DNA from: Basidiobolus meristosporus CBS 931.73
Lineage: Eukaryota; Fungi; Basidiobolomycota
Direction of reading: 5' to 3'
Length of the DNA stretch: 64,000 nt
Assembly (NCBI GenBank): GCA_002104905.1
Contig: MCFE01000263.1
Coordinates: 1 to 64,000, forward strand
Made by a program: the position numbers and the translations under genes. Shown piece after piece: positions 1 to 64,000 of this stretch (position 1 is the first letter of the stretch; every line of letters begins with the position of its first letter). The notes beneath the pieces were generated by a model. It was not told the DNA's origin. It made no database searches and saw only the letters and a list, made by a program, of their open reading frames with translations.

Positions 1-525
1 TGTAAGAGCACAAAAGGATTGAAAATATGCATTTGGTACTCAATACCCATGGCACTCTGAATCTAGCTCCTGAGGCTTGTAACATGTCACAACAATGCAT
101 GGCACTATCTTGGTCCACTGGTACTATCTGGCACTATAAGTGCTTTATATAGATCTTACTTTAGGGCTAATAATTAAATATAGTGCCAGATAGTACCAGT
201 GGACCAAGATAGTGCCATGCATTGTTGTGACATGTTACAAGCCACAGGAGCTAGATTCAGAGTGCCATGGGTATTGAGTACCTGATTTGTGTCTTCATTT
301 CTTCTGTGCTCTTACGCATCCTGCGTAATATTGATCCACAAAAAAACGTCAAAAAATGGATTTTCTCCTGCATCATAGGTGAAACACAGGGGCTGCTTTG
401 CATGAAGATGCAGATCCATGTTTCACACTCTGTGGCCCAGTATAGGCTCACTTGGCCTCTCTGGCACACTATGGCATCATTTGGCACTCATGGCTCAATG
501 TGGCACCATCCAATGGAACAAGTCT
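1..525. mobile_element. Palindromic fold-back (MITE-like) element, copy P1, left end beyond window edge
   Basis: Arms ~35-138 and ~179-282 are near-perfect inverted repeats around a ~40-nt spacer. Ends ...GGAACAAGTCT at 525 followed by AGT, inside a copia LTR. Same sequence recurs at 9761, 33395 and 49826. Confidence 0.85.
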
Positions 526-3500
526 AGTAAATCATTAAGTGAAAACCACATTATCTACTTGTCCTCCCAATCACCTCTAATATCTCCAAGACTCTTACAA
601 CAGGCTATGAGCCCCAAGCTGTCACTCTTGGCAATGTCTACTACTGCCATTACTGGAATTTTTCCTTCTGCTGAAAAGTTGGATGGATCTAACTACCAAG
701 TGTGGATGGTGAAAATGAAGATGCTGCTATAAGTATGAGGCCTTTGGGATATTGTCCTGGGAGAAGAATGCCCTCATAAAGACATGGGAGAGGAAGCCTT
801 GAAGTACCAGAAGAAAGATGAAAGTGCCTTCAACTGCATTTGCCTCAATGTTAAAGACAAATTGCTTATTCCATGCTCAAGAGCAAAAACGGCAAAGAAT
901 GCCTGGAAAGCATTAGAAGACACCTACCAGTCATCTTCAGCTGCTAAGAAAATGTATCTGAGACAAAAATTCTTTACTACTAAGATGCTGCCAGGAGAAG
1001 AAATGAAAAATCTAATGAACAGAATTGCCCTGCTGGTGGTTAATTGGATCTGTGGGCATACCAACTACTGATGAGGATGTGATATTAACCATCCTGAATA
1101 GTCTGACAGACATGTTTCAGGGCCTTGTATCATCCCTAGAGTACAGAACTGCAGATTTGACCTTAAATTACATATATGGAAGGCTTCTGGATAAAGAATT
1201 AAGAAATTCAAGCATCAATAAGAAGGAAGAAGACAATGCGTTAATACGCAATGATAACCTACAAAGGAGGTACCCAGGACCCTAAAGGCAACAGCAATCT
1301 GTTTTGTAACTACTGCAAAAGGAAAGCACACACATCAGACAGGTGTCTCAAAAAGAAAGATAATCAGCAAACAAAGCCTGAATATGGAAATACTGCAACA
1401 ACTGAAGATAGACTATTCAAATCAGCACTAAATATTACCACAAACAAGGATTCTCAGACGTGGTATATTGACTCTGGAGCATCTCAACACTTTACACAAT
1501 AAAAAGAACTTTTTACCCAATATCAAGAAATTCCAATTAAGCAGGTTTTCATGGGTGACAATAGAACATTTGATGCAGTGGGAGAAGGAACTATCCATGT
1601 AAGCCTAAGAATCAGTGAAGGAAGCCATACACTGACCTTTAATGAAGTGCTCTATGTACCAGAAAAAGCCAAGAACCTACTATTTGTAAGCAAGGGCACT
1701 GCAGAAGGACTCAATATCAGCTTTGACAATTCTAGATGCAAGATCATTGATCAAAATGGTGCCCATATTGCTTTGGGTATCAGAGATCAGAATCTATACA
1801 AGTTAACTTATATTCCATCATATCTGGAAGCCAATATAAGTAACTTAAATGAAGAAACACCAATGCATTGGCACAGGAGATTTGGGCACATCAATTTTGA
1901 TTATTTGCGCAAAATGATCAAGGATCTGCTAATCTCATGAGTAAAAGCTGATCCCCCAGCTAACCTAGAGCACTGTGAAGCCTGTATATATGTGAAACAA
2001 GCCAGACAACTGTTCAAGAGCTTTGGGTCAATAAAAACCAAGAAAAAATTAGATCTAATTCACACAGATCTGTGTGGACCTATACAAAATTTATCTTTAA
2101 TGGGATGAAGCATTTAATAACCTTTATTGCTGATTATACAAGATACACATGGGTATACTACATGTGGAGAAAGAAAGAAGCTCTGGCTAAGTTCAGGGAG
2201 TTTAAATCCATGGTGGAGAGAGAAACTGGTGAAAAAATCAAGAAAATATGCTCTGACAATGGTGGAGAATATACCTCAAAACTCTTCATCCACTTCTGCA
2301 AAATTCATGGGATAAAGCAAGAGACTACTGTACCATACTCCCCACAGCAAAATAGAGTAGCAGAATGTGCTAACAGATCAATAATTGATATGGCAAGATC
2401 TATTATCCATGATCAATAATTATCCTATAATTTTTGGGCAGATTCAGTTGCCACTGCTGTATAACTTAAAAATAGAAGTTATAACAGAATGCTTTGGGCT
2501 TCCACTCCATTTGAAGCATGGTATGGATACATACCAAGTGCAGAACATCTAAGAATATCTGGGTGTACAGCATATACCAAGAAACTGCCAAGAAATCAGT
2601 TAAAATTTGAGCCAAAAAGTGTAAAAGGCATATTTTTGGGCTACTGCAATGAGAGTAAAGCATACAGATTCTACAATACCAAGGCAAAGAAGCTAATCAA
2701 GTCAAGGGGTGTGTAGTTTGCTGAATATTCATAATTTCTACAAAAAATAACATCAGATGATGATAAAAATCTGATCTCAAATCCACTAATTGTCAGGATT
2801 GAATCAGAGCTTAACAATGAAATTTTTTCCACTCCATCGGACTCTACAACCATGGTTCACCTAAAATCAGTGCCCAGGAATATCCCAGAAGTGATCATTC
2901 CAGTATCAAATGCCCGGAGATCCAATTGGACAAGAAATAGCCTTAATTACTCTATCAATGAGGGTACAAACTTATACTATGCCTATTCAGTCCATATTGA
3001 TGAACCCCAGACTGTAAAAGAGACCCTAAATGGCCCTCAGACAAAGTCTTGGATGTCTGCGATGACTGAGGAATATCAGGCCATGATGGAAAATCAAACT
3101 TGGGACTTAGTCAAATTACCAATCAACCAAAAATCAATTGGATACAGATGGGTCTTCAAGACAAAATACAAGGCTGATGGTACAATTGAAAGATACAAAG
3201 TAAGACTTGTGGCCAAAGGATACTCTCAAACAAAAGGACTTGACTATACTGAGACCTTTGCACCGGAGCTAAGTTTAATTCAATTATATCAATATTGGCT
3301 ATTGCAGCCAAATGTAAGTTTTTTATTCATCAAATGGATGCAAAAACTGCATTCTTGAATGGAGAACTTGATCAGGATGTGTATATAGACTGGCCTTATG
3401 GGTTTGCTGACCAAGATAACCCCCATTTGGTCTGCAAGCTTAAAAAGTCACTAAATGGTCTCAAACAATCACCAAGAGCTTGGAATTGCAAGATAGATTC

Positions 3501-4931
3501 TTATTTGAAATCTTTGAGTTTCAAAAGGAGTAATGCTGACTATTATATTCACTATTAACCAGGTAGAGCAAACCCAGTTCTATTAGCTCTATATGTGGAT
3601 GATCTTATTATAGCCACCAATAACCTAGAAATATTGCAAGAGACTAAATCCAGCCTATCTAAGGAGTTCAATATTTCCAATGTAGGAGAACTCAGTTACT
3701 ACTCAGGGATGAAGTTCTCCGTAGACAGAAGTACCTAGACTATTACCCTAAGCCAAACCAAGTATATTCAAGATATACTAAAGAAGTACAAAATGGAAGA
3801 CTGTAAACCAGCAGCCACCCCAATGGAGACAAACCTTAACTTTGTCAAAACTCAACCAAATCAAGAGAGCTTGGTACCATCTGAAAGCCCTGACTTTTCT
3901 TATCAGTCTTTGATTGGCAGTCTGATATATATCATGCTTGGAGCATGCCCAGATATCTTGTATTCAGTGGGAGTTGTCAGCCAACATAATCAGAACTATG
4001 GATCTGATCATATCTCAGCAATTAAATGGATTTTTAAATACCTAAAAGGAACTGCTGATATCTGATTAAGATACACTTATAAGGATTCAGAACAGGATCT
4101 TATGGGATACTCTGATGCTGATTGGGGACAAAATATGGCAGACACAAGATCCACCACACAATACACCTTTCTTTACTGTGAAGGAGCAATTTCATAGAAT
4201 TCAAGAAAGCAACCAACCATAGCACTTTCTACCACAGAGGCAGAGTATTTGGCAGCCTGTGAAGCTACAAAAGAAGCAATGTGGTTAAGAAATCTTGTTA
4301 CAGATTTAGGCCTATGTCAAAAAATGCCTATTACTTTATTTCAAGATAATCAAGGATGTATACAATTAGGTAGAAATCCAACTTTTCATGCTAGAACCAA
4401 GCACATAGATATTAGACATCATTTCATATGTGAAGCTATAGAGAATAACTTAGTTAGCTTAGCTTACTGTCCTACAGATGAAATGATTGCAGACATATTT
4501 ACCTAACCATTGGCTATAGACAAGTTTGAATATCTTAGGTCAAAATTAGGACTAGTCAATATGAACATTTAGCTCAGTGGGAGTGTTGTAAAAATTTGTA
4601 ATTCCACCTAAATATTCACCTAACTTAGTACATAGATCATTACCTTCATATCCTAGAGAATACTGACCAAATTCCTTGTTGGGATTTACTTTGAAAATTT
4701 TCATATTCAGGGTACCTGGTATTTTGGTAAAAATATTCTAAGTTGTTCAAACAGCCCCAAGCTTTGCACACATGTTCTTTGGACCTTCCTCAACTTATTC
4801 TAAGTGCTTATAATGCCAAAACAATGTAAAAGTATAAATACTACTTTAACACTCAATAAATCATAAAGTGAAATCCACATAATCTACTTGTTCTCCCAAT
4901 CACTTCCAATATCTACAAGACTCTTACAACA
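526..4931 (+). mobile_element. Degenerate Ty1/copia LTR retrotransposon (family C1)
   Basis: 5' LTR remnant to 602; PBS GGCTATGAGCCC at 603-614; PPT-like AGTGGGAG; 3' LTR 4584-4931 (TGTTG...CAACA), homologous to the LTRs at 37738 and 41269. Confidence 0.92.
634..4572 (+). pseudogene. Copia gag-pol pseudogene (gag, CCHC, protease, integrase, RT, RNase H)
   Basis: ORF fragments in copia order: LDGSNYQVW gag, CNYCKRKAH knuckle, WYIDSGASQH protease, WHRRFGHINF, integrase PYSPQQNRVAE, RT RWVFKTK/HQMD, RNase H HARTKHIDIRHHF. Many stops and frameshifts. Confidence 0.93.
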
Positions 4932-7176
4932 CTTATGAATGCCTCTCAGCATCCATATCCCTGAATCCAGTCCTGTCCATGTCCTTGCCCTCATAGATTC
5001 TGGCGCTTTCTCCAGTTTTGTTGACCAGTCCTTTGTCCAGAAGCACAAAATCCCCACAGTCCTGAAATCCTGTGCTGCGCAAGTGGTTATTATTGATGGA
5101 AGATCCCTTTCTTCTGGTGCCATTACCCATGAGATGCATCTACTCCCACTGTCCAGTACTGGTCACCATGCAACACTAGCCCTTAACATCATCAACCCTC
5201 CCCCCTACCCCATAGTCCTTGGAAGCACATAGCTTAGTCCCCATAACCCAGCTATCAACTGAAAGACCAAAGCCCTGACATTCCCAAGAGTCCATCTGGT
5301 TAACTCTGTGAAAGCACCTGACTTCTCATGTGAAGAAGTATCTTTGCAAGCTACCCCAGACCCAGGAGCCCATCATCACTGAAGGAGCCCCCTTCATTGG
5401 AATACATGCCAAGTATCAAGAGTTTGCCCATATTGCTGATAAGAAGAAAGCAGAGCTACTTCCCGCACATAAACCCTATGATTGTCCCATTGACCTTGAC
5501 AATGAAAAAACCCCACCTTTTGGCCCTATCTACAACCTCTTGCAACCTGAGTTGAAAGAACTCCATGGCTATATCCAAGAAAACCTCTGGAACAGTCTTA
5601 TTCAATACTATAAGTCCCCAGCTGGTGCCCCAAACCTCTTTGTCAAAAAAAGGAAGGTTCCCTAAGAATTTGTGTAGACTGCTGTGCACTGCATAAGATA
5701 ACAATCAAGAACTGGTATCTTTTGCCCCTGATCAACACCCTGCTGGATCAACTCTTTGCTTCTAAAGTACTTACCAAATTGATCTCAGAGGAGCTTAGAA
5801 CCCTGTCAGGATCAAGCCTGGCAAAGAATGGAAAACTGCCTTCAGAACAAGCTATGGTCACTTTGAGCATAAAGTTATGCCATTTGGCCTCACCAATTCC
5901 CCAGCTGTCTTTCAGCACCTAATGAATGACACATTCTGTGAGTACCTTGACCAATTTGTAGTTATCTACCTTGATGATACCCTGGTCTACTCCAAGACTC
6001 AAGAACATAACTCACATGTGAAGAAAGTCTTGGCCAAGCTTGACACTGCTGGCCTCTATGCCAGACTGGAAAAATGTCAATTTGACCAGAAAGAAGTTGA
6101 GTTCCTAGATTATCTTATAAGCTCAAATGGAACAGAAACAAACCCCAGGAAAGTAGATGCCATCCAATCCTGGAAAACTCCCTGTTCTGTAAAAGTAAGG
6201 CAATCCTTCCTTGGATTTGCCAACTTCTACTGTAAGTTCATTGCCAACTGCTCCAAGATAGTCACTCCCTTGACAAAGCTCACGCAGAAAAATCTGCCCT
6301 TTGCCTGGAATCAGGAACAGTCTGAGTCCTTTGATTCTATTAAGAAATCCTTGTTGTGTATCCTACTGCCTACCCACCCTGACCCTGAGCAGCCTCTCAT
6401 CATAGAAACTAATGCCACTGACTTTGCCCTTTGTGCCATCTGTTCCCAGTTTGATGACAAGAATGTGCTATATACTATTGCACTTTACTCTTGAAAATCT
6501 ACTCCAGCTGAGGCAAGCTATGATTTCTATGACAAGGAACCACCAGCAATCATTATTGCCTTTGAACAATGGAGACACTACATTGATGTTGCAGCCCAAT
6601 GTATAACAATCTTCTGAGACCACAAGGACCTCGAGTACTTTACAATCTCAAAAGTACAGAACCAGAGACAAGCTAGATGGTGACTCTTCCCAGCTAGCTT
6701 TGACTTTGTCATCACCTATAGACCGGGTGTGAAACAAGGAAAACCTGATGCCCTGTCCAGAAAGGTGGAGTATTCCCTTGAAGAAGGGGATGATACCACT
6801 TGACAAATGAAAAACCCTGTACTCAACAAAAGACATTTTGAGCTCCTTGCAACCCAGTCCTCCAGTATTATAACTCCTCTACTCTTTGAGAGAGTCAAGA
6901 CCAGCCAAGTCCCCAACTCCACAGCAGCAACAGTCAAGAAATACCCCAAGTCTTGCACTAACCCACCACCCAAGTTCCCAAACCTCCAGCATCTACATCT
7001 AGTCAATGAAATCATCTATCACCTGCACCAACTGTTTGTCCTAGACCCTGATACCCAGCAGGATATCATCCATTCTTGCCATGATTCAAGGGCTGCAGGA
7101 CATTTTGGTACTGCCAAAACTATGAATGCCATCAAGAGAGACTTTTAGTGGCCCAAGATGATATCACTTGTCTAGG
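4932..7176 (+). pseudogene. Ty3/gypsy (Tf2-like, family G1) pol fragment: protease, RT, RNase H, start of integrase
   Basis: ALIDSGA protease, MPFGLTNSPAVFQ and IYLDD RT motifs, ETNAT RNase H, HDSRAAGHFG zinc-binding start; frameshifted. Confidence 0.9.
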
Positions 7177-8166
7177 TGTTGTGGTGGTGTATATGTCCAA
7201 GGGATAGATATGCCTAACACTTCTCAAGTGTCTTGTGTGTGGGGTGTTCACTGGGTGCAATAACCTTGGGCAAAAGCTTGCTAGGAATATTGGGATCTGT
7301 CTCTAATTTAATGTGATGGGGAATTACACCACAAGCTTGTCAAGGGAAAACTATTCAGCTACAATCCCCAACTTAGTTGGTGTCTTAACAGAAGTGTGTG
7401 CTGGGTTCAGCATCCTTTGAGATGACAATGTACTAAAGCTTCCAAAGTCAAAACAACTGTAAACTCCACCAGCAGGGACTTAAGAATGCAGGTGTGGCCA
7501 ATAGTTACAACAACTGAAAAGTATCTTTGCCTGTACATGAGCAAACTTGGGAAAGAATCATATATAATAAAAGATACCTACTCTGAGTATTCCTCACAGG
7601 AAGTGCCTCCAAGGGCAGTTGGCCATCAGCGTGGTTACCTGGGAGTGTCCTGTGGTCTGGGGTTGGAAGTTCAGGTAGCAGCAGGTAGCAGTGATCACAC
7701 TAATCAACAAGTTGGTATATTGATAAAAGGGATGATGATTTATTGTTGAGGGTTAGCCACCCTTATAAAGTTTTCTTACTGGCTAAGTGATTACTAATCA
7801 TGGTGTTCCTGAAAGTTCTGGATATCAATAGAAATCTTAATGAGTACTGAATGACCTAAGAATGTTCTAAGTAGGTGCTGAAAGGTTCTAAGAAGCGCAG
7901 CACATTGAACCAATCAGGAATCAGTACTCTGAAACCTGTGTACATAGAGATACCATATATGGTATTACTGCAAGTAATCTAACATAAAGTGAGGGATAAC
8001 TTATGAAATAAGGTAAGCAGGTGTGATAGTCAACCGGCTTGTGGGATAGTAGTGATCAGGTACAACAAATGGGATAAAACTAAAATAAGTGTAGTAGAGA
8101 AATAGGGAAGTATAAAATTTGGGAATGAGCATATCTGTCAGTGGATGTTACTGTGACCCTACTACA
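7177..8166 (-). repeat. ~1-kb LTR of Ty3 family B
   Basis: Reverse complement begins TGTAGTAGGGTC and ends CACCACCACAACA. Homologous to 31551-32643, which follows an integrase and a PPT. No matching TSD. Confidence 0.7.
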
Positions 8167-8837
8167 GCATGCCTCCAATCCAAGCTCCACACACCAAGCA
8201 AGATGGAGTAGAGAATGGATTCAGTAGCTGCAGCAATCTGCACATTCAGCTTTATGCTTGTAGTATAGCTGCTCAAGTCTGAATGTTGATTGTGTTACAA
8301 GTCTTGGTATAAAAGTTGTAGAGGAATAGGGAGTTTTGCTAGTATTGTATTCACTAAAACTTGAACTGATTTTTATTGAGGTTCCAGCAGCTCCTTATGT
8401 AGATTTTGCTAGATCAATTGCTGACTAATTGTATTTCCTAATGTAGGTTGTGGCTGATGACTCATTTGATTGCATAATCATCACCTAATAAGATCCTACT
8501 TGATATATCTATTTCTGTCTGATAAGGATCTGCTGATTCATTTGCTGACTAATGCTATTGATTTGATAGATAATACTGATATACTGATAACCTAAGCATA
8601 TACTAATTGATTTGAATAAAAACTGATCTAACTTAAACATTCAAGCGGCAGATCATAACAATTGGAGCTTGTGAGAAGTACTCAAGGTAGCAGATACTCT
8701 GTAATATCTTGCCAATTCTTTAAAATTTCTCTGGTATCTCAAAGGTCTCATTTAGCTTGAAATGCCCCAAGTACAACCGGGTCATCAGTATAGGGATATT
8801 GTTGAAAAGTAAATACATTGCTCCTAGTAGATAGCTT
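8167..8837 (-). pseudogene. CACTA/Transposase_21-like transposase fragment, split by a solo LTR
   Basis: Reverse complement matches the transposase relic around 36320-36620, e.g. GAGTATCTGC...GAGTACTTCTCAC and TTGAGCAG...CATAAAGCTGAA. Confidence 0.6.
8293..8660 (-). repeat. Solo LTR of Ty3 family A (368 bp) with 4-bp TSD ATTG
   Basis: Full-length reverse complement of the 19279-19646 LTR; ATTG at both 8289-8292 and 8661-8664. Confidence 0.95.
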
Positions 8838-9327
8838 CCCTAGGAAATATAATTGTGATAATCCCATCAAAAGACTGTCATAAATTCCAAGTCCTGTGAC
8901 TATGCGGTATTGATCCTGCCAGGATACCATGCAAAGACCATCAGAAAGTTATTGCACCCCAGATTTTGAAAAAACTTTGTCAAAAATTGATGTAAAACAA
9001 ATTTTTGTTTGTCTTACTTTTCATGCATACAAATTGATATATTTCTACCAAAGCTTCAGTTGTATTCCAATTACCAAATGTATTGACCTATGCAAGTCCT
9101 TTTGCCCTGAAATAACACCTAGTCCAATCCCACACTCAACAAATAACTCCATTGAAATCCACTGCTTGATAAGTATATCTGCTGTAATGGATTGTTTCAA
9201 TGACTTTGGTGGAGCCCTAAAGTTTAATACCACTGTTCACTCACTGTTTGCCATACTTCATTGTCTTCAGCCAGCACCGCAAGATATACTACTTCATCTA
9301 CCAGTCTTTGCAGCACATCCTTGCAAC
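8838..9327 (-). mobile_element. End of CACTA-like element: companion ORF C-terminal domain plus terminal ~130 bp
   Basis: Translation ELFVECGIGLGV...DLHRSIHL matches the 29578-29913 ORF; terminal block matches 30110-30244 and 52625-52753. Confidence 0.65.
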
Positions 9328-11371
9328 TGCTTTAAGAGTCATAGAGATCTTGGAAGTGTTTGGGAGAAGTAGATTATGTGATTTTTCACTTAATAATTTA
9401 TCATATATAAAAGTAGTATTTATAATTGTACATGGTCTTGGCATAGCAAACACTTAAAAAAAGCCAAGGAAGGTCTCTAGAGCATATGTGCAAAGTTTGG
9501 GGCTGTTTGGACAACTTTGAGAATTTTCATGTTCTGGGTACCTGATATTTTGGTAAAAAATATTCTCAGTAAATCTCAACAAGGAATTTGGTCAGTATTC
9601 TCTAGGATCTGAGGTAATGTTCTAAGTGACTAGGTTAGGTGAGTATCTAGGTGGAAATACAAACTTTACAACACCCCCACTCAGCTAAATGAGCATACTG
9701 ACTTGTTGCAATTTTTACCTAAGATATTCAAACTTGTCTCTAGCTGATGGTTAGGTAAATAGACTTGTTCTGTTGGATAGTGCCACATTGAGCCATGAGT
9801 ACCAAATGATGCCATAGTGTGCCAGAGAGGCCAAGTGAACCTATACTTGGCTACAGAGTGTGAAACATAGCACTGTATATTCATGTAAAGCAGTCAATGT
9901 GTTCCACCTATGATGAAGGAGAAAATCCATTATTTGACATTCTTTGCGGATCAATGTAGTGCAAGATGTGTAAGAGCACAGAAGAACTTAATACATGCAT
10001 CAGGTACTCAGTACCCATGGCACTCTGAATCTTGCTCCTGTGGCTTGTAACATGTCAGAAAAATGCATGGCACCATTTTGGTCCACTGGTACCATGTGGC
10101 ACTATAAGTGCTTTTTATTGATCTTACTTTAAGGCTAATAATTAAATATAGTGCCAGATAATACCAGTGGACCAATTTAGGGCCACGCATTTTTGTGACA
10201 TGTCACAAGCCACAGGAGCTAGATTCAGAGTACCAGGGGTATTGAGTACCAGATGTATATCTTCAATCCTTTGGTGCTCTTACACATCCTGCGCAACATT
10301 GACCCAAAAAAAAGGTCAAAAATGGATTTTATCCAACACAATGGGTGAAACACAGGGGCTACTTTGCATGAAGATGCAGAGCTATCTTTCACACTCTGTG
10401 GCCAAGTATAGGTTCACTTGCCTCCCTGGCACACTATGGCATCATTTGGTACTCATGGCTCAATGTGACACTATCCAACAGACAAGTCTAATATGTCCAT
10501 GATTATTCCATCTGAAGGACAGTAAGCTACGCTAACCAAGATATTCTCTATTGCTTCACATATGAAGTAATATCTAATATCTATGTGCTTAGTTCTACAT
10601 GAAGAGCTAGAATTCTACCTGATTGTATATATCCTTGATTACCTTGAAATAAAGTAATAAACATTTTTGACACAGGCCTAAGCCTGTAAATAGCATTGTT
10701 AACCACATTGCTTTATTTGCAACTTCACAGGCTGCCAGATACTCTGCCTATGTGGTGGGAAGTGCTTCATTTGGTTGCTTTCTTGAATCCATAAGATTGC
10801 TCCTTTACAGTAAAGAAAGGTGTATCCTGTGGTGGATCTTTTATCAGCTAAATTTGGTCCCCAATCAGCATCAGAGTATCCCACAAGATTCTGTTTCAAA
10901 TCCATATTGACTTATCTAAGCAGATATCAGCACCTCCTTTTATATATATAGAAATCTGCTTAACTGCTGCAATATGATCAGATCCATAGTTCTGATTATG
11001 TTAGCTCACAACTTCCACTGAATAAAAGATATATGGATGTGTTACAAGCAGGATATACCTCACAGTGCCAACCATAGATTGATAAGGAAAGTTAGGGCAT
11101 ATGGCACCAAGCTCTCTTGATTTGGTTGAGTCTGACCAAGTCAAGGTTTGTCTCTATTGGGGTAGCTGCTGGTTTATAGTCTTCCAATAGGTACTTCTTT
11201 AGTACATCCTGAATACACTTGGATTGCCTTAGGGTCATAGTCTGGGTACTACTCTCTATGGAGAACTTAATCCCTAAGTAGTAATTAAGTTCTCTTAGAT
11301 TGGACATCTTGAACTCCTTAGATAGACTGAGTTTAGTCACTTCTAATGTTTCTAGGTTATTGGTGGCTATA
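9328..11371 (-). mobile_element. 3' part of a degenerate copia C1 element (3' LTR 9328-9673, RNase H/RT), interrupted by palindrome P2
   Basis: Reverse complement of the C1 LTR and PPT; GYSDADWG RNase H motif and RT-end fragments on the minus strand. Confidence 0.85.
9761..10489. mobile_element. Palindromic fold-back element P2 (729 bp) with TSD AAT
   Basis: AAT|AGACTTGTTC...CAAGTCT|AAT. Removing it restores the copia RNase H sequence GGTAAATATGTC. Confidence 0.9.
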
Positions 11372-12044
11372 TGACTAATTGTATTTCCTAATGTAGGTTG
11401 TGACTGATGACTGATTTTATTACATCATCATCACCCAGCTATATCTTACTTAGTATATCTATTTCTGTATGAAAAGGTTCTGCCAATCCTTCTGCTGACT
11501 AGATCTACTGATATGATAGATCACACTGATGTACTGATAGGCTAAACATATAACCAATTGATTTGACCAAAAGCTGACTAGATTTAAACATTCAAGTAAC
11601 AGATCATAACACTCTTCCCTACTACAGTTCAAAGGGTTCTCCTGATTCACTTTTCTTGTAATACTAATATATTGATGGTTCAGTGTTTTCTGCAAGTCTT
11701 GCAAGCTTGGGTCTGTCTCTATATACTAAATCTTCCCAGATATTCCCTTCTTTGTGCACTAGTTGATAAGTAGCAAATGGACATTCTCTGATGATCTTAA
11801 ATAGTCCTCTCCATTGTGGCTGCAACTAATTCTAAGTATGGTTTTGCAGCAATGCAAAGCTCCCAACTGCCAATGCTTCTGGTGATATAGTCCTATCAAA
11901 TCTCTGCTTCATCTTCTCTGCACTTGATGATATTTGGCTTTTGCCTCTTGACATCATTATTGCAGTTGTTAATCAACTTGTTCTGTTGGATAGTGCCACA
12001 TTGAGCCATGAGTGCTAAATGATGCCATAGTGTGCCAGGGAGGC

Positions 12045-15000
12045 TGTTGAAATTTTGGACTATATGGTCTCATTCTGCACCTAAGAGTTTACCTAACAAT
12101 TCTGGACTAGTCTTGGTCACTGTGGGACCAATTTACAGCTCTAACTTTGCCACTTTCTTCAGATCTATGATCTTATGATTATTCCCCTATAGTCAGGATC
12201 AAATTAGCACTAATACTAACTATTATGTGCTAACCCTGAAGCTGTTACAGAATGCTCCTGAATATTGAGAAACCCTCCTTACTTAGTGTTACAGCTGTAT
12301 TACTTCTACAAAGGTATAATTACTGAGCTTCTTTATTAATAAACAACAGTTCAACTATTATCATTATTTCTAGATAAGTTCCCTATATCCAAATCACTTC
12401 TTAAATTGCAACAGGCTATGAGCCCAAATTGCCTTAATCTATTCTAAAGATGACTTCTACCAGCAAACAGAACAACACAAACATCTTCCCTGTAAAGCAG
12501 AGGTTTGATGGAAAGAACTACAGACTTTGGAGAATCAAGATGCAGATCCACCTTGAGGAAAGGAAGCTTTGGAATATAGTAACAGGAAAAGAAGTTGAGC
12601 CCAAAGGAACAGCAGAAGAAGTGGAGAAGTTTCAAGTGAAGGAGAGAAAGGCCTTTAATGCCATATGTATCAATGTGCAAGATTCCTTCAATAGACAAAT
12701 CCATGCCTCAAATACTGCCAAAGCAGCATGGGAATCCTTAGAGATGATCTTTAGGGCAAAGTTGGTATTAAGCAGGCTACATTTGAAACAAAAGTTCTTC
12801 AACATGAGGAAGAAGCCAGACAATGACATGCTGCACCTCATTACCAAAATGGAGACACTTGCAGAAGAACTTTACAGTATTAATGCTGTTGTAGAAGATG
12901 AAGAAACGATACTCTGTCTGCTTTGCAGCCTACCAGACAAGTATGAGCCACTCATACTTTCTTTTCAAAGCAGAGAAGATAACTTGACTTCAGACTATGT
13001 CAAAGGAAGACTTCTCCATGAAGAACTCAGACATATTGATCAAGCAGATAAAATTGAAGATGATGCTTTATGCAGCTCAGAAAGGCACTCAGAAAAGAAG
13101 GAAAAAAAACAAAACCAAAGAAAACTTGGTTGCTGCACCTATTGTAAAAAGCCAGGACACTGGGCAAGAGAATGCAATAAGAAACAAGCAGACGGTAAAC
13201 AGAAAGTAGAGCAGGCAAACCATATAACTACTGATAAACAGTTATTTGTAGCTGTACAAGAGAGTGCAAGTAACCAAAGTAATGATCGGTAAATTGACTC
13301 TGGAGCATTACAGCATATTTGTAGTATAAAGGAGTAGTTCAGCAACTTAAAACTATTCCTGTAAGAAAGGTTTATCTGCAAAATAACTCTGCTCTAGAAG
13401 CTACCGTAAGTGGGTCTATACAACTAAACATGAGCGATAGCTCAGGGGCAACTACAGCAAGACTCACTGACGTACTCTATGTGCCTGGAATAGCAAAGAA
13501 CTTACTCTCAGTCAGTGAAGCAACTGCTCAGGGACTGAAATTTGTTTTTACTAAGATGAGCTGCTCAATATTGAGTGAGAATGGACAAAAATTAGCTTCA
13601 GGAATCAGAGATCACAATATAAACAAGTTACAATGCAAGATCATTGTATCTGAGTATTATGACACTTATTGATAACAAGGCAAGATATACGTGGGTGTAC
13701 TTCCTCAAAACAAAGGATGAAGCTTTAGAGACATTTAAGCACTTTAATAACATGGCAGAAACACAAACTGGGTGTAAATTGAAGTTACTACAGAGTGACA
13801 ATGGAGGAGAATACTGTTCAAAGGAGTTTGCAAAATACTGCTTGTCTACTGGTGTACTTCAACAGACCACAGTTTCTCATACTCCACAGCAAAATGGAGT
13901 AGCAGAACATGCAAATAGTACAATAGTAGAGATGGGAAGATCTATGCTACATGATAAGGGAATGGACTACATGTTTTGGGCTGAATCTGTTGCTACCACA
14001 GTGTATATCAAGAGCAGATGCCCAACAACAGCACTACGTGATTCTACACCCTTTGAAGCATATACAGGCAAAAAACCAGATTGCCAGCACCTCAAGATCT
14101 TTGGCAGTGATGTTTTTTATCACATCCCAACAAAAAACGCTCAAAGTTAGAACCAAAGAGTAGGAAAGGGATCTTTCTTGGGTATTGTGAAGATACTAAA
14201 GGGTATAGAGTGTATGATGGCCAAATCCAGAAGCTGATCAAGAGCAGGGACATTGAAGTTCAGGAGAATTCAGATCAGAAAGCCACAGAAATCATTGGCC
14301 AGTTGTCGATGATGCAATCAACACTAATGAGCAGGATAGGTACAAAATCCAGCCAGATATGGAAGATACCTCTACAAGTTCCAGATCAGAACACATTATC
14401 CCAGTTAGGAGATCTACCAGAATAAGAAATGCCCCTGGATCTGGGTGGCAGACATCCAATGATCTTGAAGAAGCTTATCTTGCCTTATGTGCCAAACCTC
14501 AGAATCTGGAACAGGCAATGCAAAGTCCAGATGCTACTAAGTTGCAACAAGCCATGTAGGAGGAGTACCACTCACTGATCAAGGCAAAAACGTGGGAACT
14601 GGTAGATTTACCAAATGGGAGAAAGCCAATAGGATATAGATGGGTCTACAAGATCAAGATAACCTCAAATGGTGCCAAGGATAAGTACAAGGCTAGATTG
14701 GTGGCTAAAGGCTATTCTCGGATCCAGGGACTAGATTTTGAGGAAACATTTGCTCTGGTTGCCAAGTTTAACTCCATTAGGACAGTTGTGGCCCTGGCAG
14801 CTGTACACAGTCTAGATCTACACCAAATGAACGTCAAAACAGCCTTTCTAATTGGGGATCTGCAAGAAACTATATATATGGAGCAACCCAAAGGCTTTAC
14901 CAATGCAAAAGTACCCCATAAGGTGTGCAAACTTAGAAATGGTTGTATGGGCTTAAGCAGGCACCTAGAGCATGGTATAACAAGATTGACACACATCTAG

Positions 15001-16438
15001 AGGAAATTGGGTTCTCTTGTAGCACTGCAGATTACAGCATATATGTGAAACAGCTCAAAACGGGTGTGATCATCCTAGTTCTTTATGTGGACAGCCTAAT
15101 TATAGCTTCAAGTGACCAAGAGGCACTTATACAGACAAAGTCAGATCTCTTTAGCAAGTCTGAGATGAAAGATCTTGGAAAATTGAGCTATTTTCTTGGA
15201 ATTGAGATCAAATGAAACATACCTACGCAGAAAATTGTGCTGAATCAGTCTAAGTACATCAGGGACATTCTTAGACGCTTCAGAATGGAAAATTGCAAAC
15301 CTGCAGCTACCCCTATGGACAAGAACCTGAAATTAAGCAAATCTTAGCCAGTTATAGATGAAAACGGCTCAAATATGAACAAAAACTTTCCCTATCAATC
15401 AATGGTTGGTAGCCTAATGTACTTGATGGTGTCTACAGGTACAGATATTGCAGTGGCAGTTGGAATAGCCAGTCAATTCATGCAGAATTATGGATCAGAT
15501 TAAATTGCAGCAGTTAAGCAGATTTTCAGATATCTACAAGGTACCATAAATGTGGTACTGGAATACTTTGGAGCAGCTAATAGGCAAAATTTGATGGTTA
15601 TAGTGATTCAGATTGGGGTAGGAATCTGATTGACAGATGCTCTACCACAGGCTATGTATTTCTCTATGCTGGTGCAGCTATTACTTGGAAGTGCAAGAAA
15701 AAACCAACTGTGGCCCTATCTACAACTGAAGCCAAATATATGGCTGCATGTCAAGCAACTAAGGAGGCTATATGGCTACAAAAATTATTCAAAGACTAGG
15801 GTTTTAACTCAAATGAACCAACATGTATTTACAAGGATAATCAAAGTTGTATTTCATTAGCTAGAAATCCTACTAATCATGCCAGAACTAAGCACATTGA
15901 TATTCAGCATCACTTTGTGAGGGAAGCTGTAGAAAATAACTTAGTAGGGTTAGTGTACTGCCCAACTAACAAAATGGTGGCAGATATATTGACAAAATCA
16001 CTAGCTAGGCCACAATTTAAAAATCTCAGAGAGGAATTAGGATTAAAATATTATTTAGATGAGGGGGAGTGTTGAAATATTGGACTATTTGGAATCATTC
16101 TGCACCTAAGAACTTACTTAACAATTCTGGACTAGTCTTGGTCACTGTGGGACCAATTTACAGCTCTAACTTTGCCACTTTCTTCAGATCTATGATCTTA
16201 TGATTATTCCCCTATAGTCAGGATCAAATTAGCACTAATACTAACTATTATGTGCTAACCCTGAAGCTGTTACAGAATGCTCCTGAATATTGAGAAACCC
16301 TCCTTACTTAGTGTTACAGCTGTATTACTTCTACAAAGGTATAATTACTGAGCTTCTTTATTAATCAACAACAGTTCAACTATTATCATTATTTCTTAAT
16401 AAGTTCCTTATATCCAAATCACTTCTTAAATTGCAACA
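12045..16438 (+). mobile_element. Ty1/copia element (family C2), both LTRs, 5-bp TSD GAGGC, internally deleted and degenerate
   Basis: LTRs 12045-12413 and 16070-16438 (369 bp, 11 mismatches counted); PBS GGCTATGAGCCC; PPT GATGAGGGGGAG; GAGGC on both sides. Confidence 0.95.
12450..13292 (+). CDS. Copia gag (open, 280 aa) with CCHC zinc knuckle; downstream pol is pseudogenised
   Basis: FDGKNYRLW...W gag start and CTYCKKPGHWAREC knuckle. A stop falls just before IDSGA, and pol fragments with stops run to about 16050. Confidence 0.85.
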   Translation: MTSTSKQNNTNIFPVKQRFDGKNYRLWRIKMQIHLEERKLWNIVTGKEVEPKGTAEEVEKFQVKERKAFNAICINVQDSFNRQIHASNTAKAAWESLEMIFRAKLVLSRLHLKQKFFNMRKKPDNDMLHLITKMETLAEELYSINAVVEDEETILCLLCSLPDKYEPLILSFQSREDNLTSDYVKGRLLHEELRHIDQADKIEDDALCSSERHSEKKEKKQNQRKLGCCTYCKKPGHWARECNKKQADGKQKVEQANHITTDKQLFVAVQESASNQSNDR

Positions 16439-18329
16439 GAGGCCAAATGAACCTCTACTTGGCCACAGAGCGTGAAACATAGCTCTGCATCTTCATGAAA
16501 AGCAGTACCTGATTCTTGCCTAAGTAAAGTGGCAATTCTAGGGTGGTATTGTGCACTCTAACTCTGCCATAAAACTGTACCTGATCAATATGGTTGTCCT
16601 ATATACTTATAGTTCTGTTGGCCTACTTGGTCAGCAATTTTCCAAATAATCTATTAAACTGCGCAGTTACTCAATTGGTTCTGGGGTAATATGCCAAAGT
16701 TTTCTAATGTTTGATCTGCTGTGTCTCCAAGTAGGCATCAAATGCATTTGCAATAGAGTTGCCCCTTTATCAGACAACATTTTCCCAGAGCATCCAAACT
16801 CCATCAGGATCTTATGGTATATGAGACTTGGAACTTTTTGTTTACCAGCCACTTGTAATCTCTAGCCACAGGAAATATTGTGGCTTGGTCAATTGCTACT
16901 AAAATCCACAAATTGCTTCTTTTGGCAGTGGGCAGTCTTACAATAAAGTCAATTACACATCTCTCAACTGATCTCTCTGGCTTCAAGGGACAGAGTTCAG
17001 CAATTCAGTGTAGGTAAGCTTGGCTGATTTGCTAACTTGAGCATGCTTTCACTTGCTTCCCATTCACCTGCTTCTTTCTGGATCTCCATGCTCTAGCTTT
17101 GGCCAGGCTGTAGACTTCATCAATTGCTAGATGTATACATTGATTAAATAGCTTATGCATTAAATCTGGGCAAGCAACATAGTGGCAATAGGCAATAAGG
17201 TTTCCATCAACAGTTTGGCAGAGTGTTTTTTCCTTTACTGCACATTTGTTAGCTTCATTCCTGATAATCTTCTTGATATCTTCATTGATCTCATTAGGAA
17301 TGGTTTTTTCCTCCAAGTACATTGGCGGCAAGCTGGGCCAATCTGATTTGTACTATGTATGCCAGTGATTTTTCTCTAAGTGATATAAAGAACCATGTCT
17401 TGCTGCACTTGCTTGTTTCTAAGACACCAGAATTAACAAAGTAGAATTTTAGAGTGGTAGGTAGTAACTCACAAATCTAATTGCCTTTTTGGGTCTGAGT
17501 GGTATTGTGTCTATGTGATTGATGGACTACAGTTGAATTGCCATACTTTTCCAAGCACCACATCAGATTTGCAGCTTTCAGATATCTAGGCCTGTAGTTC
17601 TTCTTCATAATCATTTATCTACATTTTTACTGGCTAATTAAAATGGTTGATCTTGCTAAGAGTTCCCATATGCTGCTTTAATTGAAGATGAACTGATAGG
17701 TTCTGAGTGCATTCCATCTTTGAAGGCCAATTGTTTGTCATGGACTTGAGTGATGCTCCTGAGTCAATAATGCTCCTGGCAGGAACCCCAATAATTACTC
17801 TATTCAGGAATAATAGATTCCTTGGGTTTGAGGTCTTTTGGGATAAGTATTCTTCTGTAGTATTGAAGGGGTATTCTGAGTTGTCCTCAAGTTCATCCTA
17901 AACTCTACTTTGTTCTTAGGCTACAGTATGACTGAAAGTTCTTGTTGACCAATATCCACTTCATCCCTAAGGGTAGATCTTTGAGATGTGCACATACAGG
18001 TGGCAATTGAAGCTAAGTACTTTCTTCTTGCATTGTTCCAAGCTGGGATTCTTCTTCCAAACAGTTACATTTAGGTAGCTTTGTAATGAGTTCAATTACC
18101 ATGTTGCATCTCAATGAACCAACCAGTGAATATGATGTTAATACTCCAACTTTACATTTTACTTCCAACATTGCTCTCTGATACTTTACCACTCTTGCTC
18201 AACCTATAAAAAAGTATTCCTCTTGATCAACTGGGTCCATTGTTTTGCTCAGTCTTAGTGTTATGATCAGGGTAATGAATACAAGGTGCTGCTGGAACCT
18301 CAGCAATAGTCAGAGCAGTTGTAGTGAAT

Positions 18330-18822
18330 AGACTTGTTCTGTTGGATAGTGACACATTGAGCCATGAGTGTCAAATAATTCCATAGTGTGCTAAGGAGGC
18401 CAATTGAGCCAATACTTGATCCCAGAATGTGAAACATAGCTCTGTATCTTCATGTAATGTGGCCCCTGTGTTTCACCCATTGAGCTGGAGAAAATCCATT
18501 TTTTGACCTTTTTATATAAATCAATGTTGTGCAGGATGTGTAAGTGCATAAAAAGATTAAAGATGGGTATTGAATATCAGATGTATTTCTTCAGCTCTTC
18601 TGTGCTCTCACACATCCTGAACTATGTTGATCCCAAAAAAAAAGATCAAAAAATGGATTTTCTCCAGCACAATGAGTGAAGCACAGGGGCTGCTTTGCAT
18701 AAAGGTGAAGAGTCATATTTCACGCTCTGTGGCCAAGTTTAGGTCTGCTATGCCTTCCTGGCATGCAATGGCACTATTTGGCACTAATGGCTCAATGTGG
18801 CACTATCAAATGGAACAAGTCT
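18330..18822. mobile_element. Palindromic element P4 (493 bp), inner hairpin deleted, TSD AAT/AGT
   Basis: AAT|AGACTTG...CAAGTCT|AGT inside a family A LTR whose empty site reads GTG-AAT-ACAATAC. Confidence 0.88.
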
Positions 18823-19646
18823 AGTACCATACTAGTTAAACTGCCTATTTCATCTAAAGCTCTTATACTAAGTCTTGTAACATTAGTAGCAGCAATACTA
18901 GATACTTACCTCCAGAAGCAAGATGCAGCCTCCCTCAAGATGGTAGAAAATGAAGAATGAAAGAACTCTATACATCAAATCCTAGCCAAACAGCAACAGT
19001 TACTCCAGATCCTCAGCCAGCAGCAACAAGGAATGAATACTATGGGCCAGAGCCAGCAAAGCCCTGTCAAGAGTACTAGCAAGGATATATCTCAAAACAC
19101 TGCCCTCTGAAAAGAAATGGACACCAGTCCACAGAAACCATCACCCATATTGAAGCTTTTGAGCATAGTACCCTGTAGGAGGAGATTGAAGAAGACTTAT
19201 ACTCACCTTCCATATGACGGAAGAATACTTATCCCCAATGACCTCAAGCCAAGGGCAAATATTATACCTGAATGGAGTTGTTATGATCTGCCGCTTGAAT
19301 GTTTAAGTTAGATCAGTTTTTAGTCAAATCAGTTAGTATATGTTTAGGTTATCAGTACATCAGTATTATCTATGAAATCAGTAGCATTAGTCAGCAAATG
19401 AATCAGCAGATCCTTATCAGACAGAAATAGATATATTAAGTAGGATCTTATTGGGTGATGATGATGCAATCAAATGAGTCATCAGCCACAACCTACATTA
19501 GGAAATACAATTAGTCAGCAATTGATCTGGCAAAATGTATATAAGGAGCTGCTGGAACCTCAATAAAAATCAGTTCAAGTTTTAGTGAATACAATACTAG
19601 CTAAACTCCCTATTCCTCTACAACTCTTATACCAAGACTTGTAACA

Positions 19647-19658
19647 TTGGTAGCAGCG
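19647..19658 (+). promoter_or_regulatory. Primer-binding site (tRNA 3'-end type, possibly tRNA-iMet)
   Basis: TTGGTAGCAGCG immediately after the 5' LTR. TGG is complementary to CCA; tRNA identity is not confirmed. Confidence 0.6.
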
Positions 19659-19704
19659 ATAACCAGAAACCTCCCTCCTGAAGAAAGAAGAAACCACCCT
19701 CAAG

Positions 19705-22700
19705 ATGTCGGACAATCAAGAATGGAAGAATGCCATGCAGCAAATCCTGGCCCAACAGCAACAGCTACTCCAGATCCTCAGCCAACAGCAACAAGGAATG
19801 ACTACCATGGCTCAGAGCCCGCAAAGCCCTGTCAAGAGCAACTTTAGTGTGAAGGTCAACCGGTACCATGGCAGAGTCAATGAAAACCTGGGAACTTGGC
19901 TCTTTCAGATTGAAGAAGCTTTTAAAGCTAAAGGAATTGCTCCAGAGAGCAAGTTGCATTATACAGCTTCTTACCTGGCAGATGCAGCTTTACAGTGGTA
20001 CCACAACAAGATCAGGTCAGCTACTATGATGGGATGCTCTACAATCTCTACCTGGGATGAGTTTGTGTCGGAAATTCAGGATGCTTTTGAACCTCCACAC
20101 CAGCAGACACTACTAAGAAGGAAGTTAAAGACACTCAGACAGAAAGGAATGGTGCAAGAATACATCTATGAGTACAGATGTCTACTTGGACAAATTGAAA
20201 GAATGGACCCCTTGGATCAAGTTGAATACTTTATTGATGGGTTGAAAGAAAGAACTCGCAAGGAAGTCAATTACCGAAGACCTCAGACTATTGAAGAAGC
20301 CATCAAGATTGCCATTGACTATGACTCAGCTATGTTTGGAGTTGGGAAGCCTACAGTGACTAGTCAGAAAGGCTATAATCATTATGAAAGAAGACAATCA
20401 GAAGCAGTACCAATGGAAATAGACGCTATGCAGAAGAATCCCTCCTCAGAAGAATGCAAGAAGAGAGGACTTTGCTTCAATTGCCACCAGCAGGGACATA
20501 TTGCAAAGTACTGCCCTCAGAGAAGAAATGGACACCAGCCAACAAGAACCTTCAACCATATTGAGTCCCATGAACACAATAATGAGGAAGATGAGCTTGA
20601 AGAAGACTCGGAACTCACCTTCCATATGACAGAAGAGTACTTGTCCCAAATGACTTCAAACTCAGGGAAGTTATTGTACCTGAATGGAGCAATCAATGGA
20701 GTACCTGCCAAGATCATGATTGACTCAGGAGCATCGCATGAGTACATGTCAGAGCAATTTGCTTTGAAAGCTGGAATCAACTCGGAACCTACCAAATCAA
20801 CTTCAGTCTCCACAGCTGATGGGAACTCCCACATAATCAACCGTATCACCCAGCCAGTAAGAATGAAGATCAATGACTATGAAGAAGACCTACAGGCTTA
20901 TATATTTGGGAACTGCAAGTTTGACCTTGTACTTGGGAAAACCTGGCTATTTTGTCGTAATCCATCAATCAACTGGAGAACCCATGCTACTCAGATCCAA
21001 AAAGACAACAAGACCTATGAGCTATTACCTGCCAGGCTGGATTTCAACTTGGTCAATTCCAGTGTGTGTGAGACAAGTGAACTTAGCAAGACCCAGTTCT
21101 GTAGAGCACTTAGAAAAGGTACCCAGATGTTCCTCATGGCGGTATTACAGGAGGATTCCTCTATCCCAGCACCCCAGCAGGTCCAGACTCTCTTGAAGAA
21201 ATACTCAGACGTGTTTCCAGATGAGCTTGTAAGCCTACCACCAGTCAGAGATGTGGATCATGCCATTGACACAGGAGATAGCCCTCCAGTAAGCAAGACA
21301 CCTTACAGAATGAGTCCATTGGAATTGGAGGAAATGAAGAGACAAATTGATCAGCTATTGGAGCAAGGATACATCAGGCCCAGCAAGTCACCCTGGGGAG
21401 CACCAGTGCTTTTTGTGAAAAAGAAGGATGGAACACTTAGGATGTGCATTGACTACAGAGCCCTGAACTCAGTTACCGTCAAGAATAAGTACCCCATACC
21501 TCGGATTGATGAGCTTTTGGACCAACTTAATGGAGCCACTATTTTCAGCAAGATCGACCTCATGTCAGGATACAACCAGATTAGGGTGAAACCAGAAGAT
21601 ATCCCTAAGACAGCATTCAGGACCAGATATGGACATTACGAGTACTTAGTCATGAGTTTTGGCCTCACTAATGCCCCTGCAACATTCATGACGCTGATGC
21701 AGACTGTCTTTCAGGAGTACTTAGACAAGTTTGTGATAATCTACCTGGATGACATATTGATATACAGCAAGACAGAAAAGGATCACATGGTGCACATTGA
21801 AAAGGTCTTGAAGAAACTAAGAGAGAACAAGCTATACGGCAAGCTAGCCAAGTGTGAATTCTTCAAGGAACACGTAGAATATCTGGGACACATAGTGACT
21901 AGCACAGGAGTAACCTTAGACCCCAAGAAGGTGGAAGTAATCAAGAATTTGAAGCAGCCCCATAGCATATCAGAACTCAGATCCTTCCTTGGAATGGTTT
22001 CCTATTATCGGAGATTTGTCAAGTCATTTGCAAGTATTGCAGCCCCTTTAACTGATATCCTCAAGAAAGACAATACCTACAAGTGGGACATAGCTTGTGA
22101 GACTGCCTTCCAGACACTAAAGAATGAACTTGCTAAGCTGCCAAGCTTAAGAATACCAGACTTCAGAAAAGAGTTCACTCTGTGCACAGATGCTTCAGAT
22201 TATGCAATTGGTGGAGTGCTGAGCCAAGAACACGAGGGAAAGGACTACCCTGTTGCCTTTGAATCCAAGAAACTGAACTCAGCAGAACAAAACTATCCAG
22301 TTCATGAGAAGGAGATGCTTGCTATAATACACTGTTTGAAGACATGGAGATGCTATATTGAAGGAGTCAAATGCACTGTGAAGACTGATCATGCCTCCCT
22401 CAAGTATATATTTACTCAGAAGGTACTCTCTAGAAGAATGACAAGATGGAGTGAATACATTCAGCAATTTGACCTGGAGATTGTCTACTGTCCTGGAAAA
22501 AACAACACGGTTGCTGATGCCTTATCAAGATTAGATCAAGTTGCACAACTCAACTTGGTGCATGAATCAGATTGGCCTAGCCTATTACCAAAGTACTTGG
22601 AGGACCAAGCCATTCCTAATGAGGTGGATGAAGATATCAAGAAGATAATCCGTGATGAGGCCGGCAAATTTGTTGTACAGAATGAAACACTCTACCGAAT

Positions 22701-23838
22701 TGTTGATGGAAGCCCTATTGCCTATTGTCCTTATGTTGCTCGCCTGGATTTAATACATAAGCTACACAATGGATATGGACATCTTGGGATTGAAGGAACC
22801 TATAGCCTTGTAAAAGCCAGAGCATGGTGGCCCAGAATGAAACAAGACATTGAGAAGCTAGTAAAAACATGCCCAAACTGCCAAATCAATCAAGGCCAGC
22901 CACAAAGAATTGCCGAACTCTTCCCTTTGGAGCCTGTAAGACCATTTGAGAGATGGGGAATTGACTTTATTGGAAGACTGCCAACTACCAGGAAATGCAA
23001 CCGTTGGATCCTAGTAGCAATTGACCATGCCACTAAATGGCCAGTTGCTAAAGCTGTACCAATAGCCAGTGAACAAGAAGTTGCAAGTTTCATTTACCAT
23101 GAGATCCTGATGAAGTTTGGATGCCCTGTGGAGATCTTATCCGATAGAGGTGCAAACTTTATGGCAAAGACATTAGAGGCTTACCTGGAAATGCAGCAGA
23201 TCAGACACTTGAAAACCTCAGCATATCACCCCAGAACTAATGGAGTCACTGAGCGGTTTAATGGATTATTTGGAAAAATGCTGACCAAGTATGCAAATGG
23301 AGTTGTCAGTAGATGGGATGAGTATATAGACCAAGCACTCTTTGCATGCAGAGTCAGAGTACACAACACCACCCAGCAATCACCATTTTACTTAGTTTAT
23401 GGATGTGAACCAAGGATTCCAGGAGATCTCACACAACCAAAGCTTACAGACACCTTAGAAGATGAACTCAGTCAGCCAAGTAGACACCAGCAACTGGAAC
23501 AAAGACGTCAAGAGGCACAGACCAAAGTATCTCAAAGTGCAGAAAAGATGAAGCAGAGATTTGATAAGACTATAGCACCAGAAGCATTGACAGTTGGGAA
23601 CTTTGTATTGCTAAGAAACAACACTCGGAAGAAGTTTGAGCCACAATGGACAGGACCATTCAAGATCATCAGAGAATGTCCATTTGCAACTTACCAACTG
23701 GTGGACAAGCAAGGTAATATCCGGGAAGACTTAGTGCATAGGGACAGACTCAAGCTTGCAAGACTTGCTGATAATACTGAACCATCAAGATATTGGTATC
23801 ACAAGAAAAGAGATTCAGGAGAACCCTCTCAACTTTAG
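19705..23838 (+). CDS. Gag-Pol polyprotein, 1377 aa, single frame
   Basis: Retrotransposon gag, [25 protein letters not shown] protease, YLDD RT, TDAS RNase H, HHCC, D,D35E integrase, GPF motif. No chromodomain recognised. Confidence 0.97.
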
Positions 23839-25612
23839 TAGGGGAGAATGTTATGATCTGCCGCTTGAATGTTTAAGTTAGATCAGTTTTTAGTCAAATC
23901 AGTTAGTATATGTTTAGGTTATCAGTACATCAGTATTATCTATGAAATCAGTAGCATTAGTCAGCAAATGAATCAGCAGATCCTTATCAGACAGAAATAG
24001 ATATATTAAGTAGGATCTTATTGGGTGATGATGATGCAATCAAATGAGTCATCAGCCACAACCTACATTAGGAAATACAATTAGTCAGCAATTGATCTGG
24101 CAAAATGTATATAAGGAGCTGCTGGAACCTCAATAAAAATCAGTTCAAGTTTTAGTGAATACAATACTAGCTAAACTCCCTATTCCTCTACAACTCTTAT
24201 ACCAAGACTTGTAACAGAGTAGACATTGGAGTTCCTGCCAAGAATGTAATTGACTCACAAGCATCACTCAATACATGTTGGAACAATTTCTCTTGAAAGC
24301 TAAACTCTACTTGGAACTTACCAATTCAACTTCAATTTCAACAGTGTTTATGAACTCTGAGTAAAAGCTACCATAGTAATCAGCTAGTAAGAATAAGGAT
24401 TGATGACTATGAGGAATACTTACAGGCCTTCATATATGGAAACTCCAAATATGACCTAATACTTGAGAAAACGTGGCTATCTTACCATATTCCAATGATC
24501 AACTGGAGAACCTGTGTCATCCAGATTCAAAAGAACAACCAGACCTATGAGCTACTATCAGCCAGGCTGGACTTATACTCATTTAATTTCAGCATGTGGA
24601 CACAAGTGAGCTTAGCAAGACATGGTTCTGTAGAGCATTAAGAAAAGGTGCACAGATGTTTTTTATGGTGGTATTGCTGGACAAATTCCCTACTCCAGTT
24701 CCCCAGATAGTCCAGACTCTTCTGCATGCACATTTGGATATGTTTACAGCTAAGCTTGTAAGTCTACCACCAGTGAGAGCCATGGATCATGCCATTGACA
24801 CAGGAGCCAGCCCCACAGTGAGCAAGACACCTTACAAGATGACTCCATGTGAATGAAGCAAAGAAGAGAAAATTTGATCCACCATAGGGGCAAGGATACA
24901 TCAGGATCAGCAAGTCACCTTGGGTGCACCAGTGCTCTTTATGAAAAAAATAGATAGAACACTTAGGATGTGTACTGACTACAAAGCCCTTAAGTTGGTT
25001 GCTATGAAGAATAAGTATTGTGCATTGTGGGCTGGTAAGCTTTTGGACCAACTCAATGGGGCTATCACATTTAGCAAGATTGTCCTCATGTCAGGATGCA
25101 ACCATATAGGGGTGAAACTGGACAACATCCCTAAGCCAGCATTCTGTACCAGAAATTAATATTTCAAGTTCATAGTCATAAGTGTTGGCTTCACCAATGC
25201 CCCTGCAACATATTGGACCTTGAAGTTAACTGTCTTATGGCATAACTTAGACAGGTATGGGGTAATCTACCTAGATGACATATTCATATACAGCAAGAGA
25301 GCACAGAACTACTGGTGCACATTGAAAAGGTGCTGAAGAAGCTCAGAGAGAACAAGCTACATAGCAAGCTAGCAAAGTGTGAGCTCTTCAAAAAACCTGT
25401 TGAATAATGGGGACACATAATGAACAGCACAGGAGTGAGCTTACATCTAAAGAGAGTGAAAGTTATCAAGAATCTGAGGCAGCCCCATTGCATTTCAAAC
25501 CACATATCATTTCTTGGAATAGTTTCCTGTTGTTGGAGATTTGTCAAGTACTTTGCAAATTTTGCCACCCTTTTGAATAATTTTTCAAGAAAGGCAACAC
25601 CTTGAAGTGGGT

Positions 25613-25967
25613 TGTTACAAGTCTTGATATAGGAGTTGTAGAGGAATAGGGAGTATATCTATCAGTATATTTACTAAAACTTAAACAACTTTTATTAATG
25701 TTCCAGTAGCTCCTTATTTACATTTTGCCAGGTCAATTGCTGACTGATTGTACTTCCTAATGTAGGTTGTGGCTGAGAACTCATTGGATTGCATCATTTT
25801 CATCCAATTAAAGCCCAATTGATATATCCATATCTGTCCCCTAATGATCTGCTGATTGATACTACTGATTTGATAGATAACATTGATATACCATTAGGTT
25901 AATATAAAACTAATTAATTGCACTATAAACTGATCTAATTCAGGCAATTCAGCATTAGATCATAACT
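25613..25967 (-). repeat. Degenerate solo LTR of family A
   Basis: TGTTACAAGTCTTG...GATCATAAC, the reverse complement of the family A LTR. Old pol resumes collinearly after it. Confidence 0.85.
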
Positions 25968-26814
25968 GGTACATTGCCTGTGGACTGCATTCCAGATACT
26001 CTAGAATCAACTTGCCAAGCTGCCAAGCTTAAGAATACCTGATTCCAGAAAACAGTTTACTATCTACAGAAATGCTTCAGATTTTGCAATTAGTGGAGTA
26101 CTGAGCCAAGAATAGGAAGGAAAGGAATACCAAGTTGCTTTTTTATCTAAGAAACTGAACCTGGTAGAACAGACTATCTAGTGCTTTAGAAGGAGAAGCT
26201 AGCCATAATATACTGCTTAAAGACATGGAGATGCAACATCAATGAAGTCAAGTGAGCTGTAAAGGCTGATCATATCTTACTGATGTGTATTTACTCAGAG
26301 GGCACTATCTAGATGAGTGACAAGATGCAACAGATATAATCAGCAATTGACCACAATATTGTCTATTGCCCTGGGAGAAATAATGTTGTAGAGGATGCCT
26401 TATCATGACTAGAACAAGTAGCACAACTCAAACTGGTGCACAAATCAGATTGACCTAGCATATTACCAGACTACCTGAGGGGCCAAGCCATAACTAATGA
26501 GGTGGATGAAGATATCTAGATTATACTCTGGGATGAAGCTAGCAAGTGTGTAGTACAGGATGAAACAATCTACTAAAGTAATGATGTGAGCCCTATTGCC
26601 TATTGCACCAATGTTGCTTGCATGGATTTAACACAAAAGCTTCTCAATGGATATGGACATCTCAGAATTGAAGGAACCGGTAGTGTTGCAGAAACTACCG
26701 CATGATGGACCAGAATGAAACAGAATATTAATGTGCTAGTGAAAACATGCCCAGTTTGCCAAATCAACTAAGGTCAATGGCAGAGAATTGCTGATCTATG
26801 TTCCTTGGCATTGG

Positions 26815-27182
26815 TGTTATGATCTGCTGCTTGAATGTTAAAGTTAGATCAGTTTTTAGTCAAATCAATTAGTTATATGTGTAGGTTATCAGTATATCAG
26901 TATTATCTATCAAATCAGTAGCATTAGTCAGCAAATGAATCAGCAGATCCTTATCAGACAGAAATAATTATATTAAGTAGGATCTTATTGGGTGATGATG
27001 ATGCAATAAATGAGTCATCAGCCACAATCTGCATTAGGAAATACAATTAGTCAGCAATTGATCTGGCAAAATGTATATCAGGAGCTGATGGAACCACAAT
27101 AAAAATCAGTTCAAGTTTTAGTCAATACAATACTAGCTAAACTCCCTATTCCTCTACAACTCTTATACCAAGACTTGTAACA
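26815..27182 (+). repeat. Family A LTR (368 bp) without PPT or TSD
   Basis: Roughly 90-95% similar to the 19279 LTR; joined directly to truncated integrase sequence. Confidence 0.9.
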
Positions 27183-27594
27183 CAATCAACATTCAGACTT
27201 GAGCAGCTATACTACAAACACAAAGCTGAATGTGCAGAATGCTGCAGCTACTGAATCCATTCTCTACTCCATCTTGCTTGGTGTGTGGAGCTTGGATTGG
27301 AGGCATGCTGTAGTAGGGTCACAGTAACATCCACTGACAGATATGCTCATTCCCAAATTTTATACTTCCCTATTTCTCTACTACACTTATTTTAGTTTTA
27401 TCCCATTTGTTGTACCTGATCACTACTATCCCACAAGCCGGTTGACTATCACACCTGCTTACCTTATTTCATAAGTTATCCCTCACTTTATGTTAGATTA
27501 CTTGCAGTAATACCATATATGGTATCTCTATGTACACAGGTTTCAGAGTACCAATTCCTGATTGGTTCAATGTGCTGCCCTTCTTAGAACCTTT
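27183..27594 (+). repeat. Inverted duplicate of 7881-8292 (412 bp)
   Basis: Reverse complement matches with about 6 mismatches, all near the ends. Confidence 0.92.
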
Positions 27595-30244
27595 GGAAAA
27601 TAATTTGGTAATGTGGGTGGATCCAATCCAGATCAGCCATCAGGTTCCTGTTTGAAGACCATCAAATACAAGCAGCTTTGAATCAGTGACTCCCTTGACC
27701 ATCTTATAACCAGATCACAATGGCATTTTGCTAATTTTACTGCCAAATAAAGTTACAATACATGACTGGATTTGATTGGTGCTGTGACAATAATTGCATG
27801 GTATTGTTGCAATCTCAATGCACACTGCAACTTTTTCAAATGGATCTAGCCAGCCAGTACATCCAACTCCCTTATATGGCAAAAAGTTGAAACTATCTTG
27901 AGGGCCTCATTGTAAGTCAATGATGGCATTTTCACAGCAGTATGGTGCCCTACAACTATCTTTGTATAATGCTACCATACCAATATACCAAATGGGATTT
28001 TGTATATATATGGAGTAAGTCCCCTGGATCTCATGCATTCAACAGCATAGAACCTTGGCAGAGCCACAAGCTGTCTGTTATGCTCAGGCAGATGAGAATG
28101 TAGCCAACGCAGTGCCCTCAATTGAAGACCAGTAAGTGGCTGTTGCAACATCACCACCACCCATATTAGCAAGCATGTTGTCAGCTCATACCAAAGTATC
28201 AATGATGCAATTAGGTGCAGTGGCTGATAGGATAGATGCAATGGTCCAAGAAGCAAGGAAATAGCCCAGACACAGGATGAGCTGATAATCTGTGTAGAGC
28301 AATCAATATCCCAGGTAGAGAAAGCGGTATCTTTGCTGCAGAGAAGGAACTCAAATAGCTGAATGTACAGCCAAGTATTGAGCTATTTCTTAATGTAACA
28401 GCAGAGGAACACTGTACAGTCTTTGATGTACAACAACAGTCCTCAAAGATAAAGCCCACAGAAGAACCTATCACAGTGTGGGAAGAATAATGTGGTGTTT
28501 ACACTGCCTAAAATTAATTAAATGAGATTGAAGGTATGTCAAGTTATTGAGTGCAATAATGAAGAGTGGGCTAATATTCAAGAAGCCATCAGAAGTCTAG
28601 CATGCCATCACCTTGAGGCCTGCATACCATGGGACTATCAGGAACTCAAGGCCAAGCAGAATGCACTTGACTTGTTCCATGAGCATTATCCTGGATTCAA
28701 GTGGGCAAACAGATTGTGGGCCAGCATTGGTATGCTAAGAAAGTATCTTAAGAATAGCAGAAACTATCAAGGGCAGAAGAACAAGGGTACTATGGCTAAG
28801 GACCAGTGGCTTCCTCAAGTGCCTATTACAAGCAGGGCCAAAAGCTCCAGACAAGTGCCAAAGATATGTCAGGTAGCTGGAAGAATGCCAATCAGGGACA
28901 AGCAGGCAGACACAGATTCACCAGTGCAACATATATCAAGGAAAAAGCATAGTACCATTTCAAGAGGCACTTAGCCAAAGTAGCAGTGAAGGACCTGGCA
29001 GTGATGAAAACCAGCAGCTTTGACAGTAGCCCATCACAACTACAGTTGAGAGCTCAAAACAAGTGGAAAAGAAATGTCAGGTAGCCAGAAGAGTGCTAGC
29101 AAGGGACAAGCAGGCCAAAACAGAAGTGTCTGAGTAGAATTTATCAAGGAGAAAACTTGGTTCTTTACAACAAGCACTCAGAAAAGTAGTAGTGACAGAC
29201 CTGGCTGTGATATAGGAAAAGGTAGAGGAAAAAATGTCTACCCAAGCCTGAGACAAGGAGGCATGCAAAAAAAACTGCAGTTCTTGCTAATTAATGCCGC
29301 AAGCCTGGGACAGATTAGATCTCATCATAGCCTAGAAGAATTACCAACAAGAAAACAGCTGTTTTCACAAGAATTGGAAGTGCAGCCAGTTGAGCTACAC
29401 TCCAGCAAGATAGATGTACTTGCAGAAAATGGCAATTAGTCTACCACAGCCTCCACATCCTCCATTGTTGACAGAGTGGAGATCCCACTGACAGACATGG
29501 CTACAATGTAAAGAGCTCAAAAGACTATCCCAATGCCTTCAGTGGAATTTTGAAACATTAATAGGCACACCAAGAGGTTGCAGCACTTCTTCAATAGCAG
29601 TGCTCAAGAAAACGCACTGGAATATTGCAAGAATTTATTGCAAAGACTGGCAGAAGAGCAGCTAGACCTTGTAGTGCCACCTGAAAACCAGGACATGTGG
29701 GAACCAGTGACTGAACAGTGGCATAAAGCCGTTGGGTTCCTGCCAAAGTTGTGGAACCAGGGTGTTACAGCAGAATTACTTATTGAGTGGGAGATTTTAG
29801 TGGAGTTACTTGTTGAGTGTGGGGTTGGACTTAATGTTTATGCAGGGTATAGAGACTTGTATAGGTCAGTACATTTGGCAATTGAGGTACAACAGAAGTT
29901 TCATTGGAAATAAATCAATTTGTATGTATGAAAAGTAAGAGAAACTGTTGATTCAGGAAGTGAGGAGTGTTAAAACAATGCAATAGCCAATCAATTCACA
30001 CAAATGTAGGAGGTGATAGAGTGTCTGGGATCAGAAAGTGAGCAAATTGGCAGGGAACCAATCAAAAGCCACTTACATATTGTTGTGATGAAAATTTTTG
30101 ACTAAGTTTCTTGTGAAATCCGGGGTGCAATTACTTTTCAATGGTCTCTGGACACTATCCTGACAGGATCAGAACCTCTTAGTCACAGGACTTTAACTTT
30201 GTGATGGCTTTTTGATGGGATCATTACAAAAAATATTTGTAGAG
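27595..30244. mobile_element. Deleted CACTA-like element: transposase fragment (-) fused to companion ORF relic (+), ending in ...TAGAG
   Basis: Minus-strand homology to the CEIHG region of 35975. Plus ORFs 28522-28974 and 29578-29913 recur elsewhere. Terminus shared with 52753. Confidence 0.7.
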
Positions 30245-30430
30245 TAAACTAGCACCAACCCCAAAGGAGACATACCTTGACTTGGTCAACCCTCAACCAA
30301 ATCAAGAGAACAGGGTGCCATCTAAAAGCCCTGACTTTCCTTATCAATCTATTTTAGCAGTCTCATTTATATCATGCTTGGAGCATGTCCAGTTATCTCA
30401 TAGTCAGTGGGAGTTGTCCCCAGGAACATC
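30245..30430 (+). pseudogene. Copia C1 RT-end fragment
   Basis: Homologous to 3810-3980 ([13 protein letters not shown] region). Confidence 0.75.
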
Positions 30431-30434
30431 TGAC

Positions 30435-31510
30435 TATTATGTCAAGCCTTCATGGAAGACCTGGTATTCATAGAGGAAGAGATACCACTAACAATAGTGT
30501 TTCCAGTAGATATTACTGGGAGCATATGTATCATGATGTCCAACACTTTGTTGAATCTTGTGACATTTGCCAAAGAAGGTCAACCAAGAGATATGAGGAG
30601 CTGCTCCATCCAACTTATGCACCTTGCCTATGGCAGAAGGTTAGTATTGACCTGGTCCACATGTCAACTGCTGGAACCAAGAAGTACCTAGTTGTTGCCA
30701 GAGATGATCCAAGTGGATTGGTAGAAGCTTGAACTCTGTCCAATAGCAAAAGCCACACAATATGAAGATTTATTCTTGAAGATAAAATATGCAGATTAGG
30801 CTGCATCAGCCAGTTTGTGGCTGACCAAGGAGAAATGACTTCATATTTGATCCAGGAACTCTGCTCACAATAAAAGATTTGTATTTCTTTCACCACTGCC
30901 CATCACCCACAAGCCAATGAAATGGTTGAAAGAGGTCTTGGCCCACTTGTTAACTTACTAGTCAAGAGCTGCAAGAACATGACACTACAGTGGCCTAAAC
31001 AACTTCATCTAGCACTCTTGGCAGATAGGATCACTACAAAATGCAGCACAGGCCTATCTCCATTCAAATTTCTTTATGGTCATAATTGCATTCTTCCAGT
31101 AGAGCTAGACTCAACATCATAGAGCATGCTAGAGTGGAGAACTAATAACAATACAGAAGAACTACTGACTAAACACATCAAACAGCTTGATCACCATGAA
31201 CTTGATATTACTAAAGCAGCTGCTAAACTCAAAGAGACAAGACTTCAGAACAAGGAATCATTTGACAAGTCACATAGCCTTAGACCCAAGCCATTACTGC
31301 AAGGAGATCCAGTATTGTTCTATGATTCCACTTTAGATAAACAGTAGAGCCGCAAATATGACAATAAGTGGTCTGTTTATTTATTATTTCCAAGGTGATT
31401 GGAAATGGAGGCTACTATTTGTCTGAACTTAATGAAACACTGCTAAGAGTACCTGTGGCAGGAAACAGACTTTAACTATTTAAGCACCGGAATTTTGCAC
31501 ATCACTTTTA
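30435..31510 (+). pseudogene. Ty3 family B integrase pseudogene
   Basis: HGRPGIH...RYYW...CDICQ zinc-binding motif, WQKVSIDL, HHPQANEMVE, TGLSPFKFLYG. Confidence 0.88.
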
Positions 31511-31550
31511 GTTTGCTTTGACCTGAGTTCAAAGCTGAGAGAGGGGTGGA

Positions 31551-32643
31551 TATAGTGGGGCCAGAATGACACCCATAGGCAGATGTGCTCATTCCCATAC
31601 ATTCACTTCCCTAAAAAGAATTACTCCCCCCCTATATTAGTATCATCCCAATTTGCAATATTTTCTATCTATCTATGTAATTATTACTATGTGACCTGGC
31701 AGACTATTTGTCACTATTAACCCATTGCACAAGCTATTCCTATTCCTTGCCAAGATGCCATGATAGGATAGTTACCATATACAGCAAGTACCTGCAGCAG
31801 TGCCTATGGCATGTGACCATCCTGGTTTCATAGCCCTCCTATCCTACTACCATATGAGGTAAGTACATGACACAGAGGTTACATAATATCACTATCTGAT
31901 TGGCTAGGTGCTACTATATCTCATGGAACAATCTGCCAGGAATTTGAGCTATTTCTAGTAAACAATGACATGATTGACTCTCTACTACCTTCCAGAAACT
32001 TCTGGAAAGTATTCTCTAGCCAGAACTTGAGCAGCAAAAAAGTATATAAGGGAGGCTATCCCTAAAAATAAATCATCCCCCCTTCCAATATTCTGACTTA
32101 TTGATTAGTGAGATCACTGCTACCTATTACCACTACTTTGTGACTCAGACCTGACAATACTCCCAGGAAACCATGCTGACAGCCAACTGACCTTGGAGGC
32201 ACTACCTGTGAGAAGAAATTCTCAGAGTAGGTATATTTTATTATATTTGATTGTTTTCCCAAGTTTGTACTTGTACAGGCAAAGATACTTTTCAGCTTTT
32301 GTAACTACTGGTCAAAAGTGCATTCTTATCAAGTCCCTGTTGGTGGAGTTTACAGTTGTTCTGACTTTGGAAGCTTTAGTACACTATCATCACAAAGGAT
32401 GTGGAAGCCAGGATAAACTCTTGTTAAGACACCAACTAAGTTGGGAATTTAAGCTCAATAGTTCTCCCTTGACAAGCTTGAGGCTTTATCCCCCTTCACA
32501 TTGGATTAGATAAAAGACCCAGTATTCCTAGCAAGCTTTTGCCGCAGGTTATTGCACCTGGTGAACACCCCACACACACACACACACACACTTGAGAAGT
32601 GTTAGCCGTATTTTGCCCTTTGGACTTATACACCACCACAATG
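31551..32643 (+). repeat. 3' LTR of Ty3 family B (~1.09 kb), contains (CA)n at 32572-32591
   Basis: Follows purine tract GAGAGGGGTGGA; homologous to 7177-8166. Confidence 0.72.
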
Positions 32644-34600
32644 CTTCTTTTCTGCTTATTTCCAATTCTCAGACCATGCTATGATGGGCTTCTGAGGTAG
32701 CTGCTTGTTTTTATCACTGCCAGGTCCTGCACTGCAAATTTGACTGAGTGCTTCTTGAGTAACACCACACTTTCTCCTTGGTAAATGTTAATCTGGTGCA
32801 TATGTGTCTGCCTGCTTTTCCCTTATTGTCACTCTTCCAGCTACCTGATGTGTCTTTGATGCTTGTTTGGAGCTTTTGGCCCTCCTTGTAATGGCCTCTT
32901 AAGGAAGCTGCTGACTTTTAGCAATTGCACCCTTGTTCTTCTACTGCTGATAGCTTCTGCTATACTTGAGATACCTTCTTAGTGTACCATTGTTGGCCCA
33001 AAATCCATTTGCTAGTTTGAATCCAGGATAATGCTTGTGGAGCAAGTCAAGGGCATTCTACCAGGCCTTGGGTTCATGATGATCCCATGGTATGCTGGCC
33101 TTGAGGTGTTGCCATGCTAGACATCTAATGGCCTCTTCAATATTAGCCCAATCATGATCATTGCACTTAACAGCTTCATGGATCTTTAATATCTTTTGAT
33201 TTTAAGGCTTTGGTATAAGCACCACATTTTTACCCTCCCATGCTATGATATGTTTTTCTGTGGGCTTTATCTTTGGGGACTGTTGTTTTACCTCAAAGAG
33301 TGTACAGTGTTCCTTGACTGTTACATTGGGAAATTGCTCAATTCTTGGCCATGACATGGAGCTACTTGAGTTCCTTCTTTGCAGCAAACATACCAGACTT
33401 GTTCTGTTGCATAGAGCCACATTGAGCCATGAGTGCCAAATGATGCCATAGTGTGCCAGGGAGGCCAAGTGAGCCTACACTTGGCCAAAGAGTGTGCAGC
33501 ACAGCTCTGCATCTTCATGCAAAGCAGCCCCTGTGTTTCACTCATTTTGATGGAGAAAATCCATTTTTTGACCTTTTTTTTAGGTAAATGGTGTACAGGA
33601 TGTGCAAGTGCACAAAAGGATTGAAGATATACATCTGGTACTCAATACCCATGGCACTCTGAATCTAGCTCCTGTGGCTTGTAACATGTCACAAAAATGC
33701 ATGGCACTATCTTGGTCCACTAGTACTATCCAGCACTATTAGTGCTTTGTGTTGATCTTACTTTAGGGCTAATATTTAAATATAGTGCCGGATAGTACTA
33801 GTGAACCAAGATAGTGCCATGCATTTTTGTGACATGTTACAAGCCACAGGAGCTAGATTCAGAGTGCCATGGGTATTGAGTACCAGATGTATATCTTTAA
33901 TCCTTTAGTGCTCTTACACACCCTGCACAATATTGATCCACAAAAAAACGTCAAAAAATGGATTTTCTCCTGCATTAAAAGTGAAACATAGGGGCTGCTT
34001 TGCATGAAGATGCAGATCTATGTTTCACATTCTGTGGCCAAGTATTGGCTCACTTGGGCTCTCTGGCACACTATGGCATTATTTGGCACTCATGGCGCAA
34101 TGTGGCACTATCCAATGGAACAAGTCTACTGCATTCTCCACCTGGGATATTGATTGCTCTACACCTTTTATCTGCTCATCCTGTCTCTGGTCTATTTCCT
34201 GACTTCTCAAGGCCATCGCTTCAATCCTATTGGCCACTGCATTTAATAGCCTCATTAATGCTTTGGTATGAGCTGACAAGATACCTGCAAATACAGGTGG
34301 TAATGATATTATGTAAGCTGCTTGCTTGTCATCAACTGAGGGTATTGCTTTTGCCAAATTCTAGTCTGCCTCCACAATATGGCCAGCTTGTGGCTCCACA
34401 GAAGCTCCCAATTGCCTACTTGACTGAGAGCCTGAGGAGTCCGCACTATTACCTTCAGTGGGCACACTGTCCACAGGGCCTTTTTTGGCTGTAGCACTGC
34501 TTGTTGCACTGCTTGTTGCACTGAATGTCAAAGCAAGCTGTTGTCTAACCATTCTTCTGCTGCTGTCAGCTGTGTGGTTTGGTTGGCAACTATGTAACTT
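32644..34600 (-). pseudogene. CACTA companion ORF relic, interrupted by palindrome P5
   Basis: Reverse complement is homologous to 28090-29000 and 50700-51600, including the coiled-coil-like LMRLLNAVANRIEAM segment. Confidence 0.7.
33395..34127. mobile_element. Complete palindromic fold-back element P5 (733 bp), TSD ACC/ACT
   Basis: Arms ~33395-33740 and ~33781-34127 are inverted repeats. The empty site in the paralogue near 28330 reads AAAGAT-ACC-GCTTTC. Confidence 0.92.
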
Positions 34601-34839
34601 TGCTTTATTTTAGGATGCATATATATAGAAGTGAGTCAAACCAAAGGGGAAATGGCATTTCATATACATGTGCATGTGATGACACATCTTTATCTATGAT
34701 ACTTACTATGGCAGGTCATTATAGAGTCTTACATTCATGTAGGTGCAATGTCACAAACTCAAGACTGTCTTAAATTCACATGGGTGCTGGCAAAAAGTGA
34801 TATAATAGCGTTACATTGTTGAATGTAAGAATATCTTCT

Positions 34840-36626
34840 CCATGGACAAGATTACTTTGATCAACACTGTAAGAAAAGAGAGAAAAGATCATGTGGCCAT
34901 TGTAGCAGGTCACTTAGCCATAAAGCAAGTAGACAGCATAGGAAGTAATACAAGGATCATGGCAAGTGTTTTGCCACACAAGTCATATTTGACCATTCAC
35001 CAGTCACTACTGTACCTACAATATCTTGTTGGCCACTTGATGGAGCCTATCTCCCCTAACAGCAGTACCATGTATGAGCTCAGTCAAATCCCTAAAGGCA
35101 ATGAGACAACACCTGTTGAAAAAAATGCCAAGGATACTTTGTGGAGTCAAGTAAGCCCAGTAATCACTTACTGATGACTGATGTGATGTTGTGGCTAGAG
35201 AAGTAGTGTGTTTCCACTAATATCAGTAGTGGGGGCTTTGAGGGTTTACTACTACTTCTTGCAAAAATCATCCCAGGATGCAACTTACCATGCACATGTT
35301 ATAGGTGGACAACCATCATGTGGCAGGCAACATATGACCCAGAGACTATCCAGATACCAGCATGTGTTAACATTTGCATGGAATTCACATCAGAAAATAC
35401 CACCATTGCAAGGTGTCCAACTTGTCAGGAATCCACCACCATTGGGGGTAAACATTGCTCACACTCTGTATTTATTTGGGTAATGCCCTGTCTAAAGAAG
35501 CTCATGCAGTCCAACAAGTATTGTGAATCTATAAAGTACTGCACTCAGTATCAATTAAGCTCAAACATATCCAATATACTCAATAACAAACATTACAAAC
35601 AGCTAACAAGCATGGGCTACCTTGAGGGTATGTATGGCCATGCCTTTGCCTTGGCACTTTGCGGATTCCCCTTAAACAAGTACTCTACAGGCAAATCCTG
35701 CTAACCACTGATTCTCATCAACCTGGATCTACCACCTAGCTTGTGGTATCAGAGCAGAAATCTAATGGTAGTCTCACTGGTATCTGGGCCTAAATCACTG
35801 TCCAACCTGGATAGCTACCTATGTCCATTGCTGGATGTGCTTTGTATGCTTTCCAGCAGGATAATAGTATATGGCTGTCATGTAGAAGTGCATATTATTA
35901 TCTGTCTTGCAAATACCCCAGCCATCAGCAAGATAGCTGGCTTTTCTGGGCACAGTGGATAGTATTACTGTCAAATGTGTGAGATCCATGGGGACTTACT
36001 CCATAACTCACATGTATTATTATTACCCAAACACCAACACTGAGAATATCATCTTTCTGCAGAGAAAATGTACAGAAGTCAGCATGCAATTGCAGCAAAG
36101 TTAGCAAGCAATATGCCATTGGCCCAAATATGGAATTTATCATAAGCCAGAGATACTTAAGATAGAGGATATATATTGAAGCAAAAGCTTTCCACTGGGA
36201 GCAGCTCATTTGCATTTCAACAATATCCTCATACTGATGACTAAGTTGTACATGAGGCATTTCATGCTACATGTGCCCTTTGAGATACTGGAAAAATTTG
36301 AAAGAATAGGCTAAGTATTACTCAGTATCTGCCACCCTGAGTACTTCTCACTGGCTCCAATCAATATTCATATGCATATGCAACAATACAAATGCAAAGA
36401 CTGGATGAACTGAATATGTACTTATTCAGGTGCATTTCTCAAGCCATTCCTACCAAGAGTACATTGGAAGCATTGGGAGTCATATGTGTACATTGTAGGA
36501 ATATCTATACAGAAGCAGATCACCAATGCCAACTTGACACATCTACAGCTGTTGTGCAAGGAGCTTTTAACAGGAATTGAGCAGGTATACCACAAACATA
36601 AAGCTGAACATGTTGATCTCTTCCAC
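34840..36626 (+). pseudogene. CACTA/EnSpm Transposase_21 (Tnp2)-like transposase pseudogene
   Basis: IPACVNICM...RCPTCQE; PLILINLDLPP...SGPKSLSNLDSYLCPLLD; NTPAISKIAGFSGHSG..CQMCEIHG. These recall Tnp2-family motifs, recognised from memory. Confidence 0.75.
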
Positions 36627-37737
36627 TGTAGTGGGGTCACTGTGACACCCACTGACAGATGTGAACAATGATTGCAAGTGGTTCCTTGTCATTAATATCA
36701 TAGCTTACTTCAGCTGGAGTAAATTTTCAAGAGTAGAATGCAATAGGCCATAGCACATTCTTGTCATTGTACTGGGAAAGGATGACACCAAGGGCAAAGT
36801 CAGAGGTATTGGTTTCTTTGATGAAAGGTTTCTCCAGGTCAGGCTGGGCAAGCCGGGGGCACACAAGAAGGATTTCTTGATAGAATCAAAGGACTGAGAC
36901 TGTTCCTCATCCCAGGCCAAGGGCAGATTTTTTTGGGTGAGCTTTGTCAAGGGAGTGACTATCTTGGGGTAGCTGGCAATGAATTTACAGTAGAAGTTGG
37001 CAAATCCAAGGAAGGATTGCACTTGTTTTACAGAACAGGGAGCTTTCTAGGACTGGACAGCTTCTACTTTCTTGGGGTCCATTCTTGTTCCATTTGGGCC
37101 TATGAGATAACCTAGGAACTCAACTTCTTTCTGGTCAAGCTCAGATATTTCCAGCTTGGCATAGAAGCCAGCAGTGTCAAGCTTGGTCAAGACTTTGTTC
37201 ACATATGTATTATGTTATTCTTGAGTCTTGGAGTAGATCATAATATCCTAAGGTAGATAACTACAGATTGGTCAAGGTACTCAAGGAATATGTCATTCAT
37301 TAGGTGTTGAAAGACAGCTGGGGCATTGATGAGACCAAATTGCATAACTTTATACTCAAAGCAACTATATCAGGTTTGGAAGGTAGGTTTCCATTCATTG
37401 CCAAGCTTGATCCTGACAAGGTTAAAAGCTCCTCTGAGGGCAAATTTGGTAAATACTTTGTCAACAGAGAGCTGATCCAACAGGGTGTTGATCAGGGGCA
37501 AAGGGTAGTGGTTCTTGATTGTGATGTTATTCAGTGCACAGTAGTCTACACACTGCCTAAGGGTACTATCCTTTTTGTTGACAAAGATGATTGGGGAACT
37601 AGCAGGGGACTGGGAGTGCATAATAAAGCCTTTCTGGAGGTTCTCTTTGATATAGGCATAAAGTTCTTTCAACTTGGGCTGTGAGAGGTAGTAGATAGGG
37701 CTAAAAGGTTAGGTTTTTCTGTCTTCAAGGTCAATGG

Positions 37738-40700
37738 TGATGTAAAATTTGTATTTTGACCTAAATATTCACCTAACTTAGTCACTTAGATCATCACCTT
37801 CATATCCTAGAGAATACTGACCAAAATTCCTTGTTGGGATTTACTTACAATATTTTCACCAAAATACCAGGTACTCAGAACATGAAAATTCTCAAAGTTG
37901 TCCACACAGCCCCAAACTTTGCACACATGTTCTTGGGACCTTCCTTAACCTATTTTACGCATTTGTTATGCCAAGACCAGGTAAAAGTGTAAATGCTACT
38001 TTTACATTCAATAAATCATCAAGTGAAAACCACATAATTCACTTGTCCTCCCAATCACTCCCAATATCCCCAAGACTCTTACAACAGGTTATGAGCCCCA
38101 AGCTGTCACTCTCTGCAATGTCTACTACTGCTATTACTTGAATTTTTCCCTCTGCTGAAAAGTTGGAAGGATCTAACCACCAAGTGTGGAAGGTAAAGAT
38201 GAAGATGCTGCTACAAGAAAGAGACCTTTGGGATATTGTCATGGGAGAAGAATGCCCTCCTAAAAGCATGGGAGAGGAAGCCTTAAAGTACCAGAAGAAA
38301 GAACAAAGTGCCTTTAACTGCATTTGCCTTAATGTTAAAGACAAATTGCTAATTCAATGCTCCAGAGCAAAGAAAGCAAAGAATGCCTGGAAGGCATTAG
38401 AAGTCACCTACCAGTCATGTTCAGCTGCCAAGACAATGTATCTGAGACAAAAATTCTTTACTACAAAGATGCAGCCTGGAGAAGAAATGAAAAATCTAAT
38501 TAACAGAATGACCCTGCTGGTGGATGAGATGGAATCTGGGGGCATACCAACTACTAATGAGGATGTGATAGTTACCATCCTGACTAGCCTGACAGACAGG
38601 TTTTAGGGCCTTGTATCAGCCCTAGAGTCCAGCACTGAAGATTTGACCTTAAATTACATATATGGAAGGCTCCTGCATGAGGAATTAAGAAAATCAAGCA
38701 CCAATAAGAAGGAAGAAGAAAATGCTTTGATAAGCAATGATAACCAACAAAGAAGGTACCCAAGACCCTACAAAGGCAACAGCAACCCGTTTTGTAACTA
38801 CTGTAAAAGGAAAGGACACACATCAGACCGGTATCTCAAAAAGAAAGATAATCAGCAAAAGAAGCCTGAATATGGAAATGCTCCAACAACTGAAGATATA
38901 CTATTCATATCTGCACTAAAAGTGACCACAAACAAGGATTCTCAGACATGCTATAATGACTTTGGAGCATCTCTACACTTTACACACCAAAAAGAACTTT
39001 TTACCCAATATTAAGAAATTCCAATTAAGAAGGTTTTCATGGGTGACAATAGAACACTTGATGCAGTGGGAGAAGGAACTATCCAAGTAAACCTAAGAAG
39101 CAATGCAGGAAGCCATATACTGACCTTTAAAGAAGTACTCTATGTACCAGAAATAGCCAAGAGCCTACTATCTGTCAGCAAGGTCACTGCAGATGGACTC
39201 AATTTCAGCTTTGACAATTCAGGATGCAAGATCACTGATCAAGATGGTGCCCATATTGCTTTGGGTATCAGAGATCAGAACCTATACATGTTGACTTATA
39301 TTCCATCATATTTGGAAGCCAATAAAAGTAACTCAAATGAAGAAACACCAATGCTTTGGCACAAGAGACTTGGGCACATCAATTTTGATTATTTGTGCAA
39401 AATGATCAAAGATCAGCTAATTTCTGGAGTGAAAACTGAGGGTGTAACCAATTTAATTGGATGGGGATAAGAATGGGATGGACATGGATAGTTTAGTGGG
39501 ATATTTTTTAAAAGGCAGAGGACTCTACAACTGTGGTCAGCCAGAATCAGTGCCCAGGAATATTGCAGAAGTGATCATTCCAGTATCATATGCCCAGATA
39601 TCCAATTGGACAAGAAATAGCCCAAATTACTATATCAATGAGGGTACAAACTTAGCCTATGCCTATTCAGTCCATATTGATGAATCCCAGACTGTAAAAG
39701 AGGCCCTAAATAGCCCTCAGACAAAGTTTTGGAGATCTGCAATGACTGAGGAATATCAGGCCCTGATGGAAAATCAAACTTGGGACTTAGTCAAATTACC
39801 AATCAACCAAAAATTAATTGGATGCCGATGGGTCTTGAAGACAAAATACAAGGCCAAAGGTACAATTGAAAGATACAAAGCAAGACTTGTAGCCAAAGGA
39901 TACTCTCAAACAAAAGGACTTGACTACACTGAGACCTTTGCACTGGTAGTCAAGTTTAATTCCATCAGATAAATATTGGCTATTGCAGCCAAATATAACT
40001 TTTCTATTGATCAAATGGATGTAAAAACTGCATTTTTGAATGGAGAACTTGATGAGGATGTGTATATGGACCAGCCTGATGGGTTTGTTGACCAAGATAA
40101 CCCCCATTTGATCTGCAAGCTTAAAGAGTCACTATATGGTCTCAAACAATCACCAAGAGCCTGGAATTGCAAGATAGATTCTTATTTGGAATCTTTGAGT
40201 TTCAAAAGAAGTAATGCTGACTATAGTATATACTCTAAGCCAGGTAGAGCAAATCCAGTTCCATTAGCTCTATATGTGGATGATCTTATTATAGCCACCA
40301 ATAACCTAGAAACATTGGAAAAGACTAAATCCAGCATATCTAAGGAGTTCAAGATGTCCAATCTAAGAGAACTTAATTACTACTTAGGGATTAAGTTCTC
40401 CATAGACAGAAGTACCCAGACTATCACTGTAAGCCAATCCAAGTATATTCAAGATATACTAAAGAAGTACAAAATGGAAGACTGTAAACTGGCAGCTAGC
40501 CAAATGGATATAAACCTTAACTTGGTCAAAACTCAACCAAATCAAGAGAGCTTGGTGCCATCTGAAAGCCCTGACTTTCCTTATCAATCTATGGTCAGCA
40601 GTCTGATGTATATCATGCTTGGAACACATCCAGATATCTCATATTCAGTGGGAGTTGTCAGCCAACATAATCAGAACTATGGATCTGATCATATTGCAGC

Positions 40701-41617
40701 AGTTAAGCAGATTTTTAGATACCTAAAAGGAACTGCTGATATCTGCTTAAGATACACGTATAAAGATTCAGAACAGGATCTTGTGTGATACTCTGATGCT
40801 GATTGGGGACAAAACTTAGAAGACAGAAGATCCACCACAGGATACACCTTTTGTTACTGTAAAGGAGCAATTTCATGGAATTCAAGAAAGAAAGCAACCA
40901 ACCGTAGCACTTTCCACCACAGAGGCAGAGTATATGGCAGCCTGTGAAGCTACAAAAGAAGCAATGTGGTTAAGAAATCTTTTTACTGATTTAGGCCTAT
41001 GTCAAAAAACACCTATTACTTTATTTCAAGATAATCAAGGATGTATACAATTAGGTAGAAATCCAACTTTTCATGCTAGAACCAAGCCCATAGATATTAG
41101 ACATCAATTCATATGTGAAGATATAGAGAATAACTTAGCTAGCTTAGTTTACTGTCCTATAGATGAAATAATTGCAGACATATTTACCAAACCATTAGCT
41201 AGAGACAAGTTTGAATATCTTAGATCAAAATTAGGACTAGTCAGTATGAACATTTAGCTGAGTGGGAGTGTTGCAAAAATTTGTATTTCCACCTAAATAT
41301 TCACCTAACTTAGTCACTTAGATCATCACCTTCAAATCCTAGAGAATACTGACCAAAATTCCTTATTGGGATTTACTTAAATTATTTTACCAAAATACCA
41401 GGTACCCAGAACATGAAAATTCTCAAAGTTGTCCAAACAGCCCCAAACTTTGCACATATGTTCTTGGGACCTTCCTTAACCTATTCTATGTGTTTGTTAT
41501 GCCAAGACCAGGTAAAAGTATAAATACTACTTTTACGTTCAATAAATCATCAAGTGAGAACCACATTATCTACTTGTCCTCCCACTCACTTCCAATATCT
41601 CCAAGACTCTTACCACA
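37738..41617 (+). mobile_element. Copia C1 element, both LTRs, 5-bp TSD AATGG, integrase core deleted
   Basis: LTRs 37738-38086 and 41269-41617; PBS GGTTATGAGCCC; gag, protease, RT (270-aa open piece with YVDD) and RNase H fragments. Confidence 0.95.
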
Positions 41618-42862
41618 AATGGGACAATCATAGGGTTTATGTGCTGGGAATAGTTCTCTTTTCTTCATATCAAAGACATGGACATGCCCTTAATACTTGG
41701 CAGGTAGTTCATTGGAGGGGGCTCCTTCAGTGATGATGGGCTCTGGGGTCTGGTGTAGCTTGGGAAAATATACTTCTTCACCTGAGAAGTCAGGTGCTTT
41801 CATGGAGCTGACATGGTGAACTCTAAAGAATGTCAGGGTTTTGGACTTCCTGTTTATAGCAGGGTTATGGTTTTTGTAATTACTGAATTGTCATCTAAAT
41901 ATTCATGCTAACTTAGTCACATAGATCTTATTCTGTGATTAGCATTTTGTCCTGACTAGATTTCTTGTTGGGATTTACTTAGAATATTTTCACCAAATTG
42001 TCAGGTACCCAGATTATTATTTTTCTCAGAGTCATCCAAAAGACCCCAAACTTTGCACACATATTCTTGGGACCTTCCTTAACAAACTCTACACGTTTGT
42101 TTCCTCTACTTTATCAAAAGTATAAATACCATACTTTTGATCAATAAATCTACAAGTGAATAACATGAAATCCTCTAGTTCTCCACATCACTTCCAATAC
42201 TCCTCAGAATATTGCAACAGGCTATGAGCCCCAAGCTCACTGTCCTCTTGGTGTCTATTTTGCCTTGTACTCTTTTTCTGCTAGTCTGGAGAAAGACTTT
42301 CCGCACTATTGCCCTGCTAAGGCTAAGAAGACTACCGCTGCTAAAGGACTATGTTTATGAGGATATTGCTGTGGAGAAGAAGGCCTTGCCTTCAAAAGAT
42401 ACCTTCAATAACTACTCAAGCTAGTTATGAAGAAGAGTCAATCAAACTGGCATGTAATTATATCAAGAAATATAGTACATTGGTGCACTACCACTACTGA
42501 AGAGAATTGGGTAATTCCAGCAATTGAAGGGTTCAGATCTACAATGAAATATACTGCAATATGTATTCATATGACCCATATTGACTGTTAGACAAGTTTT
42601 GGATAGGATATTATCCTGAATTGCAAAAAAAAATAGATCATCATTGAATGATTGCCCAAGGGGAATCTTACCAAAATCTGTTGCCACTCAAAATACAGCT
42701 GAGAATGCAAGTACTGGAGTTGTTAACCGCCATTCTGGACTATCTATTGATGGAAAAAGATCTCAGAAACAATCTCCCTGAACTGTAAGGATCCCAATGA
42801 TATATAATACATATATATTCACCTGGAGTATGGATATGTACTACACAATCCATTGGAAGAAT

Positions 42863-44105
42863 TGTGGTAATGGAAAGTATTCCATTACTACAATATCTCT
42901 AAACCAATATTGCACTCATTTCTTTATTTTGCTTTTTGCTATCGTAACACACAAAAGAAAGATCAAGAATTTCCAACTTTGAAGAGCAAATGCTCCAGAC
43001 CCTGACAAGCAATCCACCCAAGAATATTATGTCATACAGAGCACGTAGTAGCCAACACATGTTTCAAATTACAGCTCATTTGAAGCAGTACTTAAGGAGT
43101 TATGACCAAAAGAGTCCAACTATTATATATACTATGCCTTATTGCTAGGATTACTATGGTGACTTTGATCGCGTGTAACTTTTGAACCAGCCAATCATAT
43201 CACGTGAAATTTTCACAGGTGCTGCGCCTATGTCCGATCTGCGCCACTGCAAAATTTTAGCTTCGTATCACGTGTATTGCTTGCGCAATCGCCCAAAAAC
43301 TTTGATCCTTCAAAATTTTCATATATATGACTTCCCCAGCTGAAAAATAAAGGGAGAGCCTCTCTTTCCAGAATCTCCACACTACAATTACAAGTTTAAA
43401 GGTTATAAGACTTCCCCTGCATCACTTGCACTGTTGAGTATTCTGACTTTGATTGGTACTACATCAGTAAAGAGACTGCAAAGCTCACAAGAATCCAATC
43501 TAAGTTCTACAAGAAACTACCACTTTTCTGTTGGAAAAGTCCCCTCTAAGAAACCCCTTTACTCTAAAGACACCCCTTTAGACACCCCTTTAGTCTAAAG
43601 ACCCCTTTAGAGACCCCTTTAAGAAACCCCTCTACTCTAAAGAAGCCCCTTTAGGCACCCCTTTAGTGTAAAGTCCACTTTAGAGACCACTACAAGAAGC
43701 CCCTTTACTCTAAAGACACCCCTTTAGACACCCCTTTAGGTCTAAAGACCCCTTTAGAGACTTCTACAACACACCCCTTTAGGTTAAAGGGGAGTTCAGA
43801 ATTTCCATATTAGGAAATATTTTCTCAGAAAGGAAAGTGACTTCCAAATAAGGAAAAGTTACTATAAAAGTAAATAAGCCCATTAGTCGACAGAAGGTCA
43901 GAACACTGCTGTAGAAGTGATAAACACTGCCTAAAGTATATTTTGAGCCCAAGATTGAGGAAATTAGTGAAAGTTATATCTTCTATCGGTATATCAAACT
44001 CCCAATAAGCTATTTCAGTATTAGCATACTGGAAGTTGTTGTATATTGTTGATTAGCCTCTACATTGTAGAACAAGCCCCAAACTAATCATAATACAACA
44101 CAACA
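42863..44105. mobile_element. 1243-bp TG...CA insertion with 4-bp TSD GAAT (probable solo LTR of an unseen Ty3 family)
   Basis: GAAT|TGTGG...CAACA|GAAT. The second cargo copy has the empty site TTGGAAGAATGCTGTAG. Confidence 0.8.
43540..43792. repeat. Tandem array of (A)CCCCTTTAG motifs in ~72-bp higher-order units
   Basis: About 14 CCCC runs; three units starting AAGAA(A/G)CCCCT at about 43549, 43621 and 43694. Confidence 0.9.
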
Positions 44106-47100
44106 GAATGCTATAGTTGTATCAAGTGTTTTGATACTGAAACCAGTGTACCAGGAGCTAAATATGGGGCCGTTAGACGTGCTATCACTCTGTTTAAGTC
44201 TCAAAACAGTGGGAGATAGTATTATACAAATTTAGCAAAATCAACTCAAGAAGATTCTACCGCCAGCCAAAAGAGTGAGGCATATAATTGCAAGCCTGAT
44301 TGGAGTATACAACCAAGCAACAGTTGGTCAGTACACAGCTAAGAGCCACTCAGAAGATAACATAGTACTTTATACTTCTTATATATATATCACTTATTAC
44401 AGTGGGAGAAAACACTTGGTGATATTTAACTTCTCTGGATCATATCAGAGGAATTTTGATTGATCAAGTCACTGCCAAGCTCCGCAACTCAAAATACTGA
44501 TATATTGGAGTCTGATATCAAAGTATTGATGAAGCCAGCTATCAAATGCAATTTATTTGATCAAATTTGGTTGGCTCTATCAAATGTTATGACTGATCTA
44601 AGTGGATGCCAATTTTGATTATTTCACTCTCAAATAGTCAGATATTCTAGAACAATAATGTCATGGAGACTCTTGTGCTTAAAAACACCATGGTACCACC
44701 TACAAGGAAGTCCAGAATCACCCCACAAAAGGAATTATCCCTGGGTCATCAGCAGAAAAAGAAAAGAAGAAAAAATGGAATATACTAATACCGCAAACTA
44801 GGGTACTTCCCAAATGAAGCCAAAGCTTATGTAGGCCATATTTGGACTATCTGGCAATGCAGATATGTTCTATGGAGCCTCTTGTACAAAGTTCTCAAGC
44901 CAGAAACCCCAGAAAAGTCTTGAAATTTCAACAGGATCTGTCAGATATTGTAGTATATATTTGAACAGATTATTTAATGCAGAAGTCTTGATGTCTGCTG
45001 TCTATGGAGCTGAAAGAAAAAGGTGCAAGGATCAACCAGATGGTTTTTATGAATTCTGAAGACACTGAGAAGATCAGTTAGCCTTGGAAACCAAGCTCAA
45101 GGTTCAAAATAACTATCAGGAGAATAAGGATAATCAAAGCCCTTGTTAAGGAGAATCTCACTTCTGGAAAAGCGCCAATCTCTATTCTACAAGTATATTC
45201 TGATAAGACAAAAGCAGCTGTATCAATCCAAATCAGTAGAAGCACTCTAAAAATAGCTATCAAATAACCTATGGTGTTGTCCAATACCAAACTGGGTAAA
45301 TCAAGAAGCAAATGGACTTTGAATCTACCGCAAATGAAGTAATCAGTCCAAAGAAAGTTATTGCTATTGAAAGAAGACAAAGATGACCATTCTAGATCCT
45401 ATTTGTGGATCTGAATCACTAAACAGACGTGGTTCAAGTGGGAGCAGGCCATCTCAGCTCAGAGTTGAGCAAAAACCTTCTTTTTTGGCCATGCTATATG
45501 TGCCACAATGCCAGGAAACAAGGATAATCCAGATCAGGCGTAAATGACAAAACCTTAACTTGACCCAAAGTAGGTCACTATTTTTTACCTCATATAGCAT
45601 CTATATGATGGAAGTAACTGTCCCTGAGCCTAATATGGACACACAGTGAAGTTGTCTAAATGGATTAGACTGCTGGCTGGAAATAAGGAAACTCCAGATC
45701 TGCCGTAAATGACAAAACCTTAACTTGACCAAAAGTGGGTCAATTTTGCTCAAATAAGAAGCATTGGATAGCCCAGAGGCTAAATACCATTATTACAATC
45801 TGTCAATTAGACTCAGTCTATTATTCAAGCCCGTACAACTGATCAAAGTTGATGATTAGTATTATGATCAGATCATTCAAATTTTTTAGGCATATTGCTA
45901 AGTAGATGTGCATATTGAATTCCAAGTTACTTGTTCAATTAAGTTAAGCACAAATGCATACACTGTTGGATAAAATATTAGTCCAGTATGCAACACAGTT
46001 AAATCTTATAAGCTTATTACACATTGCACACTCTCAATATGTATTTATTACTCATGAATATTTTGTTGCGTAGGAGTGTTGTAATTATTGAATTGTCACC
46101 TAAATATTCATGCTAACTTAGTCACATAGATCTTATTCTGTGATTAGCATTTTGTCCTGACTAGATTTCTTGTTGGGATTTACTTAGAATATTTTCATCA
46201 AATTGTCAGGTACCCAGATTATTATTTTTCTCAGAGTCATCCAAAAGACCCCAAACTTTGCACACATATTCTTGGGACCTTCCTTAACAAACTCTACATG
46301 TTTGCTTCCTCTACTTTATTAAAAGTATAAATACCATACTTTTGATCAATGAATCTACAAGTAAATAACATGTAAATCCTCTAGTTCTCCACATCACTTC
46401 CAATACTCCTCAGAATATTGCAACAATGGTGACTATGCAATGAGCTTCCAAGGACTATGGAGTAGTGGGGAGAGTTGATGATGTTGAAGGCTATTGTCTC
46501 ATGGTGACCAGTACTGGACAGCTGGAGTAGACAGGCCTCATGGGTAATGGCACCAGAGGAAAGGGATCTTCCATCAATAACTTCTACTTGAACAGGACAG
46601 GATTTCAGGATAGTGGGGATCTTGTGCTTCTGGACAAGGGACTGGTCAATGAAACAGGATGAAGCACCAGTATCTATGAGGGCAAGGACATGGACAGGAC
46701 TGTACTCAGGGATATGGGTTTTGAGAGACATTCTTAACAACTGGATGGACTTGGTAGCATATGATGTTTCTTGTGTGTGTTGAATTTTCTTTGGAGGGTC
46801 CAGTTGCAAGCCTGTCATTTTAACTGGACACTGGAGTTTCCCAACAATTCTAGAGAAGGCTGCTCACTGGATGATTGCAGGAGTTTGAAGCTGAACTTCT
46901 TGTTGGGACAAGACATGGCAAAGTGGCCTGGTTGGCAACAGTAAAGGCAGAGGTTTGCTGTTGATGTCTGGATCTTTCTTCTTTTGCAAGTTTCTTGTAT
47001 TTGGCACTGCCAATTTGTATAGGATTATCAGGCTTAGTACTTGGTGACTTGATTACTGGCAAGGAGGCTGGCTGATAAGTATGTTGGAGCTTCTGTTTCT

Positions 47101-47813
47101 TCTGGAAAAGGCAATTGTCACATTGGATTGCTTGATGTATTGCTTCACCCAAGGTAGTTGGGTCAGGCGGTGTGAGTAGTAGGTCACTGACTTCATAATT
47201 GGGTCCATCTTGAAACTGACTAACTAGGGCAGTATCACCCCAAAGGCTCAATCCACTAGCTAGTAGCCAGAATTCAGAAGCATACACAATCACAGGTCTG
47301 TTTCCTTGCTACAAGTTCTTGGTCTTGTTGGCATCAGTTCTGGCTTGGTCAATGTTGCCTAATGTTAGCTCCATTTCTGTGAGGAGGGGATGATAGTCAC
47401 TGAGTAGAGGGGAGTTGGCTTTCATCAAAGGGGAGAACCATTTCTGGGTAGTTCCAGTGAGCAGTTTAGGGATATATCCAACTTTTGCTTGATCTGTTCA
47501 GAACCAATTGGGTTGCAGCAACAAGTGGTGCTCAACTATGTTGATGAAACCTCAGAACTTATTTTGGCAGCCAATGAACTCGGTGGTGGAAGGGATCTTT
47601 GGATAATGGTAGGATGGAGTATGGATAGGCTATTGAGTATTTTAGCTCTGAAGCTGTGCAACAGTGTTTCTGAGATCTGCAATGCCTTGTTGCAGCTGGG
47701 CAAAGACAGCCATGATGCTTGCAACAATGTACTCTGGACTGGACATGTTGGGGTAGCAGGAGGTGGAGAGGTTTCTTGAGCTTCTTCAAGAGTACTGGAT
47801 GCTACTAGCTAAT

Positions 47814-48024
47814 AGACTTGTTCCATTGTGCCATTGATTAAAGTGCCAGAAAGTGCTGTATAATTTGCTATTAATTTGATATTTTAGGGTTGTATGCATG
47901 TCAATTTTGATCCCAAATTGGCACTGTATGGCACCATCTGGCACTCTGTGGCATGATCAGGCACCATCTGGCATGCTATGGCACTATTGGGCACTATGAT
48001 CAGCTGGAATGATGGAACAAGTCC
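47814..48024. mobile_element. 211-bp mini-MITE with the same termini as the palindrome family, TSD AAT
   Basis: AAT|AGACTTGTTCCA...TGGAACAAGTCC|AAT; internal 10-bp periodic TGGCAC array. Confidence 0.85.
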
Positions 48025-48051
48025 AATATATGGGTTATAAAGCTACTAGAT

Positions 48052-48860
48052 TGTCACAAATACAATTATTGAGCTACAATTCCTAACCTTGAATAAGTTA
48101 AGAACACTTCACCATGTAGTGGCTTTGACATCCTTTGATAGAGTATTGTACTAAGGCTTCCAATACTGTAACAGCTGTAGACTACACCAGCAGGGTATTA
48201 AAGTGAATGCAGCTTTGGCCAATAATTTTGCAAAGATGAAATATCCTTGCCTTTAGAGGACAAGACTAGGGAAAGATATAGGGTGATACTGACAGTAGGT
48301 ATTCCTTTACAAGTTCTTCTCAAGAACTTTAGGTAGAAGGTAAAGATCCACAGGTAAGTCAAGAGGTGTCTGATAAAGCTGTTATGAAATGACACAAGGC
48401 AGGACCAGGAAAGGACTTAGGTGTGGATCAACAAGGCAAGGCTGTTTATTCAAGACCTGTGATTATCAGACTGAGGAACACATAAGGGGGATATATCTAT
48501 ATATTACTTTTTGGCAATATAGATGCCATGAGATATTGGCTAATAATGATGGGTTTTGGGGCAAGGCACAGTAAGTGTGCCAAGATAGAAATATACTAAA
48601 GAACAGACTAGAACATTACATGGGGATATGACATGAGTCAGCTAATCATGCTACTAGGTTATGCAACATGCAACTACCATAAATGGTAGTGAGCTACATA
48701 ATTTCCAAAGGGAAGCTTCCATAGAATGTTCCATTGTGTAATGTAGACTTGGAGCTTTCCAGAAGTTGCTAGAATGCAGTAGAACTTTCTAGAAGGAACT
48801 GCAATCTCTTCACCAACTAGATTTGGTAAAATCATGTAAGGTCAAGGATGTTATGAGATC
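48052..48860 (-). repeat. Probable 5' LTR/leader of the family G1 Ty3 element
   Basis: Non-coding, upstream of gag, begins TGTCAC on the plus strand. No second copy in the window and the far boundary is unclear. Confidence 0.4.
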
Positions 48861-49810
48861 ATGTCATGGAGCAAGTCAGGTGCATTCTGCTTGGCCTTGA
48901 GTTCCCAATGGTCCCACAGTATACTGGTCTCAAGGTGTTGGTGTGCTAAACTTCTAACAGCCTTTTGAATGTTAGCCCACTCTCATCATTGCACTCAATG
49001 GCTTCATGGATCTCCAATGTCTTTTGATTTTTAGGCTTTGGTATACACTCTACATTTTGTTCCTCCTTTGCAGTAATAGGTTTTTCTGTGGGCTTTATCC
49101 TTGAGCACTGTTGTTGTGCTTCAAAGGCTGTACAGTGTTCCCCTGCTGTTACATTGGGAAATGGCTCAATTCTTGGATGTGATATTGAGCTACTAGAGTT
49201 CCTTCTTTGCGGTATAGATAATGCTTACTCAATATGGGATATTGATCTCTCTACATCTTTTGTCTGCTCATCCTGTTTCTCGACTATTTCCTGATCACTC
49301 TGGGCCATTGTATCTATCCTAGCAGCCACTGCATCTAATTGCCTCATTAATGCTTTGGTATAAGCTGAAAACATACTTGCTAATACTGGTAGTGGTGATG
49401 TTATGACAACTACTTGCTGGTCTCTGGCTGAAGGTAGTGCTCTTGCTACATTCTTATCTGCCACAGCAACTTGGCCAGCTTGTGGCTCTGCAGAGATTCC
49501 CAATAGCCAACTTAACTGAGAGCCTTAGAAGTGCACATTATTACCTTTAGTGGACACACTGTCCACTGAGTCTTTTTTAGTTGTAGCTCCGCTTGCTGCA
49601 CAGTATGTCAAAGCAAGCTGTTGTCTAACCATTCTTCTGCTGCTGTCAGTGGTGGTGTTTGGTTGGGAACCATGCAACTTTGCTTTATTTTTTGGCAGCA
49701 TATATATGGAAGTGAGTCAAACCAAAGGGGAAATGGTGTTACATATACAGATGTTTGTGGTGCCACAACTTTATTTATAATGCTCACTATGGCAGGTCAT
49801 CATTGAATCT
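48861..49810 (-). pseudogene. CACTA companion ORF relic, 5' half plus promoter region
   Basis: Homologous to 33050-33390 and 34130-34720, without the P5 insertion. Confidence 0.7.
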
Positions 49811-49825
49811 AACACTCCAGAGATT

Positions 49826-50270
49826 GGTAACTTGTCACAAAATGCATGGCATTTTCCTGGTCTACTGGTACTATCTGGCACTATATTTAAAATTAGCCCT
49901 AAAGTAAAACCTATACAAAGCACTTATAGTGCCATATAGTACCAGTGGACCAAGATAGTGCCATTCATGTTTGTGACATGATACAAGCCACAGGAGCTAG
50001 ATTCAGAGTGCCATGGGTATTGAGTACCAGATGCTTGTCTTCAGTCCTTCTGAGCTCTTACACATCCTGCACAACATTGATCCAAAAAAACGGTCAAAAA
50101 AATGGAATTTCTCCAGCATGGGGGTGAAATCCATGGGCTGCTTTGCATGAAGATGAGGAGCTATGCTTTACACTCTATTGCCAAGTTTAGGAATGCTATG
50201 CCTCTCTGGCACATTATGGCACTATTTGACACTCATGGTTCAATGTGGCACTATCCATCAGAGCAAGTCT
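49826..50270. mobile_element. Palindromic element P6, left arm truncated
   Basis: Inner hairpin plus full right arm ending CAAGTCT|ACT. Confidence 0.82.
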
Positions 50271-52753
50271 ACTGATGATTGGTCAAAATATTACTTGTGT
50301 GACAAAACATTATCCATGAGCCTTGTAATACTTGCTTTGCTGCCTGCATGCTTCATGGCTGAGAGGCTTGTTACAATAGCCACATGGTCTTTTTTCTCTT
50401 TTCCAATGGCATTGAATCAAAGTAGTCTTCTCCATGGGGCAAACAGCTTGACACTCAACAATGTTACGCTATTATAGCATTTTTCTGTTGATACTTGTGT
50501 GCATTTAAGAGAGTCTTGTATTTGAAACATTGCTCATATGTGAATGTAAAATTCAATGATGACCTGCCATAGTAAGCATTATGAATTAAGTTGTGGCACC
50601 GCATACACACATATATGTTTTTCTATTTCCACTTTGGTATGACTCACTTCCCTATATATGCTAACAATAAGTAAAGCAAAGTTATCTGGTTCCCAACTAA
50701 GCCCCACTGTTGACAGCAGCTGAAGAGTAGCTGGACAACAGCTTGCTTTGACATTCAGTGCAACAAGCAGGGCTGCATCCAAAAAAGGCCATGTGGACAG
50801 TGTGCCCACCAAAGGTAATAATGCAGACTCCTTGGGCTCTCAGTCAAGTAGGCAGATTAGAACCTCTACAGAACTGCAAGCTGACCATAATGCTCAGGCA
50901 CATGAGAATGGAGTAAATGCAGTACCCTCTGTTGAAGACCAGCAAATGGCCAACATAACATTACCACCACCCATATTGCAAGTATGTAGTCAGCTCATAC
51001 CAAAGCATTGATGAGGCAATTATGTGCAGTACCTGATAGGATACATGTTATGGCCCAGAGAAGTCATCCAATGTTCCTGAAACAGGATGAGCAAATACCC
51101 TAAATTTCCTAATGTAACAGCATAGGAACACCTTTCAATCTTTGAAGCACAACATTAGTGCCCAGAGATAGAGCCAACAGAAAAGCCTATCATAGAATGG
51201 GAGTGAGAGACTGTGGTGCTTATTCCCAAGCCTAAAAATCAAAAGACATTGAAGATCTGTGAAGCCATTAAGTGCAATGATGAAGTGTGGGCCAATATTC
51301 AAAGGCTGTTAGAAGTCTAACATAGCATAATCTTAAGGCCAGCATGCCATGGGAACATCAGGGACTCATGGCTAAGCAGAATGCATCTGACTTGTTCCAT
51401 GAGCTATATCCTAGATTCAAGCAAGCAAACAGATTTTGGGCCAGCATTTGTATGCTCAGAAGGTATCTCAAGAATAGCAGAAACTGTCAAAGGCAGAAAA
51501 CAAGGGTGCCACTGCTAAAAACCAGCAGCTTCCTCAAGAGCTTGTCACAAGCTTTGGCTGAAAGCTCTAAACAAGTAGTAAAGAAACATCAGATAGCTTG
51601 AGGAGTGCCAGTAAGGGACAGGCAGATAGAAACAGATGTATCAGTGGAGCATTTATCAAGGAGAAAATGTAGTTCATGACAAGAAACACTCAGTCACAGT
51701 AGCAGCAAAGGACCTTACATTGATAAAACCTGCAGCTTTCTCAGGCACTCATTACAAGCAGGGCTAATAGTCCCAGACAAGCAATAAAAAACATTAGGTA
51801 GTCAGTAGAGTGCAGGCAAGGGTCAAGCAGGCAAAAAGAGATGCTTCAGTACAGCATTCTTCAAGGAGAAAACAAAGTACAATGCAAGAAGCACTGATTT
51901 AAAGTAGCAGTGAAAGACTTGGCAGTAATAAAGGTAAGGGTAAAGAGAAAAACATTACCCAAGCCAGAGAGAGGGAAGTATGAGAGAAAAGCTGTAGTTT
52001 GCACCAGTTAATGCCATCAGCCCAGAATGGGCTGAATCTCCTCATAGACACAAAGAATGCCCAACAAGACAAAAGCTTTTTTCTCATAGGTTGGAAGCAC
52101 AGCCTGTTGACCTACACTCCAGTGAGGTAGATGAGTTTGCAGAGAAAAGCAATTTGTCCACCACTGCCTCCATTGTACACAGAGAAGAGATCCCACTGAC
52201 AGACAATGCAACAATGTCAAGTACTCAAAAGACTATCACAATGCCTGCAGGGGAATTTTGGGGCATTAATAGGCCACCAAGAGGTTGCAGCACTTCTTCA
52301 TGAGCAGTGCTCAAGAAAACTCACTTGAATATTGCAAGTATTTATTGCAAAGACTGGCAGATGAGGTACTAAACCTTGCAGTACAAGCTGAAGACCAGGA
52401 CATATAGGAGCCAGTGAATGTACAGCGGCATAAAGCTGCAGGATTCCTGCCAAAGTCATGGAAAAAGGGTGTTCTAATAGAAATATTTACTGAATGGTGG
52501 ATTCTAATAGTGTTACTGGTTGAGTGTGGGGTTGGGCTCAATGTTAGTTTTGGGTATAGGGACTTGTACGGGTCAATGCAATTATAATTGAGTTGTAACT
52601 GAAGCTTTAATTACTAATTTTTTTTAATTTGGGGTGCAACTATTTTTCAACAGTATTTACATGGTGTACTGACAGGATCAATATCTCTTAGACACATGAC
52701 TTTAACTTTGTGATGGCCTTTTGACAGGATCATCACAATTATTATTCATAGAG
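50271..52753. mobile_element. CACTA-like element: transposase 5' end (-), promoter, companion ORF (+), terminus ...TAGAG
   Basis: 50271-50700 is the reverse complement of about 34550-34990. ORF pieces PWEHQGLMAKQNASDLF...YLKNSRN. Terminal block matches 30110-30244. Confidence 0.72.
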
Positions 52754-54253
52754 TAATCAAAATTGGCATCCACTTAGATCAATCACAACTTTTGTTGTAG
52801 GTAAACAAATCTGATGAAATATACTGTATTGAACACCAGTTTCATTGGAAATTTGGTATAAGGCTCCAATATTTTAGTATTTTGAGGTGTAGAGCTTGGC
52901 AGTAACTTAATTAATGACAGTTTTCCAGACTTGTTCCATAGTTACTTAATACCACCAAGTGTTTTCTTCCACTGTAATAAATGATATATTAATCACAAGT
53001 ATAAAATATTATGTTTTCTAATGAGTGGCTCTTGGTTGCATATTGGCCAATTGTTGCTTTGCTATATACCCCAATCAGGCTTGCAATTGTTTGCTTCAAT
53101 CCTTTTGGCTGGCTGTATTACTTTCTTGAGTTGATTTTGCTAGACTGGTATAATACTTTCTCACATTGCTTTGATACTGATAGAGAGTGACAACATGTCT
53201 AACAGCTTCAACTCTTCCTCCTAGTACATTGGTTCTGGCATTAAAGTGCTTAACACAACTACAGCATTCTTCCAATCAATCATGAAGCCCATATCTGTAC
53301 TCCAGGTGGATATATATGTATTACTTGTCATCACAACTCTGCCAATTCAGGGAGCTTGTTTTTAGGATCTTCTTCCATTGATGGGTAGTCCAAATGGCAG
53401 CTAACAGCTCCAGAATTTGCATTCTCAGCCTTATTATGATTGGCAGCAGATTTAGGTAAAATCTACTTCCAGCAATCATTCAGTAATGATATATTTATTT
53501 TGCATTTCAGTAAAATAACCTATCAAACACTTGTCTGACAGTCAAGTGGGGCTATATGAGCACATATATCAGTATGTTACAACTTAGATCTGTATCCTCA
53601 ATTGCTGAAATTACATATTCTCCTTCATAGGTGGTAGAACATCATCATGTTATATTTCTTGACATATTTACATGACATTTAATTGACTCTTCTTCATAAC
53701 AAACTTGAGTACTTAGTAAGAGCAACTTTTGAAGGCAAGGCCTTCTTCTCTGCAGCAATACCCTCATGACTATAGTCCTTAAGCAGTGGTAGTCATCTTT
53801 GACTTTAGCAGAGGAATAGTGCCAAAAGTCTTCCTCCAGACTAGAAGCAGTAGATCTAAAAGTAAAGCTCACACCAAGAGGAAAGCAAGCTTGGTGCTCA
53901 TAACCTGTTGCAATATTCTGAGGAGTATCAGAAATGATGTGGAGAACAAGAGGATTTTCCTGCCATTCACTTGTAGATTTATTGATCAAAAGTATAGTAT
54001 TTATACTTTTGATAAAGTATGGCAAAAGACTGTGTAGAGTTTGCTAAGAGAAGTCCCAGTAATATGTGTGCAAAGTTTGGGGTTTTTTGGACAACTTTGA
54101 GAAATGGCATAATCTGGGTATCTCATATTTGGTGAAGATACTCTAAGTCAATCCCAACAAGAAATTTGGTTAGGGCAGATTGCTAATCATGAAATAAGAT
54201 CTATATGACTAAGCTAGCATAAAAATCTAGATGACAGCTTAACAATTACAACA
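52754..54253 (-). mobile_element. Second, 3'-truncated copy of the cargo-carrying copia-LTR element
   Basis: LTR 53906-54253, PBS GGTTATGAGCACC, then collinear with 42220-42862 plus 44106-44620 until cut by the CACTA end. Confidence 0.88.
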
Positions 54254-54605
54254 CTTTTGACCTTCGCTTAGAAAACCCAAGCCATTGCTGTTTGGTGGCA
54301 TATGTCCATCAGCAACCATCTTAAATACCCTTCAAATCCTCTAGGCGGTACAATGAAGCCGTGCACCGTATGAAATAAGTAAACCACCATCTGCACCCAC
54401 ACCAAGTAGGATCTGAAACCTCTCTATTAGCAATCCCCCGGGCCACAGACCATAGAAGTTTCATGAAGACACGTTAGATGGGATACCATGAGGAGATCAC
54501 AGTCGAAAGATAATAGCCGCGATAAGACAAAGAAGACCAAGAACATCCCAGGTGTGGAAAATTAACCAGGGAACTTTCTTGTCGCACAACGCTCCAACAG
54601 TAAGG

Positions 54606-55530
54606 TTAAGCTGGTTTGGATTTCGCGATTTCTATGTGAGGTTTGACTCGAAACACCAGCACGGAATATGCCCCCAACGAACCAATGGGTGATATAAGTA
54701 TGAGCACTTCAGGGCTCCTGTCCACTGCAAGCATCGTACTGGCTGCTGGAATCTGGCGGAGTAGTTGAAAGGCCTTTGCCATCAAATGATTCACCACTGG
54801 GATCAGGACGCTATACACTAACTGAAGGGCGAACTCGGCCAAGGAGGATCCATCAAATCGTGTAGCAGAAGGATTTGGTTGGGGCCTGGTGAATTGACAC
54901 CCGATTAAGGAGCAACAAATTGGAAGCAACCCCGAAGAGCCGAAGTAACCACAGTACTGAGATCAGGGGGCAAACGAGAAGGCAGCCTCAATCCCCCCCC
55001 CTCCAGCTCAAGATTGGTCGATGGCAAAGAAAACCGATTGATCGGCCAGAAATAGCGACAAATAGAATGTCTCCGAATGAACCCCTGTGACCCAAGAAAG
55101 CTAGCTAACCCTCAGGGTCCATGGCCAACATTTCTCTAAACCGTAGTCCACCGTGGTCAACCATCGTGTCAGATTCGACTGGTCCTTGACTAGATGCTAG
55201 CGTCTGTTCCATTGGATTAGGGGGCAGCAATCTTATCTGGAGCCAATCACCATCGAAACCTGCGGGGAACCGAAGTAACCCGACGTCTAGGTAGCAGAAT
55301 TCCAGCCCGATTTCCCCACACATGTCGCCAGCATTGTCAGCACACGCAGAGTGATCTAGGATTTGCACATCGGCAATGATCCAGGTTGACCTTCGAGCGC
55401 AAGGACACCGTTACCACCCATGGCCAGGTTGCACAACCGGACGGCCGATCGCATGGTCAGTTTGGTTGGGAGGCGAGGGTTCATGGAAAAGTGTGGGTTA
55501 ATACGTGACCGAAGGCGGATATTGCATGAT
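54606..55530 (-). CDS. Possible spliced hypothetical gene (unresolved)
   Basis: Two protein-like open stretches (55105-55400 and 54606-54929) in CpG-rich, non-repetitive DNA. No family motif and no confident splice model. Confidence 0.3.
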
Positions 55531-55895
55531 GAATAAGGGAAATTCAGGGAATGAAAAAATTTTGATCTTCCAACCATTCACTCCAATGTAGCTTTCGGAT
55601 CCGAATCTTATTGCTGAGCTGTCTTGGGCGGATGGCGGATGGTGGGTGGTGGATGGTGGATGGTGAATGGTAAATTCCATTGGATCCGTTTATCTGATTC
55701 GATTCCTCCTTGAATTTCCTCCATCCGCTTGTTTCCTTCCAGTCACTCTCCTTGCAGTTCTAGTGTAGCTATTCCATATCCCTAGTTACGAAGTTTGGAT
55801 TTCGCTTTCCAGCCCACAGGTTTGCCTTCACTGAGGCTTCCACCACCACCACGTTCCGACCTAACCCCTCCACCCTTCGTCAACCGTAGATTATT

Positions 55896-57167
55896 ATGGC
55901 CGAGACCGTTGTTACCCAAGTAAGAGAGCAAGGCGACACCTTCGCAAACATCATCACACAAGTCACCCCTATCGACCCAGATCAAGGAGGCTTCTTGTCG
56001 CACAAAGGTAAACTCGAGTTTCCCCTTGGTTTTCGGCGGAAGGCCAACCCTGCGTTGTTTTGAAGGAAGCCTGCCTTTCTCGTGCATCTCTATACCGAGG
56101 CGACTCAGATTTCTGACGTGTCATCTGGCCTGGTTGGGACGATGTATCCCGTTGGCATGGTCTCAACCTACACACTCCCCCTCCACCCTTATCGAGAACG
56201 GCGTGTAGACTAAACTGGCCCTCTTTTCGAACTTCCTACTAGATGTGGACCAGGAGCCCATCAGCTCACCTATCGTGATCTCCACTGAGGACGTTTTGTT
56301 GGTGTCGGAGCAACGCAACGAGCTGCTCGCCCTTCAAGTATGCCTTCACGCCCTCCAACTTTATCCCCTCCCCTTCGAACTTTGGCCTAAACCCTTGCTT
56401 CAACAGTCAGCGCTCGAGACACCAGGTAAAGACTTGCTGCCCCCTTTGGCACCCAAGGATGCCGGGAAGAAGTGTCTTGTATTAGACTTGGACGAAACCC
56501 TTGTGCACAGTTCCTTCAAGGTTGGTACCCTCCCGTGTGAACACTCCCCTACCGATACTAACCCATGCGTGCACCGCAGCCAGTGGCCGAGGCGGATTTC
56601 ATCATCCCTGTGGAGATCGAGGGCCAAACACACAGCGTGTACGTGGTCAAACGACCAGGCGTAGACGAGTTCATGAAGAGAGTCGGGGAATGCTATGAGG
56701 TGGTGGTCTTCACGGCAAGTCTGGCCAAGGTAATTTGGACGGGGGAGGAGATGCAGCGTATGTTGGAAGATGGTTAACCGTGTGTGTAGTATGCCGATCC
56801 GGTGCTCGACAAACTGGATATCCATGAGGTGGTGACCCACCGACTGTTCAGAGAAGCCTGCTACAACCACCGGGGAAACTACGTGAAGGTGAGTCGGGAA
56901 CCAACCTATCAACCGTCCCATCCGCGCCCAAACTAACCCGACCCCCAGAATTTGTCCCAGCTTGGACGAGACTTGCGGCAAGTGGTGATCATCGACAACT
57001 CGCCCGCCAGCTACATCTTCCATCCAACCAACGCAGTTCCCATCACCTCCTGGTTCGACGACCCACATGACACGGAACTAATAGATTTAGTCCCCTTTTT
57101 AGAAGACCTGAAAGATGCCGACAACGTCACATTAATCCTGGACAGCATAAGTAGCAACCCGAACTAA
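55896..57167 (+). CDS. PSR1: CTD small phosphatase / NIF-domain HAD phosphatase (Psr1/Psr2/CTDSP family), multi-exon
   Basis: [58 protein letters not shown] introns 56338-56406, 56521-56579, 56730-56789, 56889-56948. The 5' exons and start are tentative. Confidence 0.9.
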
Positions 57168-57822
57168 GCGCCCACCCGCACCTACCAACCAGCCACCCCT
57201 CCCACATATCCGTAATCCGTAGTGTGCGTTCCATGTCCTTAATTTTCTTTGTAAAACTACCTTTGGTTTGGTTGAGCCGCAACGCTTGGCCATGTTGATA
57301 CTAGTAAAACCCCAACGTTTGTACCACCTGGATTTCATATACCAGTTAGAACGCCTTCCTCCCAACCCTCCCCACGGAACCTTTGGGGACACCTAATATC
57401 ACCCTCCCCCCCCCCACACACACCGACCACAATAAAGTCCGACCAACCTTGTGGCAAACAAGGTTGTGTGAGGAAACCTGAGGCTTGTCCCCTAGCAACC
57501 GAGAGGTGAGGCAATTGGCAGCGAGACGACTTTCCAAGGACGGGTTGGCGTAGACCAATTAGAATCCGGGAGATGGAAGGGGATTTCGTTGAAGGCTGGG
57601 AATCGGGTAGCGAACATGCCAGAAACAAGTAGGCGAGATTTCCACCACTCATCGTGGAGGAAAAAAAAGACTCCCGAAAAAAAAACAATGCGGATTGGGT
57701 GGCCCAGAGGAGCGGCCATCTGGCCACTCGGCAAAACTACTGTTCTGTCGTCGGACACCCCGTTCAGGTCTACGTGGTTCAACTGTTTCTTTCGTTGGCT
57801 GATACTCCGGAAAGCAATAAAG

Positions 57823-59739
57823 ATGATGCAAGCACCTGTGATTGTTATGAGTTAGTGTCCTTTCGTATCGTTGCCCCGCCCCGAGAGCCGGGCCCCGGCG
57901 TGTGGAGCCACTTTGACTAACTCCGCCTTCCACTCCCTTTCCCCTCGATAGATACCAATACCCAGAGAGAGACTGGTAAAAAAGCCCAGATCTCCAACAT
58001 CACTGCAGCCAAGGTATCTATTCTTGTCCCCCGTCTCGGTTAACGTTGTCGCCGCAACCGTATTGACCCTGCTTAGACTGTAGCCGATGTCATTCGTACC
58101 TGCCTTGGGCCTCGTTCCATGCTCAAGATGCTTCTTGACCCCATGGGTGGTATTGTGCTTACCAACGACGGTAACGCTATCCTTCGTGAAGTCGAGGTCG
58201 CCCACCCCGCAGCCAAGAGTATGATTGAGCTTAGTCGCACCCAAGATGAGGAAGTTGGTGACGGTACCACCTCGGTCATTATCCTCGGTACGTAAGCCCT
58301 CTCCAAAATAGCCCCGCCCGCTCAACCTGACCCTTTCTCTCTAGCTGGTGAGGTTCTTGCCACCACCGCACCTTACCTCGAGCGTAACATCCACCCCATC
58401 GTCATCATCTCCGCCTTGAAGAAGGCCCTTGAGGACGCCATCGAGGTGGTTGACGAGGTCAGCCACCCAGTCGATGTCAACGACAGCAAGGAGATGTTGG
58501 ACCTTATCAAAGCCTCCATCGGCACCAAATTCGTCAGCCGCTGGAGTGAGTTGATGTGCCAGCTGGCCCTTGATGCCGTCAAGACCGTTGCCATCGAAGA
58601 CAACGGCAGACGTGAGGTCGACATCAAAAGATACGCCAGAGTCGAGAAGGTATGTTGCAACGCTGTTCATCGTGTATGCGAGCCACCCGTACTTATCCAC
58701 CACTCAACCGCAGATTCCTGGCGGTGAGATCGAGGAGTCCCGCGTCCTCGACGGAGTCATGGTCAACAAGGATGTCACCCACCCCAAGATGCGTCGCCAC
58801 ATCGAAAACCCCCGAGTCGTCCTCCTCGACTGCCCTCTCGAATACAAGAAGGGAGAGTCCCAAACCAACATCGAGATCACCAAGGAGGAGGACTGGAACC
58901 GCATCCTCCAAATCGAGGAGGAGCAAATCAAGGCATTGTGCGACAAGATCATCGAGGTCAAGCCGGACCTTGTCATCACCGAGAAGGGAGTCTCCGACCT
59001 TGCCCAGCACTACCTTCTCAAGGCCAACATCACCGCCATTCGCCGTGTCCGCAAGACCGACAACAACCGTATCGCCAGAGCCACCGGGGCCACCATCGTC
59101 AACCGCGTCGACGACCTGAAGGATTCCGATGTCGGTACCCAATGCGGTCTCTTCTCCATCGAGAAGATCGGTGATGAGTACTTCACCTTCATGACCAAGT
59201 GCCAGAACCCCAAGGCCTGCACCATTCTCCTCCGTGGCCCCTCGAAGGACGTTCTCAACGAGATCGAGCGTAATCTCCAGGATGCCATGTGCGTCGCGCG
59301 TAACGTGTACTTCAACCCCAACCTGGCACCAGGCGGTGGTGCTACCGAGATGGCCATCAGCGTCAAGTTGGCCCAGAAGGCCAAGACCTTGGAGGGGGTT
59401 GAGCAATGGCCCTACATGGCAGTCTCGGAGGCCATGGAGGTCATTCCACGCACACTGGTGCAGAACTGCGGTGGCAACGCCATCAAGGTGTTGACCCAGC
59501 TGAGAGCCAAGCATGCCAACGGAAACCACTCCTGGGGTATCGACGGCCATGCCGGCAAGGTGGTGGATATGCTGGAGTACGGAGTGTGGGAGCCCACCGC
59601 CGTCAAGGTGCAAACCATCAAAACCGCCATCGAGTCGGCCTGTCTGTTGCTCCGTGTCGACGACATCGTCTCTGGTGTCTCCAAGAAGCAACAGGGCGGT
59701 GCCGCGCCCGCACCCAACCCCGAACAGATGGAACAATAA
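57823..59739 (+). CDS. CCT3: T-complex protein 1 subunit gamma (chaperonin CCT3)
   Basis: Exons 57823-57850, 57952-58013, 58077-58287, 58345-58649, 58714-59739. MQAPVIVM start, TCLGPRSMLKM, GDGTTSV, LEYKKGESQT, LLRVDDIVSG. Confidence 0.96.
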
Positions 59740-60356
59740 GCTCTGTTAGCTCTAATACACTTATGTCCTTACTTCCTTTCTACAGATGTATTTTTTACTA
59801 GTTGAATCATTTCTTGTTTTGCACCCTTCTCTTCCAAAACGTACAATAAATAGGCAAGGTCTCGAAAACACATCGAAACATGCAGCACAGCTCCTCTTCC
59901 TCGCCGTTGTACAATCAACCACGGAATCCCATCGAAACACGCAGCACGCCCTGAGCCACAGCCACCCGCGGTTGCGTCATGGGTTTCAGCTCGGTTTGTG
60001 GCTCATCCCTCACAATCAGCCTTAATCTCCTAGAATGCAGCCCTCATGGTCGACAGAATGGTCTCAACCTGCGGCAAGGGAGATGGCCCAGAGGGATAAT
60101 GGATGCATCAGCGGATGTTACTGCACCCGGCATCCAATTGTTCGAGCATCGGAGCCAACCTCCGATCAATCCAGTTTTGAATCCAAGACACACTAGAAAT
60201 AGAAGGCCCACCATCAGATTGCAATCAACATTCAGTCTCTTTTGTCTCCAACTAGATTCGGCCCCTTTTTACTCGAAGCACCCCACCAAAGTTAGGCTAG
60301 TGTTACGGTTGATCAAGCAGCCGACATATCTCTTCTATTCGTCGATTCTCTCCAGC

Positions 60357-63305
60357 ATGGCTAGTCTGAAGCGTGGCAGGACCCTCACCCGGCCTGATCG
60401 CCTCCATGCCCCGGCACCGATGCTGAGCGGCCAGGATGAGCGCAGATCGCTGGATCCTTGGGTGCTCTTCTCCAAAATCACGACCTTCTGGGCCCCGGGG
60501 TTTGTTCTGTCCAAGATGGGCATGCCCGAGCTGGCCAGCCGTCAGGCGTGGAGGGAGAAGGTAGCCCTTTGCTGGATCATCGCGCTGATCGGCGGGATAG
60601 TGGCCTTTCTGACCCTGGGCCTGCCGCACGTGTTTTGTCCCCCGAGCGCCATGACGAGTGTGGAGAATTTTGTGCAAGTGAGCTCGGACGTTCCAGGTAA
60701 CATTGAGTGAGAGGCCTATCTGTTGCTGCAACACTAACCCGTTCGTGGTCTAGGCTTGGTCGGGGTGAACGGATTCGCATACTCCGCCTCGTCGGCGAAG
60801 AACGAGCTGAGCCGCTTCCCTTCTGGCTCGGACATCAGCAGCCAGTTTCTCCATGGCTCCAACGTGGAGGCCTGCCGGGACCCATCCATCAGCGGCTATT
60901 CGTCTGTTCAATACAACCCGTGTACCGCCAAAGAGGAGAATCCGGGCTGCCCGCTTCCTCCGATCGAAGAGTCCGCGGCCACCTACAACCTGGTCCCTAC
61001 TGGTAGAAGGCTGGGCTACGACTGGGTCGACATCCCCAAGAACTCCTTCGTCATCGACGGGAGCATCCTCAACCTCACCCCATATATCAAAGCGTTCCCC
61101 GCTGCCACCCCCGAGGATGTTGTGGATGGCGCCATCCGGGAGGTCATCGACAACGGCATCACTGACGCCACCCGCGTGTTTCTTCGCAGACCAGAGCTGA
61201 TCGCCTCCATTCCCTGTCTAACCGGGAAATACTTCGCCGGCTCCTTGAGCAAGTCAACGCCCGGTTGCTTCGGGGTGAAGCTTTTCTTTGTGATCTCCAT
61301 GGTGATCATTCTAGGGATCGTGTTGACCCGGTTCTTCATGGCTGTCCTGTTCGACTGGTTCCTTTCGTTCAAGCTTGCCCGTCCACCAAGGCTTCAGCCG
61401 AAGCACATCATCGGCACCAAGTCCGCCCCGTGGGCCAACGCCGGCGTCAACACCGAGATAAAGCAGATCCAGCTCGATTCCAACGAGCTGTTCACCGTGT
61501 TGCTGGTCACCTGCTACTCCGAGGGGGAGAGCTCGCTGAGATGCACCATCGAGAGTCTTGCCGCCACCGAATACAGCGATGACCGCAAGCTTCTGTTCAT
61601 CATCGCCGACGGCATCATCACCGGAAGCGGGAACGAGAAAAGCACACCAGACATCTGCGTAGACATGGTCGAGCTAGACCCGCTCTACACGGACCCTGAG
61701 CCCCAAAGCTACATCGCGGTTGCCTCTGGCGCGAAGCAGCACAACATGGCCAAGGTGTATGCCGGGCATTTTGTCCACGCCGGGCACCGTGTCCCCACCG
61801 TGGTCGTGGTGAAGTGCGGCGCGCCCGAGGAGCAAGGAAAGCCCAAGCCGGGCAACCGGGGAAAGCGGGACTCCCAGCTGATCCTGATGAATTTCTTCAG
61901 CCGGGTGACATTCAACGACCGCATGACCCCTCTCGACTATGACCTGTTCACCAAGATCCACCATCTCACCGGCGCCACCCCCGACTACTTCGAGATCGTG
62001 CTCATGGTGGACGCAGATACCAAGGTTTATCCGGACTCCCTGAGGCTGCTTACCAACTGCATGATCAACGATCAGATGATTATGGGCCTGTGCGGAGAGA
62101 CCAAGATTGCCAACAAGCGAGACTCGTGGGTCACGGCCATCCAGGTGTTTGAATACTACATATCCCACCACCTGGGCAAAGGGTTCGAGTCCATATTCGG
62201 AGGTGTCACCTGTCTGCCCGGTTGCTTCTGCATGTACCGGCTGAAGGCACGCAAGGGCGACAGTGACTGGGTCCCGATTATCACCAAGCCCGAGATCGTC
62301 CAGGAATACTCCCAAAACGAAGTGGACACCCTGCACCAGAAAAACCTCCTGTTGCTGGGAGAGGATCGCTTCTTGACCACACTAATGCTGAGGAACTTCC
62401 CCAACAGAAAGATGATGTTCATGCCTCAGGCGATTTGCAAGACGGTCGTTCCGGACGAATTCAGCGTCCTGCTTTCACAGCGGCGCCGTTGGATCAACTC
62501 CACCATTCATAATCTTATGGAGCTTGTGCTGGTCCGAAACCTGTGCGGAACCTTCTGCTTCTCGATGCAGTTTGTCGTGGTCATGGAGCTCATCGGCACG
62601 GTATCGTTGCCGGTGGCCATTGTGATGACCTACGTGCTGATATACTCCATAGCAACCACCACCTTCACCGATGCAGCCAGCTACTACCCGCTGATCCTGC
62701 TGATCCTCATATTGTTCTTGCCCGCGGTCCTGATCTTGCTGACCACCAGGAAGCTCATCTATATCGCATGGATGTTGGTCTATCTCCTGGCATTGCCAGT
62801 GTGGAACTTTGTTCTTCCGGTGTACGCCTATTGGCATTTCGACGACTTCTCCTGGGGTGAGACTCGAAAGGTGGCTGGGGAAACCAAGGAAGAAGACCAT
62901 GGCAAGAAAGACGGGGTCTTCGATTCGAGCAAGATCACCCTTCGTCGGTGGGAGGACTATGAGAGGCGCCGTCTGCGCAACGACAAAGACGGGGCCCACG
63001 GCTCGCCGTCCTTCGGGAACGGAATGGTGGCACAGAACAGAGCGAGCGTTTATTCACAGCCAGAATTCGACGACAGGATCTCGGAGAAGGGCCTGATAGT
63101 GCATAACAACGCGCAAACCGCATCCTGGTACATCCAGGAGGAGTATGACTCCTCTAAGGGAGAGCCCAGCCATGGCGACCAAAACGAGGGCTTTGATCCA
63201 GTCGTCCAGCCCACCGCTTACGATGGAGCAAACACCATTCAACCTCAACAGCATCGTCTCCATGGACCAAGGCCCCAACCGCAAAGGAGAAACCGCCAGA
63301 AATAG
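60357..63305 (+). CDS. CHS3: Chitin synthase, division 2 (class IV/Chs3-like, no myosin domain seen)
   Basis: TLTRPDR and AWREKVAL N-terminus, [44 protein letters not shown]. Intron 60697-60753. The class assignment and start codon are tentative. Confidence 0.92.
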
Positions 63306-63517
63306 AAGCACTTCGATACATCGATACCCCATTTTTATTATTTCAAGTATTATTCATATATCATCAATTCACGAATAAACAGTTCCAAAAATGAATCGAG
63401 GGTTTATTGTTACGATTATGGGTCTCGGGCCAATGTTAACAAGAAAAGATGTAGCCGATGTGAAGTATAAACATGTGAGTTGGAATTCAGATTCTGGGGA
63501 TGAGTCGTCGGACGGGA

Positions 63518-64000
63518 TTAATCCGAATCTTCGGAGGAGGAGTCCTCACGTGGGAGCCAGCCGGAGCTTCTTTCGACTGCTCTTTCCCAGTCGTTGATCT
63601 GCTTGTCACGAATGGTGGTATCCATGGATGGGGAGAAGCTGTAGATGTGCTCGTTGTTGATGCCCATCAATTCGCTGGTTTCGCTCCAGTAGCCAACGGC
63701 CAAACCGGCAGCGAACGCGGCACCCAAGGCGGTGGTCTCCTTCATCTCGGGACGCTCGACACGGACGCCAGCGATATCGGACTGGAATTGCATGCAAAGT
63801 TGGGATTTGCTCAAGCCGCCATCGGCCTTGATGACGTTGATTTCCTTGCCACTATCTTTGCGCATGGCGTTCAGGATAGCGTAGGTCTGGAAACAGGTGG
63901 ATTCGTAGGTGGCACGAGCCAGATGATGCTTGTTGGCATATTGGGTAAGACCAAGGATGGCACCACGTGCATCGGATCTCCAGTATGGTGCGAAAAGTCC
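63518..64000 (-). CDS. GUT1: Glycerol kinase (FGGY family), 3' part; 5' end outside window
   Basis: LFAPYWRSDARG, ADGGLS, ETTALGAAFAAGLAVGYW, WERAVERS. Confidence 0.93.
   Translation of the reverse strand, partial: GLFAPYWRSDARGAILGLTQYANKHHLARATYESTCFQTYAILNAMRKDSGKEINVIKADGGLSKSQLCMQFQSDIAGVRVERPEMKETTALGAAFAAGLAVGYWSETSELMGINNEHIYSFSPSMDTTIRDKQINDWERAVERSSGWLPREDSSSEDSD

Follow-up and report, generated by a model that had tools for sequence, protein, structure and literature searches.

The window analysed here, a stretch of 64,000 nucleotides from contig MCFE01000263.1 of Basidiobolus meristosporus CBS 931.73, contains an LTR retrotransposon unit, E1, at positions 41872-46425. E1 is 4,554 bp long as found, and approximately 3,307 bp when a nested insertion is subtracted. 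Its 5' LTR (41872-42219, plus strand) has 348 bp and its 3' LTR (46077-46425, plus strand) has 349 bp, with an identity of 97.1-97.4%, bearing out the 348/349-bp pair proposed in the first-pass annotation of this DNA. The LTR termini are T(T/G)TTG...CAACA; the 3' LTR begins with TG, the 5' LTR has TT at this place, and both finish with CA. The pentamer ATGGT is read directly in the sequence to the left of the unit (41867-41871, plus strand), and an identical copy lies to its right (46426-46430, plus strand). The structural features of an LTR retrotransposon, paired LTRs with TG...CA-type ends and a target site duplication (TSD) of 4-6 bp, are thus both present. The unit lies inside a Ty3/gypsy element on the minus strand, whose aspartic-protease region (Pfam Asp_protease_2) occupies 46426-46818 and continues at 41618-41871; an exact-protein look-up with the gypsy ORF returned nothing on record. 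A paralogue of this host element begins at 4932 on the plus strand, and its segment 5140-5360 is unbroken across the insertion point and has a single pentamer. Together, the TSD and this empty paralogous site show that E1 integrated as a single unit into the gypsy element, generating a 5-bp duplication, as had been claimed earlier from the perfect ATGGT repeat.

The interior of E1 has 3,857 bp, of which 1,242 bp belong to the nested insertion. The approximately 2.61 kb left after removal of 42863-44104 agree with the ~2.6-kb interior, a later solo LTR excluded, that the first reading had given. Four segments can be distinguished, all listed on the plus strand. Segment A (42238-42862) is common to a second copy of the element, E2, with 81% identity. 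It is followed by the solo-LTR-like insertion B (42863-44104), which is absent from E2. Insertion B begins with TG, its end reads CA or AC according to the placement of the repeat boundary, and it is flanked by a 4-5-bp duplication (AGAAT/GAAT, at 42858-42862 and 44105-44109); from these termini and the duplication it is probably an LTR. Its 3' end recurs on another contig (L003, 1-58, 88%), where the similarity ends at the same terminus, and a 73-bp tandem repeat of about 3.4 units lies within it (43538-43790, plus strand). Segment C (44105-44621) is again common to E2, with 78% identity. Segment D (44622-46053) is seen in E1 alone: neither the window nor 147 kb of other Basidiobolus loci contains a match to it, it has no Pfam match and no protein homologue, and its stop density is near random. 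Since it is known from E1 alone, segment D may include further nested material.

Two defective copies of a Ty1/copia family, C1, are found in the window, one of them next to E1. This copy, C1b (37738-41617, plus strand), has LTRs 89.7% identical, a 5-bp duplication (AATGG), and Pfam matches to gag, Pol_BBD, pre-integrase and RVT_2 with E-values of about 1e-11 to 1e-49. Its gag-pol region (38118-41254), treated as one broken gene, has by approximate count at least three in-frame stops, at least two frame changes and one deletion of ~0.8 kb that removes the integrase core. The second, C1a (528-4931, plus strand), has a truncated 5' LTR and matches to gag, Pol_BBD, pre-integrase, rve, SH3 and RVT_2, in copia order; its gag-pol (634-4503), likewise treated as one broken gene, has about nine or more in-frame stops and four or more frame changes, also approximate counts. 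Beyond the window, we sampled about 134 kb of B. meristosporus (six loci) and 12.8 kb of B. ranarum (one locus), reached via chitin-synthase paralogues. From these loci came several C1-like LTRs and the E-type solo LTR described below, and a further C1-like copy was found (L008, 1841 to about 6230). Neither the window nor the sampled Basidiobolus loci revealed an intact autonomous partner.

Comparison of E1 with C1 reveals a set of shared cis sequences. Directly after the 5' LTR lies an 18-nt block resembling a primer binding site (PBS; 42220-42237, plus strand), which is the same or differs by 1 nt in C1a (603-620), C1b (38087-38104) and E2 (53888-53905), so that E and C1 agree at 17-18 of 18 nt. 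Its four occurrences in the window compare with 0.1 expected by chance, and each directly follows a C1- or E-type LTR. A candidate for the copia-type PBS claimed earlier is in place, in the sense of a block common to the gag-pol-encoding C1 copia. No tRNA gene was found in the window with ARAGORN, nor in the other sampled Basidiobolus loci. At the other end, a polypurine-tract (PPT) region (46054-46076, plus strand) precedes the 3' LTR; the similarity to C1 begins here, before the LTR, with 46054 aligning to 41246 and 4561. The LTRs of E and C1 are 66-70% identical in global and 70-75% in local alignments, and the three blocks that had been reported as shared are conserved columns of this alignment, which confirms the observation. 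Besides the PBS and the PPT region, E and C1 have in common the termini TGTTG...CAACA and TATA-like and AATAAA blocks. A relic of a C1-type gag N-terminus, of about 80 bp, was also identified at 42319-42398 (plus strand). It aligns with C1b 38190-38266 at 56 of 82 positions, and both sequences lie ~100 bp from the end of their LTR; the score of the local alignment has z = 7-8 and was reached by none of 500 shuffles. This similarity is at the DNA level only, the score at the protein level being not above chance. For segment A beyond 42400 and segments C and D, local alignment scores against C1 interiors are within the shuffle range, and a few short collinear blastn matches to the C1 interior were rejected, with E-values of 0.04-0.9. 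The LTR blocks, PBS, gag-start relic and PPT place E by descent in Ty1/copia; this membership is read from cis sequences, as E1 has no copia-type reverse transcriptase (RT) or integrase (IN) of its own.

E2 (52754-54253, minus strand) is a truncated copy with one LTR (53906-54253), the PBS (53888-53905) and part of the interior (52754-53887). It is collinear with E1 41874-42862 and 44105-44621 at 77-86% identity (~80% overall), through the LTR and segments A and C, as the first-pass annotation had noticed; the LTR is 86% identical, and segments A and C are less conserved (78-81%). The flanks of E2 differ from those of E1, it abuts another repeat at 52754-52756, and it has no 3' LTR. A solo E-type LTR, 89% identical and with its own duplication (CTAAC), is present on contig MCFE01000908.1. 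Three separate E-type insertions have thus been seen: E1, complete; E2, truncated; and one solo LTR. Neither a second full copy nor a further copy of the E interior was found in the 147 kb of sampled Basidiobolus DNA, and pattern scans of metagenomes for further copies gave 0 matches.

The coding capacity of the interior was analysed in several ways. In each of the six frames the number of stops is close to the mean of the shuffles, and the longest open stretch, of 106 codons on the minus strand, lies in a part of the interior absent from E2. The sole candidate in the part common to E1 and E2 is an ORF of 66 codons (42224-42424, plus strand), probably the non-retroviral ORF of the first-pass annotation, which in our judgement is no gene: it starts with the ATG contained in the PBS block, it overlies the gag relic, its frame closes early in E2, 1-bp indels run through it, and it has no Pfam match. 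Its sole match in a library of 1.84 billion representative proteins was rejected as a repeat-inflated artefact. Differences between the E1 and E2 interiors have no codon periodicity, and 23 of 25 indels are frame-shifting; in segment A, also without periodicity, none of the 20 indels is a multiple of three. The G+C content of the interior is 36-38%, a composition like that of transposable elements, against ~57% in host genes. Pfam searches with 20 open stretches (16 from the interior proper and four from insertion B) gave nothing significant, with matches below the curated cut-offs and to unrelated families. Large protein databases were searched with three of the 16 stretches of the interior proper, the other 13 being covered by Pfam only; at this coverage, neither host-gene homology nor a conserved ORF, the marks of a gene-capturing retroelement, was found. 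The stretches of 106 and 75 codons had no homologue in the large protein searches. A stretch of 81 codons had one match, P0121 (E = 5e-11), rejected as chance: the P0121 gene model comes from an unrelated assembly and covers a 104-bp satellite with some 30 repeats, it has no DNA similarity to E1, and its score is the sum over six weak repeats. A tblastn search for a divergent gag-pol, with the gag-pol pieces of the window and a C1-like copy in better condition (L008, L009) as queries, matched only translated LTR in E1, while the same queries match C1a and C1b at 70-90% identity. Pfam on open stretches and local tblastn therefore agree with the earlier statement that gag and pol motifs are missing from the interior, as no RT, IN or gag domain was found.

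Taken together, E1 is best read as an ordinary hitch-hiker LTR retrotransposon, a copia derivative of the LARD/TRIM continuum whose interior has been replaced. We consider it highly likely that E1 is a copy of a non-coding, non-autonomous family of B. meristosporus that descends from a C1-like Ty1/copia and carries no cargo gene. The family would have kept the cis parts only, that is the LTRs, the PBS, a 5' leader of ~180 bp with the decayed gag start and the polypurine region, and its gag-pol region would have been replaced by ~2.4 kb of non-coding sequence. E1 was already non-coding when it inserted, because its own LTRs differ by only ~3% with no trace of a domain, whereas those of C1b differ by 10% and its domains are still detected; the same non-coding interior is present in E2, elsewhere in the window. 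Transcribed from the 5' LTR, the E RNA would be packaged and primed at the shared PBS, and an autonomous C1-like copia would supply the proteins for its reverse transcription and integration. The shared PBS type suggests, by analogy, priming by a fragment of the initiator tRNA-Met, the mode reported for copia, Ty5 and fungal copia. Such a scheme is the standard model for LARD/TRIM-type elements. Mobilisation in trans is here suggested by the shared cis sequences, and the C1 of this window may be a cousin and only possibly the actual helper, because the LTR identity is only ~66-75%. After insertion, E1 would have received the solo-LTR-like insertion B and decayed neutrally since. From the earlier inference, the non-autonomous character, the integration as a unit and the C1-related family are retained, given the TSD, the empty site, the shared cis blocks and the three insertions; the captured gene is not.

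Other readings of the interior were weighed. The ~2.4-kb core could be non-coding host DNA, such as a lncRNA or a regulatory segment, that was transduced and is now carried and spread by the family. Alternatively, the family could represent the first large non-coding copia parasite to be characterised in Zoopagomycota, its helper having LTRs diverged by ~30%; if true, such divergence would be informative on the minimum of cis sequence that a helper must recognise. We regard both proposals as improbable. Very improbable is the proposal that the LTRs transport a captured host gene of non-retroviral type, spread by the family. An ORF of 66 codons does follow the PBS, and the ~2.4 kb of interior dissimilar to C1 interiors could have originated as foreign DNA. 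That ORF, however, starts at the ATG of the PBS, ends early in E2 and lies over the gag relic, and the interior begins with decayed copia sequence and not with foreign coding sequence. With no frame depleted of stops, no codon-level constraint, no Pfam family, no real homologue in protein searches with three of the open stretches, and a G+C content far from that of host genes, the version with a coding cargo is largely refuted, and the first-pass picture of an element spreading a captured gene is not upheld.

It is hardly credible, in turn, that E1 inserted as an autonomous copia and that its gag-pol has since become unrecognisable through decay. The gag N-terminal relic and the fact that every copia copy in the window is defective would fit this history, but an LTR divergence of ~3% is far too small for the erasure of ~4 kb of gag-pol, older C1 copies are still clearly recognisable, the interior without the nested insertion has only 2.6 kb, and the non-coding interior is shared with E2, which split off long before. 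A chance bracketing of unrelated DNA by two independent solo LTRs, or through an assembly join, can practically be dismissed: E-type solo LTRs exist and the region is a dense transposon nest, but the outer pentamers are identical and the paralogue has one, the PBS and PPT region lie directly inside the left and right LTRs, E2 repeats the order LTR-PBS-interior, and the window sequence is identical to the public contig.

As a non-coding copia derivative, E can be compared with known systems. TRIM/LARD-type elements, which have a PBS and a PPT where E has the corresponding blocks, likewise have two LTRs and a TSD without coding capacity, LTR similarity to an autonomous family with a coding relic, and truncated copies as well as solo LTRs. 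Plants are the source of most families described, whereas E is from an early-diverging fungus. E1 exceeds the strict TRIM length (under ~1-1.5 kb) at 4,554 bp or ~3,307 bp, and exceeds the strict LARD length (>4 kb) only through its nested insertion; at ~3.3 kb without it, E1 falls in the gap between strict TRIMs (<1 kb) and LARDs (>4 kb). Non-coding LTR elements form a size continuum dependent on partners, in which the range of 1.5-4 kb is unnamed (PMC13570524). Partner-dependent non-coding LTR elements are thus a described class, and the earlier suggestion of an undescribed system is not justified. The C1 copia resembles E in its TGTTG...CAACA termini, LTR blocks, PBS, PPT region, 5-bp duplication and first ~180 bp of interior, but encodes gag-PR-IN-RT where E encodes none; at 66-75% LTR identity it counts as a relative that may or may not be the helper. 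The fungal Helenus TRIMs and Cassandra (PMC10886601) are also non-autonomous, linked to copia by their PBS and flanked by 5-bp duplications, and the anticodon-loop tRNA-iMet type of PBS is reported to be dominant (PMC10886601). They are short, with tRNA- or 5S-derived sequence in the LTR, whereas E is several times longer and has no tRNA or Rfam match. An LTR derived from a small RNA, as in these elements, was considered for E and rejected, with no tRNA gene in the window (ARAGORN) and nothing in Rfam at E <= 1 except a chance miRNA fragment. TR-GAG or gag-only elements (named in PMC13570524) derive, like E, from an autonomous element by loss of pol, but E has only the ~80-bp gag DNA relic and no open gag frame. 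Gene-transducing LTR retrotransposons such as maize Bs1 resemble E in lacking pol and in having a non-retroviral interior, but theirs contains recognisable host gene fragments; for E no host homologue was found with Pfam or in the large protein searches with three open stretches.

The analysis removes a false lead, since E1 has no cargo gene and represents no new system, and in this respect it carries little weight beyond annotation. It adds a clear non-coding copia derivative from an early-diverging fungus whose transposons are hardly curated. The 64 kb record a series of an autonomous-type copia, a non-coding derivative and a truncated copy, with a solo LTR on another contig, which is useful for a Basidiobolus repeat library. 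The series also indicates which cis parts survive the loss of copia genes: the termini, the TATA-like and AATAAA blocks, the PBS, the ~180 bp leader and the PPT.

The family E, represented in the window by the element E1 (41872-46425, plus strand) and by a truncated second copy, E2 (52754-54253, minus strand), has cis sequences in common with gag-pol-encoding copia and carries no genes of its own. E1 is bounded by a 5' LTR of 348 bp (41872-42219) and a 3' LTR of 349 bp (46077-46425), which share 97.1-97.4% identity. Both LTRs end in CAACA; the 3' LTR starts with TGTTG, and one base of this start is changed in the 5' LTR. The host of E1 is a minus-strand Ty3/gypsy element, with its protease region at 46381-46818, and ATGGT is present at both outer ends of the insertion. 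The plus-strand paralogue of this gypsy element (5140-5360) is unbroken across the insertion point and has a single pentamer, representing the empty site. The flanking ATGGT pair and the empty paralogous site therefore establish that E1 integrated as one unit, as the first-pass annotation had proposed from the LTR pair and the perfect 5-bp duplication; this duplication is as long as that of C1b (AATGG), a member of the Ty1/copia family C1.

Immediately inside the 5' LTR of E1 is an 18-nt PBS-like block that differs by 0-1 base in the two C1 copies C1a (528-4931, plus strand) and C1b (37738-41617, plus strand) and in E2, always at the same position; the block occurs four times in the window, versus 0.1 expected. 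At the other end, similarity between E1 and C1 begins within the polypurine region, 23 bp upstream of the 3' LTR. Alignment of seven LTRs identified as conserved columns the three blocks already noted as common to E and C1, together with TATA-like and AATAAA blocks. The LTRs of E and C1 are 66-70% identical when aligned globally and 70-75% when aligned locally.

The interior of E1 is interrupted by an insertion of 1,242 bp (42863-44104) that is missing from E2. It starts with TG, ends with CA or AC depending on the assignment of a one-base overlap, and is flanked by a 4-5-bp duplication. Its 3' end was found again on another contig (L003, 1-58), where the similarity breaks off at the identical terminus. 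The insertion is a nested repeat and most simply a solo LTR, and the TG start, the duplication and the recurring terminus fit the later solo LTR that had been suggested here. A 73-bp tandem repeat of approximately 3.4 units, 79-88% identical, lies within it (43538-43790). Without the nested insertion, the interior of E1 is ~2.61 kb and the whole element ~3.3 kb.

The first-pass annotation had assigned a non-retroviral ORF to this interior, a claim that does not survive analysis of its coding capacity. The longest open frame, of 106 codons, is on the minus strand of the E1-specific part. Stop counts in the six frames of segments A (42238-42862), C (44105-44621) and D (44622-46053) are close to the shuffle means and never fall under the lowest shuffle, so no frame resembles a decayed long ORF. 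E2 is collinear with E1, as had been noted, matching 41874-42862 and 44105-44621. The sole ORF candidate in this shared part has 66 codons (42224-42424); its start is an ATG within the PBS block, carried also by all C1 copies, and in E2 the frame is closed within a few codons, with 1-bp indels cutting across the aligned ORF. The sequences to the left and right of the nested insertion were compared separately; the identity between E1 and E2 is 86% in the LTR, 81% in segment A and 78% in segment C. Mismatches favour none of the three codon phases (p = 0.37 and 0.58), and of 25 interior indels, 23 have lengths not divisible by three; the interior therefore evolved without coding constraint, slightly faster than the LTR. 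Its G+C content (36-38%) resembles that of other transposons and differs from that of host genes.

Homology searches were also negative. Comparison of 20 open stretches with Pfam gave sub-threshold matches only, all to unrelated families. Using tblastn with all gag-pol pieces of the window and the better-preserved C1-like copy (loci L008 and L009, outside the window), no match was found in the E1 interior; the same gag-pol queries match C1a and C1b at 70-90% identity. Large protein searches covered three of 16 open stretches (106, 75 and 81 codons), the remaining 13 being compared with Pfam only. A word-indexed search of 5.8 billion proteins gave no match for the 106- and 75-codon stretches. 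For the 81-codon stretch, an exhaustive search of 1.84 billion representatives returned a single match, P0121, a protein of 877 residues from an unrelated assembly (L002, 3001-6323; GCA_019364655.1, JAGXCG010013450.1). It was rejected as a chance match, having no DNA similarity to E1 and a score summed over six weak repeats. P0121 is an annotation artefact, a gene model over a 104-bp satellite of approximately 30 repeats, and such models can yield false significance in protein searches when scores are summed over repeats. No small-RNA-derived part was identified with Rfam or ARAGORN.

The absence of genes could reflect decay after insertion, a divergent gag, or an element that was non-coding before it moved. 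LTR divergence since insertion is ~3% for E1 and ~10% for C1b, and the Pfam E-values of C1b are still ~1e-11 to 1e-49; because the older C1b remains recognisable, post-insertion decay cannot account for the missing genes. The divergent gag, named in the first-pass annotation as an alternative, holds for one relic of ~80 bp only. Multiple alignment downstream of the PBS suggested that E1 and C1 are similar over a longer stretch than blastn had detected, and local alignment confirmed this: E1 42319-42398 matches C1b 38190-38266 at 56 of 82 positions (z 7-8, equalled by 0 of 500 shuffles), both lying ~100 bp from the LTR end. The C1b stretch belongs to the N-terminal gag coding region, where DUF4219 and Retrotran_gag_2 were matched. 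The protein-level similarity is not beyond chance, and 42319-42398 is therefore a relic in DNA and not a retained reading frame. For the rest of the interior the gag reading fails: the similarity of the ~2.4 kb core (42400-42862 and 44105-46053) to C1 interiors is within chance, and the rest of the window and a further 147 kb of Basidiobolus DNA contain no match to it. To the extent that sequence alone can tell, E1 was non-coding already when it moved.

E2 has an LTR 14-17% different from those of E1, other flanks and the identical type of non-coding interior. A solo LTR at locus L007 (20557-20886, minus strand; contig MCFE01000908.1) represents a third E-type integration, 89% identical to the LTR of E1 and bordered by a perfect duplication, CTAAC; it adjoins C1-like LTR fragments (21177-21401 and 21953-22324). 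From the earlier proposal of a copia-LTR shuttle, we retain a non-autonomous family that integrates as a unit with C1-related cis parts; the spreading of a captured gene is not supported, as the interior has no conserved ORF and gave no homologue in the Pfam, tblastn and protein searches above.

The first 54 kb of the window are filled by a transposon nest with ~38-42% G+C, and host genes follow from 55.9 kb onward with ~57% G+C. The step in G+C content is sharp (~38% to ~55% at ~54.3 kb), and no transposon lies between the E2 LTR and the host genes. The host genes encode a NIF phosphatase, a TCP-1 chaperonin and a class-IV-type chitin synthase (60756-63305, an ORF of 849 codons); in B. ranarum (locus L006) the order of TCP-1 and chitin synthase is as in the window, and the upstream genes are different. 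The closest database relative of the chitin synthase, at 98% identity, is a protein of Basidiobolus meristosporus CBS 931.73, and its contig (MCFE01000263.1 of GCA_002104905.1) matches the window at 100% identity across 13.6 kb in identical coordinates, which places the window at bases 1-64000 of that contig. One terminus of the repeat family R (51311-52756, compared with 28591-30247) coincides exactly with the truncation point of E2 (52754-52756), so the rest of E2 was removed by R or by deletion at its edge. A large inverted duplication is also present (48864-49817 and 50542-51402). The minus-strand gypsy copy (36.8-48.8 kb) has both C1b and E1 inserted, with 254 bp between them, and the plus-strand paralogous copy, from 4932, has C1a inserted at a different site, which shows that copia-type elements nested repeatedly in one gypsy family. 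A third C1 fragment (9325-9761, minus strand), which comprises the PPT region and LTR of the 3' end, is 80-86% identical to C1a and C1b. The youngest element in the window is a Ty3/gypsy element (19279-24216, plus strand) whose 368-bp LTRs are 100% identical; it has the 4-bp duplication GAGT and a single unbroken gag-PR-RT-RNaseH-IN ORF of 1,377 codons (19705-23838); an exact match to its protein is absent from the gene-position index. A second, unrelated copia family (12038-16439, plus strand) has 377-bp LTRs, 96.6% identical, and a gag ORF of 280 codons with a zinc knuckle (12450-13292).

From what is established for LTR retrotransposons generally, we infer that E would be transcribed from its 5' LTR and its RNA packaged in particles of a helper copia. 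Minus-strand priming would occur at the PBS and plus-strand priming at the polypurine region, both common to E and C1, and the helper integrase would recognise the shared termini and integrate E. Read as its reverse complement, the PBS block includes a CAT triplet, whose context would fit the anticodon loop of tRNA-Met. In Drosophila copia and yeast Ty5 an initiator tRNA-Met fragment, cleaved within the anticodon loop, serves as primer (PMC5371799); in fungal copia and the dependent Helenus elements this type of priming is reported to be dominant, and Helenus has 5-bp duplications (PMC10886601).

C1a has its domains in copia order (gag, protease-type beta-barrel, pre-integrase, integrase core, SH3, RT), a truncated 5' LTR and approximately 13 interruptions (at least nine in-frame stops and at least four frame changes). 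By approximate counts, C1b has at least three in-frame stops, at least two frame changes and one ~0.8-kb deletion taking out the integrase core. Among the C1 copies in the window and sampled loci, no intact helper was seen. On other contigs, the C1-like copy at L008 (1841 to ~6230, plus strand) is less damaged and retains open frames of 489, 275, 127 and 355 codons, and another is found at L009 (15440-22116, minus strand). The LTRs of both are 70-75% identical to E, no nearer than C1a or C1b. With ~70% LTR identity to E, C1 may be only a cousin of the element that would serve as helper.

LTR elements without coding capacity that have retained LTRs, PBS and PPT, in some cases with coding relics, are well described; their sizes range continuously from TRIM (<1 kb) to LARD (>4 kb), and the 1.5-4 kb range is without a name (PMC13570524). 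At ~3.3 kb without the nested insertion, E sits in this unnamed range. Unlike Helenus and Cassandra, its LTR has no small-RNA part; unlike TR-GAG, it has no open gag; and the hallmarks of gene-transducing elements are absent. E is best placed in the described class of non-coding LTR elements, here in an early-diverging fungus, neither animal nor plant.
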